Of a stretch of 64,000 nucleotides of DNA, positions 1 to 64,000 are shown piece by piece. The stretch's first letter is position 1. Each line of letters starts with the position of its first letter. The notes beneath the pieces are model-generated. The model did not search any database. It worked only from the letters and a program-made list of their open reading frames with translations, and was not told the DNA's origin. The position numbers were made by a program, and so were the translations under genes. Source of the DNA: Gnetum montanum (taxonomy: Eukaryota > Plantae > Gnetophyta); NCBI GenBank assembly GCA_015680685.1, contig MNCI01002384.1, positions 612,493-676,492 of the forward strand, written 5' to 3'.

Positions 1-1319
1 CAAGAACAATAAGAGCAATCTAAAAATCCCAAAATTACTTGCCAAGGATGATACTATCTAAACCACTAGCTAAACAATTTAAACAAAATAAAAAATAAAA
101 TACATAACTCACAGGACCATGACAAAGAGGCTGAAATCTTTTCTTTAACAAGCCATCTTACAAACAATCTTCTTTACAAATCTTCCAAGATCCCAAGTGT
201 GATGTGTGAGACCTCAAGTGATGATGATCCCCCCTCCTTGACCCGTAAAGCCTTTTTATAGGGTTCAAAGGTAGGTAGGGAAGTTACAAAATATCTTGGG
301 TGGTTTAACCACCATAGAGACAAAAAGGCTACGGTTGACAAGTGTCCCATGTAGTTGCCAAGTGTCTTCATTCAGTTGCCAAGTGTCTTCATTCAGTTGC
401 CAAGTGTTCACCATGGAGAGAAACAAGTTGCAGTTGACACGTGTCCCATTTAGTTGACAAGTGGCCATTGTGGAGATAAAGAGGTTGTAGTTGATAAGTA
501 GCCCTGGTCATGTATGATATTGGATAAATATCCCATGAATTTTTGTCTTTGAACATATTTTTTCATAGAGGTATCCAATATTTACATCCAATGTTCATCT
601 CCGTTAAGTTGAGGCTTTAGAAATGTTTCAAGAAACTCCTATGTCTAGTGAGGAAACTAGGTCTTTACAAATGAATATAATTGAATATAAAATTGATTTA
701 GGGGATGGCTGATGAAGAAGAAAAAAAAGAAAATATATTTTTCAAAAATGAAGGCCTTAAATAATTTTCCAAAGTTAACCGAGAGATATTGTGGAGGATG
801 TTGTATGTAGTTAAACCAACTGCCCGATAGCTTTTCCTACGCGTAGCCCATCTCCGCAGCTTATGCTCTGCTCCACTGAACTTGTCTCACCCACTGAACC
901 TCTCGAAAATACGATGGTAGTTGGAACCACTTCTACGCACGATTCAGCAGCAGTTGCCATCTCTTTCTTTGTCTCTCCTGGTCTTGCTCCCGCTCCTTGT
1001 CTCTGCGTGGATTCCTGAACTTGGTCTTAGGCTTTGATGGGAAAAACAATTCACCTTGATGATGATGCCCTCTTGGAACTCCTACGGCCCAACGTTGGGA
1101 CCAACAGCGTTGGCGTTCCAGCAAGTTGATCGGCCCATCGCAGCTGACGTGAACGGCAGAAATGATGCATCTGTCCTTCTCGATTAAACCTATTTTCTTG
1201 TCATATATTGCCAGCATCAAAAAGCTTTTTTAACCGTGGGGTTGATCTCATTTCCCGAAGCAGAGACATCAAGTTGCAGAGACACGGCCTTCACCAGAAA
1301 TCTTCTTGTTAAGCCGTGA

Positions 1320-1730
1320 GCACATCAACTGCCCTGATTGTCAACCACCATGGTGACCTCTCTCCATAAAAGACCCTATAACCCTCATTAGGTGAAACCA
1401 AGCCTTCATCAAGCACGATTCCAACATTAAGCTTCCTGAAAACCTCAAACTCCACAAAATTTTTAGCTCTTTCATGGCCTCCAATCTCCTCGTCTGGAAC
1501 AAACGAAAGATGTAGAGTTCCAGTTGGAACAAAACCCTTGCTGTTGAGATTCCTGACGGCTTCCAAGTACTGAGTGGGGACACACTTCATGTCCTGAGAG
1601 CTCCGCACGAAGATATTGCCTTGCTCATCTCTAGTCACCTGGAAAGGCCGATGAACCCGCTTTTCTTCCTCTGTGGTCACAACATCCATGTGAAAATTCA
1701 GCAGAATGGAGGGCAGATTTGCTTCGCTGA
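1320..1730 (-). pseudogene. ACY1: Captured aminoacylase-1 (M20 peptidase) fragment inside LTR U3
   Basis: LPSILLNFHMDVV...GNIFVRSSQDMKC..QYLEA...LSFVPDEEIGG...VLDEG...FYGERSPWWLTIRA matches plant aminoacylase-1 motifs. It is an internal fragment only, with substitutions at conserved sites (RGSQD>RSSQD). Confidence 0.9.
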
Positions 1731-2170
1731 GGATCAGATCTTGGGCATGCGTGAACGAATCAGAGAAAGAAAGTAGATCACTGGCAGTAAAATCGACAAT
1801 TCTAGCTACTGCTGTTATGCGTGGGAGGCTTGAAACCATTGCCGAGGCTGAGGCTAAGACTGAGAAGAAGGAGCTTGAAAACATGGCTTTTGGAAGGCTT
1901 GGTAGGAGCCTCTCCAGCAGTAGCAGCGTTAGTTTGAAATTGGAGTGGTGCCATAGTTTGTGTAGATGCAGGTGCAGAGGGTGGGTGTTATTTAGAGTTA
2001 GGCTTTACAAACTCATCATTGCACGCTTGGCTAGAGCATGGGATTCGTATGTACGCTTCATGAACCGCTTCACCACCAAGACTCACATTTCTTCTTCTTC
2101 TTCTTTTGATGCATTTCGTTCACACTATTGAATCCATTATTTGGTCATACATTTGTTCTTTGTTTTCTTT
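1731..2170 (+). pseudogene. Probable captured 3' part of an unidentified host gene (ORF end, stop, T-rich 3'UTR-like tail), opposite to ACY1
   Basis: Open frame to TGA at 2131 (…LARAWDSYVRFMNRF…), then a T-rich tail. CpG is retained. Not shared with the other LTR copies. Confidence 0.45.
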
Positions 2171-2564
2171 TTCTTGGCCAACAATTGGGATTGAGATTGT
2201 CTAAGCTGACTAGAAGTTGCCTTACATTCATTACCTTCCCATATCTTATGGAGGTTAACTAAACCCACTTCTTGACTTGTACATCAATACATGTTTGTAG
2301 ATCCAGTGAATACTTCTTTGGCACTAAAATAGCTTGTAGAAGATTGTCATGAACTCTGAACAATTGATCATTTGTCTTAAACAAAACTGTATTTGCTAGT
2401 GAATCAATTAGAGAAAAACCTTTCAAACTACCAACCCAACACCTCTGAAAAGTCTTCATCCAATGAAATATTGGCAATATTTAAATTAGGGTGAATGTTA
2501 GTTATATGATTAGCTTCACAACCTAACAAAGCCTGCTCCATTAAATGGCCAAAATGTGCCAACA

Positions 2565-4889
2565 CAAGGTATGTCTGTAGATGAATGTGGAGGATGGTAT
2601 GGATATGGATTCTCTCCCCAAGTGGATGATGAATGTGTTCGATGGTACTTTGGAGGGTAATAGTGATGCTAAAATGAGGCGTGGCTCGTAAAACTTCTTA
2701 GAGAAATAGGTTGTTAAACATAGTAGCCAATAATACCTGTATGGACTTTGTTGCCTATAAGGGTATTGTTGTCTTGGCAATGGCATTCCCCACAATTGTG
2801 ATTGGTGCCATTATTGGTATTGCTCATATGGTTGTGGTGGAGCTCCACTTAGGTAATAAGCTTGTTGTTGCTAGTGGAACTACCTTAGATTACCTTGAGG
2901 ATAAGGTAATTGTTTGGATGCTTGCCTACATGCTAATCGAGGATTCAATGTGTACACCCCAAACTCTTGTAAGTGTGACGCCATAGGGAAACACCCCTTT
3001 AGATGTTCATATTGACAAATGTTACAACCAGGATCATCATCAGAGTTGGTTTTCACAACTTCCTCTATGGTAATAGCTTTGTCCTTACCTCTCTAGTAGG
3101 CACGTTTAGCTTCTTTTTGTCTCTTACACTCATGATCACTATTTTGTTCATTGGATGCTTTAGCCATCTTCATAGTAGTTTGGAACTTCTCATCCAAAGA
3201 GTCCCATAATTTATCAACCTTTGTCGAAATGTCAAAAATAGATTTTTGAATAAGTGGGGCTTCCCTATTCACCACTTCATTGAGTGGTGACTTCTCCTCA
3301 TCACAAAATCAAAAGTCACTTTTTCTGATGAAAGGATCCTATTATACTCTTTTGCACTTTCCCTTTTTTGCAACTCATCTTCTTCTTTTGCTACTTGCTC
3401 TATAAGCCTTTAGATTTGATGAGCTCTTAATTCAGACAGTCTCCCTTGGGCATAAATCCCAAGAGTTCTTCTAGTTTTTACTCTAAGCCCATGTATGATG
3501 TGGAAGAGCTATTCCCTTTAAGAATAACCATGGCCATTGGTGTAAGAGTAAATAATATCTACCCATGGTGGCATCAAAGGATTCATGTGTTTCTTGTTTT
3601 TAGCCTTGGATTTGCCTTCACAGGTTAGACACTCTAGAGTATGTCTGGTATTTATCATTAAATAGTTCTAACATGGTACTCCATTGGTGAATGGATTCTG
3701 GCTCCAAGGACTGGTAGTAGCTTTCAACTTTCTTGATGAGTATCTTGGGGAAGAGCTTGAGTTTCTACTAATCATTTTCTATGTTTTGTAAGGCATAGAC
3801 ATCGTGGAAAGCTTGTAGATGTGTATACGGATTAGAGTTGGATCCCCTCTCAAATCTTGGGATATCATTCATATCTACATGCTTGATCCTACTATCTTTC
3901 ACATGCCTGGTTGGGATCTTTACTACATATGCAATGTTGAGCATGCTTCGAGTTGCGAATAGAGGTTCATCATCATCATTGCATTGATGATTGCAGTGAT
4001 GGTTTTTGCTACATATGCACTCTTAATGGTCTTGACAATCATTGTTTTCTCATTGATCACCTTCATCATGATTATTTTGATGGTGGCTTTTATGAGAACT
4101 AGCAAATGAAGAGGAATGTTCAAAATTAAATGAAGAGGATGAAGAGGAAGATGGATCACCACCACCACCTCTTCACTCATTATGACCACCATCCTTAGAT
4201 CCCTTGCCATTATGATGTTTACCTAAGTCCTTACCTTGACTGTCACTTTTTCCTAAACCTAGTTTATGAATAGTGGATCATAGGTTTATGGTTACATCCT
4301 CATCACCAATAATATAGGGTGGAGAATTTTCATATTAAGAATCCCTAGGGGGAGGATCCACAGTTTCATCTTGGTTTAGTAGGAACAAGGGATTAATGAA
4401 GTGTTTCTCCTTAGTAAATTTTTGATGCTTCTCTTGATGTTGATCTTGCTTGCGTTATGTTTCAGTGGGATGGTAGTCCCAAGTGTTATGATCATTCACA
4501 AGGTATTCCTCATGAAGATTTGAGATGCATAACTTCTTAAGGGTTTGAAATAGCATCCTAGGCATAGATTGATTGAGGGGCAAGACGATGTTGCCCTCCA
4601 TATCACGACATCGTAGCTACTCATCCTAATGTAGGATGAAGGTGAAGTCCAATACATACTGATCTAGTGAGTATATACCACTTTGCACTCCTATGGGATT
4701 AGTGGTTTAACATCTTCATGCCTGTAAGAACAAAAAATTTTGCAACAAATAAAATAATCAGTGTGCTTTTGTAATTGGATGTCATTCGAGAGTGATGTTG
4801 ACCTTAGGTTTGTCCAATAATATTAATAATTTTTACTAATCCTAGATAGCGCATGTTTCAACAAATAAAGTCCTCGGTAATAACACCAA
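2565..4889 (-). mobile_element. Athila-like Ty3/gypsy internal region (5'UTR and degenerate gag)
   Basis: Minus-strand gag remnant near 3640-3900 (DIPRF..SNPYTHLQAFHDVY...KLKLFP...YYQSLEPESIHQWSTMLELFNDKY). Many stops. Confidence 0.7.
4870..4888 (-). promoter_or_regulatory. Degenerate Athila-type PBS
   Basis: Minus strand tggtgttattaccgaggac is a deaminated TGGCGCCGTTGCCGGGGAC, directly adjacent to the LTR end. Confidence 0.7.
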
Positions 4890-5780
4890 TGATGAGCAGT
4901 GAGGTACCCCTACGTCCAACCATACGAATCATAAAGCGTTCACACGTGATCTGGTCAAATTCAATGGACTTTATAGTTTTTGGTGTACTAGTCTTCTAGG
5001 CAATGAACCTTGCCCTAAGGTCATTCGTTGTCTTCCCAATTACACCTATGAAGTACAAAGGTATGGTTAAGTGAAATTGAGACATATGATTTTTATCATT
5101 TTATATTTTATGTTCTTTGATGCTTTGAGAGAGAGATAAAGTAATTTAATGTCTAATCTAAATTAACTAACTAACTAATCTCTAACTGGCCCTAACATAA
5201 GCATCTAGCTTGACTTTTTATACATGTCCTACACCTACGTATCCACTATTGGGTTACCAAGCGCTACACTACTGGGTGTACTAAGCAATAACACTGTTGG
5301 GATTACCAAACAAATACATGTTACGTTCGAAGCAGTTGTACTTATGTAATTAATCTATCGAGCTTATCTTGCTCAATTACCTCATTAGCTTAATTACTAG
5401 AAAACCTTAAATAAATAATTGAAAACATTGAATGCATGAATAAAAATCTAAACTATCTAGAATGCTACAAGGTTTATCAAGAAGATCATCTTTATTGTTG
5501 CACACATTGTCATGCTTAGGTACAATAGTGCTCAAATAAAGATCCGTACACTTAATGACTCCTGCTATGGGCACTCGAGAGAAATATTCTAACTTTCAAA
5601 TGAACAAACTTCAAGAGCTCTACTACTACTATCCATCTGATGCCATAAATGTAGTTGGTGGGAATGTATTTATAGGCAAGGATAGACCCCTGCATCAACA
5701 AGGCCACGTCGACACAATAGATTGCATTGATAGGGCCTAGTTGATGGGGCCTAGTCAACACAACAAACCATATCTCATCA
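4890..5780 (-). mobile_element. 5' LTR of Athila-like element, inserted into the 5' LTR of Tat element A
   Basis: Termini tgatgag...ctcatca. Shares blocks with 10517-11523. The flank from 5786 matches the element A 3' LTR at 30196. Confidence 0.8.
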
Positions 5781-6805
5781 CTAATGTAGTCACCATAAGG
5801 CTTGTGTTGTCACATCAAGGCCAACGTTGGAGTGGTTGGGGTTTTCGTTTTCAATGAATCTCAATGTTGCATTCACAACTCCAATGTTGCTACTAGAAAA
5901 CTAGCGTGGGTGGGAGAGACTAGAGTGGATGAAAAGTCCATTTACTATTTTTTGTTACCAGCATGGTTTTGATGCCTTAGGGGTATCAAAACTTACCACA
6001 AATAGCAGCTACATTGGATTCAAACCACACCTATACATGACACCAATCTGTTAGTAATCATGGTAGAAATTTATAGCCAAAATTTAGTAGCCATACAACC
6101 TATATAAGCCAACTTCAAAGACATTGAAATGGTTTCATCACTTTTAAATTCCTAAGCTTTCAAATTTGAAGCTAACAAAAAGCTTTTGGATAATTCTTAA
6201 GTGTGGAACTTTTAGCCATTCAAAACACTTGTAACATTGAGGCTTGTGTGAGACTTTTTGGAGCAACACTGAACTACTTGGGCATTAAAACTCCTAGCAT
6301 GGTACCTCTTTTATGACACAAGTTCTTCACATACCTTACCCTCATGTGATCAACATTGTAGATCTGTGAGAGGAACTTGTAAGGAGTTTTGATTTTGGGA
6401 GTTTGGGAGTACCTATATCGTGGAGCTAACTATGGTGAAAGACTACCGGCTTTAGCAGGTTTCAAACTCCACCAAAGTAAACCCCTTGTGCATCTAGGTA
6501 CCATTTTTACATATTCTAAACTTTATTTATTTAAAATATTTTCATTGTAATAAAATTCATAGTTCATTTGCCATGCAAAGTTGTTATGGTTTTATTTCAT
6601 GCATTTATTTTCTAGATCAGATGTGTAATAATTTACATTTCATTTACCCCATTTACATTTCTCAAGTCCTTAGGTGATTGGCTAGACCATGAAGGGTGCC
6701 TTGGATCCTCGTTCTCAGAGGCCCTTGGGATCCAAGGCTAAAACTGGTCTATGCCTGTTATTATCAATTTTCCAGCAACCAAATTTTTTAGGCACAATAG
6801 TTTTC

Positions 6806-6822
6806 TAGCGCTAGAAGGAGGG
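6806..6822 (+). promoter_or_regulatory. PBS complementary to tRNA-Asn
   Basis: tagcgctagaaggaggg corresponds to TGGCGCTAGAAGGAGGG and follows the LTR end ttttaggcacaata. Confidence 0.8.
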
Positions 6823-7516
6823 CCTCCATCCAAGTTCTACATACAATCCCATTTTGTCATTTTGATAACATTTGTTGTAAGTTGAAAACATTAAATTTAC
6901 ATTAAATATCTTTAAACTTTGATAAAAAATTTTTCTACAAGAGAAACCAATGTTGCAATCCATCTCCCTACCATCAAAACCTAGCATTGAGGTTGTAGGT
7001 GATTTGGGTGTTTGGAAAATTTTTACAGCAATTGCTAAACTTTTGAAGGCTAGTGTGGTTTCTAGTCAACACTACCTTTGTGTGTTCCAGAGGCTAGAGT
7101 TGTTGTACAACAATCACTCAAGTCCCCTTGCTGTGAAAATTTCTAGTAATGCCAGCATTGATCCTTCTCCATCCATCAACATAGCCTTTGAAAAGATAAA
7201 ATTTTTCATTTACATTTTTAGAAACATACATTATTCTTGCCAAGAGGTGGAATCCCAACGCAAAGCAAGTAGGTGAAATGGTTGTTAACATCTTACCATC
7301 TTTCCCCCTCCAGCATAGTTGGTGTTTTCAACACAAAATCATTGTATCTTCTCACGTGCAGGGTGTACCCCCTATCACTGCAACTTGCACTGCATTTTGT
7401 AGTTGCAGTTCACAACATTTTACAACCATACTCCTTTTGCATCTTGAACAATTTCACTTGCTAGAATTTCGATTTAATTAATTAATTATACATTTTATTA
7501 AGCCAATTTTAAAATA

Positions 7517-10500
7517 GTGACCATGTCTTTTAGTCAATCAATTGTCCTACCCCTTAACCTAATAGATATGACAACTAGCCAAGATGTTGTGAGGGTTTAT
7601 GACCCTAAAGACCCTACTATGGTTGAACGTAGGCAGTTTCTTAGGTTGAGAGGGCAAAGCCTAAAGTTTTGCATCATAAATAAAGATTACTACAACTTCA
7701 TTTGTGCCAAAATCCAAGCTAGCCTTCTCATTTTGTGAATGGATGCTAAGCCTAAATGTGAATACAAGTTGATTCATTGAAATGGAAAGGAATACATACC
7801 TTCCGCCTATGATGAAATACTACTTAATGACACCCATATGCACATCCTATCTTAATTGATTGAGATGGATGAGTAGAGTGAGAAGCTTAGCTTAGTAAGC
7901 CAACAAGAGGAGCATGATGCATTTGAGGCTAAGCCCAAACTTGACAACTTTATAAGGGGCCTCTTCCAATAGTCAGCTCCCCAGACCATCGCACACACTT
8001 TGGGCTTGCCTATCTCTTCCATGGGGCAAGTGCCTCAACCCTTGTCTCCCATGTACCCTACCATGTTTGGGTTGGAACTTGTCATACTAGTCCACCAAGC
8101 ATAATCTATGCCCCAAATAGCCTTCCTATCCTCCTCTATGCCTTTTTCCATGGTGCCTCAGTTTGCATGCCTATCACTGGTGATCTTCACCACCACTCAC
8201 CCCTTCTCTGTACTAGTGGATCCCATAATGGGATCCTAAGTGACCGAAGGGTCACACACACTATTTGTCCCCTTTGTGCCTCAAATGCCAATGCAAAAAT
8301 AATTTTCATTATTTAGTCTACCCACAACCATGATGACCCAGCCTCTTCGTTCCATCCCATAATCCATTGAGAGGCCACAAGTCTCACAACTCATGCCCCA
8401 ACCATTTGTACAAACATAGCAACTTGCTAGGATGCCCTAAGGCTTGGATCAAGCATTCCAAATGATCTAGGACCTTATGGAAGAGTTATGAAACCTTAAA
8501 GCTTGAACAACCCAGACAGTGAAAATAATGAATTTCTGTTAAGACGATCACATTAGTCTTGTTGTCCCACAAATAACTCTTCCTTTGGGCATCCCTATAT
8601 CTTAATTCACCAAGTACAACAATGAGGGTGATCCTAATGCCCACCTTATTACCTTCCATTCTAAGTCCTTGTTATTATAAGCCTAGATGCACACTATAAT
8701 GTAGATCTTCCCCATGTCCCTTATTGGGAATGCCTTGGATTGGTACCATGCATAATCTAGAAGGATCTATATCCTTACTTGAAGACTTGATGTCATAGTT
8801 TGTTAACCATTTTAAGTATAACTTGAAACCCAACACAACTCTTGACCAAATAATGAAGGTTAAGTAAGAACTCCTTGAGCCCATACAAAAATTTATACAA
8901 CGGTAGAATGATCTTCTCAATGAGATTCTAGAATCCATAGCCAAGATCCACCTTCTTACCATATTCAACGGGGGTGGTCAATGACTTTATTAAGTTCAAA
9001 CTTTACTACTAGATCCATGGTCACTCAACAAAGCCTTCTCTCAAACCAAGAATATAGAGGATGTTGCTGAGGCTAGTCATGACCCTACCTACGTGGCATA
9101 CAAAAGCCAACATACGCAGAAGGATAAGGAGAAGGGGAGGCAAAACAATGTAGTCATGACCACTATGACCAAAGAGAATAAGATCATGTAGGGACCTAAA
9201 ATGAATAAACCCAAGGCCCCTACCAATAATAACCAATCCTCAACCTTCGAGGCCTCTACATCAACTAACTCAAAGTTTAACTTTGAACAAAAAGATTGGT
9301 CAAAGGACATGAGGTTACCTTGAAAACCATTGAGCTTCTTGACTAGTTGTTAAAGAGTGGAAAAATCTAATATAAGAAATGACAAAAAATGCCTCGAAGA
9401 GGCATGATCAGTTATGCAAGATAGCCAAGGATCCCACTCTTACAACCAAGAATGATCCACTAGTACCTAAATACTTCAAACTTGATCATTTCTACCATTG
9501 CCATCAATTTCCAGGTCATGATACCAATTTTTGCTTAGCCCTAAAGGATGACCTACTAAAGATGATAGACAAGGGTGAATTGGTACTTGATGCCTCTAAC
9601 CCAGTTAGGCCATAGAATCAATCCATGTAGGTCTACAAGGACCCATTGAATGCCAACAATAGTTCATATACCATAGTGGCATTCAATGTGAGCAACAATC
9701 CAAGATTTGTGTGGAAGTCATTTATGATCCAGGTACCTCCTCACAACGAAAGGGGCCCTTCAACTTCAATTGGTTCAATTGCAAGTATACCATCATCGAT
9801 GCCTCCTAGAGAACCTTCATGATTAGAGTGCCTCCTCCAGCTATAACCAAACCTACCATTACAACAAAATAATGTCCTCTATGGTGGCCAATGCAATGGA
9901 TTCTTCCCAACCAAACAACAACAATAAGAAATCACCAATGAAACAACATAAGAAGCTTGTGCTAAAGCTTGAGAATAAAGACAATAAGTAGGCCAAGGCA
10001 TGGAAGGATGTGGGCCCACTAAAGCCTAGTCCCATCTCATCTGTTCCAATGAACTCTAATGCTTAGGCTACTTTAACCAGTCAATCACAGGAGGACCCCT
10101 AGCCACAAGGGAAGGGGAAAGAGGCCAAAACACAAAAGTTGAAACATCAAGTTTGCATCTTGAGATGTATGGAGGAAGTCAAGGTCAAAAAGAATGAGAA
10201 GTTAACAACCAATGATAAAGACTTCCTTAATGCAATGGAATAGGTCAAATAGTCATTAAAACAAAAGAACACCTCTCTTAGCCTGTATGACCAAGTAATG
10301 ACTTCTATCACATATTGTAAGGCATTAGTAAAAATGTTGACCTTAATTATTATTAGTAAGGATATCCCCACTAGTGAAGAATCCATCCACGTAGTGATGG
10401 TACATACCATCTTCACCAAAGGAAGAAACAAAGTCAACAACACTAGTGTTTTGTGACAATGAAGTCAAGATCAACCCCAAAGATGGCAAGACAACCAAGG

Positions 10501-12152
10501 CCCCCTTCTTCATAATTGATGAGTGGCAAGGTACCCCTACACTCAACCATACAAAATGAGTGTAGCATGCACGATCCGGTTGAACTTCGCAGACCAAGTG
10601 CCTACACACCCCATGGAACACTTGGGGTTAATCATTCATTGTCTTTCCAGACTTACTTGTAGTTGTTACGGTGTATGGTTAAGTAAGTCTGAGGCATATG
10701 ATTTTTATAGTCTTTTATGTTTTATCTCCTATGCTATCAAGGTGAAGGGTTGAAGGAACTAACTAATTCTAACTAATGACTAATTCTAAATTACCTAGTG
10801 TCAGCATCCATTCCCACTTACCATACACACCCTGAACCGATGCAACCGTGGCTACCAAATGCTAATCGTTGTTGAGATCACCACGTGTAACGCACGTGCT
10901 CGAAGTGGTCGTACTGAGGCACCTAACTAGGAGGAAAGGGTTGAGAGAATCTATCTAGCCTAAGTGCGATGAGCAACCGATTCCTTGACTAACCGTACAC
11001 ATCTAGAACTACCACTGGGATTACCAAGCGTAGATCCTGGATACGCCACTAGGTTACCGAGTAGTCACACTAGATGCTCGTAATTAAGTTGTACTCATAC
11101 CGCATGCAATGAGCAGCCGATTCCTTGACTAACCGTACACATCCTTAGATGCTCGTAATCAAGTCGTACTCATACCACATTCTAGGAGTTTAAGGGTGAG
11201 AGAGAAAACAATAAATAAAATCCTATTCCATGCACTGCAAGGTTTATCCAAGAAGCTCGTCTTTATTGCCGTACACAACTTGTGTTCAGGTACAATGTTG
11301 CTCGAATAAAGATCCGTTCACTTTAGAACTCCTACTATGGGCACATGGAAAATATTCTATCTCTGGAGTGATCAAACTGCTAGAGTTTCCCTACTTCTAA
11401 CTCAGGATGGCGAAACAAGGGAGAGCCGCCTCTTATTTATAGATATGGCGGCGGACCGTGATATCGCGGCCGCTGCGATATCACGTACGCGATATCGCGG
11501 CTCATGTGAATCGCATCTCATCAATAATCATAAGGGTGGGGGTAATACAAAGTGCATAGGATGCATGTTGATGACACAGTGACAACTAATGTCATACGTT
11601 ATACCATTGTAGAACATTTAGGCCTAATAGAGCATATGCAATATACCTCATGTCCTTAAATCTTTTAACAGATCTTGGGTGGTCGTAAAAGGCTCCTTTC
11701 TTTAGATTTCATGGTAGAGGAATAATTCCCCATAACAACCAACTTCTTGGTGGTGGAAGAGATACCAAGATTCAACCTCATCCTTGGGAGGCCTTGGCTA
11801 GCTTAGTTACAAGCTATTTCCTCACCCATCCACCAAGAAAATCACCTACCTTCTAAGGGAGGTGAAATAATTATTCATGGCAATAGTGTGGTTTCCTTGG
11901 TAGTCAATAATGTTGGCATAGAATAAGGATTTGAAGTGGAGTTTTAGGAAGAAACTCCTATTGTTAATCATGAAGTTAAGAAATTCGATAGAGCAGAAGA
12001 GGCCAACACAAACAACAATGGAATCATACATGCATCATGGCAAGAGCTCCCTTTCAATGTGGTTAGTGAAGGGAATGTAAAATACAAAATTATGTAGTGT
12101 AGACCATATACCATTCCTAATCTTTCAAAGATTAGGAAGTACTTGCATGATT
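7517..12152 (+). pseudogene. Element A gag-protease (many stops; interrupted by solo LTR)
   Basis: FTKYNNEGDPNAHLITF gag motif, knuckle FYHCHQFPGHDTNFC, and a protease region with FNLILGRPWL. Homologous to element B 42529-44366. Confidence 0.85.
10517..11523 (-). mobile_element. Solo LTR (same family as 4890-5780) with 5-bp TSD
   Basis: Termini tgatgag...ctcatca. TSD ataat at 10512-10516 and 11524-11528. Splits the element A protease region. Confidence 0.9.
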
Positions 12153-12425
12153 GACATATGTCTCCAATTTGCTTGCCCTTGTACCCATAACCATTTACCC
12201 TTCTTAGCCTAGTTTAAACATTATTTGCATGTATTGTTTTATGTTACTTTGTTTTGACCTTACTTTGCACTTAACCTAGAGTTTGTTCTCATTTACAATT
12301 TACCTTTTATGCCTTGTCTATTTTAGAATATAAAATATGAAAAATAGCATAAAAAATTTAAAATCTAAAAAATTTATAAAAATTTCAAAACAAAAAATTG
12401 ATAAAAATTTCCCTTTCGATTCATA

Positions 12426-12855
12426 TGGCCTACCGTGGCCTAAAACTAGCAAATCATGATGGCCTGCTAAGGCCTAAAACTAGTAACATCATGGCTTGCC
12501 ATGGCCTAAAACTAGCAAATCATGAAGGCTTGGCATGGCCTAAAATTGGCAAATTGTGATGGCCCACTAAGGCCTAAAACTGGCAACATCACAGCCTACC
12601 ATGACCTAAAATTGGTAAATTGTGAAGACTTGCCATGGCCTAGAATTGGCAAATTGTGAAGGTCCATGATGGCCTAAAACTGGCAAATCATGATGGCCTA
12701 CCATGGCCTAAAATTGGTAAATCATAAAGGCCCATCATGACCTAAAACTAGCAAATTGTGAAGGTCCATCATGGCCTAAAATTGGCAAATTATGATGGCC
12801 CGCCATGGCTTAAAACTGACAAATTGTGATGGTCCTCCATGGCCTAAAACTAGCA
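12426..12855 (+). repeat. 13-unit ~33 bp tandem array (pseudoknot-like motif)
   Basis: Unit consensus ggcc-c-gcca-t-ggcc-taaaac-tggc-aaatyrtga. Confidence 0.9.
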
Positions 12856-13149
12856 AAACTCTTATAACCCATTATATCCAATCACAACTACATGAGTTAG
12901 CCAACTTAGTCTTATAACATGAGTAAAAACATAAAAACATATAATATGCATAAAACTAGAAATACTAAAACATATAAACAAAATCATAGTTCAAAATAAT
13001 AATCAAAATGTCTATAACATAATAGCCAAGGTCACATAGTGTGACAAAAGTTTAAACAATGCATAAAATAATAAATTGTCTCTCAACAACCAAAGGCTAA
13101 CACTAGCCATAACATCATAATAACAACATCAACAATAATAAATATAAGT

Positions 13150-16100
13150 AGCCAAAGACATAATCAACAAATGGTACTATGGTGCGATTGGAGTTAGTGG
13201 AGTAGCATTTCCAACATTGTCACCACTAGGGTTGTCATTATTGCTTGGTACTTGTACCATAACAACAAAAGTCTAATTACTAATCAACACAGTTAAACCA
13301 TAAACTAAACTACAATAAAACATAAAAATTAATTAAAGTAAAAAAACTTGGGAGGGCTTTGGTGCAACATCGTTTGTGGGAAGGCTTCGAAGGATAACCT
13401 CTAGAGGATGGAGGATTTAGTCTTCGATCATGTGGGCCCAGTCTACCTCCCCAAGATTAACACTTGTTAGGATGTTGCTCTTGTTGATCTCAGTCCATGT
13501 AGGTGGCTCTTGGAAAAATTTAGCATTAGTCATCTCCCTAGAAGAAGTAGAGACCTGAGTAGTTGGTGAATCAGCCACCATCAAAGAGCTTTGAAATAGT
13601 TTGAAGACACTCTCTGCTTGAATCCCCTTTATGAATAGTTCCAACTTGTGCTGTTCAATGGACTCCTCCTACAACCACTTAAGATAGGCCTAATGTTCTA
13701 CCTTGTAGTTTTTCTTGTGGTCTTTTTTGTGTCCAACCCCACTCAAGGACCCAAGCACAATAATCTCTCCACTCCATGGCCTTGCAAGCCAACAAGTCCA
13801 TCTGCAACCTTTGCTCCATAATGTCCCTAGCAAGGGAAACCTTCTCATGGATGACATTTCAATACCATACCCACATGATCTCCTTCATTCACAAGGAGTC
13901 CCTATTAGCCACTTGAGCTTCCACAAACCCCTTACGATTTTGGAGATCTTTAATTACCTCAGCCTATCTCTTAGTTTCTCGTTCCAATGCTATAACTAGT
14001 TCCCATAGGAACTCATTAGAATGTTGGGATTCCTATGAAGTCTTAGCATATGAGAGTGTATATTCAGTGGTACTTTCATATAACTTCCATGGAACATTTT
14101 CTACTTTGGGTGGTAGGCTAGGTAATGCATCAATCTCAAAAGCACAACTGGGATTCCATCCAACCTTAGACACTGCAAATAATATAACAAAAAAAAAAAG
14201 CTACATATATAAAAATGATAAACAATAAAAATAACCAAAAAACATCTAAAATTGCTAAGACCATTAACTATAAGACCTATAAAAAATAAAAAAAATTCAT
14301 AAAAGGAAGATAAGTTAAGGTTCTCACCAACATCAGGAGCAATATGTTGTAACCAATCGATCATTTCTTTAGCCATCCCTTGCATGAACTCCATTTTGGA
14401 TGGAACCTCTACCATGGATTCATGTGAAATGTAGACATTGAAGCACTAGGTTGAGGTTCAAGAGCTACAATAAGTACAAAACATAGGTTAACAAATAAAA
14501 CTAGGTTCAAACATGGAACTATAACACAGAACATACAAAACAAAACTCATAAATACTTGGGAGCTCATCCAGGAGAATGATAGGGGGTTCACCTAGCTAT
14601 GAGCCATCAAATATGGCATTGAAGTCATCCAATGCAACATTGGATAACCACTCATCCTTGTCCTATTGCGTAGCCTCCTTCTCTATGTGGTTCTATTAAG
14701 CCTTTGTTGTTGCTAGTTGGGTCACTAGTTCTTGCTATTTGTTTGCAAGGACAAAGAAGACAAAACATGGAACAACTTAGGATATCTTGCCCAACATAAA
14801 ATGACAACATAACCATATGACATAAAATATAAAAACATAAATAACTTAAAACAAATTAAATTACAAGAAAATATACATGTAACCACATGTTGCTCTTGGC
14901 CTAGTTTAACCACAAGCCTCCTCTTCAAAGGCTACTCAACAATTGGTGTTGTTGCCTCAACTATAGGCCTCTTTAGTTTGGCTCTAGCTGCTCCATCAGC
15001 TTCTGCATGTAACTCCTTGGCCTTTTGAATGTTCCCTTGGACAACTTGGGGTTCAATCCCCATGCTATCAGGGGGAGGACAACACATGCCACTAAAACAT
15101 TTAGTGGTTACAGATAGTGATTCCCTAATGTCCTTTGGTGGGCTCTAAGCTTGCATGGTTGGAAAAACATGTTTCACCCAAGGCTTAGAGAGTTGGGATG
15201 GATCTTGAATTATCCATTTTCCATCCTTTCTTACCACTAGTAACTTTGCAAATCTCTTTAGATATGCCAAAAAAAAAAATGCAAAATGCATATGACATAT
15301 TGTAGTGAGATATCTTTTTGGAGTTTCAGGATTTCCCATCGTAGCCTAGAGACCAAATGATCAACCCAGTTGAATTGAGCACCTTTAGTGACAAGCTTTT
15401 TCATGGTCCATGCCTACTTAATGCCTAGGATCTTCTTCTATGATAATAGCTTTGGGAAGGACTGAGATTGGAACAATGGATACATCTCCTTGGCCTTTGC
15501 ATCCTAGAACTAGTCTAAGGACAATCTAGAATGGCCACAGTGAGTGTTTAGCCATTCTTCCACCTCCTCTTGATGGCCTGCATCCTTCCCGAGTTTGATG
15601 GCAACTATCATGCCCTCATGAGGGATAGCAAAGAGGTCACTAAAGGTGGATTCATCAATAACCAAGGTGATATGCACACCATGAACCTGGGTAACAAATT
15701 TCTTTACTCCTTTGTTGAAGGAGTTGATGATGTTCACTATCTTGGGGATAAGGATGGTTGGGCTAGGAGCCATGAAAAGATCAAGCAAACCTACACTAGC
15801 AATGGTTGCTTGGATGTTTTTAGGCACTTGGCTAGCCAACCAGTGATGTGCTAAAGCCACCTCACCAAACTTGAGGATGAGTGTCTACTTAGTATGTCCT
15901 AAAGTGATCAAGATGACGGTGGTGGAAGAGGTAACCCCTACAACACAACAAAAATGGTCCATTAGCTTGGGCATAACTACATCATGTAAAAACAAAAACA
16001 TAACAAACATAGCCAATTAAAACAAAACAAGTGAAATAGTTAAGGTCTAGATGACTAGATAATCATATAAGTAGAAAATGTTGACATAGCTTAAAAAACA

Positions 16101-18622
16101 AAACAAAAGAAAAATCAAAATACACACTTTGCTTACTTGAGGAAGGTAGCATGGGGACCCTAAGGGATATGTGTGTCTCAATGCCAAGATCTGATTTCAT
16201 CCACCAACCATGGGTCATCCCATTAGGTATGCACTTTTGGTAGGCTATGGAATAGCGCATGGTATACTTGCCAAAGTCACCTTTGAGTTACTCCACCATT
16301 ATGAGCCTCACTACAAGGCTTTTGGCAAAGACCCCCAATGCTGTTTGCACTAAGGGCAAAAGCTAGTCACTTTGGATAAATCCTTTGTTATTCATCTTGT
16401 ACCTACAAGCATACTAATTTAAGAAAAAGATGATTAAAACCAAGTAGCCAAATAAAACCAAAAAAATAAAATAAAAAAATAAAGCAAGTATAAACCAAAA
16501 ACAAAAACTTCTACTTACCCTTCCATGTTGTACATAGTACCAGGAGGGTTTTGAAATAATGTGTTAACGTGGTGGCCAACTAGTAATGTGTTGTTGACAT
16601 TATATTGGATGAACTTGGGCATGTTCCAAATCTTGGACAACTTATGAGTGCCTCCAGTATATGTGCCATCAAGTGTTTTACCCTTATCACGTGTTCAAGA
16701 TCGTCAACAATAAAATTAACAATCAAGCTAGTAGATTAGGGCAACAGGGTTTCTACAATGATGCCTGCTATGTGAGAAGCTAAGTGTGACCATACCATGA
16801 CACTACAGTTTTGTAGTAAGAATGCTAGAAACTTCTTTGCCCTTAGCTTGAACCATAAGGAGCCATGCTCCAACATCATATGGGTAGGCAGGGTGTTGGG
16901 CCTTGGTGTGTGGATGTAGTAGAGGAGCCCTACTAAGTCAATGACCACTAGGATGGGTTTTAGGAAAGCCCTACACAATATAACAACAATAGCCATTAGA
17001 ACCATGAATAACCATAATTGAAAATGAAAAAATACTAAGAAAATCAAAATTAATAGGACCTCACAACATTTTCATTTAAGCCAAATAACCAAATTCATAG
17101 CTTTTTACACTTAGGACCAAACAAGATAGTAGCTAAAAATATGAACAATTTGCATATAACAACCAAATAGAATCAAGCACCCAACCAACAATTGATAATA
17201 GTTTTATGTTGAAATATGCATAAAAAATTAAAAAAATTTTATGTAGAGACATTGAAGCCATGGAAACTAGCTTGTACCCAAACAATAGTTACAAAATCCC
17301 AACTTGAATTTTGCAAAATTTTTACTAGAAATCCTAGTTAATAGTGAAACTAGTTGTAGTAAAAACTCTAGGAGGGTTAGTAAATTTTTTTTAAAAAAAT
17401 AATTCAAGTGACTATTGAAAACTAAAATGCAACATGTAAATAACCATGGGAACCTTAAATTTTGCATAAAAAATACCAAGACCCATAGCCAAGGGGATTT
17501 GCAGTTTTAGTAGCCAAAACTGCAATTGTATAAGGTAGTTTACACCTTCATGAAAATGACAAATTTGAACTAAATTTTTTTTCTTAGGACTGTGTATGCA
17601 TAAAATTCAAATAAAATTTGACATCTACGTTGCAATTCCAAGCTTAGAAAAAATTTAAATAGCAACCCAAAACCATAATAAAATTTCACAAAAAATTGCA
17701 AAAAACTCAAAACTATAGAAAATGGTTGCAATAAATTATTGATGAAAAGTATGAAAAAGTTTTTAAAATTGCTAGGATCAATGCGAAAGCCTCCCTAACA
17801 CCTTTGAGAATCCCCAAGAACTTGGGATGTTGGTTGAAAAAAGTTGCTAAGCGTCAACGTTATCCTGTTTCAAATGGGTAAAACAATAAAAAAGCAAAAA
17901 TTTCTTTGTGCGTTGGTCCATGAAAAAATTGACAAAAAATTAATTGCAAACCAAAATTTAGTGATTCCATAGCTAGTTGAACCAATAAACAAAACAAAAA
18001 ACTCACAACCTAAAAGACTAAAAATTCATAGTCATTTTTTTGGAAAAAAAATTGGAAAGTGGCATGAAAAAAATAGCAAAAATTGAAAAACCACTGTGAA
18101 TTGGCTTATGGAAAAATTCATAGAAAATTAATTGTAAGGCATAATCTAGAGGTTCAACCACTATTTTGACCATTGAAGAATGTAGTATGACCATATAACT
18201 CTAGAAATTAAAAAATCCAAGTTGTTTTCTTCATAAAAAATAGAAAAGGGGCATTGCTTTTTTAGGAAAAATGAGAAAACTACATAAAACAAGGCGAAAT
18301 AAAATTCATAACTTAATGTAGATTGACCTAAAAACTAAAATAACACTTCAATAATGTAAACATCACCTACATCTAATGTAGGATTTTAACAAAACCAAAT
18401 TTCTTGCTATACACCAGCCTACACAAGCAAAAATGCCTAGCTTACAAGTGGGAAAAAATTTGCAAAACTCATGGAAAAATGGCCAAGAATTTCTTACTTG
18501 GTGATCATGGAGGAAGATCCTTTCCCCAGTAGAGGTTGTGGTAGGTGTGAAAGCCCCTTGGTTGTAGCATTAGCATCCTCCAAGGTAGGATTCTTACTTG
18601 TGGCTACCTTCCTCTTCGACAT
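13150..18622 (-). pseudogene. Element A antisense spliced accessory gene (FCP1/NIF-like + plant transposon domain + coiled coil), degenerate
   Basis: ATG at 18622. Exons 18622-18498, 16970-16519, 16402-16137 and 15937-~14878 are bounded by GT/AG, with the same phases as element B. The 3' end is approximate. Confidence 0.75.
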
Positions 18623-21600
18623 TTTGAAACAATAGTGCAAAAACCTTCAAAATCTTCAAGCTCTTGGTAATGGCACTACTCCTTGATGGAGAATAAGTGA
18701 GAAACACCAAGGATTGATAGAATATAAGCCAAAATTGATGCAAGAGCTATCCACCTATGTGTTGCATGTGTGCAAATGAGTCTTGGAATGGATTTTGGTA
18801 AAACTAAGAAATAAAAATCAATCCTACACTTATGTGTCTCCTTCAAAAACCCCTTGCCCAATTCACTCACTTAACTCATAGTGAATTGATAGTGTAAAGG
18901 GAGAAAGTCCTAGCTACGTTGGGATGGTGGGAAGTGTGAAGCAAAAACACCATTTAAATTTAGGTGGACTCCATGAGGCACCTCCCAAGTAATGGGATTC
19001 ACTACCAAAATTGCCACGTACATTGGGGTTGAACTTCCACGAAGCCTTGGGATGCATTCTTGAACTCAAAACCCACCTCATCCACATTGGCCAGCATGAT
19101 CTAGCCATCTCACTTACAACACATCAAGAAACCATGAACCCCATACCAAATTTGGAAGCTGGATGTCAACATTAAGAAATACCAAGTCTTGAAGGAGGTA
19201 GGAACTCATTATAGAACTTACTATTTTGGGTAATAACATTGGGCAAAAGCCCAACCATTCTAGCCAATGTTTCTCTAAGCGGGATGGTACTTTCCAAAAC
19301 TAATTAGACCTCAATTTGACTCTGGAATGATCTTGAAAAGCCTAAAACCCCAATGGAAGCCTTTTCCAGCTCCGAAACCTGATCAAACCCAACAAACAGT
19401 GGCAAAAACTATGAATTCCAATGGAGCCACACTAGGGGCCATCCTAACCACATTGGCCAATGTGGTCTAAGCATGGTTGGATGGGGTGTAAATATAAAAT
19501 ACCAAAAATAGCCTACAAATTGACACATCATGGCCTTTATACCTTCCCAAAGTCTCTGGTAATAAAAAATCAACTAAAAATTAGTCAAATTTTACATCAA
19601 GCCCCTACCCATGTTGCTAAGGCCCTCACCCATGCTAACTAGCATGGGTTCTCTTAGAATAAGTTACAAAAGCCATAAATATATCAAATTGAGCTCAAAG
19701 CTCACCCCTATGACCCTAAAAACCTACTAGAGCCTCTAGAGACTACCAAACCCCAAAAATTGAGTCAAAATGGTAAAAATCTATCATTTCACCTCCATCC
19801 ATGCTGAGGATATTCTAGCCAGTGTAGCCCGAGGGGGCATGATCATACAAACCATTGAACAAACTCCAAAATTGACAACACTATGTCAAAACCTTGGCCA
19901 TCGACACTAGTAATCTTGAAAATTTAAGAACTTGGTCAATTTCACACTAGAACTTATCAAAAGCCAAAACTCAAGTGGACCCACACTAAGGAAGGCTAGA
20001 GCCATGCTGGCTAGGGTGGCTTTAGTGTGGGTGAGGTTTTTGATCAATTTTTCTAGTCCCATAACACACCAAACAATCTAAAACTTGACTCAGTAAGCCT
20101 ATAACCTCAAGGCCTTAAAAGAAATTGCAATTTAGCCTTGTTTTAGCCATAAAACTTCATATCTTACTCATCCACATTGGGGTTACCCCTAACCACACTA
20201 GTTAGTGTAGCTCTAGATCCCAAAACCCACTTTTTTTTGCAAATTTTGACTTCAAGATGGTCAATTCTAACCCTCATGACCTTATGCTATCATTGGAAGT
20301 CCATAAAACATAAAATTTGATCTTGAGATGCCATAAATTCAATTTTCTCATGCATCCACATTGGGGCCATGCTAGCTAGCATAGTTCCAATGTGGATAAA
20401 AATTCCAAGTTGCATTTATGGCTTCTAAAGGATCAAATTGACATCAAAATTGACAAATCTTCATCTCTGTTGCACTACATTAACCATACAAGGGAATAGG
20501 ATCCCAAAATTGATCATAGTCAACCTAGAAAATCACATTCCACCCTATCGACATTGAGGCTCATCCCACCCACATTGGCCAGCGTGGGTCTAGCATGGAT
20601 GCCCAGAAAAGCCTTATTTTTGATGTTAAATAGCCTCAAAACAACCTCCTTAAGTGTCCAAACTGAACCATCAACCTCGTAGCCTCTTACCATGGCCTGC
20701 TTTGGCCTAAAACTAACAAAATCTAATCATGTTTGATCAAGATTGACCATCTTTTTCCACATGTTTCTCAAACTATCTAATTTGGCCTTATTCCATGGTG
20801 TTTTCACTTATTTTTGACATTATTGTGCATTATTGACCTCTATCGATAGGCCATTTGATGTCATTTGGTTTAAACCTTCATCATTTTAGCATCATTTGCC
20901 CCTGTTCCATCAAGTGTCCCCATTATTTGGTGCCAACTAACCTTGATTGACATGGCTTGACATTAGTCCATGTCGTGTAACCTCAGTATGACCTTGATTC
21001 AATACCATTTGATGGGGTTCAACCATCATTTGATCATCATTTGGGCTTCATTCAATCCACTTGGTCATCGTTTGGGTGTCATTTGGCCTTATTTCATGCT
21101 AACTAGTCTTTTAGCTACCTCATTTACTTTGCATTTTCTTTTATGGCCTTAGTTGACGATGCTTTCACCCTTTTTGACATCATTTGATAGAGCTCAACCA
21201 TCATTTGGCCTTCATTTGATCTTATTTAGCCTTCATTCCATCTTACTTATGTCAACCTACCCATCATAACCTTTGTATCCTTGTTGGAACATTGTTTGAC
21301 CATTGATGTAGTATGATTTGGCTTATCGTGACATTATTGCTATAGTATTTTACATTATTTTGGTGCTATTTGCTCATTTTATTGCATAGGTGCCACTTAA
21401 TATGATTATGGTTGATATGCTGGATTGGAGTATGGACACCTGAAAGCAAATTAGTTTGCCTTTGAGCCTAAGTAGACCCCATGGTGATGTTGAATGATTT
21501 ATTAACGTCAATTGCCTAGATCTTAAGTGTGAGAGTCTTGTTGATCACATATCCTTGATAGAGAAACCTTTAAAATGGCCTTAAAGCCTAGTCAAAACCC

Positions 21601-24600
21601 TTGACCTTGAGGCTAGAAACATTACTAAAGGCTCTCTAGTTGAGGCTCCTATCACAATACATGGTGATAAGGAGAAAACATTGAAACGAAGTTCCTCACT
21701 GGAACCTTGACAAGCTCAAGACATCACCAAGGTGCTCCAAGATAACATTAAGGTCTTTGCCTAGTCATATGAAGATATGCCATGTCTTTACCCACTCCTA
21801 GTGCAACATAACATCATACTTGATCCTAGTATCAATCCAATTAAGCAAAAAGTTCATAAGATTAGATCAGATTTAGCCCTGGCAGTTCGCGATGAAATCA
21901 CAAAACTATATCAAGTTGGTTTCATTAGAGTTGTTGATTATGTGGAATGGGTGTCTAACATAGTGGTAGTTCCTAAGAAAATTTGGAGTATACGTATTTG
22001 CATTGATTTCTGAGACCTGAATAAGGCAACCATTAAAGATGATTTTCCATTACCTAGTATTGACCAATTTATCGATACTATGATTGAACATGCCTTGTTA
22101 TCCTTCATGGATGGGTTCTCGGGATACAATCAAGTTAGGATTAACTTAGAGCATCAACTTTGTACAACCTTCATGACCCCTTAGGGAACCTTTTGCTACA
22201 CCATGATGCCCTTTGGTCTAAAGAATGTAAGAGCAACTTATCAATGAGCCACGATGTATATCTTTAATGATTATATGCTAGGATGACTTAATGAATACAT
22301 AGACAATATAGCTGTTAAGTCCAAGGTGGCCAATGATCATGTGCATGACCTTGGCCTTGTGCTTAAATAATGACTCAAGTAGGAGCTTAGGCTTAACCTC
22401 AAGAACTATTTCTTTGTAAAATTAGTAAGATTCTTAGCTTTGTATTATCTAAAGTAAGGATACATATCAATCCTAATAAGGTTAAAGCCATATTCAACTT
22501 GGCAATACCAACCAACCTTAAGGAGCTTTGGGGACTGCAAGGTAGGTTACAATTTATCCATAGGTTTATCGCTAGACTTACGGATAAGTCACAACCCATG
22601 CAACACTTGCTTAAGAAAGGAGTTCACTATGAGTGGATGGCTCAATGTTAAGAAGCCTTTGAAAAAATTAAGCAAGAGTAGGCACAACTACCAATGGTCT
22701 ATCCACCACAAAAGGATAGACCTATTTACATCTACCTTGCTATCTCTAACACGTTTATTGCCTCTTGACTTTGTTATAAACGAGATGAAGGAGAAAAGTT
22801 AGTACTGTACTATCTAAGCCGTGCATTAATTGCCTATGAGACTTGATACACTAAAGTGAAAAAGTATTGTCTAGCCCTAGTCTTCTTTTTAAAGAAGTAA
22901 AGACACTACCTCTTTAGGAGCCAAGTTAATGTCATTTACAAGGATGACATGCTTAGAGCCATAACAACCAATATCTACGAAAGTAGCCATATAGCTCATT
23001 GGAAAGCCATAACAATGGAGTTTGACCTTCATTACATCTTCCAAGCCTCAATAAAGGGTCAAGCTATAGCCACACAACTTACTGTTTCCCTAGTAGAAGA
23101 CCATGTAGCCATTGACCTTGAATTCTTGGACAAACATGTCAACATTGTTAGCAAAGCACCCAAGGGCTATGAGGCAATTACGCACTTCAATGGAGCTTCA
23201 CTACCCATGGGACCAGTGTTGCTACCATCATAACATTCTTGTTTGGTGAAATCCAATCCTTCGCTTATAGTTTTCTATTTTCATGCACCGACAATGTGGC
23301 GAAGTATAAAAGATTGATTACGGGAATGATGGTAGCCTGTGACTAAGGAATCAAGAACCTAATGATAAAAGGTGACTTAAAACTAGTGGTTAACTAAGTG
23401 ACCAAGGTTTAAGCTTGTAAAGCTAAACATCTACAACCTTATTATGACCTAGGAAAGAAACTTATGCAATAAGTTATAAACATTGGTATCCAACACATAC
23501 CCCAAACTAAGAACACTCTAGCTGTTGTTGTTGCAACTTTGGCCCTTAGTGTGATGCTTGATGTGTTTAGCAAGTTACCTTTGTTAACTATGAATTGTGC
23601 TATTACCATCATGCAGAACACTGGAGACAACTCCATAGCCATAGTTCATATCGCTCTTCCAAAGGAATGGTATGATGATATCAAGCTTTTCCTTATGCAT
23701 GGTGAAACTTCATAGGGCCTAATTGCCTCTCAAAATGATGCTGTATGTAAAAGATTAAAATAGTATGTGTTGGCGACCGTTTGGGACGCAATCGCCAACG
23801 AGTGTTCTCGAATAGGATTTAGGTGCTTGCTGGTCTTTGGCAACACCAAGGCCCAGATACCTCCAAATAGACTCAGTAGTTAATGTGAGTATGTGTGTGT
23901 GCTGTTGCGGTGTGTGGTTGTGAAAAATGAAATGATTGCGTTGTGTGTAAACTACAAATGACTTATCTTAAAGAGATTCAGCCAACTTTGCCAAGTACTG
24001 TGAGTTGTTGAGAGTTCCTATTTTGTTCAATTACCTAGTCTACGCAGTCCTTATAATACCTACTTGTAACAAATAAAATTTTGCAAAAACATTTGAGCAC
24101 AACTCTGCGAATCTACTTCTAATTTTCCCCAGAGAAAGAGATAGTTCCACAAGAAAACTAGAAATAGAGCGAGATTCAATGGAAATAGAAAGAAGAGAAA
24201 AAGAAAGCAGATTTGTGTAAAGATCTCAAATGTTTAAACAAGGTAAAATGATACGAGTAAACACTTCGCAATAAAGCTATCCCAAATTCAATAACTACGA
24301 ATTGTTCAAACTTCCAAGGCTCAAATAAGCAATTTCTTCAAGACAATCCTACTATGCTATCAAAAAATTGCTGCGTAAACTATCACGTACGAGACTCCAT
24401 TTTGGCTAGATAATGGATGTCAATAATTGCATTCAATAGAACCTTCAAATGACTTGACAATTTCTGATTGAAATACCATGGAGATTCACTTTAAAGATAA
24501 AAAGAAGCTATTCTGGTCCCATCAAAATACCAAAGATTTTCTGAACCCTCTTGACTATTGAATCGTTCAACGGCTTAACTAAAAGCAGAGGCTCTCTTAC

Positions 24601-26087
24601 AACAATCCCAATAGTAGTTTTTATACGTTGCACAATAATCAAATTCGCTACTAAAATGCTCTTAAGGCTTTCAAACAGAAGTGCTTCTATGGCAAAATTT
24701 TAATAGAAATTTTCTATCATGCAACAAGAACAATAAGAGCAATCTAAAAATCCCAAAATTACTTGCCAAGCATGATACTATCTAAATCACTAGCTAAAAA
24801 ATTTAAACAAAATAAAAATAAAACATAACTCACAGGACTATGACAAAGAGGCTGAAATCTTTTCTTTAGCTAGTCATCTTACAAGCAATCTTTCACAATT
24901 TCTTCTTTACAATGCTCTTCCAAGACCCAAAGTGTGTCTCCAAGTGAGAGCTCCAAAGTGTGATGATCCCAAGTCTTCCCCCATTGTGATATATTTTCTC
25001 TTACCCCTGAAGCCTTTTTATAGGGTTCAAACGGTAGTTACATTCTAAAATATCTTAGCTAACTTTTCTTCCAAGTAAGGAAGTTAATTACTTGCCCAAC
25101 AAGTTAGGAGATCTCACTTGCCCAACAAGTTAGGAAGTTGTAACTATTTTGGGTGGTTATAACCACGATAGAGATAAAAAAGCTGCAGCTGATAAGTGTC
25201 CCATTTAATTGACAAGTGGCCCTTCAGTTGCCAAGTAGTCACCATGGAGATAAACAAGTTGTAGTTAACAAGTGGCCTTTGTATAAAAGCTATGGTGGCC
25301 AAGTGTCCTATTGTTGAATAAATATCCCATGCATATATTTTAAAATTTTTTAATTATTTTTTTATCCTAATAGTAATAGTAACGATGGAGTTGAGGCATA
25401 CACAGATGGATAAATATATACGTATGTAGGTACAGCCAAATGCATAAGTGGAGTTGCAATGCCACGTTTTCAGCACACGGTGGATGTCATGTGAAGTGCT
25501 CCTAGATGAACACATTGGTGACTTTTGGCTTACCCAACACGTGGTCCAATCGTTGTTGCAATATCAAAAGAGCTGTCACTACCGTAGCTACTCTTGCCAT
25601 GAAACACCAAAGAGGTGCACGCTTACATCCACTATTTGGCACCATCGTCTCTATCAGGTACATTGCATAGTTGTAGTGTCTCAGCATTCTAGTGTATTTT
25701 CTATAAAAATACTACATAGCAAGGTTTTCACCACTCCTAGAACCTAGAGAGGAGCCTTGTAATGCAGAAACATGAATTGTTTGAAACTGTCCATGCTCTA
25801 CAGAAAATGTAGCTCTTTCACAAGTACCAGATTACCATCTTTGCCTATGGTTTTAAGGCATTAGCTGTTGCTGCTTGCTATCCCGTCACTAGTGCTGACG
25901 ATGTCGCAGGGATGGATAAAGTTGACAGTGGGGATGCTGCTTTCATCGTTAACGTGCCGGTCGCTGCCTTGCCTCTAGTGTTTCTAGAAAATTGGCATAT
26001 CACACCTAGGTTGCGTGGAGTTTGTTTGGTTTGGAATTGGATCAGGAAGTGGACACGTCGACTGATGATGGCATGCTAACAATTGTC

Positions 26088-26720
26088 TTAACATCCTGGT
26101 GGTTGTGCGTTCGCCTTCTGCAGGGCCCTTTCTGTCCTAATTTTCTCTATAATTTTGGCAGCTTTACCAGACCCGATTTTCAAGTAGTGTAGAAGTTTGT
26201 TATGAGATAGGTCGATGTCGCCAGCCTTGATGATGCTACAAAGGTCACCATGCATGTTAACGTTGAAGGTTATGCAGGGATATCCTTCCACGTGGGTAAT
26301 TGGAGACAGTGTTGCTGAAGCTTCTCACATCATCAAAATCCACAACTTCTTTGAATTACTCTCCATCTCGATGCGGTCCCAGATTGGCCTCTTGCATTCG
26401 CGCCACCGACCCAAAATCTTTCTGTAGCACAAAGCGATTATTGTAGCTGCAACAAAAAAAAACAAAACTTCCTTTGTATGCTACTATTTTTGCTGCTGGA
26501 TTCGGCTTTTGCTGCTTTGACATGAACGATGCTTTTGAGCAGAACGGACATGGTGATGAAAATCGCGTCATTTCTAGGCTCGTTTTGGAAGATTCAACTT
26601 GGCTGTCCGATAACTCCGCCGGCCTCATGTGCCTCCCGCTTCTTTCTTCTTTATTTTCCACCACCTCGTGCGTGTTGCATTTTTGCCAGAGTCCATTACA
26701 TGCTTTTGTAAACCACTGAC
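26088..26720. other. Unidentified CpG-rich, exon-like cargo segments
   Basis: Coding-like composition and unique to this LTR copy. Near-open minus frame at 26088-26425. Confidence 0.4.
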
Positions 26721-26726
26721 CATATT

Positions 26727-27278
26727 TAAAACACTCGGACATCTAAGTCCTATAGAACAATGGGGACATTTAATTATAAGAGGCTCACAATCTTGATACC
26801 ATTGCTCATCATCCAGGAGTCTGGAGAAAAATGACTTTTCTGTATCTCTTGCCACAGCATCTATGGTTGTTTTTATTTTAAACTTGGATGAATCTAATCC
26901 AAGACAATCTGCAAGTCACCCTGCACTTGTGCCTTGTATGGGAGCACATAAGTGAGTTACAACATGGTGAATCTATTGAGATAGATAATAATTGATATCA
27001 ATTATCCAACCATCATTGTCCCTTTTCAATTCCTCTGGATGCCTAGCCCTTTTAGCAATCCCTGTTGTCCCAGCCTCTGATCCCTACTGGCAGCAAATAA
27101 TGTATGGAATTACCTTAAAAACACCTATAGTATGACCTTTTTTCTTCATTTGTAAAGCCACCTAAATGTGTGGTTGATTTTTGGAATCAAGATACTCCTC
27201 AGGATGGTTAGTTAGAGATTTGGCAATGACATATTTTTCAAGCTCCACTTGACCATTGTAAATCTCCTCTTGAACCTT
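26727..27278 (-). pseudogene. POLA1: Captured intronless fragment of DNA polymerase alpha catalytic subunit
   Basis: KVQEEIYNGQVELEKYVIAKSLTNHPEEYLDSKNQPHI*VAL...RARHPEEL...IDINYYLSQ*IHHVVTHLCAPIQGTSAG*LADCLGLDSSKF...DDEQWYQDCEPLIIKCPHC. This is the polB C-terminus running into the first Zn finger. Confidence 0.92.
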
Positions 27279-29836
27279 CTATTCATTGTCTTTCATATGT
27301 GCATCATTATTTCCACCAATAATGTTATGGTCTCCCTGATATGCATGCCTTTCCTCCTTAAGGGCTCCATGCAGGGAATGCTTTAGTTGATGATGTAGGC
27401 AACTAATGATGTTTCTTTGAGGACAATACTCTAGTATACCTAATCCACCTCACAGCATGTTCCAAATAAGAGTTAGACAGACCTCTAGAATATCCACAAA
27501 AGAGATGGACTGGAAGAAGGTGAACATCTTCAGTAGGGATAAGCAATGATCAAAGAATTCTACAGACTTGAGCCATGGTTTCAATCGTCTCATATCTCTG
27601 TTCCATGAAATGGCCAAATGTGCCAACAGTATGTTATCATAGGTGATAACACATTATGTTAACAGTACTATGATGGCATATTGTTAGTGTGCTTGGGCAA
27701 AACTGAAGCTTGCATAGCCCTTGGGCAAGTTCATGAAAGTGTAAGTTCACACAAGTGTATAAGGGGGACATATAGGACCTAGAGCCATGGCTGCTAAAAC
27801 TAGATGACAAGGCTATTAGTGGCCTTATATGGAGAGTGAATACTTATAGAAGGTTAAAACTTGTGACACTTGTCAATGGCATAGCAACTTGATACACGTT
27901 CTCCCAACTAAGTTACACACTACTTAGATAACTTGGTCATTTTAATGGTGGGGATTGGACATCATTAAACCTATAATGCCAAAGTCTTCTGTAGGGCATA
28001 GTTTCATCATCACTACAATTGAATACTTCACAAAGTGGGTTGAAGCTATTCCCCTGTGGAAGAAAATGTCTCAACAAGTCTATAGGTTTATGTTGGATAA
28101 CATAGTAGCTCATTTTAGTATACCTATGATCATAGTCATAGATAATGGACCGCAATTTAGTAACCAAGAAACACAAGTCTTTTGTAAAGACCTAGGCATT
28201 AAACATTCTTTCTCATCACCATACTACCAATGGACAAGATGAACCCAGTAATAAGGCCATCATAAACTTGATGAAAAAGATGCTGAACAATAGTAGACAT
28301 AAGTGGCATGAGTAGCTTGTCCATGCACTTTGGGCTTACCAAACTACGTATCGAACTGCAATTGGTGTAACTCCATATAGCTTGGTTTATAAATCTAAAG
28401 TTGTTTTGCCTCTTAAATTGCAGGTACCATCACTTAAGGTAGCTTTATCAAACTTCATTAACAATGAACAAAACAAGGAGTTGTGTACCATTGACTTGGA
28501 TTTGATGGAAGAGCAATGGGTACAAATGCTTGCTCACATTGAGCATAACCAGGAGAGGTAGAAACAATAGCATCACCATGGCCTAAACAAAAAAAATATT
28601 AAGGATGAAGACCTAGTCCTCAAGGCTATTTGTGAGCATGCAGACAAGTTCTTGGCCAACTGGGAGGGACCTTTCTTGATCATTAAGGCCTATGATAATG
28701 GAGCCTTCAAGATAGCAGACATGGATGAGAATGAATTGGCCAATCTGGTTAATCATTCCTACCTAAAGCCTTATTACATCTAATGCAAATTTCTTTATAG
28801 GTACAAACCAACAGTTGACATCGATGACCTTCACAACAAGCAAGCTTGCATGACATTTCTCTATCTCTCTCTCTATTCAACACATGTGAAATGAGCTATA
28901 AAACTTTGTAATAATAGTGACCTATGGTGACTTGGGTTTTTGATTGTCTCATGTGGCCTTATGCATTATCATGTAATAACATGCTCACTTTGTCTTGTTC
29001 CCTTATCCTCTTGGTGTTGTGCTTGTAGGATGAAGCTTGAAGTTAGAACAAAGGTGCAACTTGTCATGTTAGCAAGTTATCATGTGGCCTTGATGCATGT
29101 AATTTGGGTAGCTCATCTTGCCATGCCAAAAGTGCTTATTTTACATCATTTTCATCACCACTACTTGTGCCCAACCCCCCAGTCTAATTATGATCTTCTT
29201 TGCCTTGAACAACAGTGATGACCTATGTTTGAAACTTGTGTTGTGGCCATAAGATGTTTCCTTCGTCATGCTTAACCATCAAGTCTATTAAATGTAACAC
29301 CTCTCATTCAATGAGAAAACAAAATTAAATCTAGCCTTGGTAATGAAACCTAATGAAGGTTTTACCCTGCAAAAAAAGGAACAAGCAAATTGCCAAAAAT
29401 TTGAAAGGTTGTTGAAGATTGAGAGATAGATCAATGGCTTTGAACATGCAAAGGAACAAGCCTAATGACCTAATAAACCTTGGAGTAGGATATTGGTTCC
29501 TCAAGAACATTACTAAGTGATCTTTATCTTGAAAACACGAAGCATAAAGACCTCATCAACCATTCAACATGTCATTGCCATAACTGTAACCATGGTATCA
29601 ACATTTGGAAATAACTGTTAACCTTGCGACCATTTCCTCATCATCAAACATAAACTTTAGCCTCTATCATCTCCTCGTACCACTTATTCCATTGTCATAA
29701 GTACTCTTTGGCATGGTTTGATACTACTAAATCAAGCACAAAGAGTGAATGGTGGTGATGGACCTCTAGTGATGTTTTGTGTTCTTTGTCAATGTCTCTT
29801 GGGTCAATCCTCAAAAAATCAACAAAGAGGGGCCAA

Positions 29837-30383
29837 TAAAATACCACCAAGAAAATGCATGTTGCAACCTTTTTAACATTATAACATTCACCCCATGAAA
29901 CCCAAGGTTAGAATTTCTTTGTAAAATTTAAAGATTATAATCTGTGAGATGCAATTTCACATATTTTAACTTTTGGGGTTGAAAAATGCTTCATAAGTTG
30001 TTATAGCCTCACTTCCCATGCGAAAAAAGTTCTACCATGTCTAGATTTGGGCTTGGAAAGGTGAAAAATGCCTTTTATATTTCCAAAATTGGAATTTTCA
30101 TGGGTGTTGTAGGGGTTATGACCTTTACTGCAATGGAAGCACCTATGCCTAGCATTGGGGGGTTTGACTCTCATCCTCCCAACTATGGCCAACGTAGTCA
30201 CCATAAGGCTAGCATTGGAGTGGTTAGGGTTTCTATTTTCAACTAATCTTAGTGTTTCTTCCACAACTCTAGCATTGCTACTAGAAGACTAGTGTGAGTG
30301 GGAGAGTTCAGTTTTCCAAGACTAAAACTATTCCATGCTTGTGATTTTTAGTTTTCCAACGACCGAATTTTTTAGGTGCAACA
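29837..30383 (+). mobile_element. Element A 3' LTR (internally deleted)
   Basis: Follows the PPT. 30196-30306 matches 5786-5918. End ttttaggtgcaaca matches the 5' LTR end at 6799. Confidence 0.8.
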
Positions 30384-32435
30384 TATATGAAGTAGTTGGT
30401 TATTATGTCTTTGTAATTTTCATTTTTTTGGTACAGCATTGATGTGTTTTTTCCCTATTACCCTCAAAACCCCCTTCCCCCATGCCCCAACCCCATTTGA
30501 AGGCTCCATCAATAAGGCATCCCTATTAGTAAAGGTCTAAGATGCATGGATGGGGTCATATTTAAGGTAGTAGTTTAAACAACTTACAATATTTTATGAC
30601 ACTGTAGTTATCATGTGAACATTAAAAAGCTAGAAACTTATTGATAATGTACTTGAATTTAATCTAATTGCAAAATCATATAATAACACTAGGCTAGATG
30701 ATGAAGTGTTACTACAAAATGTTAAATAATTAACTTGGAATTACACAATATTGATAAAAAGAGAGCGATAGAGGAGGATAGTTGTAACAATGATGTCATG
30801 GTAGCATAAACGAACTTTGTTAGATAGATGCTAATTAGAATATACTATTAGATTTAGTGTGCAATCATTATTCTCTTAAATTAAGTCATATCTAGTTACA
30901 AAAGGTTATGAAGAATCACTAAGAGTTGTGACTACTTACAAGGTATAATGAAACTCAAGTTTACATTTCAAAAGCATGCATAAGATACATAAGGAATAAT
31001 GTGAATCAACAAGTAGATAAAAGGCATCATATCAACAGCCAAAGAAAAGAATTCATAAGTCAAAAGGATACCATGATGGTGTTTTGTGAACCCACAAGTA
31101 AAGATTGCTTTGATTTGTAAGTATGAAAAGAAGTAGAAGAAGAAAGCAATTCCAACACTACCAAATGGTACTTGAGGAAGGACATGAAGCAAGAGAAGTT
31201 GAAGTTCTAATTTTTCCCATTACCAAAGGGTAGAATAGTGCATCACAGACCTAAGAAATTTAGGATAGCGAACCTAAATTAAGGATTCATGAAATGAGTA
31301 GCTACAAATATTATATAGGTAAAAATGATGGGAAATGTTTGAGGTCGAAGTCTATCATTTATCATAAAGTAGTTATACCAACTTAACAATGAATTATTAA
31401 AGAAGCCCAAAGTTTCCTAATCCATGTAAGATTAAGGATAATAGTTTTCACAAGTAGCATAGGTATATCAAAAGTCCATGATGCAAAAAGGTTACAATAA
31501 GATAAACATTGTAGTATTGTTAGAGTAGCACCAATGAAACACAAGAAGTTCTTATGAACTTAGCATAGTTTAACTTGGAATAACAACAAGTCCGAAGATG
31601 ATGTTACGATTTACCAAAACAAAATATAATATTTATTGTAAACTATCTACAATAGCTTGTAATGGGTACTAATTTATGAATAAGATCAATGTGACTTTGT
31701 TCATCACTAAGAGGATTTATAAGTAGTTGATAAGATTCATGATACTCATAATTCTAGAAAGATTATGAATTATAGTTATCATAATGTTCAAAGCTATGAT
31801 CGTACTTCCAAATCATTTTAGATCCTAATATATTATAGTTACATAATAAAAGCATAAAACAAAACTCTAACATGGTATCAAAGCTATTAGTGAGTTGAAG
31901 AGAGAATTAAAATATTATAATATCAAGATACAAAGAATATTGGACAACATAAGGATCTTTAGTAAGATGAACTAAGTTTGTGAGAAGCTTAGAAAAAACA
32001 AGAGTGAAAGAAAAAAAAGTTGCATAAAGATATTAAAGATGATGAGTTCAGATAACCAAGAGGACCTATGCAGAAAACCTAAGAGGCTAAGTAATTTGTA
32101 TGATGAAATATCCTTGAAACTTCACCATAAGTATAACCGAAAAGGGTAACATCAAATGAAGGCAATGTTTTAAGAACTAATTATGATTAAATCATGATGG
32201 TAAATGAAATATAATATAAGAGATTGAGGTAATCATAACATTTAAAAGAAAGAGACTAATTATGATTATTAGAATAAATATGGATGAGAAAAGTACTAAC
32301 AAAATGTGGTATGAATTCTAAGTTACAATTTGCAACCAGGAACATCAATCTATACCCATTTCCTACTTAGTTAGGTGCATATCAAGAAAGGAGTTGTAGC
32401 CATTTGAGGTAGTAGAAGAAAGTATCAATGTGAAC

Positions 32436-32437
<2 letters not shown>

Positions 32438-32478
<41 letters not shown>

Positions 32479-32520
32479 AGAAGAAGAAGAAGAAGAAGAA
32501 GAAGAAGAAGAAAAAAAAAA
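32438..32520 (+). repeat. Poly(A)-(GAA)n-poly(A) microsatellite
   Basis: A39, then about 12 GAA units, then an A run. Confidence 0.95.
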
Positions 32521-32748
32521 GCCATGAAAGAATACGTCTTTTAGCAATTTCTATTTCCAATTATAAAAATTTAGCCTTACATGTTCAATGAAAAATGAAG
32601 ATTATCTAGATAAAAGTATTGAAGTCCTAATCAATTACCAAAATGAGACAAGGATATGATGGTGAATCTTTCATAAGTTTTGAAACCATGTTTAGGTTTA
32701 TCTTGAAACTCTAAGTTATAAGAACCTAGAAATGAATGTCAATCACGG

Positions 32749-35700
32749 TGTAACTGCTCATCGTAGAATATTAGAGTATTGTGTAATGTTTACAATGTGG
32801 ATATAGAGTTAGTTAGGCTAATTTGATAGCCTAGCTAAATGCATTATTTTATTGACATATTTTATGAGATGTTATGATAATATGTATACATGATTATGAT
32901 TCCATGATTATGCACATTGGTCTTACTAGATGTGTAGTATGATGTTTGTGATTGACAGGTTGTAAGGGTGGTGGGGAAAGATTGAGCTTTGGGTATATAT
33001 GATCTTGAATTTTGTGCCATGATTATGCATTTATGAGTATGATATCAATGTTATTTAGTAGATCATGTGATGTGAATATGAGACCCCTTGGTCTATCTTT
33101 AACTTTTATTAATCTTTGGCTAATTTATGTCTTATGGAAGATTTGATCTCATTACCTTATAAACATATTATTGTGTGTTTCATTATATTTGTAAAATCTT
33201 TTAATTAACTTGCCTTGTATTATTATGATCTTACTGGACTCTTATTTGAACTTTTGTATTTATCATTAATTTGATCAAGGGGATAATTCATTGTAAGGCA
33301 TTATTGCTATATTGGTTGGAGGTTTGTAATCTTATATTTAATTGAGAGTTTTTAGCTCTCATGCATCAATTGCTTTTACTCATTGGTTATTTCTTCCTAT
33401 CTCATGATGATTTGATTTCTTAGCGTTTAGCTTCATGTAGTGCAAACCAACCTTGTTGCAGTTCGATTTATTAAGGTATAGTAACCAGTCCAAGCTTTGT
33501 TTCTTTGTATGTTTTCAAGGATCCAATTATTGTCTTGTTATTACTAGCTTTGTCATCCTTATTTTCAAAGTCCTCAATGAATGTTATCTTTTAGTTATCT
33601 CTTGTGGTTGTTTCAACCTTCTTCCTGACTGAATGAGACATCTTGGAGGTTAGGAAGATGTTTTTTCTAAAGTATTGGGAGCTGCAAAGAGACATATTTT
33701 TGGCTAAGAAGACATTTTCCAGACAAGATGAGATGTCTATCTTTCATTGGAGATGTCTTGTAGGAGATTTCTATCAATAAACATCTTGTAGGAGACATCT
33801 ATTCTACATTGTAGACATAAATGTCTACATGCAATGCAAGACGTCTATTTTGCTAGGGTTGTTGGAGAAGCCATTCAAACTAAAGTCTGGAGCCTTGTTA
33901 TGTACTCAAACATGTTCCCTTTGATCCTAAAACACCTTGAACTCATTATAACAGATCAAAATACATCCAAAATTAGGTAAAACATACCATTTTATGGTCA
34001 TCTTGTGGTTGCTATTTTCTTGCCTATTTCATGTTGTTCTCATGATCTTTGAGTCATTGTTGATCTTCAATGTCTTATTCTAAATCCTTGTTGATGCATT
34101 TCAATGGGATTGATAGGTAGGCATTATGGGGAGTCTAGGTTGGCCTTTAGAACTTGACCCAGGCTACTTATGATTGTACCTCGAGTAGCCAAATCTAAGT
34201 GTCAATGGATAGGCATTGTGAAGGGTAGGGTTGGCTTCCTTGCTTAATCCATGTTGCCTTTGCACTTAGATTGTGACATTGGATAAGCATTGTGGAAGAA
34301 TTATTTAGCTAATTAGTATCTATTCACATTACTTGTGAATGTCATGTAGCTAGTTTTCTTGATGCAAAAGTAAAGAGTTGGTAATCCATATGAGTTTGTT
34401 TCTAGGTTTGGTCCATCCAAGATTAGGTGAGGTTAGTTAACTAGTCCTCAAGGAGGGTTGCTATCAACATCTAAGAAAGGTGAGATATTTATGGACCAAT
34501 AGTCATTGGATATGATTAATTCTAGTACATTCTTAGTTTACCTATCTCTTGACAGTTTGTGGATATCATAGTTTTGGATTTGGCTTTTGATATTTAATCT
34601 CATGGATCTTGAGATGGCTTCTTATGCAATATGTACCTATCCTTTAACTTGTTCTAGTTACACCAAGGTGGTTAGCTCTACTAGAAGTTTTGTAATCTCT
34701 CCTATATGTGTGGATGCAGATTCAAGTGGTAGGAGCTAGGAGTTTGATGGTGATGAAGTTAGATATTGGGAGATTTTTTACATTTTGAGATTCTAATTAT
34801 GTTATCATGAGATTGATGTGTTTGAACTTTTGTAATGATGAATATTATCATCTCTCTTTTGAGGGTATTAACTTATTATATTATGAGATTCATTTATGGA
34901 TTATGGTTAATGGAATTGTTGCTTAAAGTACTTCAATGTATATTTTAGTTTACCATGCACTTTAGTTAAGATTTATAATTCTTATGGGGATCAATTCTCC
35001 TTTGATTATAAGCATTATGACATCACATGCCCAAGTAATAAGTTTTGTGCAATGAAGCTTGGATTATTTAAGTATAAAATTTTGGGGTATAACATTTATT
35101 TAGCTAGCCCTGTTATGAGGTCATGATGTTTAGCATGTTATGCATGTTCAAGTTATGTAACTAGTTAGCATGAGTTATGATGCTAGTATGATTTTATGGA
35201 TATATTGTAGATTTATTATGATGTTAGTAGGTTTGACTGGTAATTTGTTTGAATGCTTTGTGAGTGAGTTATGGAGTGTGGGCCCTTTGGGATGGGAGAA
35301 ATTCATGGAGAATCTTAGGAAAAAGAAAAACCATAAATGAAGTAAATTATATTTTGTTTTATAAGTAAAAACATAAAACATATTCAACCATTCTTCTCCC
35401 AATTATACATCATGTGTTCCTTCAACATTTCTCTTTCTTCTTCATTCTAGTCCATTCCTTGACTGATTTCTGTGGTTTCTAGGATAGTGGAAATCTAGTG
35501 TTGGGCAGGTTGGAATTAGAGAGGTTTGGTTTAAGTTTTAGAGGATCCAAGAGCTTATTAGAAGCATTTTGATGCTTTGGTTTAAGTTTTTTTAGTATGA
35601 GTAGGTTTTAGATTTTAGATGTGTGTCTTTACATGTTTCATGTTTTGGGAGTTCGATTTTTGTACATGGTCATGGGAATGTTATAAAGATGATTAGGATC

Positions 35701-38480
35701 TCTGAGTCATGAATTTGTGATGATGTGGATTAGGTGTAAGTAACCCTAGTATTACTATATGATTTATGATTAATTATATTATGTACTACAATTAGTATTT
35801 AGGTGATGGATGTATGGTGTGCCTTGGGGGTAGTAGAGATGGATTGCTAGTTTCCTTGGATGTTAATAAAAATTTGTGCCATTCATATATATGTGCATGG
35901 ATTACCACTCAGATTGATTATGTGTTCTTTTAGTTATCATTAATGTTTTTTTTTGGTTAGGAAGTGAGTAATTGTGAGTAATGAATGTAGGGTTGTAGGA
36001 AGTAATGAAAATTGTGTCCTAGGTGCATCATGATCATGATGTTTAAAAATTTAGTATTTCTACTTGAGTAAGAGGTGTGGCATCCTTCCTATGCAGTTGC
36101 ACTAGAAAGGTTGGTAGGATGCAAGTTGTAGTATAGGTGTGGTAAGATTGTGGCAAGTCTCGCTTTCTTATTTTTAGACCATGTGAGTTGCTCTTAGTTG
36201 TGGTTAGGTTGCAATTAGATCATGGTGAGTTTTGGATGTAATTTTCTTTCCTAGCACGAGCTGGTATTAGTTGCAATGCTTGAACATTAAGGTCATAGTC
36301 CTTTTTAAAAAGCTATCATGAGTGCGTTGCAAAGTCACAATGAGAGGATATTCTAGATATGTGCTTTGGGTGAATGTAAAAACATTTGAAATTATATTTT
36401 GGACTTGTCTGTAATGTTTGTTGCATGGTACATGATTTTGATATGCACTTGTAAAATTGTATGATTGCTAGCATGTTCAGTTAATGGCTATAGCATAGGT
36501 TTTTTTATGATAAGTGATTGTTCAATTATTTATTAGTCAGATAGATTATAACATGATGTGATATGAGTATTATCAATATGATGTGTGTACATGTGACACA
36601 TATGATGATGATGTGATGCTTTATGCTTATGATGATTATTTTTCAATAATATGTTTATTATGATAATGCCATGGATGTGATGTGTATATGTGGATTGTAG
36701 ACATGACATGAGGGTGTCAACTGGTTAGTGATGGGGCATGCTCGAGGAGTTGGGGTTATCCCTGCTAGATGCATTAGTGAGGCTCTTGTCTTAGTCCTCA
36801 TACTGAGAGTGAGAGGGTATAGGTTGGGCCTATGATTGGTATGGAATCTTAGGACATGTGGACATATGCAGATGCACTTACTAGAAGGTTATAGATCTAG
36901 GGCTATGAATGAGGTACCAAGTACTATAATTAGTAGTGATATATGATAATGAAATTAATAATAGACCTCTAGGTATTGATTGTATTATAAGTAATCATGT
37001 CAATGATATCATGCGTTATATAGAGTGGGAATGTGTTGGTTGCCATAGACGATGTGCTTTCCTTGAGGGTCTAGTTACTGGAATAAAGTTTTATATGTTG
37101 TTATGTTTTAAGTATATAGGTGGATGAATCCTTAGAGCACTAAATGTTGGGCTATTGTGTTATGTATGGTTTGATGTGGTTCCTTGAAGCATAATATGCT
37201 AGAAGCCTATATTGATTATGATTATGTAATGAGTACATATATTGTGATAATGCTATTGTGACACCGTGGATATGATGTACATGTACTAGTCATGCATGAG
37301 TAGATTATGCGTCATGTGGTAAATGTATGAGTTGTGATAGATGTGGTTGGATGCATGTTATGTGTGTACCATATTGATCTTAATGTAGGCTTTTCTAATT
37401 TTTCTAGACCTTACCTTCAACACAACATCATACTCCACATCTGTAGGTGGCATGTAAAGACTTCCACTCAATCATATATTGACCTCTTTATATCCAAGTG
37501 ATGAAGCTAGAAGCCCAAAAGGATAATAGATCTAAGGGAGGTAATGGAATCCTTGTTTCTACATTTGTGTGCTTCTTATTACATATTTGCTTATGAGAGA
37601 TGGATGTATTTGTAGATGGCATAGGATTGGACTAATCATAAGACATGGATCTTATGTATAGTACTTACATGATGCATATAGTGACAAGACATGTATTAGA
37701 TATATAGACTAATATGTTGTGATGCTTTATGATATGGGTTTTCTATGTATTTGTCTTGGACATGTGTACATGCATGAGTAAATTATATGTCATGTGGTAG
37801 ATGTATGAGTTGTGACTGATGTGGCTAGATGCATGTTATGTGTGTGCCATATTGGCCTTGATGCAAGTTACTCTAATTTTCCGAAACCTCACCTCCAATA
37901 CAATATTGTACTCTACATCTAGAGGGAGTGTGTAAAGACTCCACTTAGTCATGTACTAGCCTCTTTATATCCAAGTGATTAAGCTAGAAGCATAGAAGAC
38001 TAGTAGGTTTGAGAGAGGTGATGGAATCCTTGGTTCTATGTTCGTGTGCTTCTTGTTACATATTTTCTTATGAGAGATGGATGTATTTGTAGATGGTGTA
38101 GTCTTGGACTAATTATGAGCCATGACTCTTATGTATAGTACTTACATGATGTATATAGTGACAATATGTGTTAGATGTATAGACTAATATGATGTGCTGC
38201 TTTGTGATATGGGTTTACCATGTATTTGTCTTGGACATGCTTATATGTATGACACTACTAGAGCATGATGTTATGTATACCAATTTAATGTGTGTGTCAT
38301 GCTAATTTGGTTTTGTACATTTGAGATTTTTACAGAGTGATTTATGGTCTTCCACTATGTTATGCAATCCATTCACATGTTTTAATATCCCAATTTGCAT
38401 GCTTTGTGTTAACATGTAGTTCTTACCTGAGCTAGGCTTAGGCTAGATGTTAGGATGTCATAGAGTGGTATTAGAGTAGG
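32749..38480 (+). mobile_element. Old AT-rich LTR remnants (chromovirus-like), the last followed by a degenerate tRNA-iMet PBS
   Basis: LTR-like ends ggggtataaca (35094) and ggatgtcata (38462), then tggtattagag at 38466 (TGGTATCAGAG). Strong CpG depletion. Boundaries are uncertain. Confidence 0.45.
37290..38239 (+). repeat. Diverged tandem duplication, ~475 bp x2
   Basis: 37290-37764 aligns with 37765-38239. Both end in tgtatttgtcttggacatg. Confidence 0.85.
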
Positions 38481-39489
38481 TTAACTTTGATTATGATGGG
38501 ATGTTGTGATACTTACCTTATGATTGTAGGTATGGAAGGTTAGCATAGAATCAATGACATAGGTCATCGTGCTAATGAGGCCTAAGTGCCTCTAAGTACA
38601 CAGGTTGTAAAAACATCAACAATTAATTAGGTACAAGAACAACCAGTGGGCACAAGGATCAATGATGTTTAGATGGGATTGGTAAGATAGATGATGTAGC
38701 TATTCTAGTAGTATATAGGCTTGATAGGTGTTACCCAATCTCCTTCTTGTTAACAAGTAGTGTCCAATGCTCTATCCACATGAAGACAAATGGACATAAA
38801 GTCAAAGCATTTTTATTTTATTTTTGAGTTGATGGACATATGTAAACTATTTTTGTTTGAAATCATCTTTATTTTACATAAAATTATTTATTTTCACTAC
38901 AGGGAATAACTTTTCAAGTTTCCCATGTATGATCCCAATCATTTTCTATAAATTGTAGAGCCACACGTGAATGAAATGAGTTACTTTTAAGCAATAAATT
39001 TCTTGTTACAACTTTTCTTCAAAAATTCTCATCTCTTTCAACTATTCATATTTCATTAAAACCTTTTTCTCATATAATTAATAATCTACATTATCATTAA
39101 AGCTATTTGCAACATTATTTCTTCTTTTATCTTAGACATTTTCTCTATTCATCTTTTAATCACAATAGGTTATTCAAGTCATAAGCTCTTTTATCAATAA
39201 TTCAAACTCATTTATTTCAAGCATCTATTATCAAGGTCTTTTAGTCTAGAAACTCAAAGATCTCCTACAAGGTTCATTTGATTTATCATTAATATCAAGA
39301 AAGAAACATTAAGTTTGTCATTCTAGACACTAAAGCATTCCAAGGTGAACCTGCACATAAAAATTTCATCAAAATTTGATCATCCAAAATCAAGATAGCA
39401 AAAATAAATTTTTTTAGATCTTGAAGTAATTCAAGAAGAAGTTTTTAACAAAATTGATATCAAAGCTAGCCACTATGAGTTGCAACCGC

Positions 39490-42400
39490 TTGTGTCACTG
39501 GCAGAATAGACCATAGCCCCGTGTTGGGTTGTACCGTTTGCGAGGTTTGGTAGGTCTGAGGGTGAACAAAATGAGACATCTACAACGGTTGTGGAATAGG
39601 CGAAGAAGTGAATGAGGTCCACCATGTGGATAGGCCTGGGTCCACTGCGGTTGGTGGAATGGATGTAAAGCTAGGAATTGAAACCAAAGTTGCATACGAC
39701 TGTGAAGTAGGTACAGTATGAACATGCGGTAGGGTAGCCATGATTGGTGTGTGATGTGCTACAAGAATGGACTGATGAATAGTTTGCGGAGGCATAGTTG
39801 CTGTAAATGAAACAGGGGAATAAGAGTGTTGATATAGGGGGAAGGTGACATGGCTACCCATTGTGGTTGTAGTTGTAGGCTATAGGAGCGTAGGCGTGAT
39901 CACAAAGGGAGTGGTGACAGACAATAGATTTGCCCAGAAGGACTGGGTAGGAGGGATAGGAACAGGGTTGGCTTGACCTCCCTTGTCAGATTGGGAATCG
40001 AGTTCCTTCTGTCCATCTTGGAAGGAATCATCCTGGTTAGACACTAAGTCTTGTTGCTCCCTAAGTTTGGCCAACTGGATTAGCTAGTCTAGAAGCCTTT
40101 GGTTTGTCTGTGTCAAAGGTATGGAAGAGCTGGGAGTGGGAACAAACTCCTTCCCATCGCAGTAAGCGAGCTTGAAGCTACGTTTGCCTTTGAACTCGTG
40201 TACATCCAAAGGCAGGTTTGCCTGAACCTTTGCACAGAGGAAGTTATAGCACTCATGTTGCTGGGCCAAGCCCTCAGGTCCCCATTTTTGGATCCTGAGG
40301 GATCAACGTGTCTCCAGCATTGGGTTGAGCGGTTGTTCGGCAACTGGGGTGCCTTGAACTGTGATGGGAACTTCGACGTTGAAGGTATTAGTAGCAGTAG
40401 TTGTAGAAGCCATTGTTACTAAGCTAGATAATTTTGCAAATGTAAAAAGTAAGGAGATCGAAGAGCTAAATAGTTTTGTAGATGAGAAAAACAAAGGAAT
40501 TGGGAAGTAATGAAAAAAATGGCTTTATGTCTTGCCGAGCTCCTGAGGAACCATCGAAGTGACCGATCTGTACCACACGATGCGTAAACAACCGCAAAAG
40601 GGTGTCACGTTTATGCTAATGCATGATAGGGTATAGAATGCATGCAAGACTACCATAAGATAGGCAAGTCAGCTGGTGAGTAGAGGCTTTATGTTCTGTA
40701 GTGCTCCTGAGGAATTGTTGAGGTGACCAATCTGCACCGCACGACACATAAACAACCACAGACGGGTGTCAAGTTTACGCTAATGTGTATCAGGGTGTAG
40801 AAGGCTTACAGGACTACTGTGACACTCGGAAAGGGTACCAAAAGGCCCTCCTTATAGCGCTAGAAAAACTATAGCGACCGAAAACATCAGTGGCTAGAAA
40901 ACACTGAGAGGACAATGGTTGTTGACAGTCTCAACCCCATTTCTGTGAGAGGGCCGTGCTGGATGGAACAGAAATGGGATGCCTTGAATAGTCTGGTCGA
41001 TCACATAGGGATTTAGTCTGTGTCTATATAGCCTTTTACAACATGTAATTTGAAAGTAAAGTTTATAGCATAAAAATGATATTTTAAACATAAATGATGC
41101 AGGAAACAATGTAAAATGCGATGATAAATAGGAAAGCAAAGTAGAATGTAGTTAGAAAAATGCACCGCTTCAAGATTATGACTTTACTTTGTCAAGGTGG
41201 ATACAATTGGTTGCGCGACGCCGGGAAGCGTAGAGATCCAAAAGGTAACCAAGGTATTCAAAGCAAGACAGTTGGATGCTTGAACGTGGACTTGGGAATT
41301 GATAGTGCAGAATGCTACCAAGATGGTAGGGAAAAGTAGAACAAAATGCCAAGAAGGAGTGCTAACTATTTACAATGTTGAATAGAAAGCTTACAATGCT
41401 CAAGGTTATAGTGCTAACTTTTTGCTTGTCAGCCAGGAAAATTGTTAGCCGACTAGATTGCCAAAGAAAACTGGACCCGGACCCCTCGAGCATTGCTCAT
41501 TGGGGTATTTATAGGACCAAGGGCGCACAAAAGATGCAGTTTGGATGCTACATGCCTTGGGCTTATGCTGACCTGCCTATGCTACACGTGCTTGCATGAC
41601 TGTTGGGTGAGTCTGCCATGCCATAATTACAAGCTTGCCACATTGTAATTGCGCTATCAAAGCAACAGTGCAATTAGGTGGAGTGCATTGATGTACCATG
41701 ATTGCTTGTCATGCTTTGCTATGCTTTGTAGCATAGCATGTTTGGCGTGGTGTAGCATCTTGTCACGTTGTGCTATGCTACGTAGCGTAGCGTAGCCGTC
41801 GGTTCGAAGTAAAAAATTTGCGTTGTGTCCTGCTGCATGTGCTGGAAACATTTGCAGTGTTGTGACTACTGGTTGCAGATTTGCTATGCTAAGCTACACT
41901 ACGTAGCGTATCATAGTGTAGCAACTGTCCTTAGTCGCAAAAAAGTTGCCAATCTGCAAACTTTGCCTTTTGCACTGCGAGGCTTGCGAACTTGCTGATT
42001 CCGCCCTTTGAGATGCCTTCTGTCACTTTCGCAAAATTGCTACTTTTAGCTACGCCATGTAGCTTAGTGTAGCGTAGTAGCAAATATGACCTGCTTTTGC
42101 CAAGTTCGTCGCTTTCTAATGGAAGAAGACATTGCTGAAGGACTTGAAGTCAGGCGAGGGGACTGACTATACAGCTTTTGCTACGCTACGTAGCATAGCA
42201 CATCGCTTCTGCAAACATCTTTTGAAGTCTGCTACGCTACATAGCGTAGGAAAACTCCTTGACTTAGAAAACTTGCTGAAGGGTTTTGCGCATTCTGAGC
42301 ACTACTAGAAATTCTACGCATTGCTCCTAAGTGTGTTGTCGGCTAGGTGAACTACTTAGGTGGGCAGGCTGGAGAATCCATTTAGCCTGTTGACACCTGG

Positions 42401-42528
42401 GGTAGAAAACTTGCTGAACTAGACAATTTGAACATCAGAGCATCCATCTCCTGAAGAACTACCATGATGCTACGCGATTTGCAAAGGCCTGGTGAAGTAA
42501 GGATGCCTTCGAATTTTGGGGTGTTTCA
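39490..42528 (-). mobile_element. Tat-type element D: 5' LTR (40870-42528), tRNA-Asn PBS (40846-40862), 5'UTR with ~165 bp duplication, truncated gag start
   Basis: Minus LTR start tgaaacacc is the same as the element B LTR start. PBS tagcgctataaggaggg. YNFLCAKVQANLPL is homologous to the gag N-termini of A and C. Inserted into element B gag. Confidence 0.85.
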
Positions 42529-44366
42529 CAATACACACCATTTCCCATGAAGCCTTCACAATTGTTTAATCAACTTCTAAGGTTGAGCTAATTCAACACA
42601 AACAAATGTCTCCTATGGCCTCCCAAAGACACGACCGATTTTGTGAGTTGGCCAAAAATGGAGCCTTAGCAACAACCAATGAACCCCCTATTCAAAAAGG
42701 CTTTAGGTTGGATAGGTTTTGTGAATATCACCAACGGTGTGGTCATGGGACCGATTACTGCTTTACATTGAAACAGGATATACAACGCATGATTGATAGG
42801 GGTGAAGTAGTATTCAATGAGCCAAACCTGGTAAGACCCCAAAACCAATCCAATGGGGTCTACAAGGATCCTCTCAATATCAATGATGCACCATATGTGA
42901 TTAATACTATCCATGTGGAAGATAGACAAGATGTCCTGTGGAAACCTTTAGAAAACACACCTACAAAAACATATCCTCAAGCCCCTTTCATCATGCACAC
43001 ATCCCCCACACCACCAAAACCATTCATTATTCATGTACCTCCTTTCATTGTAGCCACAACCACACCATCTAAAAAATGACCCATTTGCTTTGTGATCCGG
43101 GTGCCAAAACGCCTTGATACATAACCTACCTTCATTCCCCTGCAACCTCTGCGAGAACGTCTTGCTGATAGACTAACAAGAGAGCGCTTGGAAAGAGAAA
43201 ACCATCAATACAAATTGGGACCACCAAAGCCAACACTGCTAAATGTTGTTCCCATGGGTCCGCCCATTAATGAGCCTAGTACGAGTCATCAAAATGAGGA
43301 TAATGTGACAACTTATGTCCCAAACCGAGCATCCTTAGCTACTAACATAAAAACCCCTCCACGAGAAATACGAATGCTAGGTCAAATGGACCAAATCTCT
43401 ATAGAAAAGTGTGCCCCAAATGGTAAAGACCTAGCGAATGCATTGACCCAGGTCACATAAGCTTTGAAACAAAAGAATACTTCTTTAAGCCTATATGATC
43501 TAGTAATGACTTCACTAGTACATCGAGAAGCTCTCGTGCGTATGTTAACTTCGGTCCCTGTTAGTGAGGACCTTCCTGTAGATGAACCATCCATTCATGC
43601 GGTATTGTCCACGCAACCTCAGGAATCAAAGACTACATCCCTAGAGTTTTGCACTAAGGACATTAAGCTAGATGAGAAAATAGGAGAAGTTACTACAACT
43701 CCTATGTTCATAACGATACAGGTTAATCATTTCAAGATACGTAGGGTGCATGTCAATGATGGTGCGGCAACCTATGTAATACCTTTTCCCGTCATTGAAA
43801 AACTAGGACTTACTAAATAAATACAGCCCATGATAACTTCTTTCCTAAAATCCTTCAATGGTTCCTGTGTTGGAGTGAAAGGTATGATTACTTTAGATTT
43901 CATAGCCAGGGACCAATTCCCCACATCAGCTGAATTCATAGTGGTTGACGAAATGCCAGGGTTTAATCTAATCCTAGGACATCCCTAGCTAGCTCAACTC
44001 AAAGCTATATCCTCACCAATCCATTAGGAAATCCACCTACCTTATGAGGGTGGTGAGATCATCATATATGGGGATGCAATAGTACCACCTACTTCCCCAC
44101 ATCCTAGAATAGATCAAGAGTCAGAAATTGAATTCATTGAGCCTAAGCAAGGAACCATGAGCATACTTCAAAACATAAATCCAAAGTTAACTCCCAATCC
44201 TACTGAAATTGAGGAAAAACTAGACAATACAAACATAGGCGCCATCCCTACTGATGTCTCTTGGTTGGAATTACCCTTTGATATCACTGATGAAGGGGAA
44301 GGTGAGTATAAGATCTTACCCATATGCCTAACCCCACATGTTAAGCTACAAAGGATCAAGAAGTAA
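42529..44366 (+). pseudogene. Element B gag C-terminus and protease
   Basis: FCEYHQRCGHGTDYC knuckle; IRRVHVNDGAATYVIP; FNLILGHP. A few stops. Confidence 0.88.
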
Positions 44367-44390
44367 CTCAATAAACAGAACTAACTAACA

Positions 44391-44640
44391 AATGTCTAAA
44401 ATGACGTTAAACTACCGATCGTCCGGTATGACGTTAAACTGCCAACAAACGTCCGCAATGACATTAAACTAGCCATGGTCAGAAATGGCCGGTTCCATTT
44501 AAAACTTTCTAAAAACATTACTATCTTTGGCCCACCATGGCATGAAATTGGTAATCCTTCTTTCTTTAAACAACAAATGCAATAGTCCATCATGACTTTA
44601 AACTGATATACCTAGCCCAAAATGGCTTTAAACTAGAGCC
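44391..44640 (+). repeat. Five pseudoknot-like motif units after the gag-pro stop
   Basis: cgtc-cggta-t-gacg-ttaaac; agtc-catca-t-gact-ttaaac-tgat; agcc-...-ggct-ttaaac. Confidence 0.7.
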
Positions 44641-44976
44641 AACAAGTTACAAATTCATGAACTCCTGCCATTTTCAATTGAATTTTCGTTTGTAAGTTAC
44701 AAGTTACAATTTAGATTCCTGCTTGGTCGTTGCCTTCTCTTTCAAATATTTACCTTACATTTCGCTTTACATTTAGAAATTTATGTTACATTTAGTTGCA
44801 TGCATATGTTCACAATATACTCGAGAAAATAAGAAAAAAATAATGAAAAAAATGAAAAATAACAAAAAAAATATACATGGAACATCAAAGTAATGAAGGA
44901 ATGCAACCATTTTTTATGACAATTAAATTCGGGTCATTACATCAGTCTTTATACATTGTATCAAACATCCAAAAAT

Positions 44977-47900
44977 CTAAAAACACTCAAGGGCTGAAGT
45001 TTGACTAACGCAAAGCTCATGGATGGGGCTGATCCCTAAGATCCTCTTCATCATCTGCTCTTGCTCCACTAGGACCAGCTCCATCATTAACATGTCCCTA
45101 CAAACAGAAAATAGAAAACAAAACAAAACAGGGTAGTAAAGCAAATCATAAACACAGAAAATAAAAAAAACGGTAACACTAATAATGAAAACAATAAAAT
45201 CATACAAAAATAAATGTCACAATAAAACACTCACAAGTGAGGAAGGCCCCAAGTTGGTCTCCAAACGCTCTAGGATCTCCTTCTCGGGCACATTTGCCCA
45301 ATCCTCCTCCAAGCCAAGGTTAATGCTAACGAGTGTTTTGCCCTTGTCCACTGGGGTCCAAGTACGGTGCTCAAGAGAGAACACGCCTGTCACAGCCTCC
45401 CAAGAGGCAGTGGTAATTGTTCTCTCAGGAGATCCCTCCACCTCGGTGCACTCAACAAACCTATCATAAGTAGACCACAAACCTAACCCATCAATGAACA
45501 TCTCCATCCGGTGATGTTCAACTGACTCTTCCTTCAACCATTTCTTGTACTGATGCTTATGGTCCTTTTGATCTTGGCCCCACTTCTGTACTTTGGCAGT
45601 AAAGGATTTCCAATCTTGACATTTCCTATTCAACAAATCTATCTGTGCTCTTTGTTCTGCTAAGTTCCATGTAGCTTGCACTTTACTGTTCAAAATCATC
45701 CAATAACATGCATAGGTGATTTCAGATGAGCGCCATGTGCTATCACCAGATAACTTAGCAGCAGCAAAGTCATAATGGGATTGGAGATCCCTTTTCTCCT
45801 CTCTCTCTTTTGCTAGTATCTCCTTCAGTGTGTGGACCTCATCCCATAGATACTCAGTTGAACGCCTTAAAGTCCAAACTATCTTGGCATTCTGTACGAC
45901 GCAGCTAGAAACTGCATGATAAATTTTTCTTGGGACTTGCTCAATATCCCCTAGCAATTTAGGAAGAGCATCAATGTGGGTAGCTTGAAAAGGATCCCAC
46001 TAGAGTTTGGCGCCTGTAGGTGCACACATAAATTAGTCATGATCAAAAATAAACATAAAGAAACATAGTAAAACTAGACACTTAGCATGACGTGTAATGT
46101 ACACACACCTAGTTCTAGATGAGCTCCTTGTAAGCAGGTGACCACCTCAGTAACAATGCTCGTAACAAAATCCATTTTGCTAGGCATCTTAAGCCATGAC
46201 CTTAATGGATCAGTTGATGTTGGACAAGCAGGGGAGGTTTCTTCAATTGGAACCTGCGATCCTGACGCCGCTTCCCGGGATATAGGTGCCCCAGGAATTT
46301 TAGCATCTACCCCAAATAGTCAAAATAATCAAGAACAACACATAAAAATCAAAAGATGTAGAATATAGATTGAGCTAAAGAGGAACATACCAAAAAGACC
46401 TTCGCTGTCTAGCCTGGGTGGATCACCAAGCTGCAAAGATCCGTCAAAGAAACCATTAAGGACATCCCTTTCATCACTTGAATGTATAAGTGCATCCAAA
46501 GCCTCTGCAAGCTTTGTTCCCACATTGCTTGTCCCTTCCTCCTCTTGTGGGACAAGAATTTCTCCTTCCTTGATTGCTTCTTCCTTTTCTTTTCCTTCCT
46601 CCTCAAGTATCGGAGCCATGACCTCTCTTTCCTTCTCCGGAATTTCCTTTGAAATAACACCAAAACCTTAAATTTAGTTTGATATAGCTCATAGGTACAC
46701 CCAATAGCATATAAACCAAGAAAAAGGTAAATACATAACAATGAAACAAACCACTTACCCTCCACTGGTAGTATAAACCGAATCTTCTTTGCCCTTGGGG
46801 GTCTCACATCTGAAGCAGGTTCCTTTGGACGTTCTTTCCTTTTCACCTTTACCTTGGATGTTCCAACAGTCTCACTAATCAAGCATTCAGCCCTCTTAAC
46901 AGATGTGTGTAGCCTAGGCAGTTCCAATCCCAAGCTATCATGGGAATGATGAGACTGGCTGGCCACACCTCCACTAGTAACCAATACTAACTCCTCAATG
47001 TCTTTTGGTAGATCTTGGGATCTAGTGGTGCTATATAGGTGGCAAATCCAAGGGCAGGATAGTTGTGAATGGTCTCTCAAAATGTAGTGGTTATTCTCAT
47101 GAACTACTAGGAATTTAGCAAACCTACGTAGGTACCCCACAAAGAAGGCAAAGGTGAAATGGGATTTTGGATGGATGCTTGAACGTAACCTGATGATTTC
47201 CCCATGAAAGGCTAGATCCTAGAAATTGTGCCCAATTGTATTGCATGCATGTCTCCAAAACTACACGCATCACACATGCAAACACGATCCCAAGGTTTCT
47301 CCCTTGAGAAAGAGATTTGGGGAACACCCGTGCCCGAAAAAGAGGATACAAGAAGTTCACTTCCATCGATCGGGTATCCTCTTGCATGGAAAATCCCTTA
47401 GGGCCCTTAGACACACCCAACCATTGCTCAAGGTCCCTTATGCCCTACCCGTCTTTAGTTGCTTTGTCTACAGCTACTGTGGCACCATTCATGGGAACGC
47501 CAAAAAGATCAAAAAAAAACTCAGTAGTTAGGTGGAATGATACCTTTACTCCCCGAAGCCATGTGGTAAAACGAGAAGCATCACCACTAAAAGAGTCAAC
47601 AATCGTAACCATCTTAGTAGTCGGAACGCTAGGAGTCAAGGTTGTAAATAGGTCCATCAAACCGGCCCAAGTGAGATGACTGATAATCAAATCAGAAGCC
47701 CGCTTCTGTAACCACTTTTGTGATTGCTCTACCTCCCCATACTTCATAAAAAGTGTACCCTCGGTACGCTCTGTAGTAATCGTAACTTCTTCGGGGGGAT
47801 GGCTACTATAAAAGAAAAGAAAAACATAGAGTGAAAAGTTAGAAAAGGGACATGACACACAATGATGCAAAAAAAAAGGAAAATGAAGTCTAAGATGCGG

Positions 47901-50040
47901 TCACTTACCATCTGTGACTAGTGAAGGCAAGGTGGGCGCAGGATCGATCCTTTGAGGAAGAATTGGCCCATTAGGAGACCAATCCTTATGTAACCAATAG
48001 CGATCTTGACAATGCTCAAAGGCTCTTGAAAATTACCTATGGGAGTCAATAAGGGTCATCTTTGTCTGGTCCAACACTGTGGCACAAAGAATGGGGTCCA
48101 CCATAAATGTCTCTAGTGCTGTGCACATTAAAGCAAGTCCACCATCATCATCGCGCATCCCATGTTCATCAAAATGGGGCCTACATAGGAAAAGAACATT
48201 TACATTTAGATGATGACATAAAATTAAAAAGAAATCACAAGTTAAAGTAAGACACAAAGGAGCATACCTGTCCACTTTATATACTATCTCGGGTGGGTTC
48301 TAAAATAACGTAGGCACACGAAGGGCTAGGAAAAGTGTGTTGCTACTATTGTAAAGACTACAGGTAGGCAATTCCCACACACAAGTTAAAGGACGAGTGG
48401 AACTAGGACCCTCAGCAAGGCCTCCCTCAACTCTAAAAAGTCCCTCATCAAGATCAGTGATAAAGGCTAGCATGTCCTGTGTAGACCCAGGCAACATAGT
48501 CTCAATAATATCATGAGCCATCTGTTCACTTAGATGAGACCATATAACAACACTAAAATTTTGCAGTATAAATGACAAGAACGAACTAGCGCTAGGATGG
48601 AACCATATTACATGGGGCCCAATTCGCATGTCATAGGGAGGTGTGTCTGGACCAAGGGGGCCAAACCAAGCAAGTACACCAACAAGCTCAATGACGAGGA
48701 GAGAAGATTTAGGTCCCCTACACATAACCGAAACATTGGGTAAGTAAAAAATCCAAGAGCTAACAATAGATCAACATCACATAAAACCAAAAACTCACAT
48801 AAACAAATATTGCACCCCACGAGACAAGGACACTAACATCTATTTAGTGTAATCTGACACTTATTGGGGTACACTGAAATCAATTTCAGAGCAAATCCAT
48901 GTTTAAATCATCAATCCTAGAAAAAAATAATAAACAATATAAAAATTAGAAATCAGTGAACATCTTGGAAATCACTCTTTAAGCAAGGAAGACTTGACAC
49001 TTACATCGCAACCCCCCCAAAGGCAACTCACACTAGAAGGTTATTCCAACAAAGTCACGTAGTCCTCCTTCAACACTCATGGTAGGTGCTTACAATCATT
49101 GTCCAAAACCTGGCAATCATGTAGCGGCCAATGGAGAAAAAGAAAAGAGAATAGGCCTTCTCCAAATGAGTCATGCTAGGCCTCGGGACCAAGTCACGCT
49201 GGGCCTTCCCACCACCAAGTCACGTAGGACCATCCCACATTCCACATTCTAGCTCATGTTGGAGCTGCAACTGTTTCTAAAAACCTGCCCACATTCATGC
49301 TAGCCATTTCCTCCTTGAAAAGCCCCAAGGATTGAAGCTCAAAAATTGCAAGTCATGCTGCCCTGGGAAAAGAATCAAAAATTTGCAAGTCACACTGCCT
49401 TGGCTCATAAATCCAAAATTTTTTGTAGTCACGCAGCCCTTGAAAATCGAAAAATTTTGCCCCAAAATTTTAGAGTCACGCTGTTCATTCCTTGCCCCAA
49501 AATTTAGAAAAATTTGTAAGTAATGCTACACTAAAAAATCCCAAGATACGCCACTCTCAAAAATAAAAAATGTTGTAGTCACACTGTCATATAGGGCAAG
49601 ACAGTCAGGGTAGGATAGTCATGCTATCAGGAAGGTAGAACAAAGAAACTCCAAGTTCACGTTGGCTTTCCTTGCAACTAGTCACGCCAAGAAGGCCGAA
49701 AACCCTGAGAAAGCCAGAAATTTTTTGCGGCCAAAGCACCAAGGAAACCGAAAACCCAACTTGTGCACTCATGCCCCAAATTTGTATTCACCTAAATTTG
49801 AAAACCCAAAAATCCCAAGTACAAAATCTCACCCTAGGTAACGCTGCTTACAAAAAATACCAGAGAAAAAATTGGGGGGAAAGAATTTACCTGTGCAGGG
49901 CCTTCTTCCACGTTGGAATCCTGGCTTGGAGGAGATGTTGGAGGAGCTCTTTACTCTCCTCCACAAATGCCAGGGCTGCCTGCTTCCTTCCCTCGCCCTT
50001 GCATGCCTTTCCCTTGCCCTTGTCTTTCATGGTCATGTTG
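44977..50040 (-). pseudogene. Element B antisense spliced accessory gene (FCP1/NIF-like + plant transposon domain + coiled coil)
   Basis: Exons ~50035-49891, 48717-48268, 48180-47909 and 47805-46759, then further exons including ORF 45957-45235. GT-AG boundaries; the first two joins checked in frame. Homologous to 13150-18622. Confidence 0.8.
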
Positions 50041-50619
50041 ACGTTGATGCTAACGCCTTGGCTCGTGCTGCACTCTGGGTAGGTCACGCTGTCCTTCCAA
50101 GTTCCAGCAACTCACGTTAACAGAAATGAGGCCTCCTATTTCAAAAATTCCTTTTTCTATTCCCCCTGGTAATTTAATTTAATTTTTGGCCTTTTATTTT
50201 AGTTCCTCTTCTTATTTTAATTACACATGTTATTCAAGCCATCTTTGCCTTGTGTTTGCCTAACTTTCCTTATCATTCCAACCCCCCGAAATGAGGCCCA
50301 AAATTTCTTATGAATAGAGGAGGAAAGTGCAGAAAATCAACAATGATAAATAAATAAATATATGGCATCAAATTCATAAAACTTTAAAATCCCATGATCT
50401 TATTGTTCACTCAAAAATTAAAATTTAAAGGTCAAAATTTGAAAAATTTAAAAAATAGTGCATATACTCAGTCCAAATGACAAGTGAACATGTAGCCCGA
50501 TATGGCCTTAAACTGCCATGACTCCCATCGCATCTTTGGATTATTATCAGTGCATAGTTCACTTATATTTAGTAACTCTTTTGCCAAGAGGGTGTCTCTT
50601 ACTTCGCTTCCATTTTAAA

Positions 50620-53600
50620 ATTGGTAGGAGCAAGCACATGACCACCAAGAATATCCTCTCAACATTGTCTCTCGATGGACCATACGGGGAGGTAGAAAGA
50701 GCAATCAACCCAGAATCCTTGGATTTAAATCTGTCCACCTATACCAATTTAATTAGCCTCCACTCAAGAAACGTCATATTGGCCTAAAAACATGATCAAA
50801 ACTCTAGATCTAGAAGCTGATAATATCACTGAAGATCCTCTAGTTGAAATCCCCATTACCATGATCAATGGCGAAACTAGAACATTGAAATTAAGTGCCT
50901 TACTAAACTCGCAACTCGTAGGTGCCTTAAAAGAAAATATAAAAATGTTCGCATGGTCATATACAGACATGCCAGGACTAGACCCTCGAATCATCCAACA
51001 CAACATTATTCTTGATGAAAAAATTAAATCGGTGAAGCAAAATGCATGAAAAGTTAGACCCGAAGTGGCATTAGCAGTCCGTGCTAAAATCACAAAGCTC
51101 TACCAAGCCAGTTTCATCCGAGCCATCGATTATTCCGATTGGGTATCAAACATTGTTGTAGTTTCTAAAAAGAATGGTAGTATATGCATATGCATTGACT
51201 TCTGTGATCTCAATGTAGCCACTATAAAGGATGATTTCCCATTACCTAGCATTGATCAACTTATTGACACAACTGCTAGGAATGCACTATTGTCCTTCAT
51301 GGATGGATTTTTGGGCTATAATCAAATAAGAATCAATCAAGAACATCAACTTAGGACAACTTTTATGACACCTTTGGGCACATTCTGTTATACGATGATG
51401 CCATTTGGTCTTAAAGATGCAGGTGCCACATATCAGCGAGCAATGACATACATATTTAGTGATTACATGCTTGATTTGCTGAATGATTATGTTGATGATA
51501 TCATAGTCAAATCTAAAACAACTGAACAACATGCAAAAGATCTAGACTTAGTGCTTAAACATTGTCTCAAATATGACCTTAGACTCAACCCAAAGAAATG
51601 CATTTTTGATGTCAAAATGGGCAAAATGCTTGGTTTCCTCGTCTCTGAAACAGGGATACGGGTAGACCCCGATAAGGTTAAGGCAATAACCAATATGCAA
51701 CCATGAAGAAACTTCACCAAACTACATGGCCTCCAAGGTAGGCTACAATTCATCAGATGCTTTATCGAAATACTGATGGATAAATTGAGTCCCATGCAAC
51801 ATCTATTACGAAAGAATGTACATTTCCAATGGACTCAACAATGCCAGGAAGCGTTTGAGAACATAAAATAAGAGTTGGCTCAACTACCAACTATTTATCC
51901 TCCACAAAGTAATAAACCTTTCTACATCTACCTTGCAACTTCTGATTCCTCCATTGCATCGATGCTTTGTCAAAAATGTGAGGATGGAGTCAAAATCCTT
52001 GTATATTACCTGAGCCACGCAGTAATCGCCTATGAACAACGATACAATGATGTAGAACAATCATGCCTTGCCCTCATCTTCTCCTTGAAGAAATGGCAAC
52101 ATTATCTCTTCCGTAATCAGGTTTACATCATTTGTAAGGATAATGTTCTCCATGCCATCACTAATAACATCTATGAGTCGAATAGGTTAGCTAGGTGGAA
52201 AGCAATGATCGCAGAGTTTGACTTGCACTATCTCGCTCAATCTTTCACAAAAGGTCAAGCAATAGTCATGCAATTAACCATTTCACCGATGCATGATCAA
52301 ATGACAATAAACCCTAAATTCCCAGATGAGAATGTTAATAGTATAGACATTGTACCTGACAACTACAAGGCAATACTCTACTTCGATGGAGCTTCAACCT
52401 CTCGAGGAGGAAGTGTTGTAGCCATTTTAACATACCCCTCTCAAGAAATCCAACCCTTCGCCTACCGCTTAACCTTTCCTTGCACCAATAACATGGAAAA
52501 ATATGAAGGTCTTCTTAGAGGCCTTCAAATAGCATTAACTTCGGGAACCTCACGCCTTGTAGTTCGAGGGGATTCACAATTAGTCATTAATCAAGTCACT
52601 GAGGTCTATGCATGTAAGGCTTCCCATTTGCAACCGTACTATGATTTGACCAAACATTTGATGAGGCAACTAGTAGAAGTGGATATACGACATGTCCCTA
52701 GAAGCAAAAACACAATTACTGACGCACTCGCTACACTAGCCTTAAACATGACACCCAAAATGTTCCACGCATTGCCTAGCTCTATAACAAATTGTGTCGA
52801 ACCTATAATTAATGCTCTTGATGAAATGCCTATAGCATCTGTTAGTACAACACACGTGATGGAATGGTATGATGACATAAAAGAGTACCTTCTAAGAGGC
52901 GAACCTCCACAATACTTGACAAATGCTCAAAAGGACGTCGTATGGAAATGTTCATGGCAATATGCATTAATAGGAGACACCTTATGTCACAAATCTTACC
53001 AAGGTATTCTGCTAATGTGCGTTAGTAGCATTTATGGTCAAATGATCGTAGAACAAGTCCACGAAGGACTTTGTGGAGGGCATATAGCACCCAAAGCAAT
53101 GACAACAAAGATTAGGCGCTTAGGCTATTACTGGCCACACATGAAATATGATTGCATCTCCAAGGTTAGAGCATGTGAAATTTGCCAAAAGCATGGTAAT
53201 CTAATACATGTGCCACCTAACAATTTGCCAAAAATGGGGATTAGACTTAATCGGAACAATAACACCTTCATCCTCTGTAGGACATAGCTTCATTATCACC
53301 ACAACTGAATATTTCACAAAGTGGGTGGAAGCAATTCCCCTTAGGAAGACCACATCAAAACACATTTGCACTTTCATAATATAAAATATCGTGACTTGTT
53401 TTGGTATTCCAATGACCATCATTACTGACAATGGGCCACAGTTCAGGAGTGCAGATACTAAAAGCTTTTGTGAAAGCCTAGGCATTAAACATGCATTTTC
53501 ATCACCTTACTAGCCACAGAGCAATGGTCAAGCGGAGGCTACAAACAAAACTATCATCACTGTGCTCAGAAAGATGCTAAATAAGAGCAAGAAACGATGG

Positions 53601-54077
53601 CATGAACAATTGGTCTACGCATTATGGGCATACAGAACGACACATCACACATCTACAAGTAAAATGCCATATAGTCTTGTGTATGGATCTGAAGCTATTT
53701 TACCTTTAGAGTTGTAGGTTTCCTCATTGCGGATAGCTCTCTTCAGCCTCCTCGATGAAAGTCAAAACAATGAACTACGCATCGTTGACCTTGACTCGAT
53801 AGAGGAGGAACATGTGCGAACGCTCGATCAAATCGAATGGTCCCAGAAACAACAGCGGCAATGACACAAACATGATCTGCATAAGAGCCCGATCAAAGAA
53901 GGAGACTTAGTCCTTAAAGCCATATGTGAACACTCAGATAAATTCTCAGCCAACTAAGAAGGGCCTTACTTAGTCACCAAAGCGTACCATGACGGGGCAT
54001 TCAAACTGGTTGACATGGATGGGAACGAGTTCGCTAATCCTACAAATCACTTGTACCTGAAACGGTATTATGTTTGA
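50620..54077 (+). pseudogene. Element B pol: RT, RNase H, aRH, integrase with GPY motif
   Basis: YVDD, YLATSDS, YFDGAS...TNN..YEGL...GDSQLV, HEGLCGGH..CEICQ, TDNGPQF, SNGQAEATNK, EGPY. A few stops and frameshifts. Confidence 0.95.
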
Positions 54078-54096
54078 TAAACTTGAGGTACGTGCC

Positions 54097-54463
54097 AAGT
54101 CCTGGCATCATGACTTAAAACTGATACCATAGAAAAGTCCTGGCATCATGACTTAAAATTGATACCATAGAAAAGTCCTGGCATCATGACGTAAAACTGA
54201 TACCACAGATGGTCCTAGAGTCATGACGATAAACTGACAACATAGAGCTTTGTCTAGTATGACACTAAACTACCACATCTATCTGCCATGATGTGAAACT
54301 AGCATCTAGAGTCCACTAAGACTATAAACTGGTGTACCTCTTTACAATCCGCTATGACTATAAACTAGTAATGCACCGTTCGCTACGATGCTAAACTAGT
54401 GCTGTCCAAGGGGTTAGGACGTGAAACTAACCTGCAATAGTCTGCTAAGACTATAAACTGGTG
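54097..54463 (+). repeat. 11-unit array of covarying pseudoknot-like motifs after the pol stop
   Basis: Conserved GAC..AAAC core with variable but mutually complementary flanks. Confidence 0.85.
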
Positions 54464-55646
54464 ACATCATCGACAACTAGGCAAAAACTTAAAAAGATGT
54501 GTTGCTACAATTGGATGTACATGTTCCACAAAGACTTGCTACATGATTTGTCTCATGGACACTAATGAAGCTGATGTTGTTCATAATTCTGTTTGCTTTG
54601 AAAATTGCATGTGGTGACTCCATCTCCTTGTTTAAAGTGCTTAGCTAACTATTTCATTTGTGGTTTTCTTATCTTCTTAGAGTTGTGTTTGCAGGATGAC
54701 ACTCTTGAGGCATTCGTGCATAGATACACTTGATCGTGATGACAAGGTATCACATTCTTCCTGATGCATGTAACTGGGTTAATCGATCCATTCATAAGTA
54801 CATTCCCAACTCCTGATACATTCCCTATTTCCTATCATGCCCCTTTATCCTATTCAATTACATCCCCTAGATACATTATCTCCTACTCACCTCAAAACCC
54901 TTGATACACTATTGCACACTGTAACTCCCTAAGCAATTGCAATGCAAAACACAGTACATAGTACATGATGCAAAATGCAAGCACTCAAACACGAGCATGA
55001 CACAAAAAAGCAAGCTATTTCAATAAGACCGAGAAAAGAAAAAACAAAGGAAAAGACAAAAACAAACAAAAAAAAAGAACAAAAAGGTCAAAAGAGAAAA
55101 ATGCACGGAAAAGGTCTTCATGACCCTATTGACATCATAAACAAAAGACTATTGGCTATTCTCATACAAGCCTCAGGTGAGAAGGCAATTGTGTTGGAAA
55201 ATAGTTACACTCATGTCTCAAAGAGACCATGTTGCACATCATTGTGTGGCTTTGGCTATTTACAATAGGCCCCACAAATACTTTATAAGAGTCCTATTTC
55301 TCCAAAGAATGCACCTCCTATGTCTTTGTTCCAAGTTTCCTGAAAACCCGGCTATTGACAAGGACCAATGACATAACTTGTTCATGCGAGAGCATTCCTC
55401 TCACATAATTCCAACAGCAATTATCACCCTTGACCAACTCCTAGCTTCCCCCTGGTTACAACCAATCCCCTCCCCTTGCATCTCAAATTGCATTTCCCTG
55501 ATCCCATGTACTTTTGGACACAGTGCGATGACATCCAGCCAAGGGCCAACGGACAATGCTTGGTACTTAATTTTTCATGGTGTTTTGCACTTCTTCATCG
55601 ACGACTCTCAGGTGGATTCCTCTAGACATCAATAAAGAGAGGCCAA

Positions 55647-57166
55647 TGAAACACCACTAATTTTGGCCTAGCACTTTGAAATGAAAACAAATCAAGCCCT
55701 TTCGAAGTTCTAGGAGGTAAAATTTGGCTAAGGCATTGAGATCACACCCAGCCTACCCAAGGCAGTTTGCTCACCCTCAGTGTGAACAACTCCAAGCAGC
55801 ATCAAAATCAAGTCAAAGGTGGAGGTCAATTGTTCAAAGTTCAAGATTCCAGCATTTAGTGTTCAACATTTAGCATTCGGTGTCAGGTTTTAGCAGGTCA
55901 TGCTGTGGTCACACTGTAGCATGAGCCCAGCGTGACCTACATAAAGTAGTCCAGAACAAGTCACATCCAAGCTCAAATTCCCATATTTCAGATCACACAT
56001 AGTCAGGCAGTAGTTGTACCAAGAAACAAGCTTCAAAAAATTGAAAATTTGGTGTCAAAAATTGCATTTCACCTCACTCACGCTAAGGTCATGCTGAGGA
56101 CACGCCCAGTGTGACTGCCCAGCATGAGTGCAGCATGACTACCGGTCACGCTCAAACAAAGGCACTCCAAATGCACGCTAAAGACACACTAAAGCCTAGA
56201 CAAGTCACGCTGGGAGCCCTGGTAGAATAGAGATGCCTCGAACAGCCTTGAATCGACATCTCGACATCCAGCAATCGATCCATGGTCAAGTGGGCAGGGA
56301 TCAAATTTTCTTGTCGTACATCTTTACTTATGGGCTTGTTGAGCCCTCATGGTCTAAATTGTATGTACTCCCATGGGCTTGAGTAACCCACAAGTTGTAA
56401 GATGCAATGTACCTAGTCAAAAACATAGCTTGCCCACACATGACCAACTCATACACGGCTATCCATTGAACACATGTCACTTGATCCGTTTTCCTGTTAA
56501 ATCCCAACTATTGATTCCATTCTGAAATTCTGCACTCGAGCCTAGCCCAGCCCTATAAATACCCTGTCAATTCACATAAACCATAGGTTAGCAATTGGAG
56601 ACATTGGAAATTTTGAGAACATACAGCAAACTAGAAATCCTTGGGTGCTCCGCACACTTAACCCCTGGCATCCAAGTACTACTCACATACATCACATCAC
56701 ATCATCACATCATCGTGTCACATCACCCCGGGGCTAGGCGTTTGACCTACCATCCACATGTGTAGCTACGCTTTGACTGGTGCACATCTTTTCTAAGCAA
56801 TACAATATAGTTTGTTTTGCCAACCATTATTTTTGTTTACTCTGTTTTATATTTAGTTTACATTTTGGTTGCATTCTACTTACATTCTGTTTACGTTTCA
56901 TTTGCAATACACTACATGTATTTCTGTTTACATTTTATGTGCATTGTTCACGTTTTAAGACATTAGTTACGGTAACCCCAGCGTAAGCCATAGTTTATGC
57001 TTGGGGAAGTCCTTGGTTGATTTATATGCAAACCATCCAAGGCACTCTACCTTCATTCCCTTTTCTAGCTTACCCTCAAGCGAAGGTAAGGTCAGCTGTG
57101 CCTGCTCGATGATCTTTCGGTGTCTATTTTCCTTCCAGCCTTACATCGATGATTTAGGTTAGTACA
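55647..57166 (+). mobile_element. Element B 3' LTR
   Basis: TG start after the PPT, TATAAATA at 56554, and a CA end where the element C reading frame resumes. Confidence 0.8.
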
Positions 57167-60139
57167 GAGGTCATGATTAGGTTATAGAGGCTCAACATTA
57201 TGTTAGTTTTCTTTAACACTTACTTAACCTAGGCTAATGCAGCCACAAAGTCTTTTCCATAAATTGTGTTTTTACTGGATTTGACTTCTTCCATACACCC
57301 TAAGAGATGAATTTCAAGATGAGGTGACTTGGGCTTTGTTGGCTTGGCCAATGTAGGGGCCTTGGTGCTTGGTTGCGTGTTGCTGATGGTGGCCTCCTCA
57401 GTTGTTTTGGCCATAGGGATAGCAGATAGGGGTACTAGCTTTGGTGGACCTAGCACCTTTTTCTCTTGATGTTGGCTAATCATTCTATCTACAAGATGCT
57501 CATTGGGCCTTCCAGGTTGCCACCTAGAGGGTTTGTTAATGTTGCCAGTAGGATTGGCTCTTAGATGGAAAGGGACTGATACGTTGCCCACTACTAAACT
57601 ATGGGTAGGTGAGGAGTTAGTATGTTGTGGCACCCTAATGACAAAGGATGGTTGAACTATTATTGTTGCGACATGCTGTGGAACCCTAACCACAAAGGTA
57701 GTTGTAGGTGCTTGAGGTGACACTCTAATGATGAAAGGGGGACTTGAACCCATAGGGGCTACATAGGCCCTTGCACTACTAGAGGGTATAAGGACCACGA
57801 ATGGCCATTGCATCAGTTCTAGGTAGTGTTGATGACATAGTTGACATCTTCTACATTTAGAGGGTCCTTGTACACCCTCATAAATTGGTTCTAAGGCCTA
57901 ATTGGGTTAGTCGCATCAATTACTAACTCTCCTTTATTAATCATTCTTTAAAGGTCATCCTGTAGGGCTATACAAAAATCAATATTGTTACGAGGCAACT
58001 GGTGGTAGTGGTAGAATTGATCTAGCCTAAAGCGTTTTGCTATTGGGGGCTCATTTGGGGCTGCCGATGTGGGATTCCTTAGGAGCTAGCAATATTTATC
58101 ATGTCTTTTGTGAGCATCATTGGACATCTACTTGTACTAGATACGTCCAACCTTCAACAGTTGGTCCAATAGTTCTAAAGGTTTTAACAATAGCGAGGTG
58201 TACTTGGAGTGATCCTTCTCCTCAAAATTTGGCCTTGGAGTAGCTTGCACTATGGCCATCAATGACATGAGCTCGTTAGTTGCTATAGTGCTAGGGCTAG
58301 CAATTTTGTTGTTAGCCAAGATCTTAGGTGGCCTGGCTGTTGGCCTTAGGTTGGTTGTTTTAGCCTCTTTGGCCACAGTTGCCATGGTTATAGTTTGCTT
58401 GCCCTTATCCTTGTCTTTTTTTGGCATGCAAGTTTTTGTAGGCCATGTAGGTTGGGTACTTACTAGCTTCTGCTACATCTTGTATGCTCTTGGTCTAGGC
58501 AAAGGCTTGGCTTAGAGACTAAGGGGCTAGGTAGTAGAGTTTTAACTTTATGAAGTCATTGACTACACCCTTAAATATGGCTAGGAGGTGCATCTTGGCT
58601 ATTGGCTCTCAAATTTCATTCAATGAGGTGCTCCAGCATTGGATGAATTTTTGCATGGGCTTTAGATAGCCCTACTTGATCTACATCAATTGGTCTAGGG
58701 TCATTTCTAGCTTCAAGTTGTACTTGTAGTGCATCACGAATTGGCTCAAAAGATCCTTCAAAGAGGAGATAGAGCCCCTAGGTAATGCATGGTACTAGTC
58801 TAGCACCTTACCAATGAGTGACATGGTAAACACATGTATGATGGCCTATTGCCATGGTTGCAATAGTAGGTGCTTGAACCTAAACATCACTAGATGCATG
58901 TTGGGGTCTCCTTCACCATTATACTTGGTGAATCAGGATAGTAGGATCCTAGTTGGAAAAGTTAGTGGTGGGATAGTAGGACTTATGGGGTCATCCTAGT
59001 AGAAGTCCACTACTTTAACTATTTTAGAGGAGGTGGCCTTGAGCCACTTCACCTCTTCTATCAAGGTTTAGATAAGTTAGAATGCCTAATCTAAGTTTTG
59101 GGATATTGTAATGGGCTACACTAGTTGTGCTACTCGCTATGTTGGTTGTATGGTCCATGACCTAGTTGTAGGTTGTGAGACCACATGAGGTGCTTGCTAC
59201 ATTGGCTGTGTTATGGGCACAATGACTAGGAAAAGCCACGTGTGTATGGGTTGGAGCACTATTGAAGATGCTAATGAAATAGGTATAATCTATGATGCCT
59301 AAGTCATTTGGGGTTGGGAGACATGCACTGTGTCAACATAAGGTTGAGCGGGCATGATTGGTACTAGTAGAGATGAATGGGTAGCTTGTGACAATGCCAC
59401 GAAGGGCAAGTTAATAGGAGGTACTACATCATGAGGTGTATGCTACATCTGGTGTGTCACTACCACAAGCGTTGACCTGGAAGGTGATGTCAGGGCTATG
59501 ACTATCTCAAGAAAGACAAGTCAATGCTACTACAAGAGGGCCATACTAGGGTTGTCCACTAAAAGATGGTGTGAAAGGAGTCCTCATGCTCGAAATGAGC
59601 TTCAAACACATCCTCTTCTTCCTATAGGGGCTCCTCATAGTTTGTTCCTAATTTGCAGTCATTTGCTTGAACGAGTTGAGAAAGTATCTAATGGTAGGGT
59701 TCTGTGAGAGGGATGAAGTCAATGGAGGAGGGGATATAATTCCATTTATTTTGGTGAATAAGCTCATAGCCCCCTTTCGCTTTCATGTCCAAGAAGTCTA
59801 TGAATATCCCTACTTAGATCTTTGTGGATATGAAGTTATATTGTTCATCCTTTAGCATGGTATACTCTGGGTTTTGGCCATGCAACCTATGGGATTGCCT
59901 TGGCTTTGCCATAGTAGGATTGGTAGGGTGGTCAATCCTTTCTTGGTTGGTGGGCAAGATAGCAAGTGTGCTTAAGACTGATGTCAAAGGTTGTTCAAAA
60001 TTCATGTGTGTGAATTAATTTGCAAGAGGGGATCGCAGGGGTTGCTAGCTATGAAAAATGGCTAACTTTGTTGGTTGCAGAAAATGGCTAACTTTGGTAA
60101 CCACAAAGAATGGATAACTTTGGTTGTGGCTATGTTCTC
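57167..60139 (-). mobile_element. Tat-type element C, degenerate gag region
   Basis: PTNPTM..RQSHRLHGQNPE...YNFISTKI, FTKYNGEGDPNMHL and FYHYHQ knuckle, all homologous to A, B and D. Confidence 0.85.
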
Positions 60140-62181
60140 TGTTGGTGACCGTTTGGGATGCGACTGCCAACGAGTGTCCTCGAACAAGATTTAGGTGCTT
60201 GCTGGTCTCTGGCAACACCAAGGCCCAGATACCTCCAAATAGACTTAGTAGTTAATGTGAGTATGTGTGTGTGTTGTTGCGGTGTGCGATTATGAAAAAT
60301 GAAACGATTGCATTGTGTGTAAACTATAATGACTTATCTTAAAGAGATTCAGCCAACTTTGCCAAGTACTATGAGTTGTTGAGAGTTCCTATTTTTTTCA
60401 ATTACCTAGTCTATGCGGTCCTTATAATACCTACTTGTAACAAAAAAAGTTTTGCAAAAACATTTGAGCACAACTCTACGAATCTACTTCTAATTTTCCC
60501 TAGAGAAAGAGATAGTTCTACAAGAAAACTAGAAATAGAGCGAGATTCAATGGAAATAGACAAATTTGTGTAAAGGTCTAAAATGTTGAAACAAGGTAAA
60601 ATGATATGAGTAAACACTTCACAATAAAGCTATCCCAAATTCAATAACTACGAATTGTTCAAACTTCCAAGGCTCAAATAATCAATTTCTTCAAGACAAT
60701 CCTACTATGCTACCAAAAAATTACTGCATAAACTATCATGTACAAGACTCCATTTTGCCTAGATAATGGATGTCAACAATTGCATTCAACAGAACCTTCA
60801 AAAGACTTGACAATTTCTGATTGAATACCACGGAGATTCACTTTAAAGATAAAAGAAGCTATTCTGGTCCCATCAAAATACCAAAGATTTTCTAAACCCT
60901 CTTGACTATTGAATCATTCAATGGCTTGATTACATGTAGAGGCTCTCTTACAACAATCTCAATAGCGGTTCTTATACATTGCACAATAATAAAATTCACT
61001 ACTAAAATGCTCTTAAGGATTTCAAACACAAGCTCTTCTATGAAAAAATTTTAATAGAAATTTTCTATCATGCAACAAGAACAATAAGAGCAATCTAAAA
61101 ATCCCAAAATTACTTGCCAAGCATGATACTATCTAAACCACTAGCTAAAAAATTTGAACAAAATAAAAAATAATAAGCATAACTCACAGGACTATGACAA
61201 AGAGGCAGAAATGTTGTCTTTAACAAGTCATCTTACAAGCAATCCTTCACAATGTCTTCTTTACAAATGCTCCTTCCAAGAGTGTTGTGTTTCCCTTCTA
61301 ATCCCTGAAGCTTTTTTATAGGGTTCAAAAGGTAGTTAGATATTCCAAAATATCTTGGCTAACTTCTCTCCCAAGTAAGGAAGTTATAACTTGCCCAACT
61401 AGTTAGGAGATATTTCTTGCCAATCTAGTTAGGAAGTTATAACTTAGGAGAAAATCATGCTAACATTGGCATGTGTAAATATTACAAATATTTTATAAGC
61501 AACAACCTATATAATAATTTTTTTAAAAATAAATCCAAGATCTCCAGATTATAAGAGCTTCATATAATTGTTATTTTATTTTTATTTTAGGATTTTAATT
61601 ATCCACCATGTATAAAGCCTTAGTAATTCAATTGGGATAATTAAATTAATGCTAGATATTTAACAAGGGCTCCATACCATTATTGCATGTGAGAAATTGC
61701 TGAAATTATTTTTAGCCACCGGGCCATATGAAATTGTAATTTTATTTTGTGACTTCAATTCCATGCGTTCGGGTTTTGCACTTGTCTTTAGCGATGACGG
61801 TTTCTTTCAAATAAACTGTAACCCTGATTCATCGACATTGGCTAAATAATCTCCTAGTTTCGCTGATTCAGTTGTGCACCTATCTTGCTGTGTCTTCGTG
61901 TCTCTGTGACTGCACTTGATGGACTGGAAATGGCGATGACGAATGCATTGACATCGGGCACTGCTGCTATTTTTGGTAAGGTTGTTGTGTGTTCCATAAA
62001 AAAACTACGGTTGTTGTAACCTTTTCCACCGTGCTGCCTGTATGATTTTTGAAAGCATCTATCATCTCTTGCAACACCTGTTTCCATCTGGTCATTGAAA
62101 CTACCTTTGATGAATTGATCTTGGTGAATAAACGTAAGATGAGAGATGAAATCCCTACTCAAATGCTTGCTGAATAATTGN

Positions 62182-62802
62182 GTGCTGGTAATAAGGGTAC
62201 CGCCATACCAATTTACACGGATCAACAATTCTAACAGCTGAGGGCTATCAAACAGGATACTANCGTTCATTTTATTTGCCGAACCTGAGGCCAGGTACGG
62301 GTCTGACGTAATTGTAGAGGGGCCAATACTTTCTCTTCCTTTAAATCAAATGTTTCAATAGACATCAAATTCTCTAATTCTGATCTTTTCATATGAATTT
62401 TCACGTGAGAGCAGCTGCATCGCCTACATAAAATGAAGCTTCTGTAGGAGAATAGTGTATTCCGCTGGAACTTTCGGGAAGCTTTTGCAGGAGATCAATT
62501 TTCACTGATTTACAGCAATGTGTTGAGGCTCGTATTTTCCACAGAAGCTCAAGAAGGTCCTTAACAGCATGCATCCAATGGTAAGGAGTAGGCGAAAGTG
62601 GCAAAGTGACAACATGAGAAACATCTAAAGAAGCAGTGGGCGATTAGGGCGTGGCAAAGAAAAGTGAAGGCCACGGCTGGGGTTTTGTGCTTGGAGGCTG
62701 CTAAAACCCAGATTTTGCAACTAGTATCCTGTTTGATAGCCCTCAGCTGTTAGAATTGTTGATCCGTGTAAATTGGTATGGCGGTACCCTTATTACCAGC
62801 AC
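62182..62802. repeat. 81-bp perfect inverted repeat (62182-62262 / 62722-62802)
   Basis: Exact reverse complements. The left arm is bracketed by single Ns at 62181 and 62263. Confidence 0.75.
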
Positions 62803-63280
62803 GACCTGGACTTCCAGATTGATGCACAAAAATCTCTGATGTACTCGGCATCTCATAATGTATGATCAAACCCACCTTCGGAATGTCCAGTCCACGAGCA
62901 GCAACATCTGTTGCAATTAACACATTGAAGCGACTGGCTCTGAAACCATTCGGCGTTCTCTCTTACTGGTTCTGTGAAATATTCGCATGCAATGCTTAAC
63001 ACTAGAGAATGCCTTGCAAAGACCTTGATTAGTTATCGACATCTCTCTTTGTTTGGGTGAAGACTATGCATTTTACTCCCTTGGCTTGCTCAATAATCAG
63101 TGTACTCACAATCGAACATTTGCCACACACAGATGCCGCAATTGAGTAGAGAGGGATTGTGTCTGCTAGCCTTAAGGTTTCTTCACCAACAAGATCAATA
63201 ACCATAGGACTTTTAAAATATTTTCTAGAGAGCTTTTACATCTAGGGTAGCATTGTAGTAGAGAAAAGCATGTCCTAGCA
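62712..63280 (-). pseudogene. Captured intronless fragment of a DEAD-box RNA helicase (RH9/RH53, PMH-like)
   Basis: MLFSTT..KYFKSPMVIDLVGE..LAD.I.LYSI...KCIVFTQTKRD...[38 protein letters not shown]...[12 protein letters not shown]. Several stops. Confidence 0.9.
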
Positions 63281-63499
63281 CTCTTTTCCAGTTTTACCCC
63301 ATGTATTTTCATAACCACCAACAACATCAACCTCAGATTTTTTTTTTAATTTGAGACTTTTCTAGTGGTTTTTCCCAGCATTATTCATATTTTTCCAGTG
63401 GCTTCACAACATATTGGTTTTTTTATGCAGTTGTTTTACAAATTGCCTTTTGCCAGTATCTACTTTTGCTATTCCATGAAATGGTCAAATGTGCCAACA

Positions 63500-63512
63500 T
63501 TTCTGCCCCCTT
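63500..63512 (-). promoter_or_regulatory. Polypurine tract
   Basis: aagggggcagaaa immediately precedes TGTTGGCAC on the minus strand. Confidence 0.8.
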
Positions 63513-63715
63513 AAAAGCTTAAAGAAATTTATGTAGGCCCATTTTAAAACTGAAACATACTCAAAATTTTATTGAATTTTTACAGCTGAACAAAAATATT
63601 TTTGGAGGAAAATTCCCATCAAACATAAGGTTTGATGGTATAAAAATCTCATTCCTAAGAAAAACAACAAACTGTACATCAGCAAGTCCTTCATGGACTA
63701 TTCTAGAGATGGGAA

Positions 63716-64000
63716 CTAAATTGTGAGGGTTAGTCTAGTAGGACTCCTCATCTCTCTAACTATCTCATAGGCAATTTCTGACGTGATAAAGGTTGTTCTA
63801 TTGTTTTCTAGCTTGGTGGAGCTTTCAACTTGCTCTTCTTGAGCTTTTTCTTCAACAATCTTCTCATCTTCTTTTTTTGATGAATCCTTCTGTTCTTCCC
63901 AATTGGGTCCTTCATCTTCCTCTTGGGACACAAAGGCTTCTTCCCATGGCTCTTCGTTAGTTGGTTGCTCTTCTCCCCTCTCCTCTTCTTTGGTGCAATC
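63716..64000 (-). CDS. 3' end of an acidic (Glu-rich) ORF in the internal domain of the cargo-LTR element
   Basis: Open from the window edge: EEERGEEQPTNEEPWEEAFVSQEEDEGPNWEEQ...; ends about 200 bp before the PPT. Confidence 0.5.
   Translation of the reverse strand, partial: DCTKEEERGEEQPTNEEPWEEAFVSQEEDEGPNWEEQKDSSKKEDEKIVEEKAQEEQVESSTKLENNRTTFITSEIAYEIVREMRSPTRLTLTI

Follow-up and report, generated by a model that had tools for sequence, protein, structure and literature searches.

Host gene fragments within the U3 of related LTRs in Gnetum montanum

Three related LTRs in a 64,000-nucleotide stretch of the Gnetum montanum genome (the window) carry host-derived sequence within their U3. With a probability of about 0.7, they belong to a single abundant family of gymnosperm retrotransposons, whose reverse transcriptase switches template to co-packaged host mRNA and so fills a U3 slot of about 2 kb.

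The three copies (Table 1) have an outer end of 31-32 bp in common (E 4e-8 to 6e-4). At the other side they share a half with the TATA box, R and U5. Between copies 2 and 3 this arm (23768-25145 and 60140-61444) is 86.6% identical, with a K2P distance of 0.084 over 1157 sites. The TATA context is shared by all three copies and, by its positions in the sequence, lies between U3 and R. TG..CA is found at both ends of copies 2 and 3 and at one end of copy 1. The cargo occupies the part of U3 that lies upstream of the TATA box and inside the outer end. The slot that holds it measures 2.0, 2.3, and 2.0 kb in copies 1, 2, and 3. When the slots were compared with each other and with the whole window, nothing matched except simple repeats and a single internal duplication of 81 bp. 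A preliminary description of this DNA had proposed the shared halves, the unrelated sequence between them, the U3 position of the cargo, and a slot of roughly constant length, and it was right on all of these. It had also proposed that the cargo differs in every copy. This is true of these three but not genome-wide, as pieces of copy 2 are found in other diverged copies.

Table 1. Features of the three LTR copies and their cargo in the window.
Feature	Position	Strand	Remarks
Copy 1	1..2564	-	cut by window start; shows ~540 bp of conserved arm
Copy 1 TATA box	253-260	-	
Copy 1 slot	about 541-2532	-	
ACY1 (peptidase M20) fragment	1339..1719	-	copy 1; sense; within stop-free frame 2004-1312
Copy 1 outer end	2533-2564	-	
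Left TSD GTATG	23763..23767	.	5 bp; flanks copy 2
Copy 2, solo LTR	23768..27628	-	3861 bp; U3 start 27628, U5 end 23768
Copy 2 conserved R/U5 arm	23768..25014	-	86.6% identity to copy 3; short hairpin at U5 end
Copy 2 TATA box	25015-25022	-	TATA context common to copies 1-3
Copy 2 TATA and promoter-proximal repeats	25015..25334	-	26-bp array; CAAGTG-rich array
Copy 2 variable slot	25335..27597	-	about 2.26 kb; no match to other slots
Fatty acyl-CoA reductase (male-sterility domain family) fragment	25637..25851	-	copy 2; sense; 1 stop, 1 frameshift
Unnamed RNA-matched piece	26330..26640	.	copy 2; borders approximate
POLA1 fragment	26706..27275	-	copy 2; sense; intron-free; starts at exon start; 3' border approximate
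Unnamed mRNA piece	27273..27442	-	copy 2; 170 bp; in frame with POLA1
Copy 2 conserved U3 outer end	27598..27628	-	31 bp; from sequence comparison among copies
Right TSD GTATG	27629..27633	.	5 bp; flanks copy 2
Copy 3	60140..63499	-	3' LTR; its element extends past window end
Copy 3 TATA box	61313-61320	-	
Copy 3 slot	about 61445-63468	-	
N-flanked exact inverted repeat	62181..62263	.	middle of copy 3; 81 bp: 62182-62262 = 62802-62722
DEAD-box RH9/RH53 fragment	62714..63271	-	copy 3; sense
Copy 3 outer end	63469-63499	-	
Polypurine tract adjoining copy 3	63500..63512	-	13 nt, 12/13 purines

Copy 2 is a solo LTR. Its termini read TGTTGGC..GCCAACA, which gives TG..CA with 7-bp inverted ends. Solo LTRs are recognized by a target site duplication (TSD) of 4-6 bp, and copy 2 has both the GTATG repeats and a DNA contig of the empty site (run X1), which skips 3866 bases (3861 + 5). 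Both flanks are parts of a single older pol, within which copy 2 inserted. Of its promoter-proximal repeats, the 26-bp array is also present in copy 3 and the CAAGTG-rich array in copy 1. The hairpin at its U5 end has 43 nt and an energy, calculated without a shuffle control, of -17.7 kcal/mol.

Copy 3 has a polypurine tract in the position expected immediately before a 3' LTR. Beyond this tract lies a coding remnant that is not flank-like; a Pfam scan of one frame of the 500 bp of internal sequence gave no match. The tract and ends resemble those of the Ty3 non-chromovirus (Tat/Ogre/Athila) lineage, to which the element may belong. The ends and TSD of copy 2 and the polypurine tract of copy 3 thus bear out the earlier view that these are LTRs, rather than Pack-MULEs or Helitrons. 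Pack-MULEs have long terminal inverted repeats and TSDs of 8-11 bp, and capture genomic sequence with its introns. Here the inverted ends have 7 bp, the TSD 5 bp, and the POLA1 cargo no introns. Helitrons start with TC, end with CTRR, and leave no TSD, whereas copy 2 has TG..CA ends with a TSD.

It is very improbable that the unit is a Pack-type DNA transposon whose inverted ends are short (TG..CA) and whose cargo is enclosed by one long and one short arm. Copy 2 alone could be read in this way from its 7-bp terminal inverted repeat, TSD, and mosaic cargo. However, copy 3 has no TSD and adjoins a polypurine tract followed by the coding remnant, the TSD of copy 2 is only 5 bp long, the cargo is without introns, and the TATA box faces the long arm.

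A chimera of assembly, in which a collapsed repeat was fused to unrelated retrocopy contigs, has the least to recommend it. The N-flanked inverted 81-bp copy within copy 3 is probably an assembly fault, and no contig among the pieces listed spans all of copy 2. Against such a chimera, copy 2 is free of N bases, a perfect TSD surrounds the entire unit, the flanks continue one pol, the empty-site contig skips exactly this unit with one TSD, and the same design occurs three times.

The ACY1, POLA1, and RH9/53 pieces named in the preliminary description are recovered by Pfam with E values of 2.6e-15, 3.2e-17, and 3.1e-22. The ACY1 fragment also matches human aminoacylase-1 (E 8.2e-38). Another piece matches a fatty acyl-CoA reductase homolog from Pinus (E 8.9e-8, with tblastn too), and this homolog carries the Pfam domain Sterile. 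All four named pieces lie in the element's sense, for which the chance is 1 in 16. Two of the three long ones are coding exons interrupted by stops (POLA1, 4 in 190 codons; RH9/RH53, 7 in 186).

Two further pieces are delimited by RNA reads. The 170-bp piece next to POLA1 has RNA loose ends at both borders and a DNA depth about tenfold above that of the POLA1 piece. It has 1 stop in the POLA1 frame, compared with 3-6 in the remaining five frames; a search for its protein family found none. The other is covered by host RNA run X24 at a depth of 20-46, with loose ends at 26384, 26443, 26527, and 26589. Reading these ends as two 60-bp pieces was rejected. Because the loose letters resemble, by eye, the neighbouring window sequence, the region is more likely one diverged piece.

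Named or read-delimited pieces range from about 0.17 to 0.6 kb, so the 0.3-0.6 kb proposed earlier stands at its upper end but not at its lower. More than half of each slot has no name. None of 20 candidates was accepted for the plus-strand frame at 26330-26629, and neither three of the six frames of 25400-26700 nor one frame of 61700-62700 had a match in the PDB. Atlas matches for two short frames (a bacterial GAF at score 0.90; scores of 0.87) were not accepted, and Pfam matches to Lar, E1_UFD, and Herpes_UL3 in the cargo fell below the cut-off and were rejected.

Evidence that cargo comes from mRNA is provided by introns. Plant POLA1 genes have introns after residues 1249, 1277, 1344, and 1372 (numbered on P0001) in 6 of 6 loci, and after 1314 in 5 of 6. 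This map was made by spliced alignment of 6 of 20 metagenome loci, with non-gymnosperm or unidentified plants and one Ginkgo gene model as sources. Since the POLA1 cargo spans all of these 4-5 sites without any intron, its sequence indicates that it derives from spliced mRNA. By tblastn, exons break at the same sites in the remaining land-plant-like metagenome loci; locus L001 has no such breaks. At the site of residue 1277, the Ginkgo POLA1 gene model carries an insertion of 61 residues.

The RH and fatty acyl-CoA reductase pieces lend indirect support. The RH piece aligns with no gaps to four transcript-derived proteins over 196-209 residues, and a Ginkgo helicase gene model has a 54-residue insertion inside the same region. 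The fatty acyl-CoA reductase piece is without a roughly 30-residue insertion present in P0281. Helicase indels after residue 473 lie outside the RH piece and were dismissed as alignment noise. Short members of protein clusters were of no use for exon borders, and several were unrelated proteins.

At the one readable junction, the match to the upstream mRNA extends as far as 27273, and since POLA1 begins at AAG/GT, the two overlap by 5-6 nt. AG/GT is also a common word at exon borders, and the microhomology reading rests on this one junction.

Alternatively, capture may have been assisted by splicing, on the model of oncogene transduction by retroviruses. In this model, transcription of an element that sits in a host intron continues past its end, host exons are spliced to a donor provided by the element or by older cargo, and one template switch repairs the 3' end of the chimeric RNA. 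This route is compatible with template switching onto host mRNA and likewise predicts intron-free sense cargo, but it is unlikely. The POLA1 piece does start exactly at an exon start (6 of 6 loci have an intron after residue 1211), and the AAG/GT before it is a possible donor. Yet this is a single junction, where microhomology accounts for the same letters. A donor in the U3 of the 5' LTR would sit upstream of the TATA box and need transcription from elsewhere, and the upstream 170-bp piece is cut inside the mRNA on both sides.

Template switching onto host mRNA could work as follows. Only the outer 31 bp of U3 (the integrase end beside the polypurine tract) and the TATA-proximal 150-300 bp would have to be kept, so the slot between them would tolerate any sequence. 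The slot region would be the first to be copied following minus-strand transfer. Reverse transcriptase would jump to a co-packaged host mRNA and then back, replacing part of the slot. Repeated rounds would lead to a mosaic that turns over one piece at a time, and captured cargo would then likely be duplicated into both LTRs of each descendant. A slot length near 2 kb might reflect replacement instead of insertion, or a length limit. Most likely, the cargo has no function and decays as the rest of the element does; the roles suggested in the preliminary description, as borrowed enhancers, silencing camouflage, or siRNA sources, found no support. In the available part of one report, captures by maize Sireviruses are without orientation bias (10.1101/777037), so LTR capture does not favour the sense orientation in general.

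Depth and junctions in reads and contigs were obtained for copy 2. In run X1, summed contig depth, which is not equal to copy number, is 172-3639 over the slot and 485,000-1,005,000 over the arm. The mean and median ratios of arm to slot are 939 and 1820 in DNA run X1 and 720 and 1766 in DNA run X5. For the slot bin of greatest depth the ratio is still at least 173; in the raw reads of run X21 it is 118. The earlier claim of a large family-wide library of fragments agrees with an arm about 700-1800 times deeper than the slot in summed contig depth, and this same excess removes the prospect of only a few fixed cargo types.

The depth profile of the slot correlates between runs (rho 0.87, 16 bins) and steps about 20-fold from piece to piece, as predicted by piecewise turnover. 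A single slot position is covered by up to 32 contigs. Because arm depth exceeds slot depth roughly a thousand-fold, and slot pieces recur in several diverged copies (85-94% alike, under two species labels), the cargo is diverse and has been amplified but is not unique to each copy. A DNA contig across a POLA1 exon-exon junction has a depth of 126 (X1) and 265 (X5), compared with 4.5-14 in other listed contigs, and differs from both the window and the RNA.

None of 16 contigs listed, of about 86,000 pieces, joins cargo to the conserved arm. No RNA dataset among the matches listed carries copy 2, and searching the metagenome collection for the outer-end motif gave 0 matches. Loose-end consensuses of run X21 at both termini of copy 2 have an agreement of 0.46-0.48, with varied flanks.

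The slots might also have been filled at the DNA level, with breaks in U3 after integration patched separately in each copy by retrocopies, cDNA, or gene conversion. All three slots differ, and captured fragments are many in gymnosperm genomes (PMC13477047), yet this is quite improbable. The same cargo recurs in those several 85-94% alike copies, and slot position and length are alike in all three. Across 1.3 kb, neither copy 2 nor copy 3 has cargo-like filler in its R/U5 arm, and all four named pieces are in sense.

A stronger form of the template-switching account is doubtful, though less so than these alternatives. It holds that the slot is dedicated and length-controlled, kept by selection, and continuously samples the host transcriptome, with cassette types numbering in the thousands and LTRs in the tens of thousands. 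If so, sense scraps at the 3' ends of all element transcripts would make silencing costly for the host or yield small RNA against host genes from sites across the genome. A tree of the cassettes would then serve as a dated fossil record of transcription in the germ line.

LTR elements usually take up mRNA only by rare accident, and are crippled by it. A U3 slot would cost no coding capacity, be doubled in each cycle, and persist in solo LTRs. Since its pieces probably entered from host mRNA through copying slips, the family would amount to a large collection of host-gene scraps spread over the genome. With thousands of junctions in a single family, the rules of template switching could be measured directly, as could which host mRNAs enter the particle, and the epigenetic-conflict model could be tested. 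In practice, repeat libraries split such LTRs into spurious families, and spurious gene models arise from them.

The comparisons that follow draw on partial texts of the cited papers. LTR-mediated retroposition (Tan et al. 2016, PMC5131818) accounts for 15 elements in Drosophila, with a median microsimilarity of 6 bp at switch points. As here, partial mRNA pieces lie amid LTR-element sequence, introns are lost (here in POLA1), and retrocopies can be multi-gene chimeras. Their secondary amplification resembles the several diverged DNA copies of copy 2 cargo, one of them across an exon junction. Unlike here, those retrocopies replace internal ORFs in rare single elements; the present cargo lies inside U3, persists in a solo LTR, and seems to be the rule in its family (3 of 3 copies).

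Maize Bs1 is also a plant LTR element and holds fragments of three host genes, but as one fixed internal chimera forming an ORF, rather than a variable LTR slot with broken frames (PMC13317346, PMC5131818). Other maize LTR elements, including Sireviruses, carry exon fragments as well. These captures are rare: they occur in 425 intact elements, never with fragments of more than one gene, and in 3% of Sireviruses, and the text available does not give their position within the element (PMC2774510, 10.1101/777037).

A conifer genome has about 480,000 TEs with exon fragments, Ty3 and Ty1 elements among them, and two or more fragments occur in only 13.68% of carriers (PMC13477047). TEs with captured fragments had no methylation advantage in Platycladus. 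The same survey gives roughly 400,000 exon fragments per gymnosperm genome and terms the mechanism poorly understood; in the portion available, fragments are not placed in the LTR and no family is named. With no coding cost, doubling, and survival in solo LTRs, a U3 slot could explain part of this number, and the present family could be a main source of such counts in its own genome.

The crapaud family of Podospora (PMC10787394) is similar in design. R/U5 is conserved, U3 varies in both LTRs, and template switching was proposed. It has 14 subfamilies, with no host-gene origin reported in the accessible text, compared with an estimated hundreds to thousands of mRNA-derived slot types here. In BARE-2, foreign sequence likewise entered the LTR via abnormal template switching, but in one event and from the retrotransposon Wis-2 rather than host mRNA (PMC13317346). 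The literature searches turned up no family-wide capture slot within an LTR. Capture of RNA by LTR elements is already known; new here are the intron-free POLA1 cargo and an apparently family-wide slot in U3.

Host-gene pieces carried inside LTRs are real in this family, and the design is probably family-wide. Self-comparison of the window finds one repeat in three copies (see the table). On the minus strand, each copy consists of a common outer end of 31-32 bp, a variable U3 stretch 2.0-2.3 kb long (the slot), a set of short repeats close to the promoter and a common TATA box. Copies 2 and 3 share ~1.25 kb of R/U5, here called the arm (K2P 0.084); the R/U5 labels follow from the positions of the TATA box and the purine tract (PPT), and the borders are putative.

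Copy 2 is a clean insertion, because its flanks continue a single pol, aligning end to end with another pol copy at ~52400-53490, and a contig from DNA run X1 omits 3866 bases at this site, the element plus one TSD. Copy 3 has the arrangement expected of a 3' LTR. The preliminary description was thus right to call these insertions LTRs with a common outer end and a common TATA/R/U5 half; that they are DNA transposons is very improbable.

Features of the window
Feature	Position	Details
Copy 1	<1-2564	minus; truncated by window start
Copy 2	23768-27628	minus; first letters TGTTGGC, last letters GCCAACA; GTATG at either side
Copy 3	60140-63499	minus; no TSD; then 13-nt purine tract, minus strand
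Promoter-proximal U3 (copies 1, 2, 3)	250-560, 25030-25340, 61330-61445	modular
Fatty acyl-CoA reductase (FAR) piece	25851-25637	copy 2; profile-free search, one frame
Fifth piece, unnamed	27273-27442	170 bp; borders from RNA reads
Sixth piece, unnamed	near 26330-26640	covered by RNA reads
Stop-free frame with ACY1 piece	1312-2004, minus	about 225-231 codons
Inverted 81-bp copy	62181-62263	exact, of 62722-62802; copy 3, mid-slot, between the window's only two N
Glutamate-rich ORF remnant	63513-64000, minus	immediately upstream of copy 3 PPT
Second E-rich remnant	46332-46667	
Decayed Ty3 pol	21576-23310, 27949-28776, 50780-54070	RT, RNase H, second RNase H-like domain, integrase
Tandem array	12421-12857	34-bp unit, 13 copies
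Tandem array	54097-54246	38-bp unit, 4 copies
Head-to-tail duplication	37291-38252	~480 bp, identity 83%

Promoter-proximal U3 carries a CAAGTG/CACGTG-rich array in copy 1 and a 26-bp array in copy 3. Both occur together in copy 2, and this distribution therefore suggests recombination between subfamilies. A Pfam scan of the first glutamate-rich remnant gave no match in the single frame scanned. The host site of copy 2 is one of the decayed pol copies, which we take to be Tat-like. The two tandem arrays have the word TAAAACTG in common.

The slots match neither one another nor the remaining window, as had been claimed for the ~2 kb between the shared ends. A Pfam scan covering all 18 frames recognises one domain per copy: peptidase M20 (copy 1), DNA_pol_B (copy 2) and Helicase_C (copy 3). 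The proposed mosaic of gene pieces is thus borne out by ACY1, POLA1 and helicase matches, with FAR added, although more than half of each slot is unnamed. All four named pieces lie in sense relative to the element, as does the cleanest frame of the fifth. Top POLA1 matches are a Pinus-containing cluster (64%) and then Cryptomeria (62%); top single-domain helicase matches are Welwitschia (69%) and Araucaria (67%), and Pinus is among the FAR matches. These matches identify the host as a gymnosperm.

The POLA1 piece has 4 stops within 190 codons and the helicase piece 7 within 186. All four POLA1 stops face Q or R of the reference protein, as C-to-T decay would give. The ACY1 frame seems to take in the N-terminus, with an internal deletion, and this piece may be a younger capture than the stop-ridden two.

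The inverted duplication in copy 3 probably stems from faulty assembly. Both the helicase piece and the stretch joining it to the outer end and PPT are on the side free of N, and misassembly is the least credible explanation of the slots.

Evidence for capture through RNA can be found in POLA1. Its piece aligns with a transcript-derived protein over ~200 residues with 3 gap positions. Of 20 metagenome loci fetched, six were picked as distinct sequences and spliced-aligned; GT-AG introns follow residues 1211, 1249, 1277, 1344 and 1372 in all six and 1314 in five, whereas the same program places zero introns in the cargo. One 40% relative (L001) is intronless in this region, and L004-L010, L013 and L018 apparently lack the 1314 intron of other plant loci (L004 by spliced alignment). 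Since a Ginkgo gene model has an insertion at the 1277 site, gymnosperms likely have at least that intron. Aligned with four proteins, the helicase piece shows no gaps, and it is without a 54-residue insertion seen in a Ginkgo model; the FAR piece lacks an insertion present in a homolog (P0281). These two observations point to splicing indirectly. The cargo is RNA-derived.

Four sequencing runs were compared with copy 2, the only copy with read data, at 80% likeness. DNA run X5 differs from X1 in organism label and study; X1, possibly the window's own sample, is left out of the independent evidence. In X1, contig depths add up to 485,000-1,005,000 along the arm and to 172-3639 along the slot, and the X5 profile has the same shape. 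The mean arm/slot ratio is 939 in X1 and 720 in X5; the medians are 1820 and 1766, and the deepest slot bin gives 224 and 173. For the raw RNA reads of X21 the mean ratio is 118. Because summed contig depth is not copy number, and overlapping short contigs inflate repeats, the ratio is trusted to no more than its scale, two to three orders of magnitude. Were copy 2 representative, slot types in the family would number in the hundreds to thousands, in line with the large genome-wide fragment library proposed earlier.

The claim that cargo is different in every copy stands for the three window slots but fails genome-wide: contigs listed on copy 2 cargo are 85-94% alike, with up to 32 over one position. 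One contig spans a POLA1 exon-exon junction (depth 126 in X1, 265 in X5), and at two listed sites it is unlike both window and RNA. None of the 16 pieces listed bridges cargo and arm. Depth steps of ~20-fold between pieces, maxima towards both slot ends and agreement between runs (rho 0.87) suggest piecewise turnover, with edge pieces older and more widely shared; donor gene families could also contribute to the steps. Filler gained after insertion is an improbable source of the pieces.

It is established that U3, copied once from the RNA 3' end, comes to lie in both LTRs, and that LTR-element RT can jump onto mRNA packaged with the element where the two share a short word (PMC5131818, PMC13317346). 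In this family, constraint on U3 would fall on two parts only, the integrase end and the region next to the promoter, so that switches to host mRNA between them would be costless and heritable, and repeated switches across a very large family would yield mosaics. We give such template switching a probability of about 70%.

Alternatively, splicing may have assisted capture. The POLA1 piece begins precisely at the exon after residue 1211, and its start has 5-6 letters in common with the adjoining mRNA piece. This single junction fits both microhomology-guided template switching and a splice junction; overall, splice-assisted capture is judged rather unlikely.

A full-text search, with most subscription papers outside its coverage, turned up no account of an LTR that carries a slot for host mRNA throughout a family. 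None appears in the text seen of PMC13477047, whose figure 7E and supplementary tables 38-39 could show such LTRs, nor in the portions seen of PMC13317346, PMC5131818, PMC2774510, PMC3726574, 10.1101/777037, 10.64898/2026.03.01.708851 and PMC10787394. Template switching to mRNA is itself a known mechanism; what is unusual here is its place, inside the LTR, and its scale.
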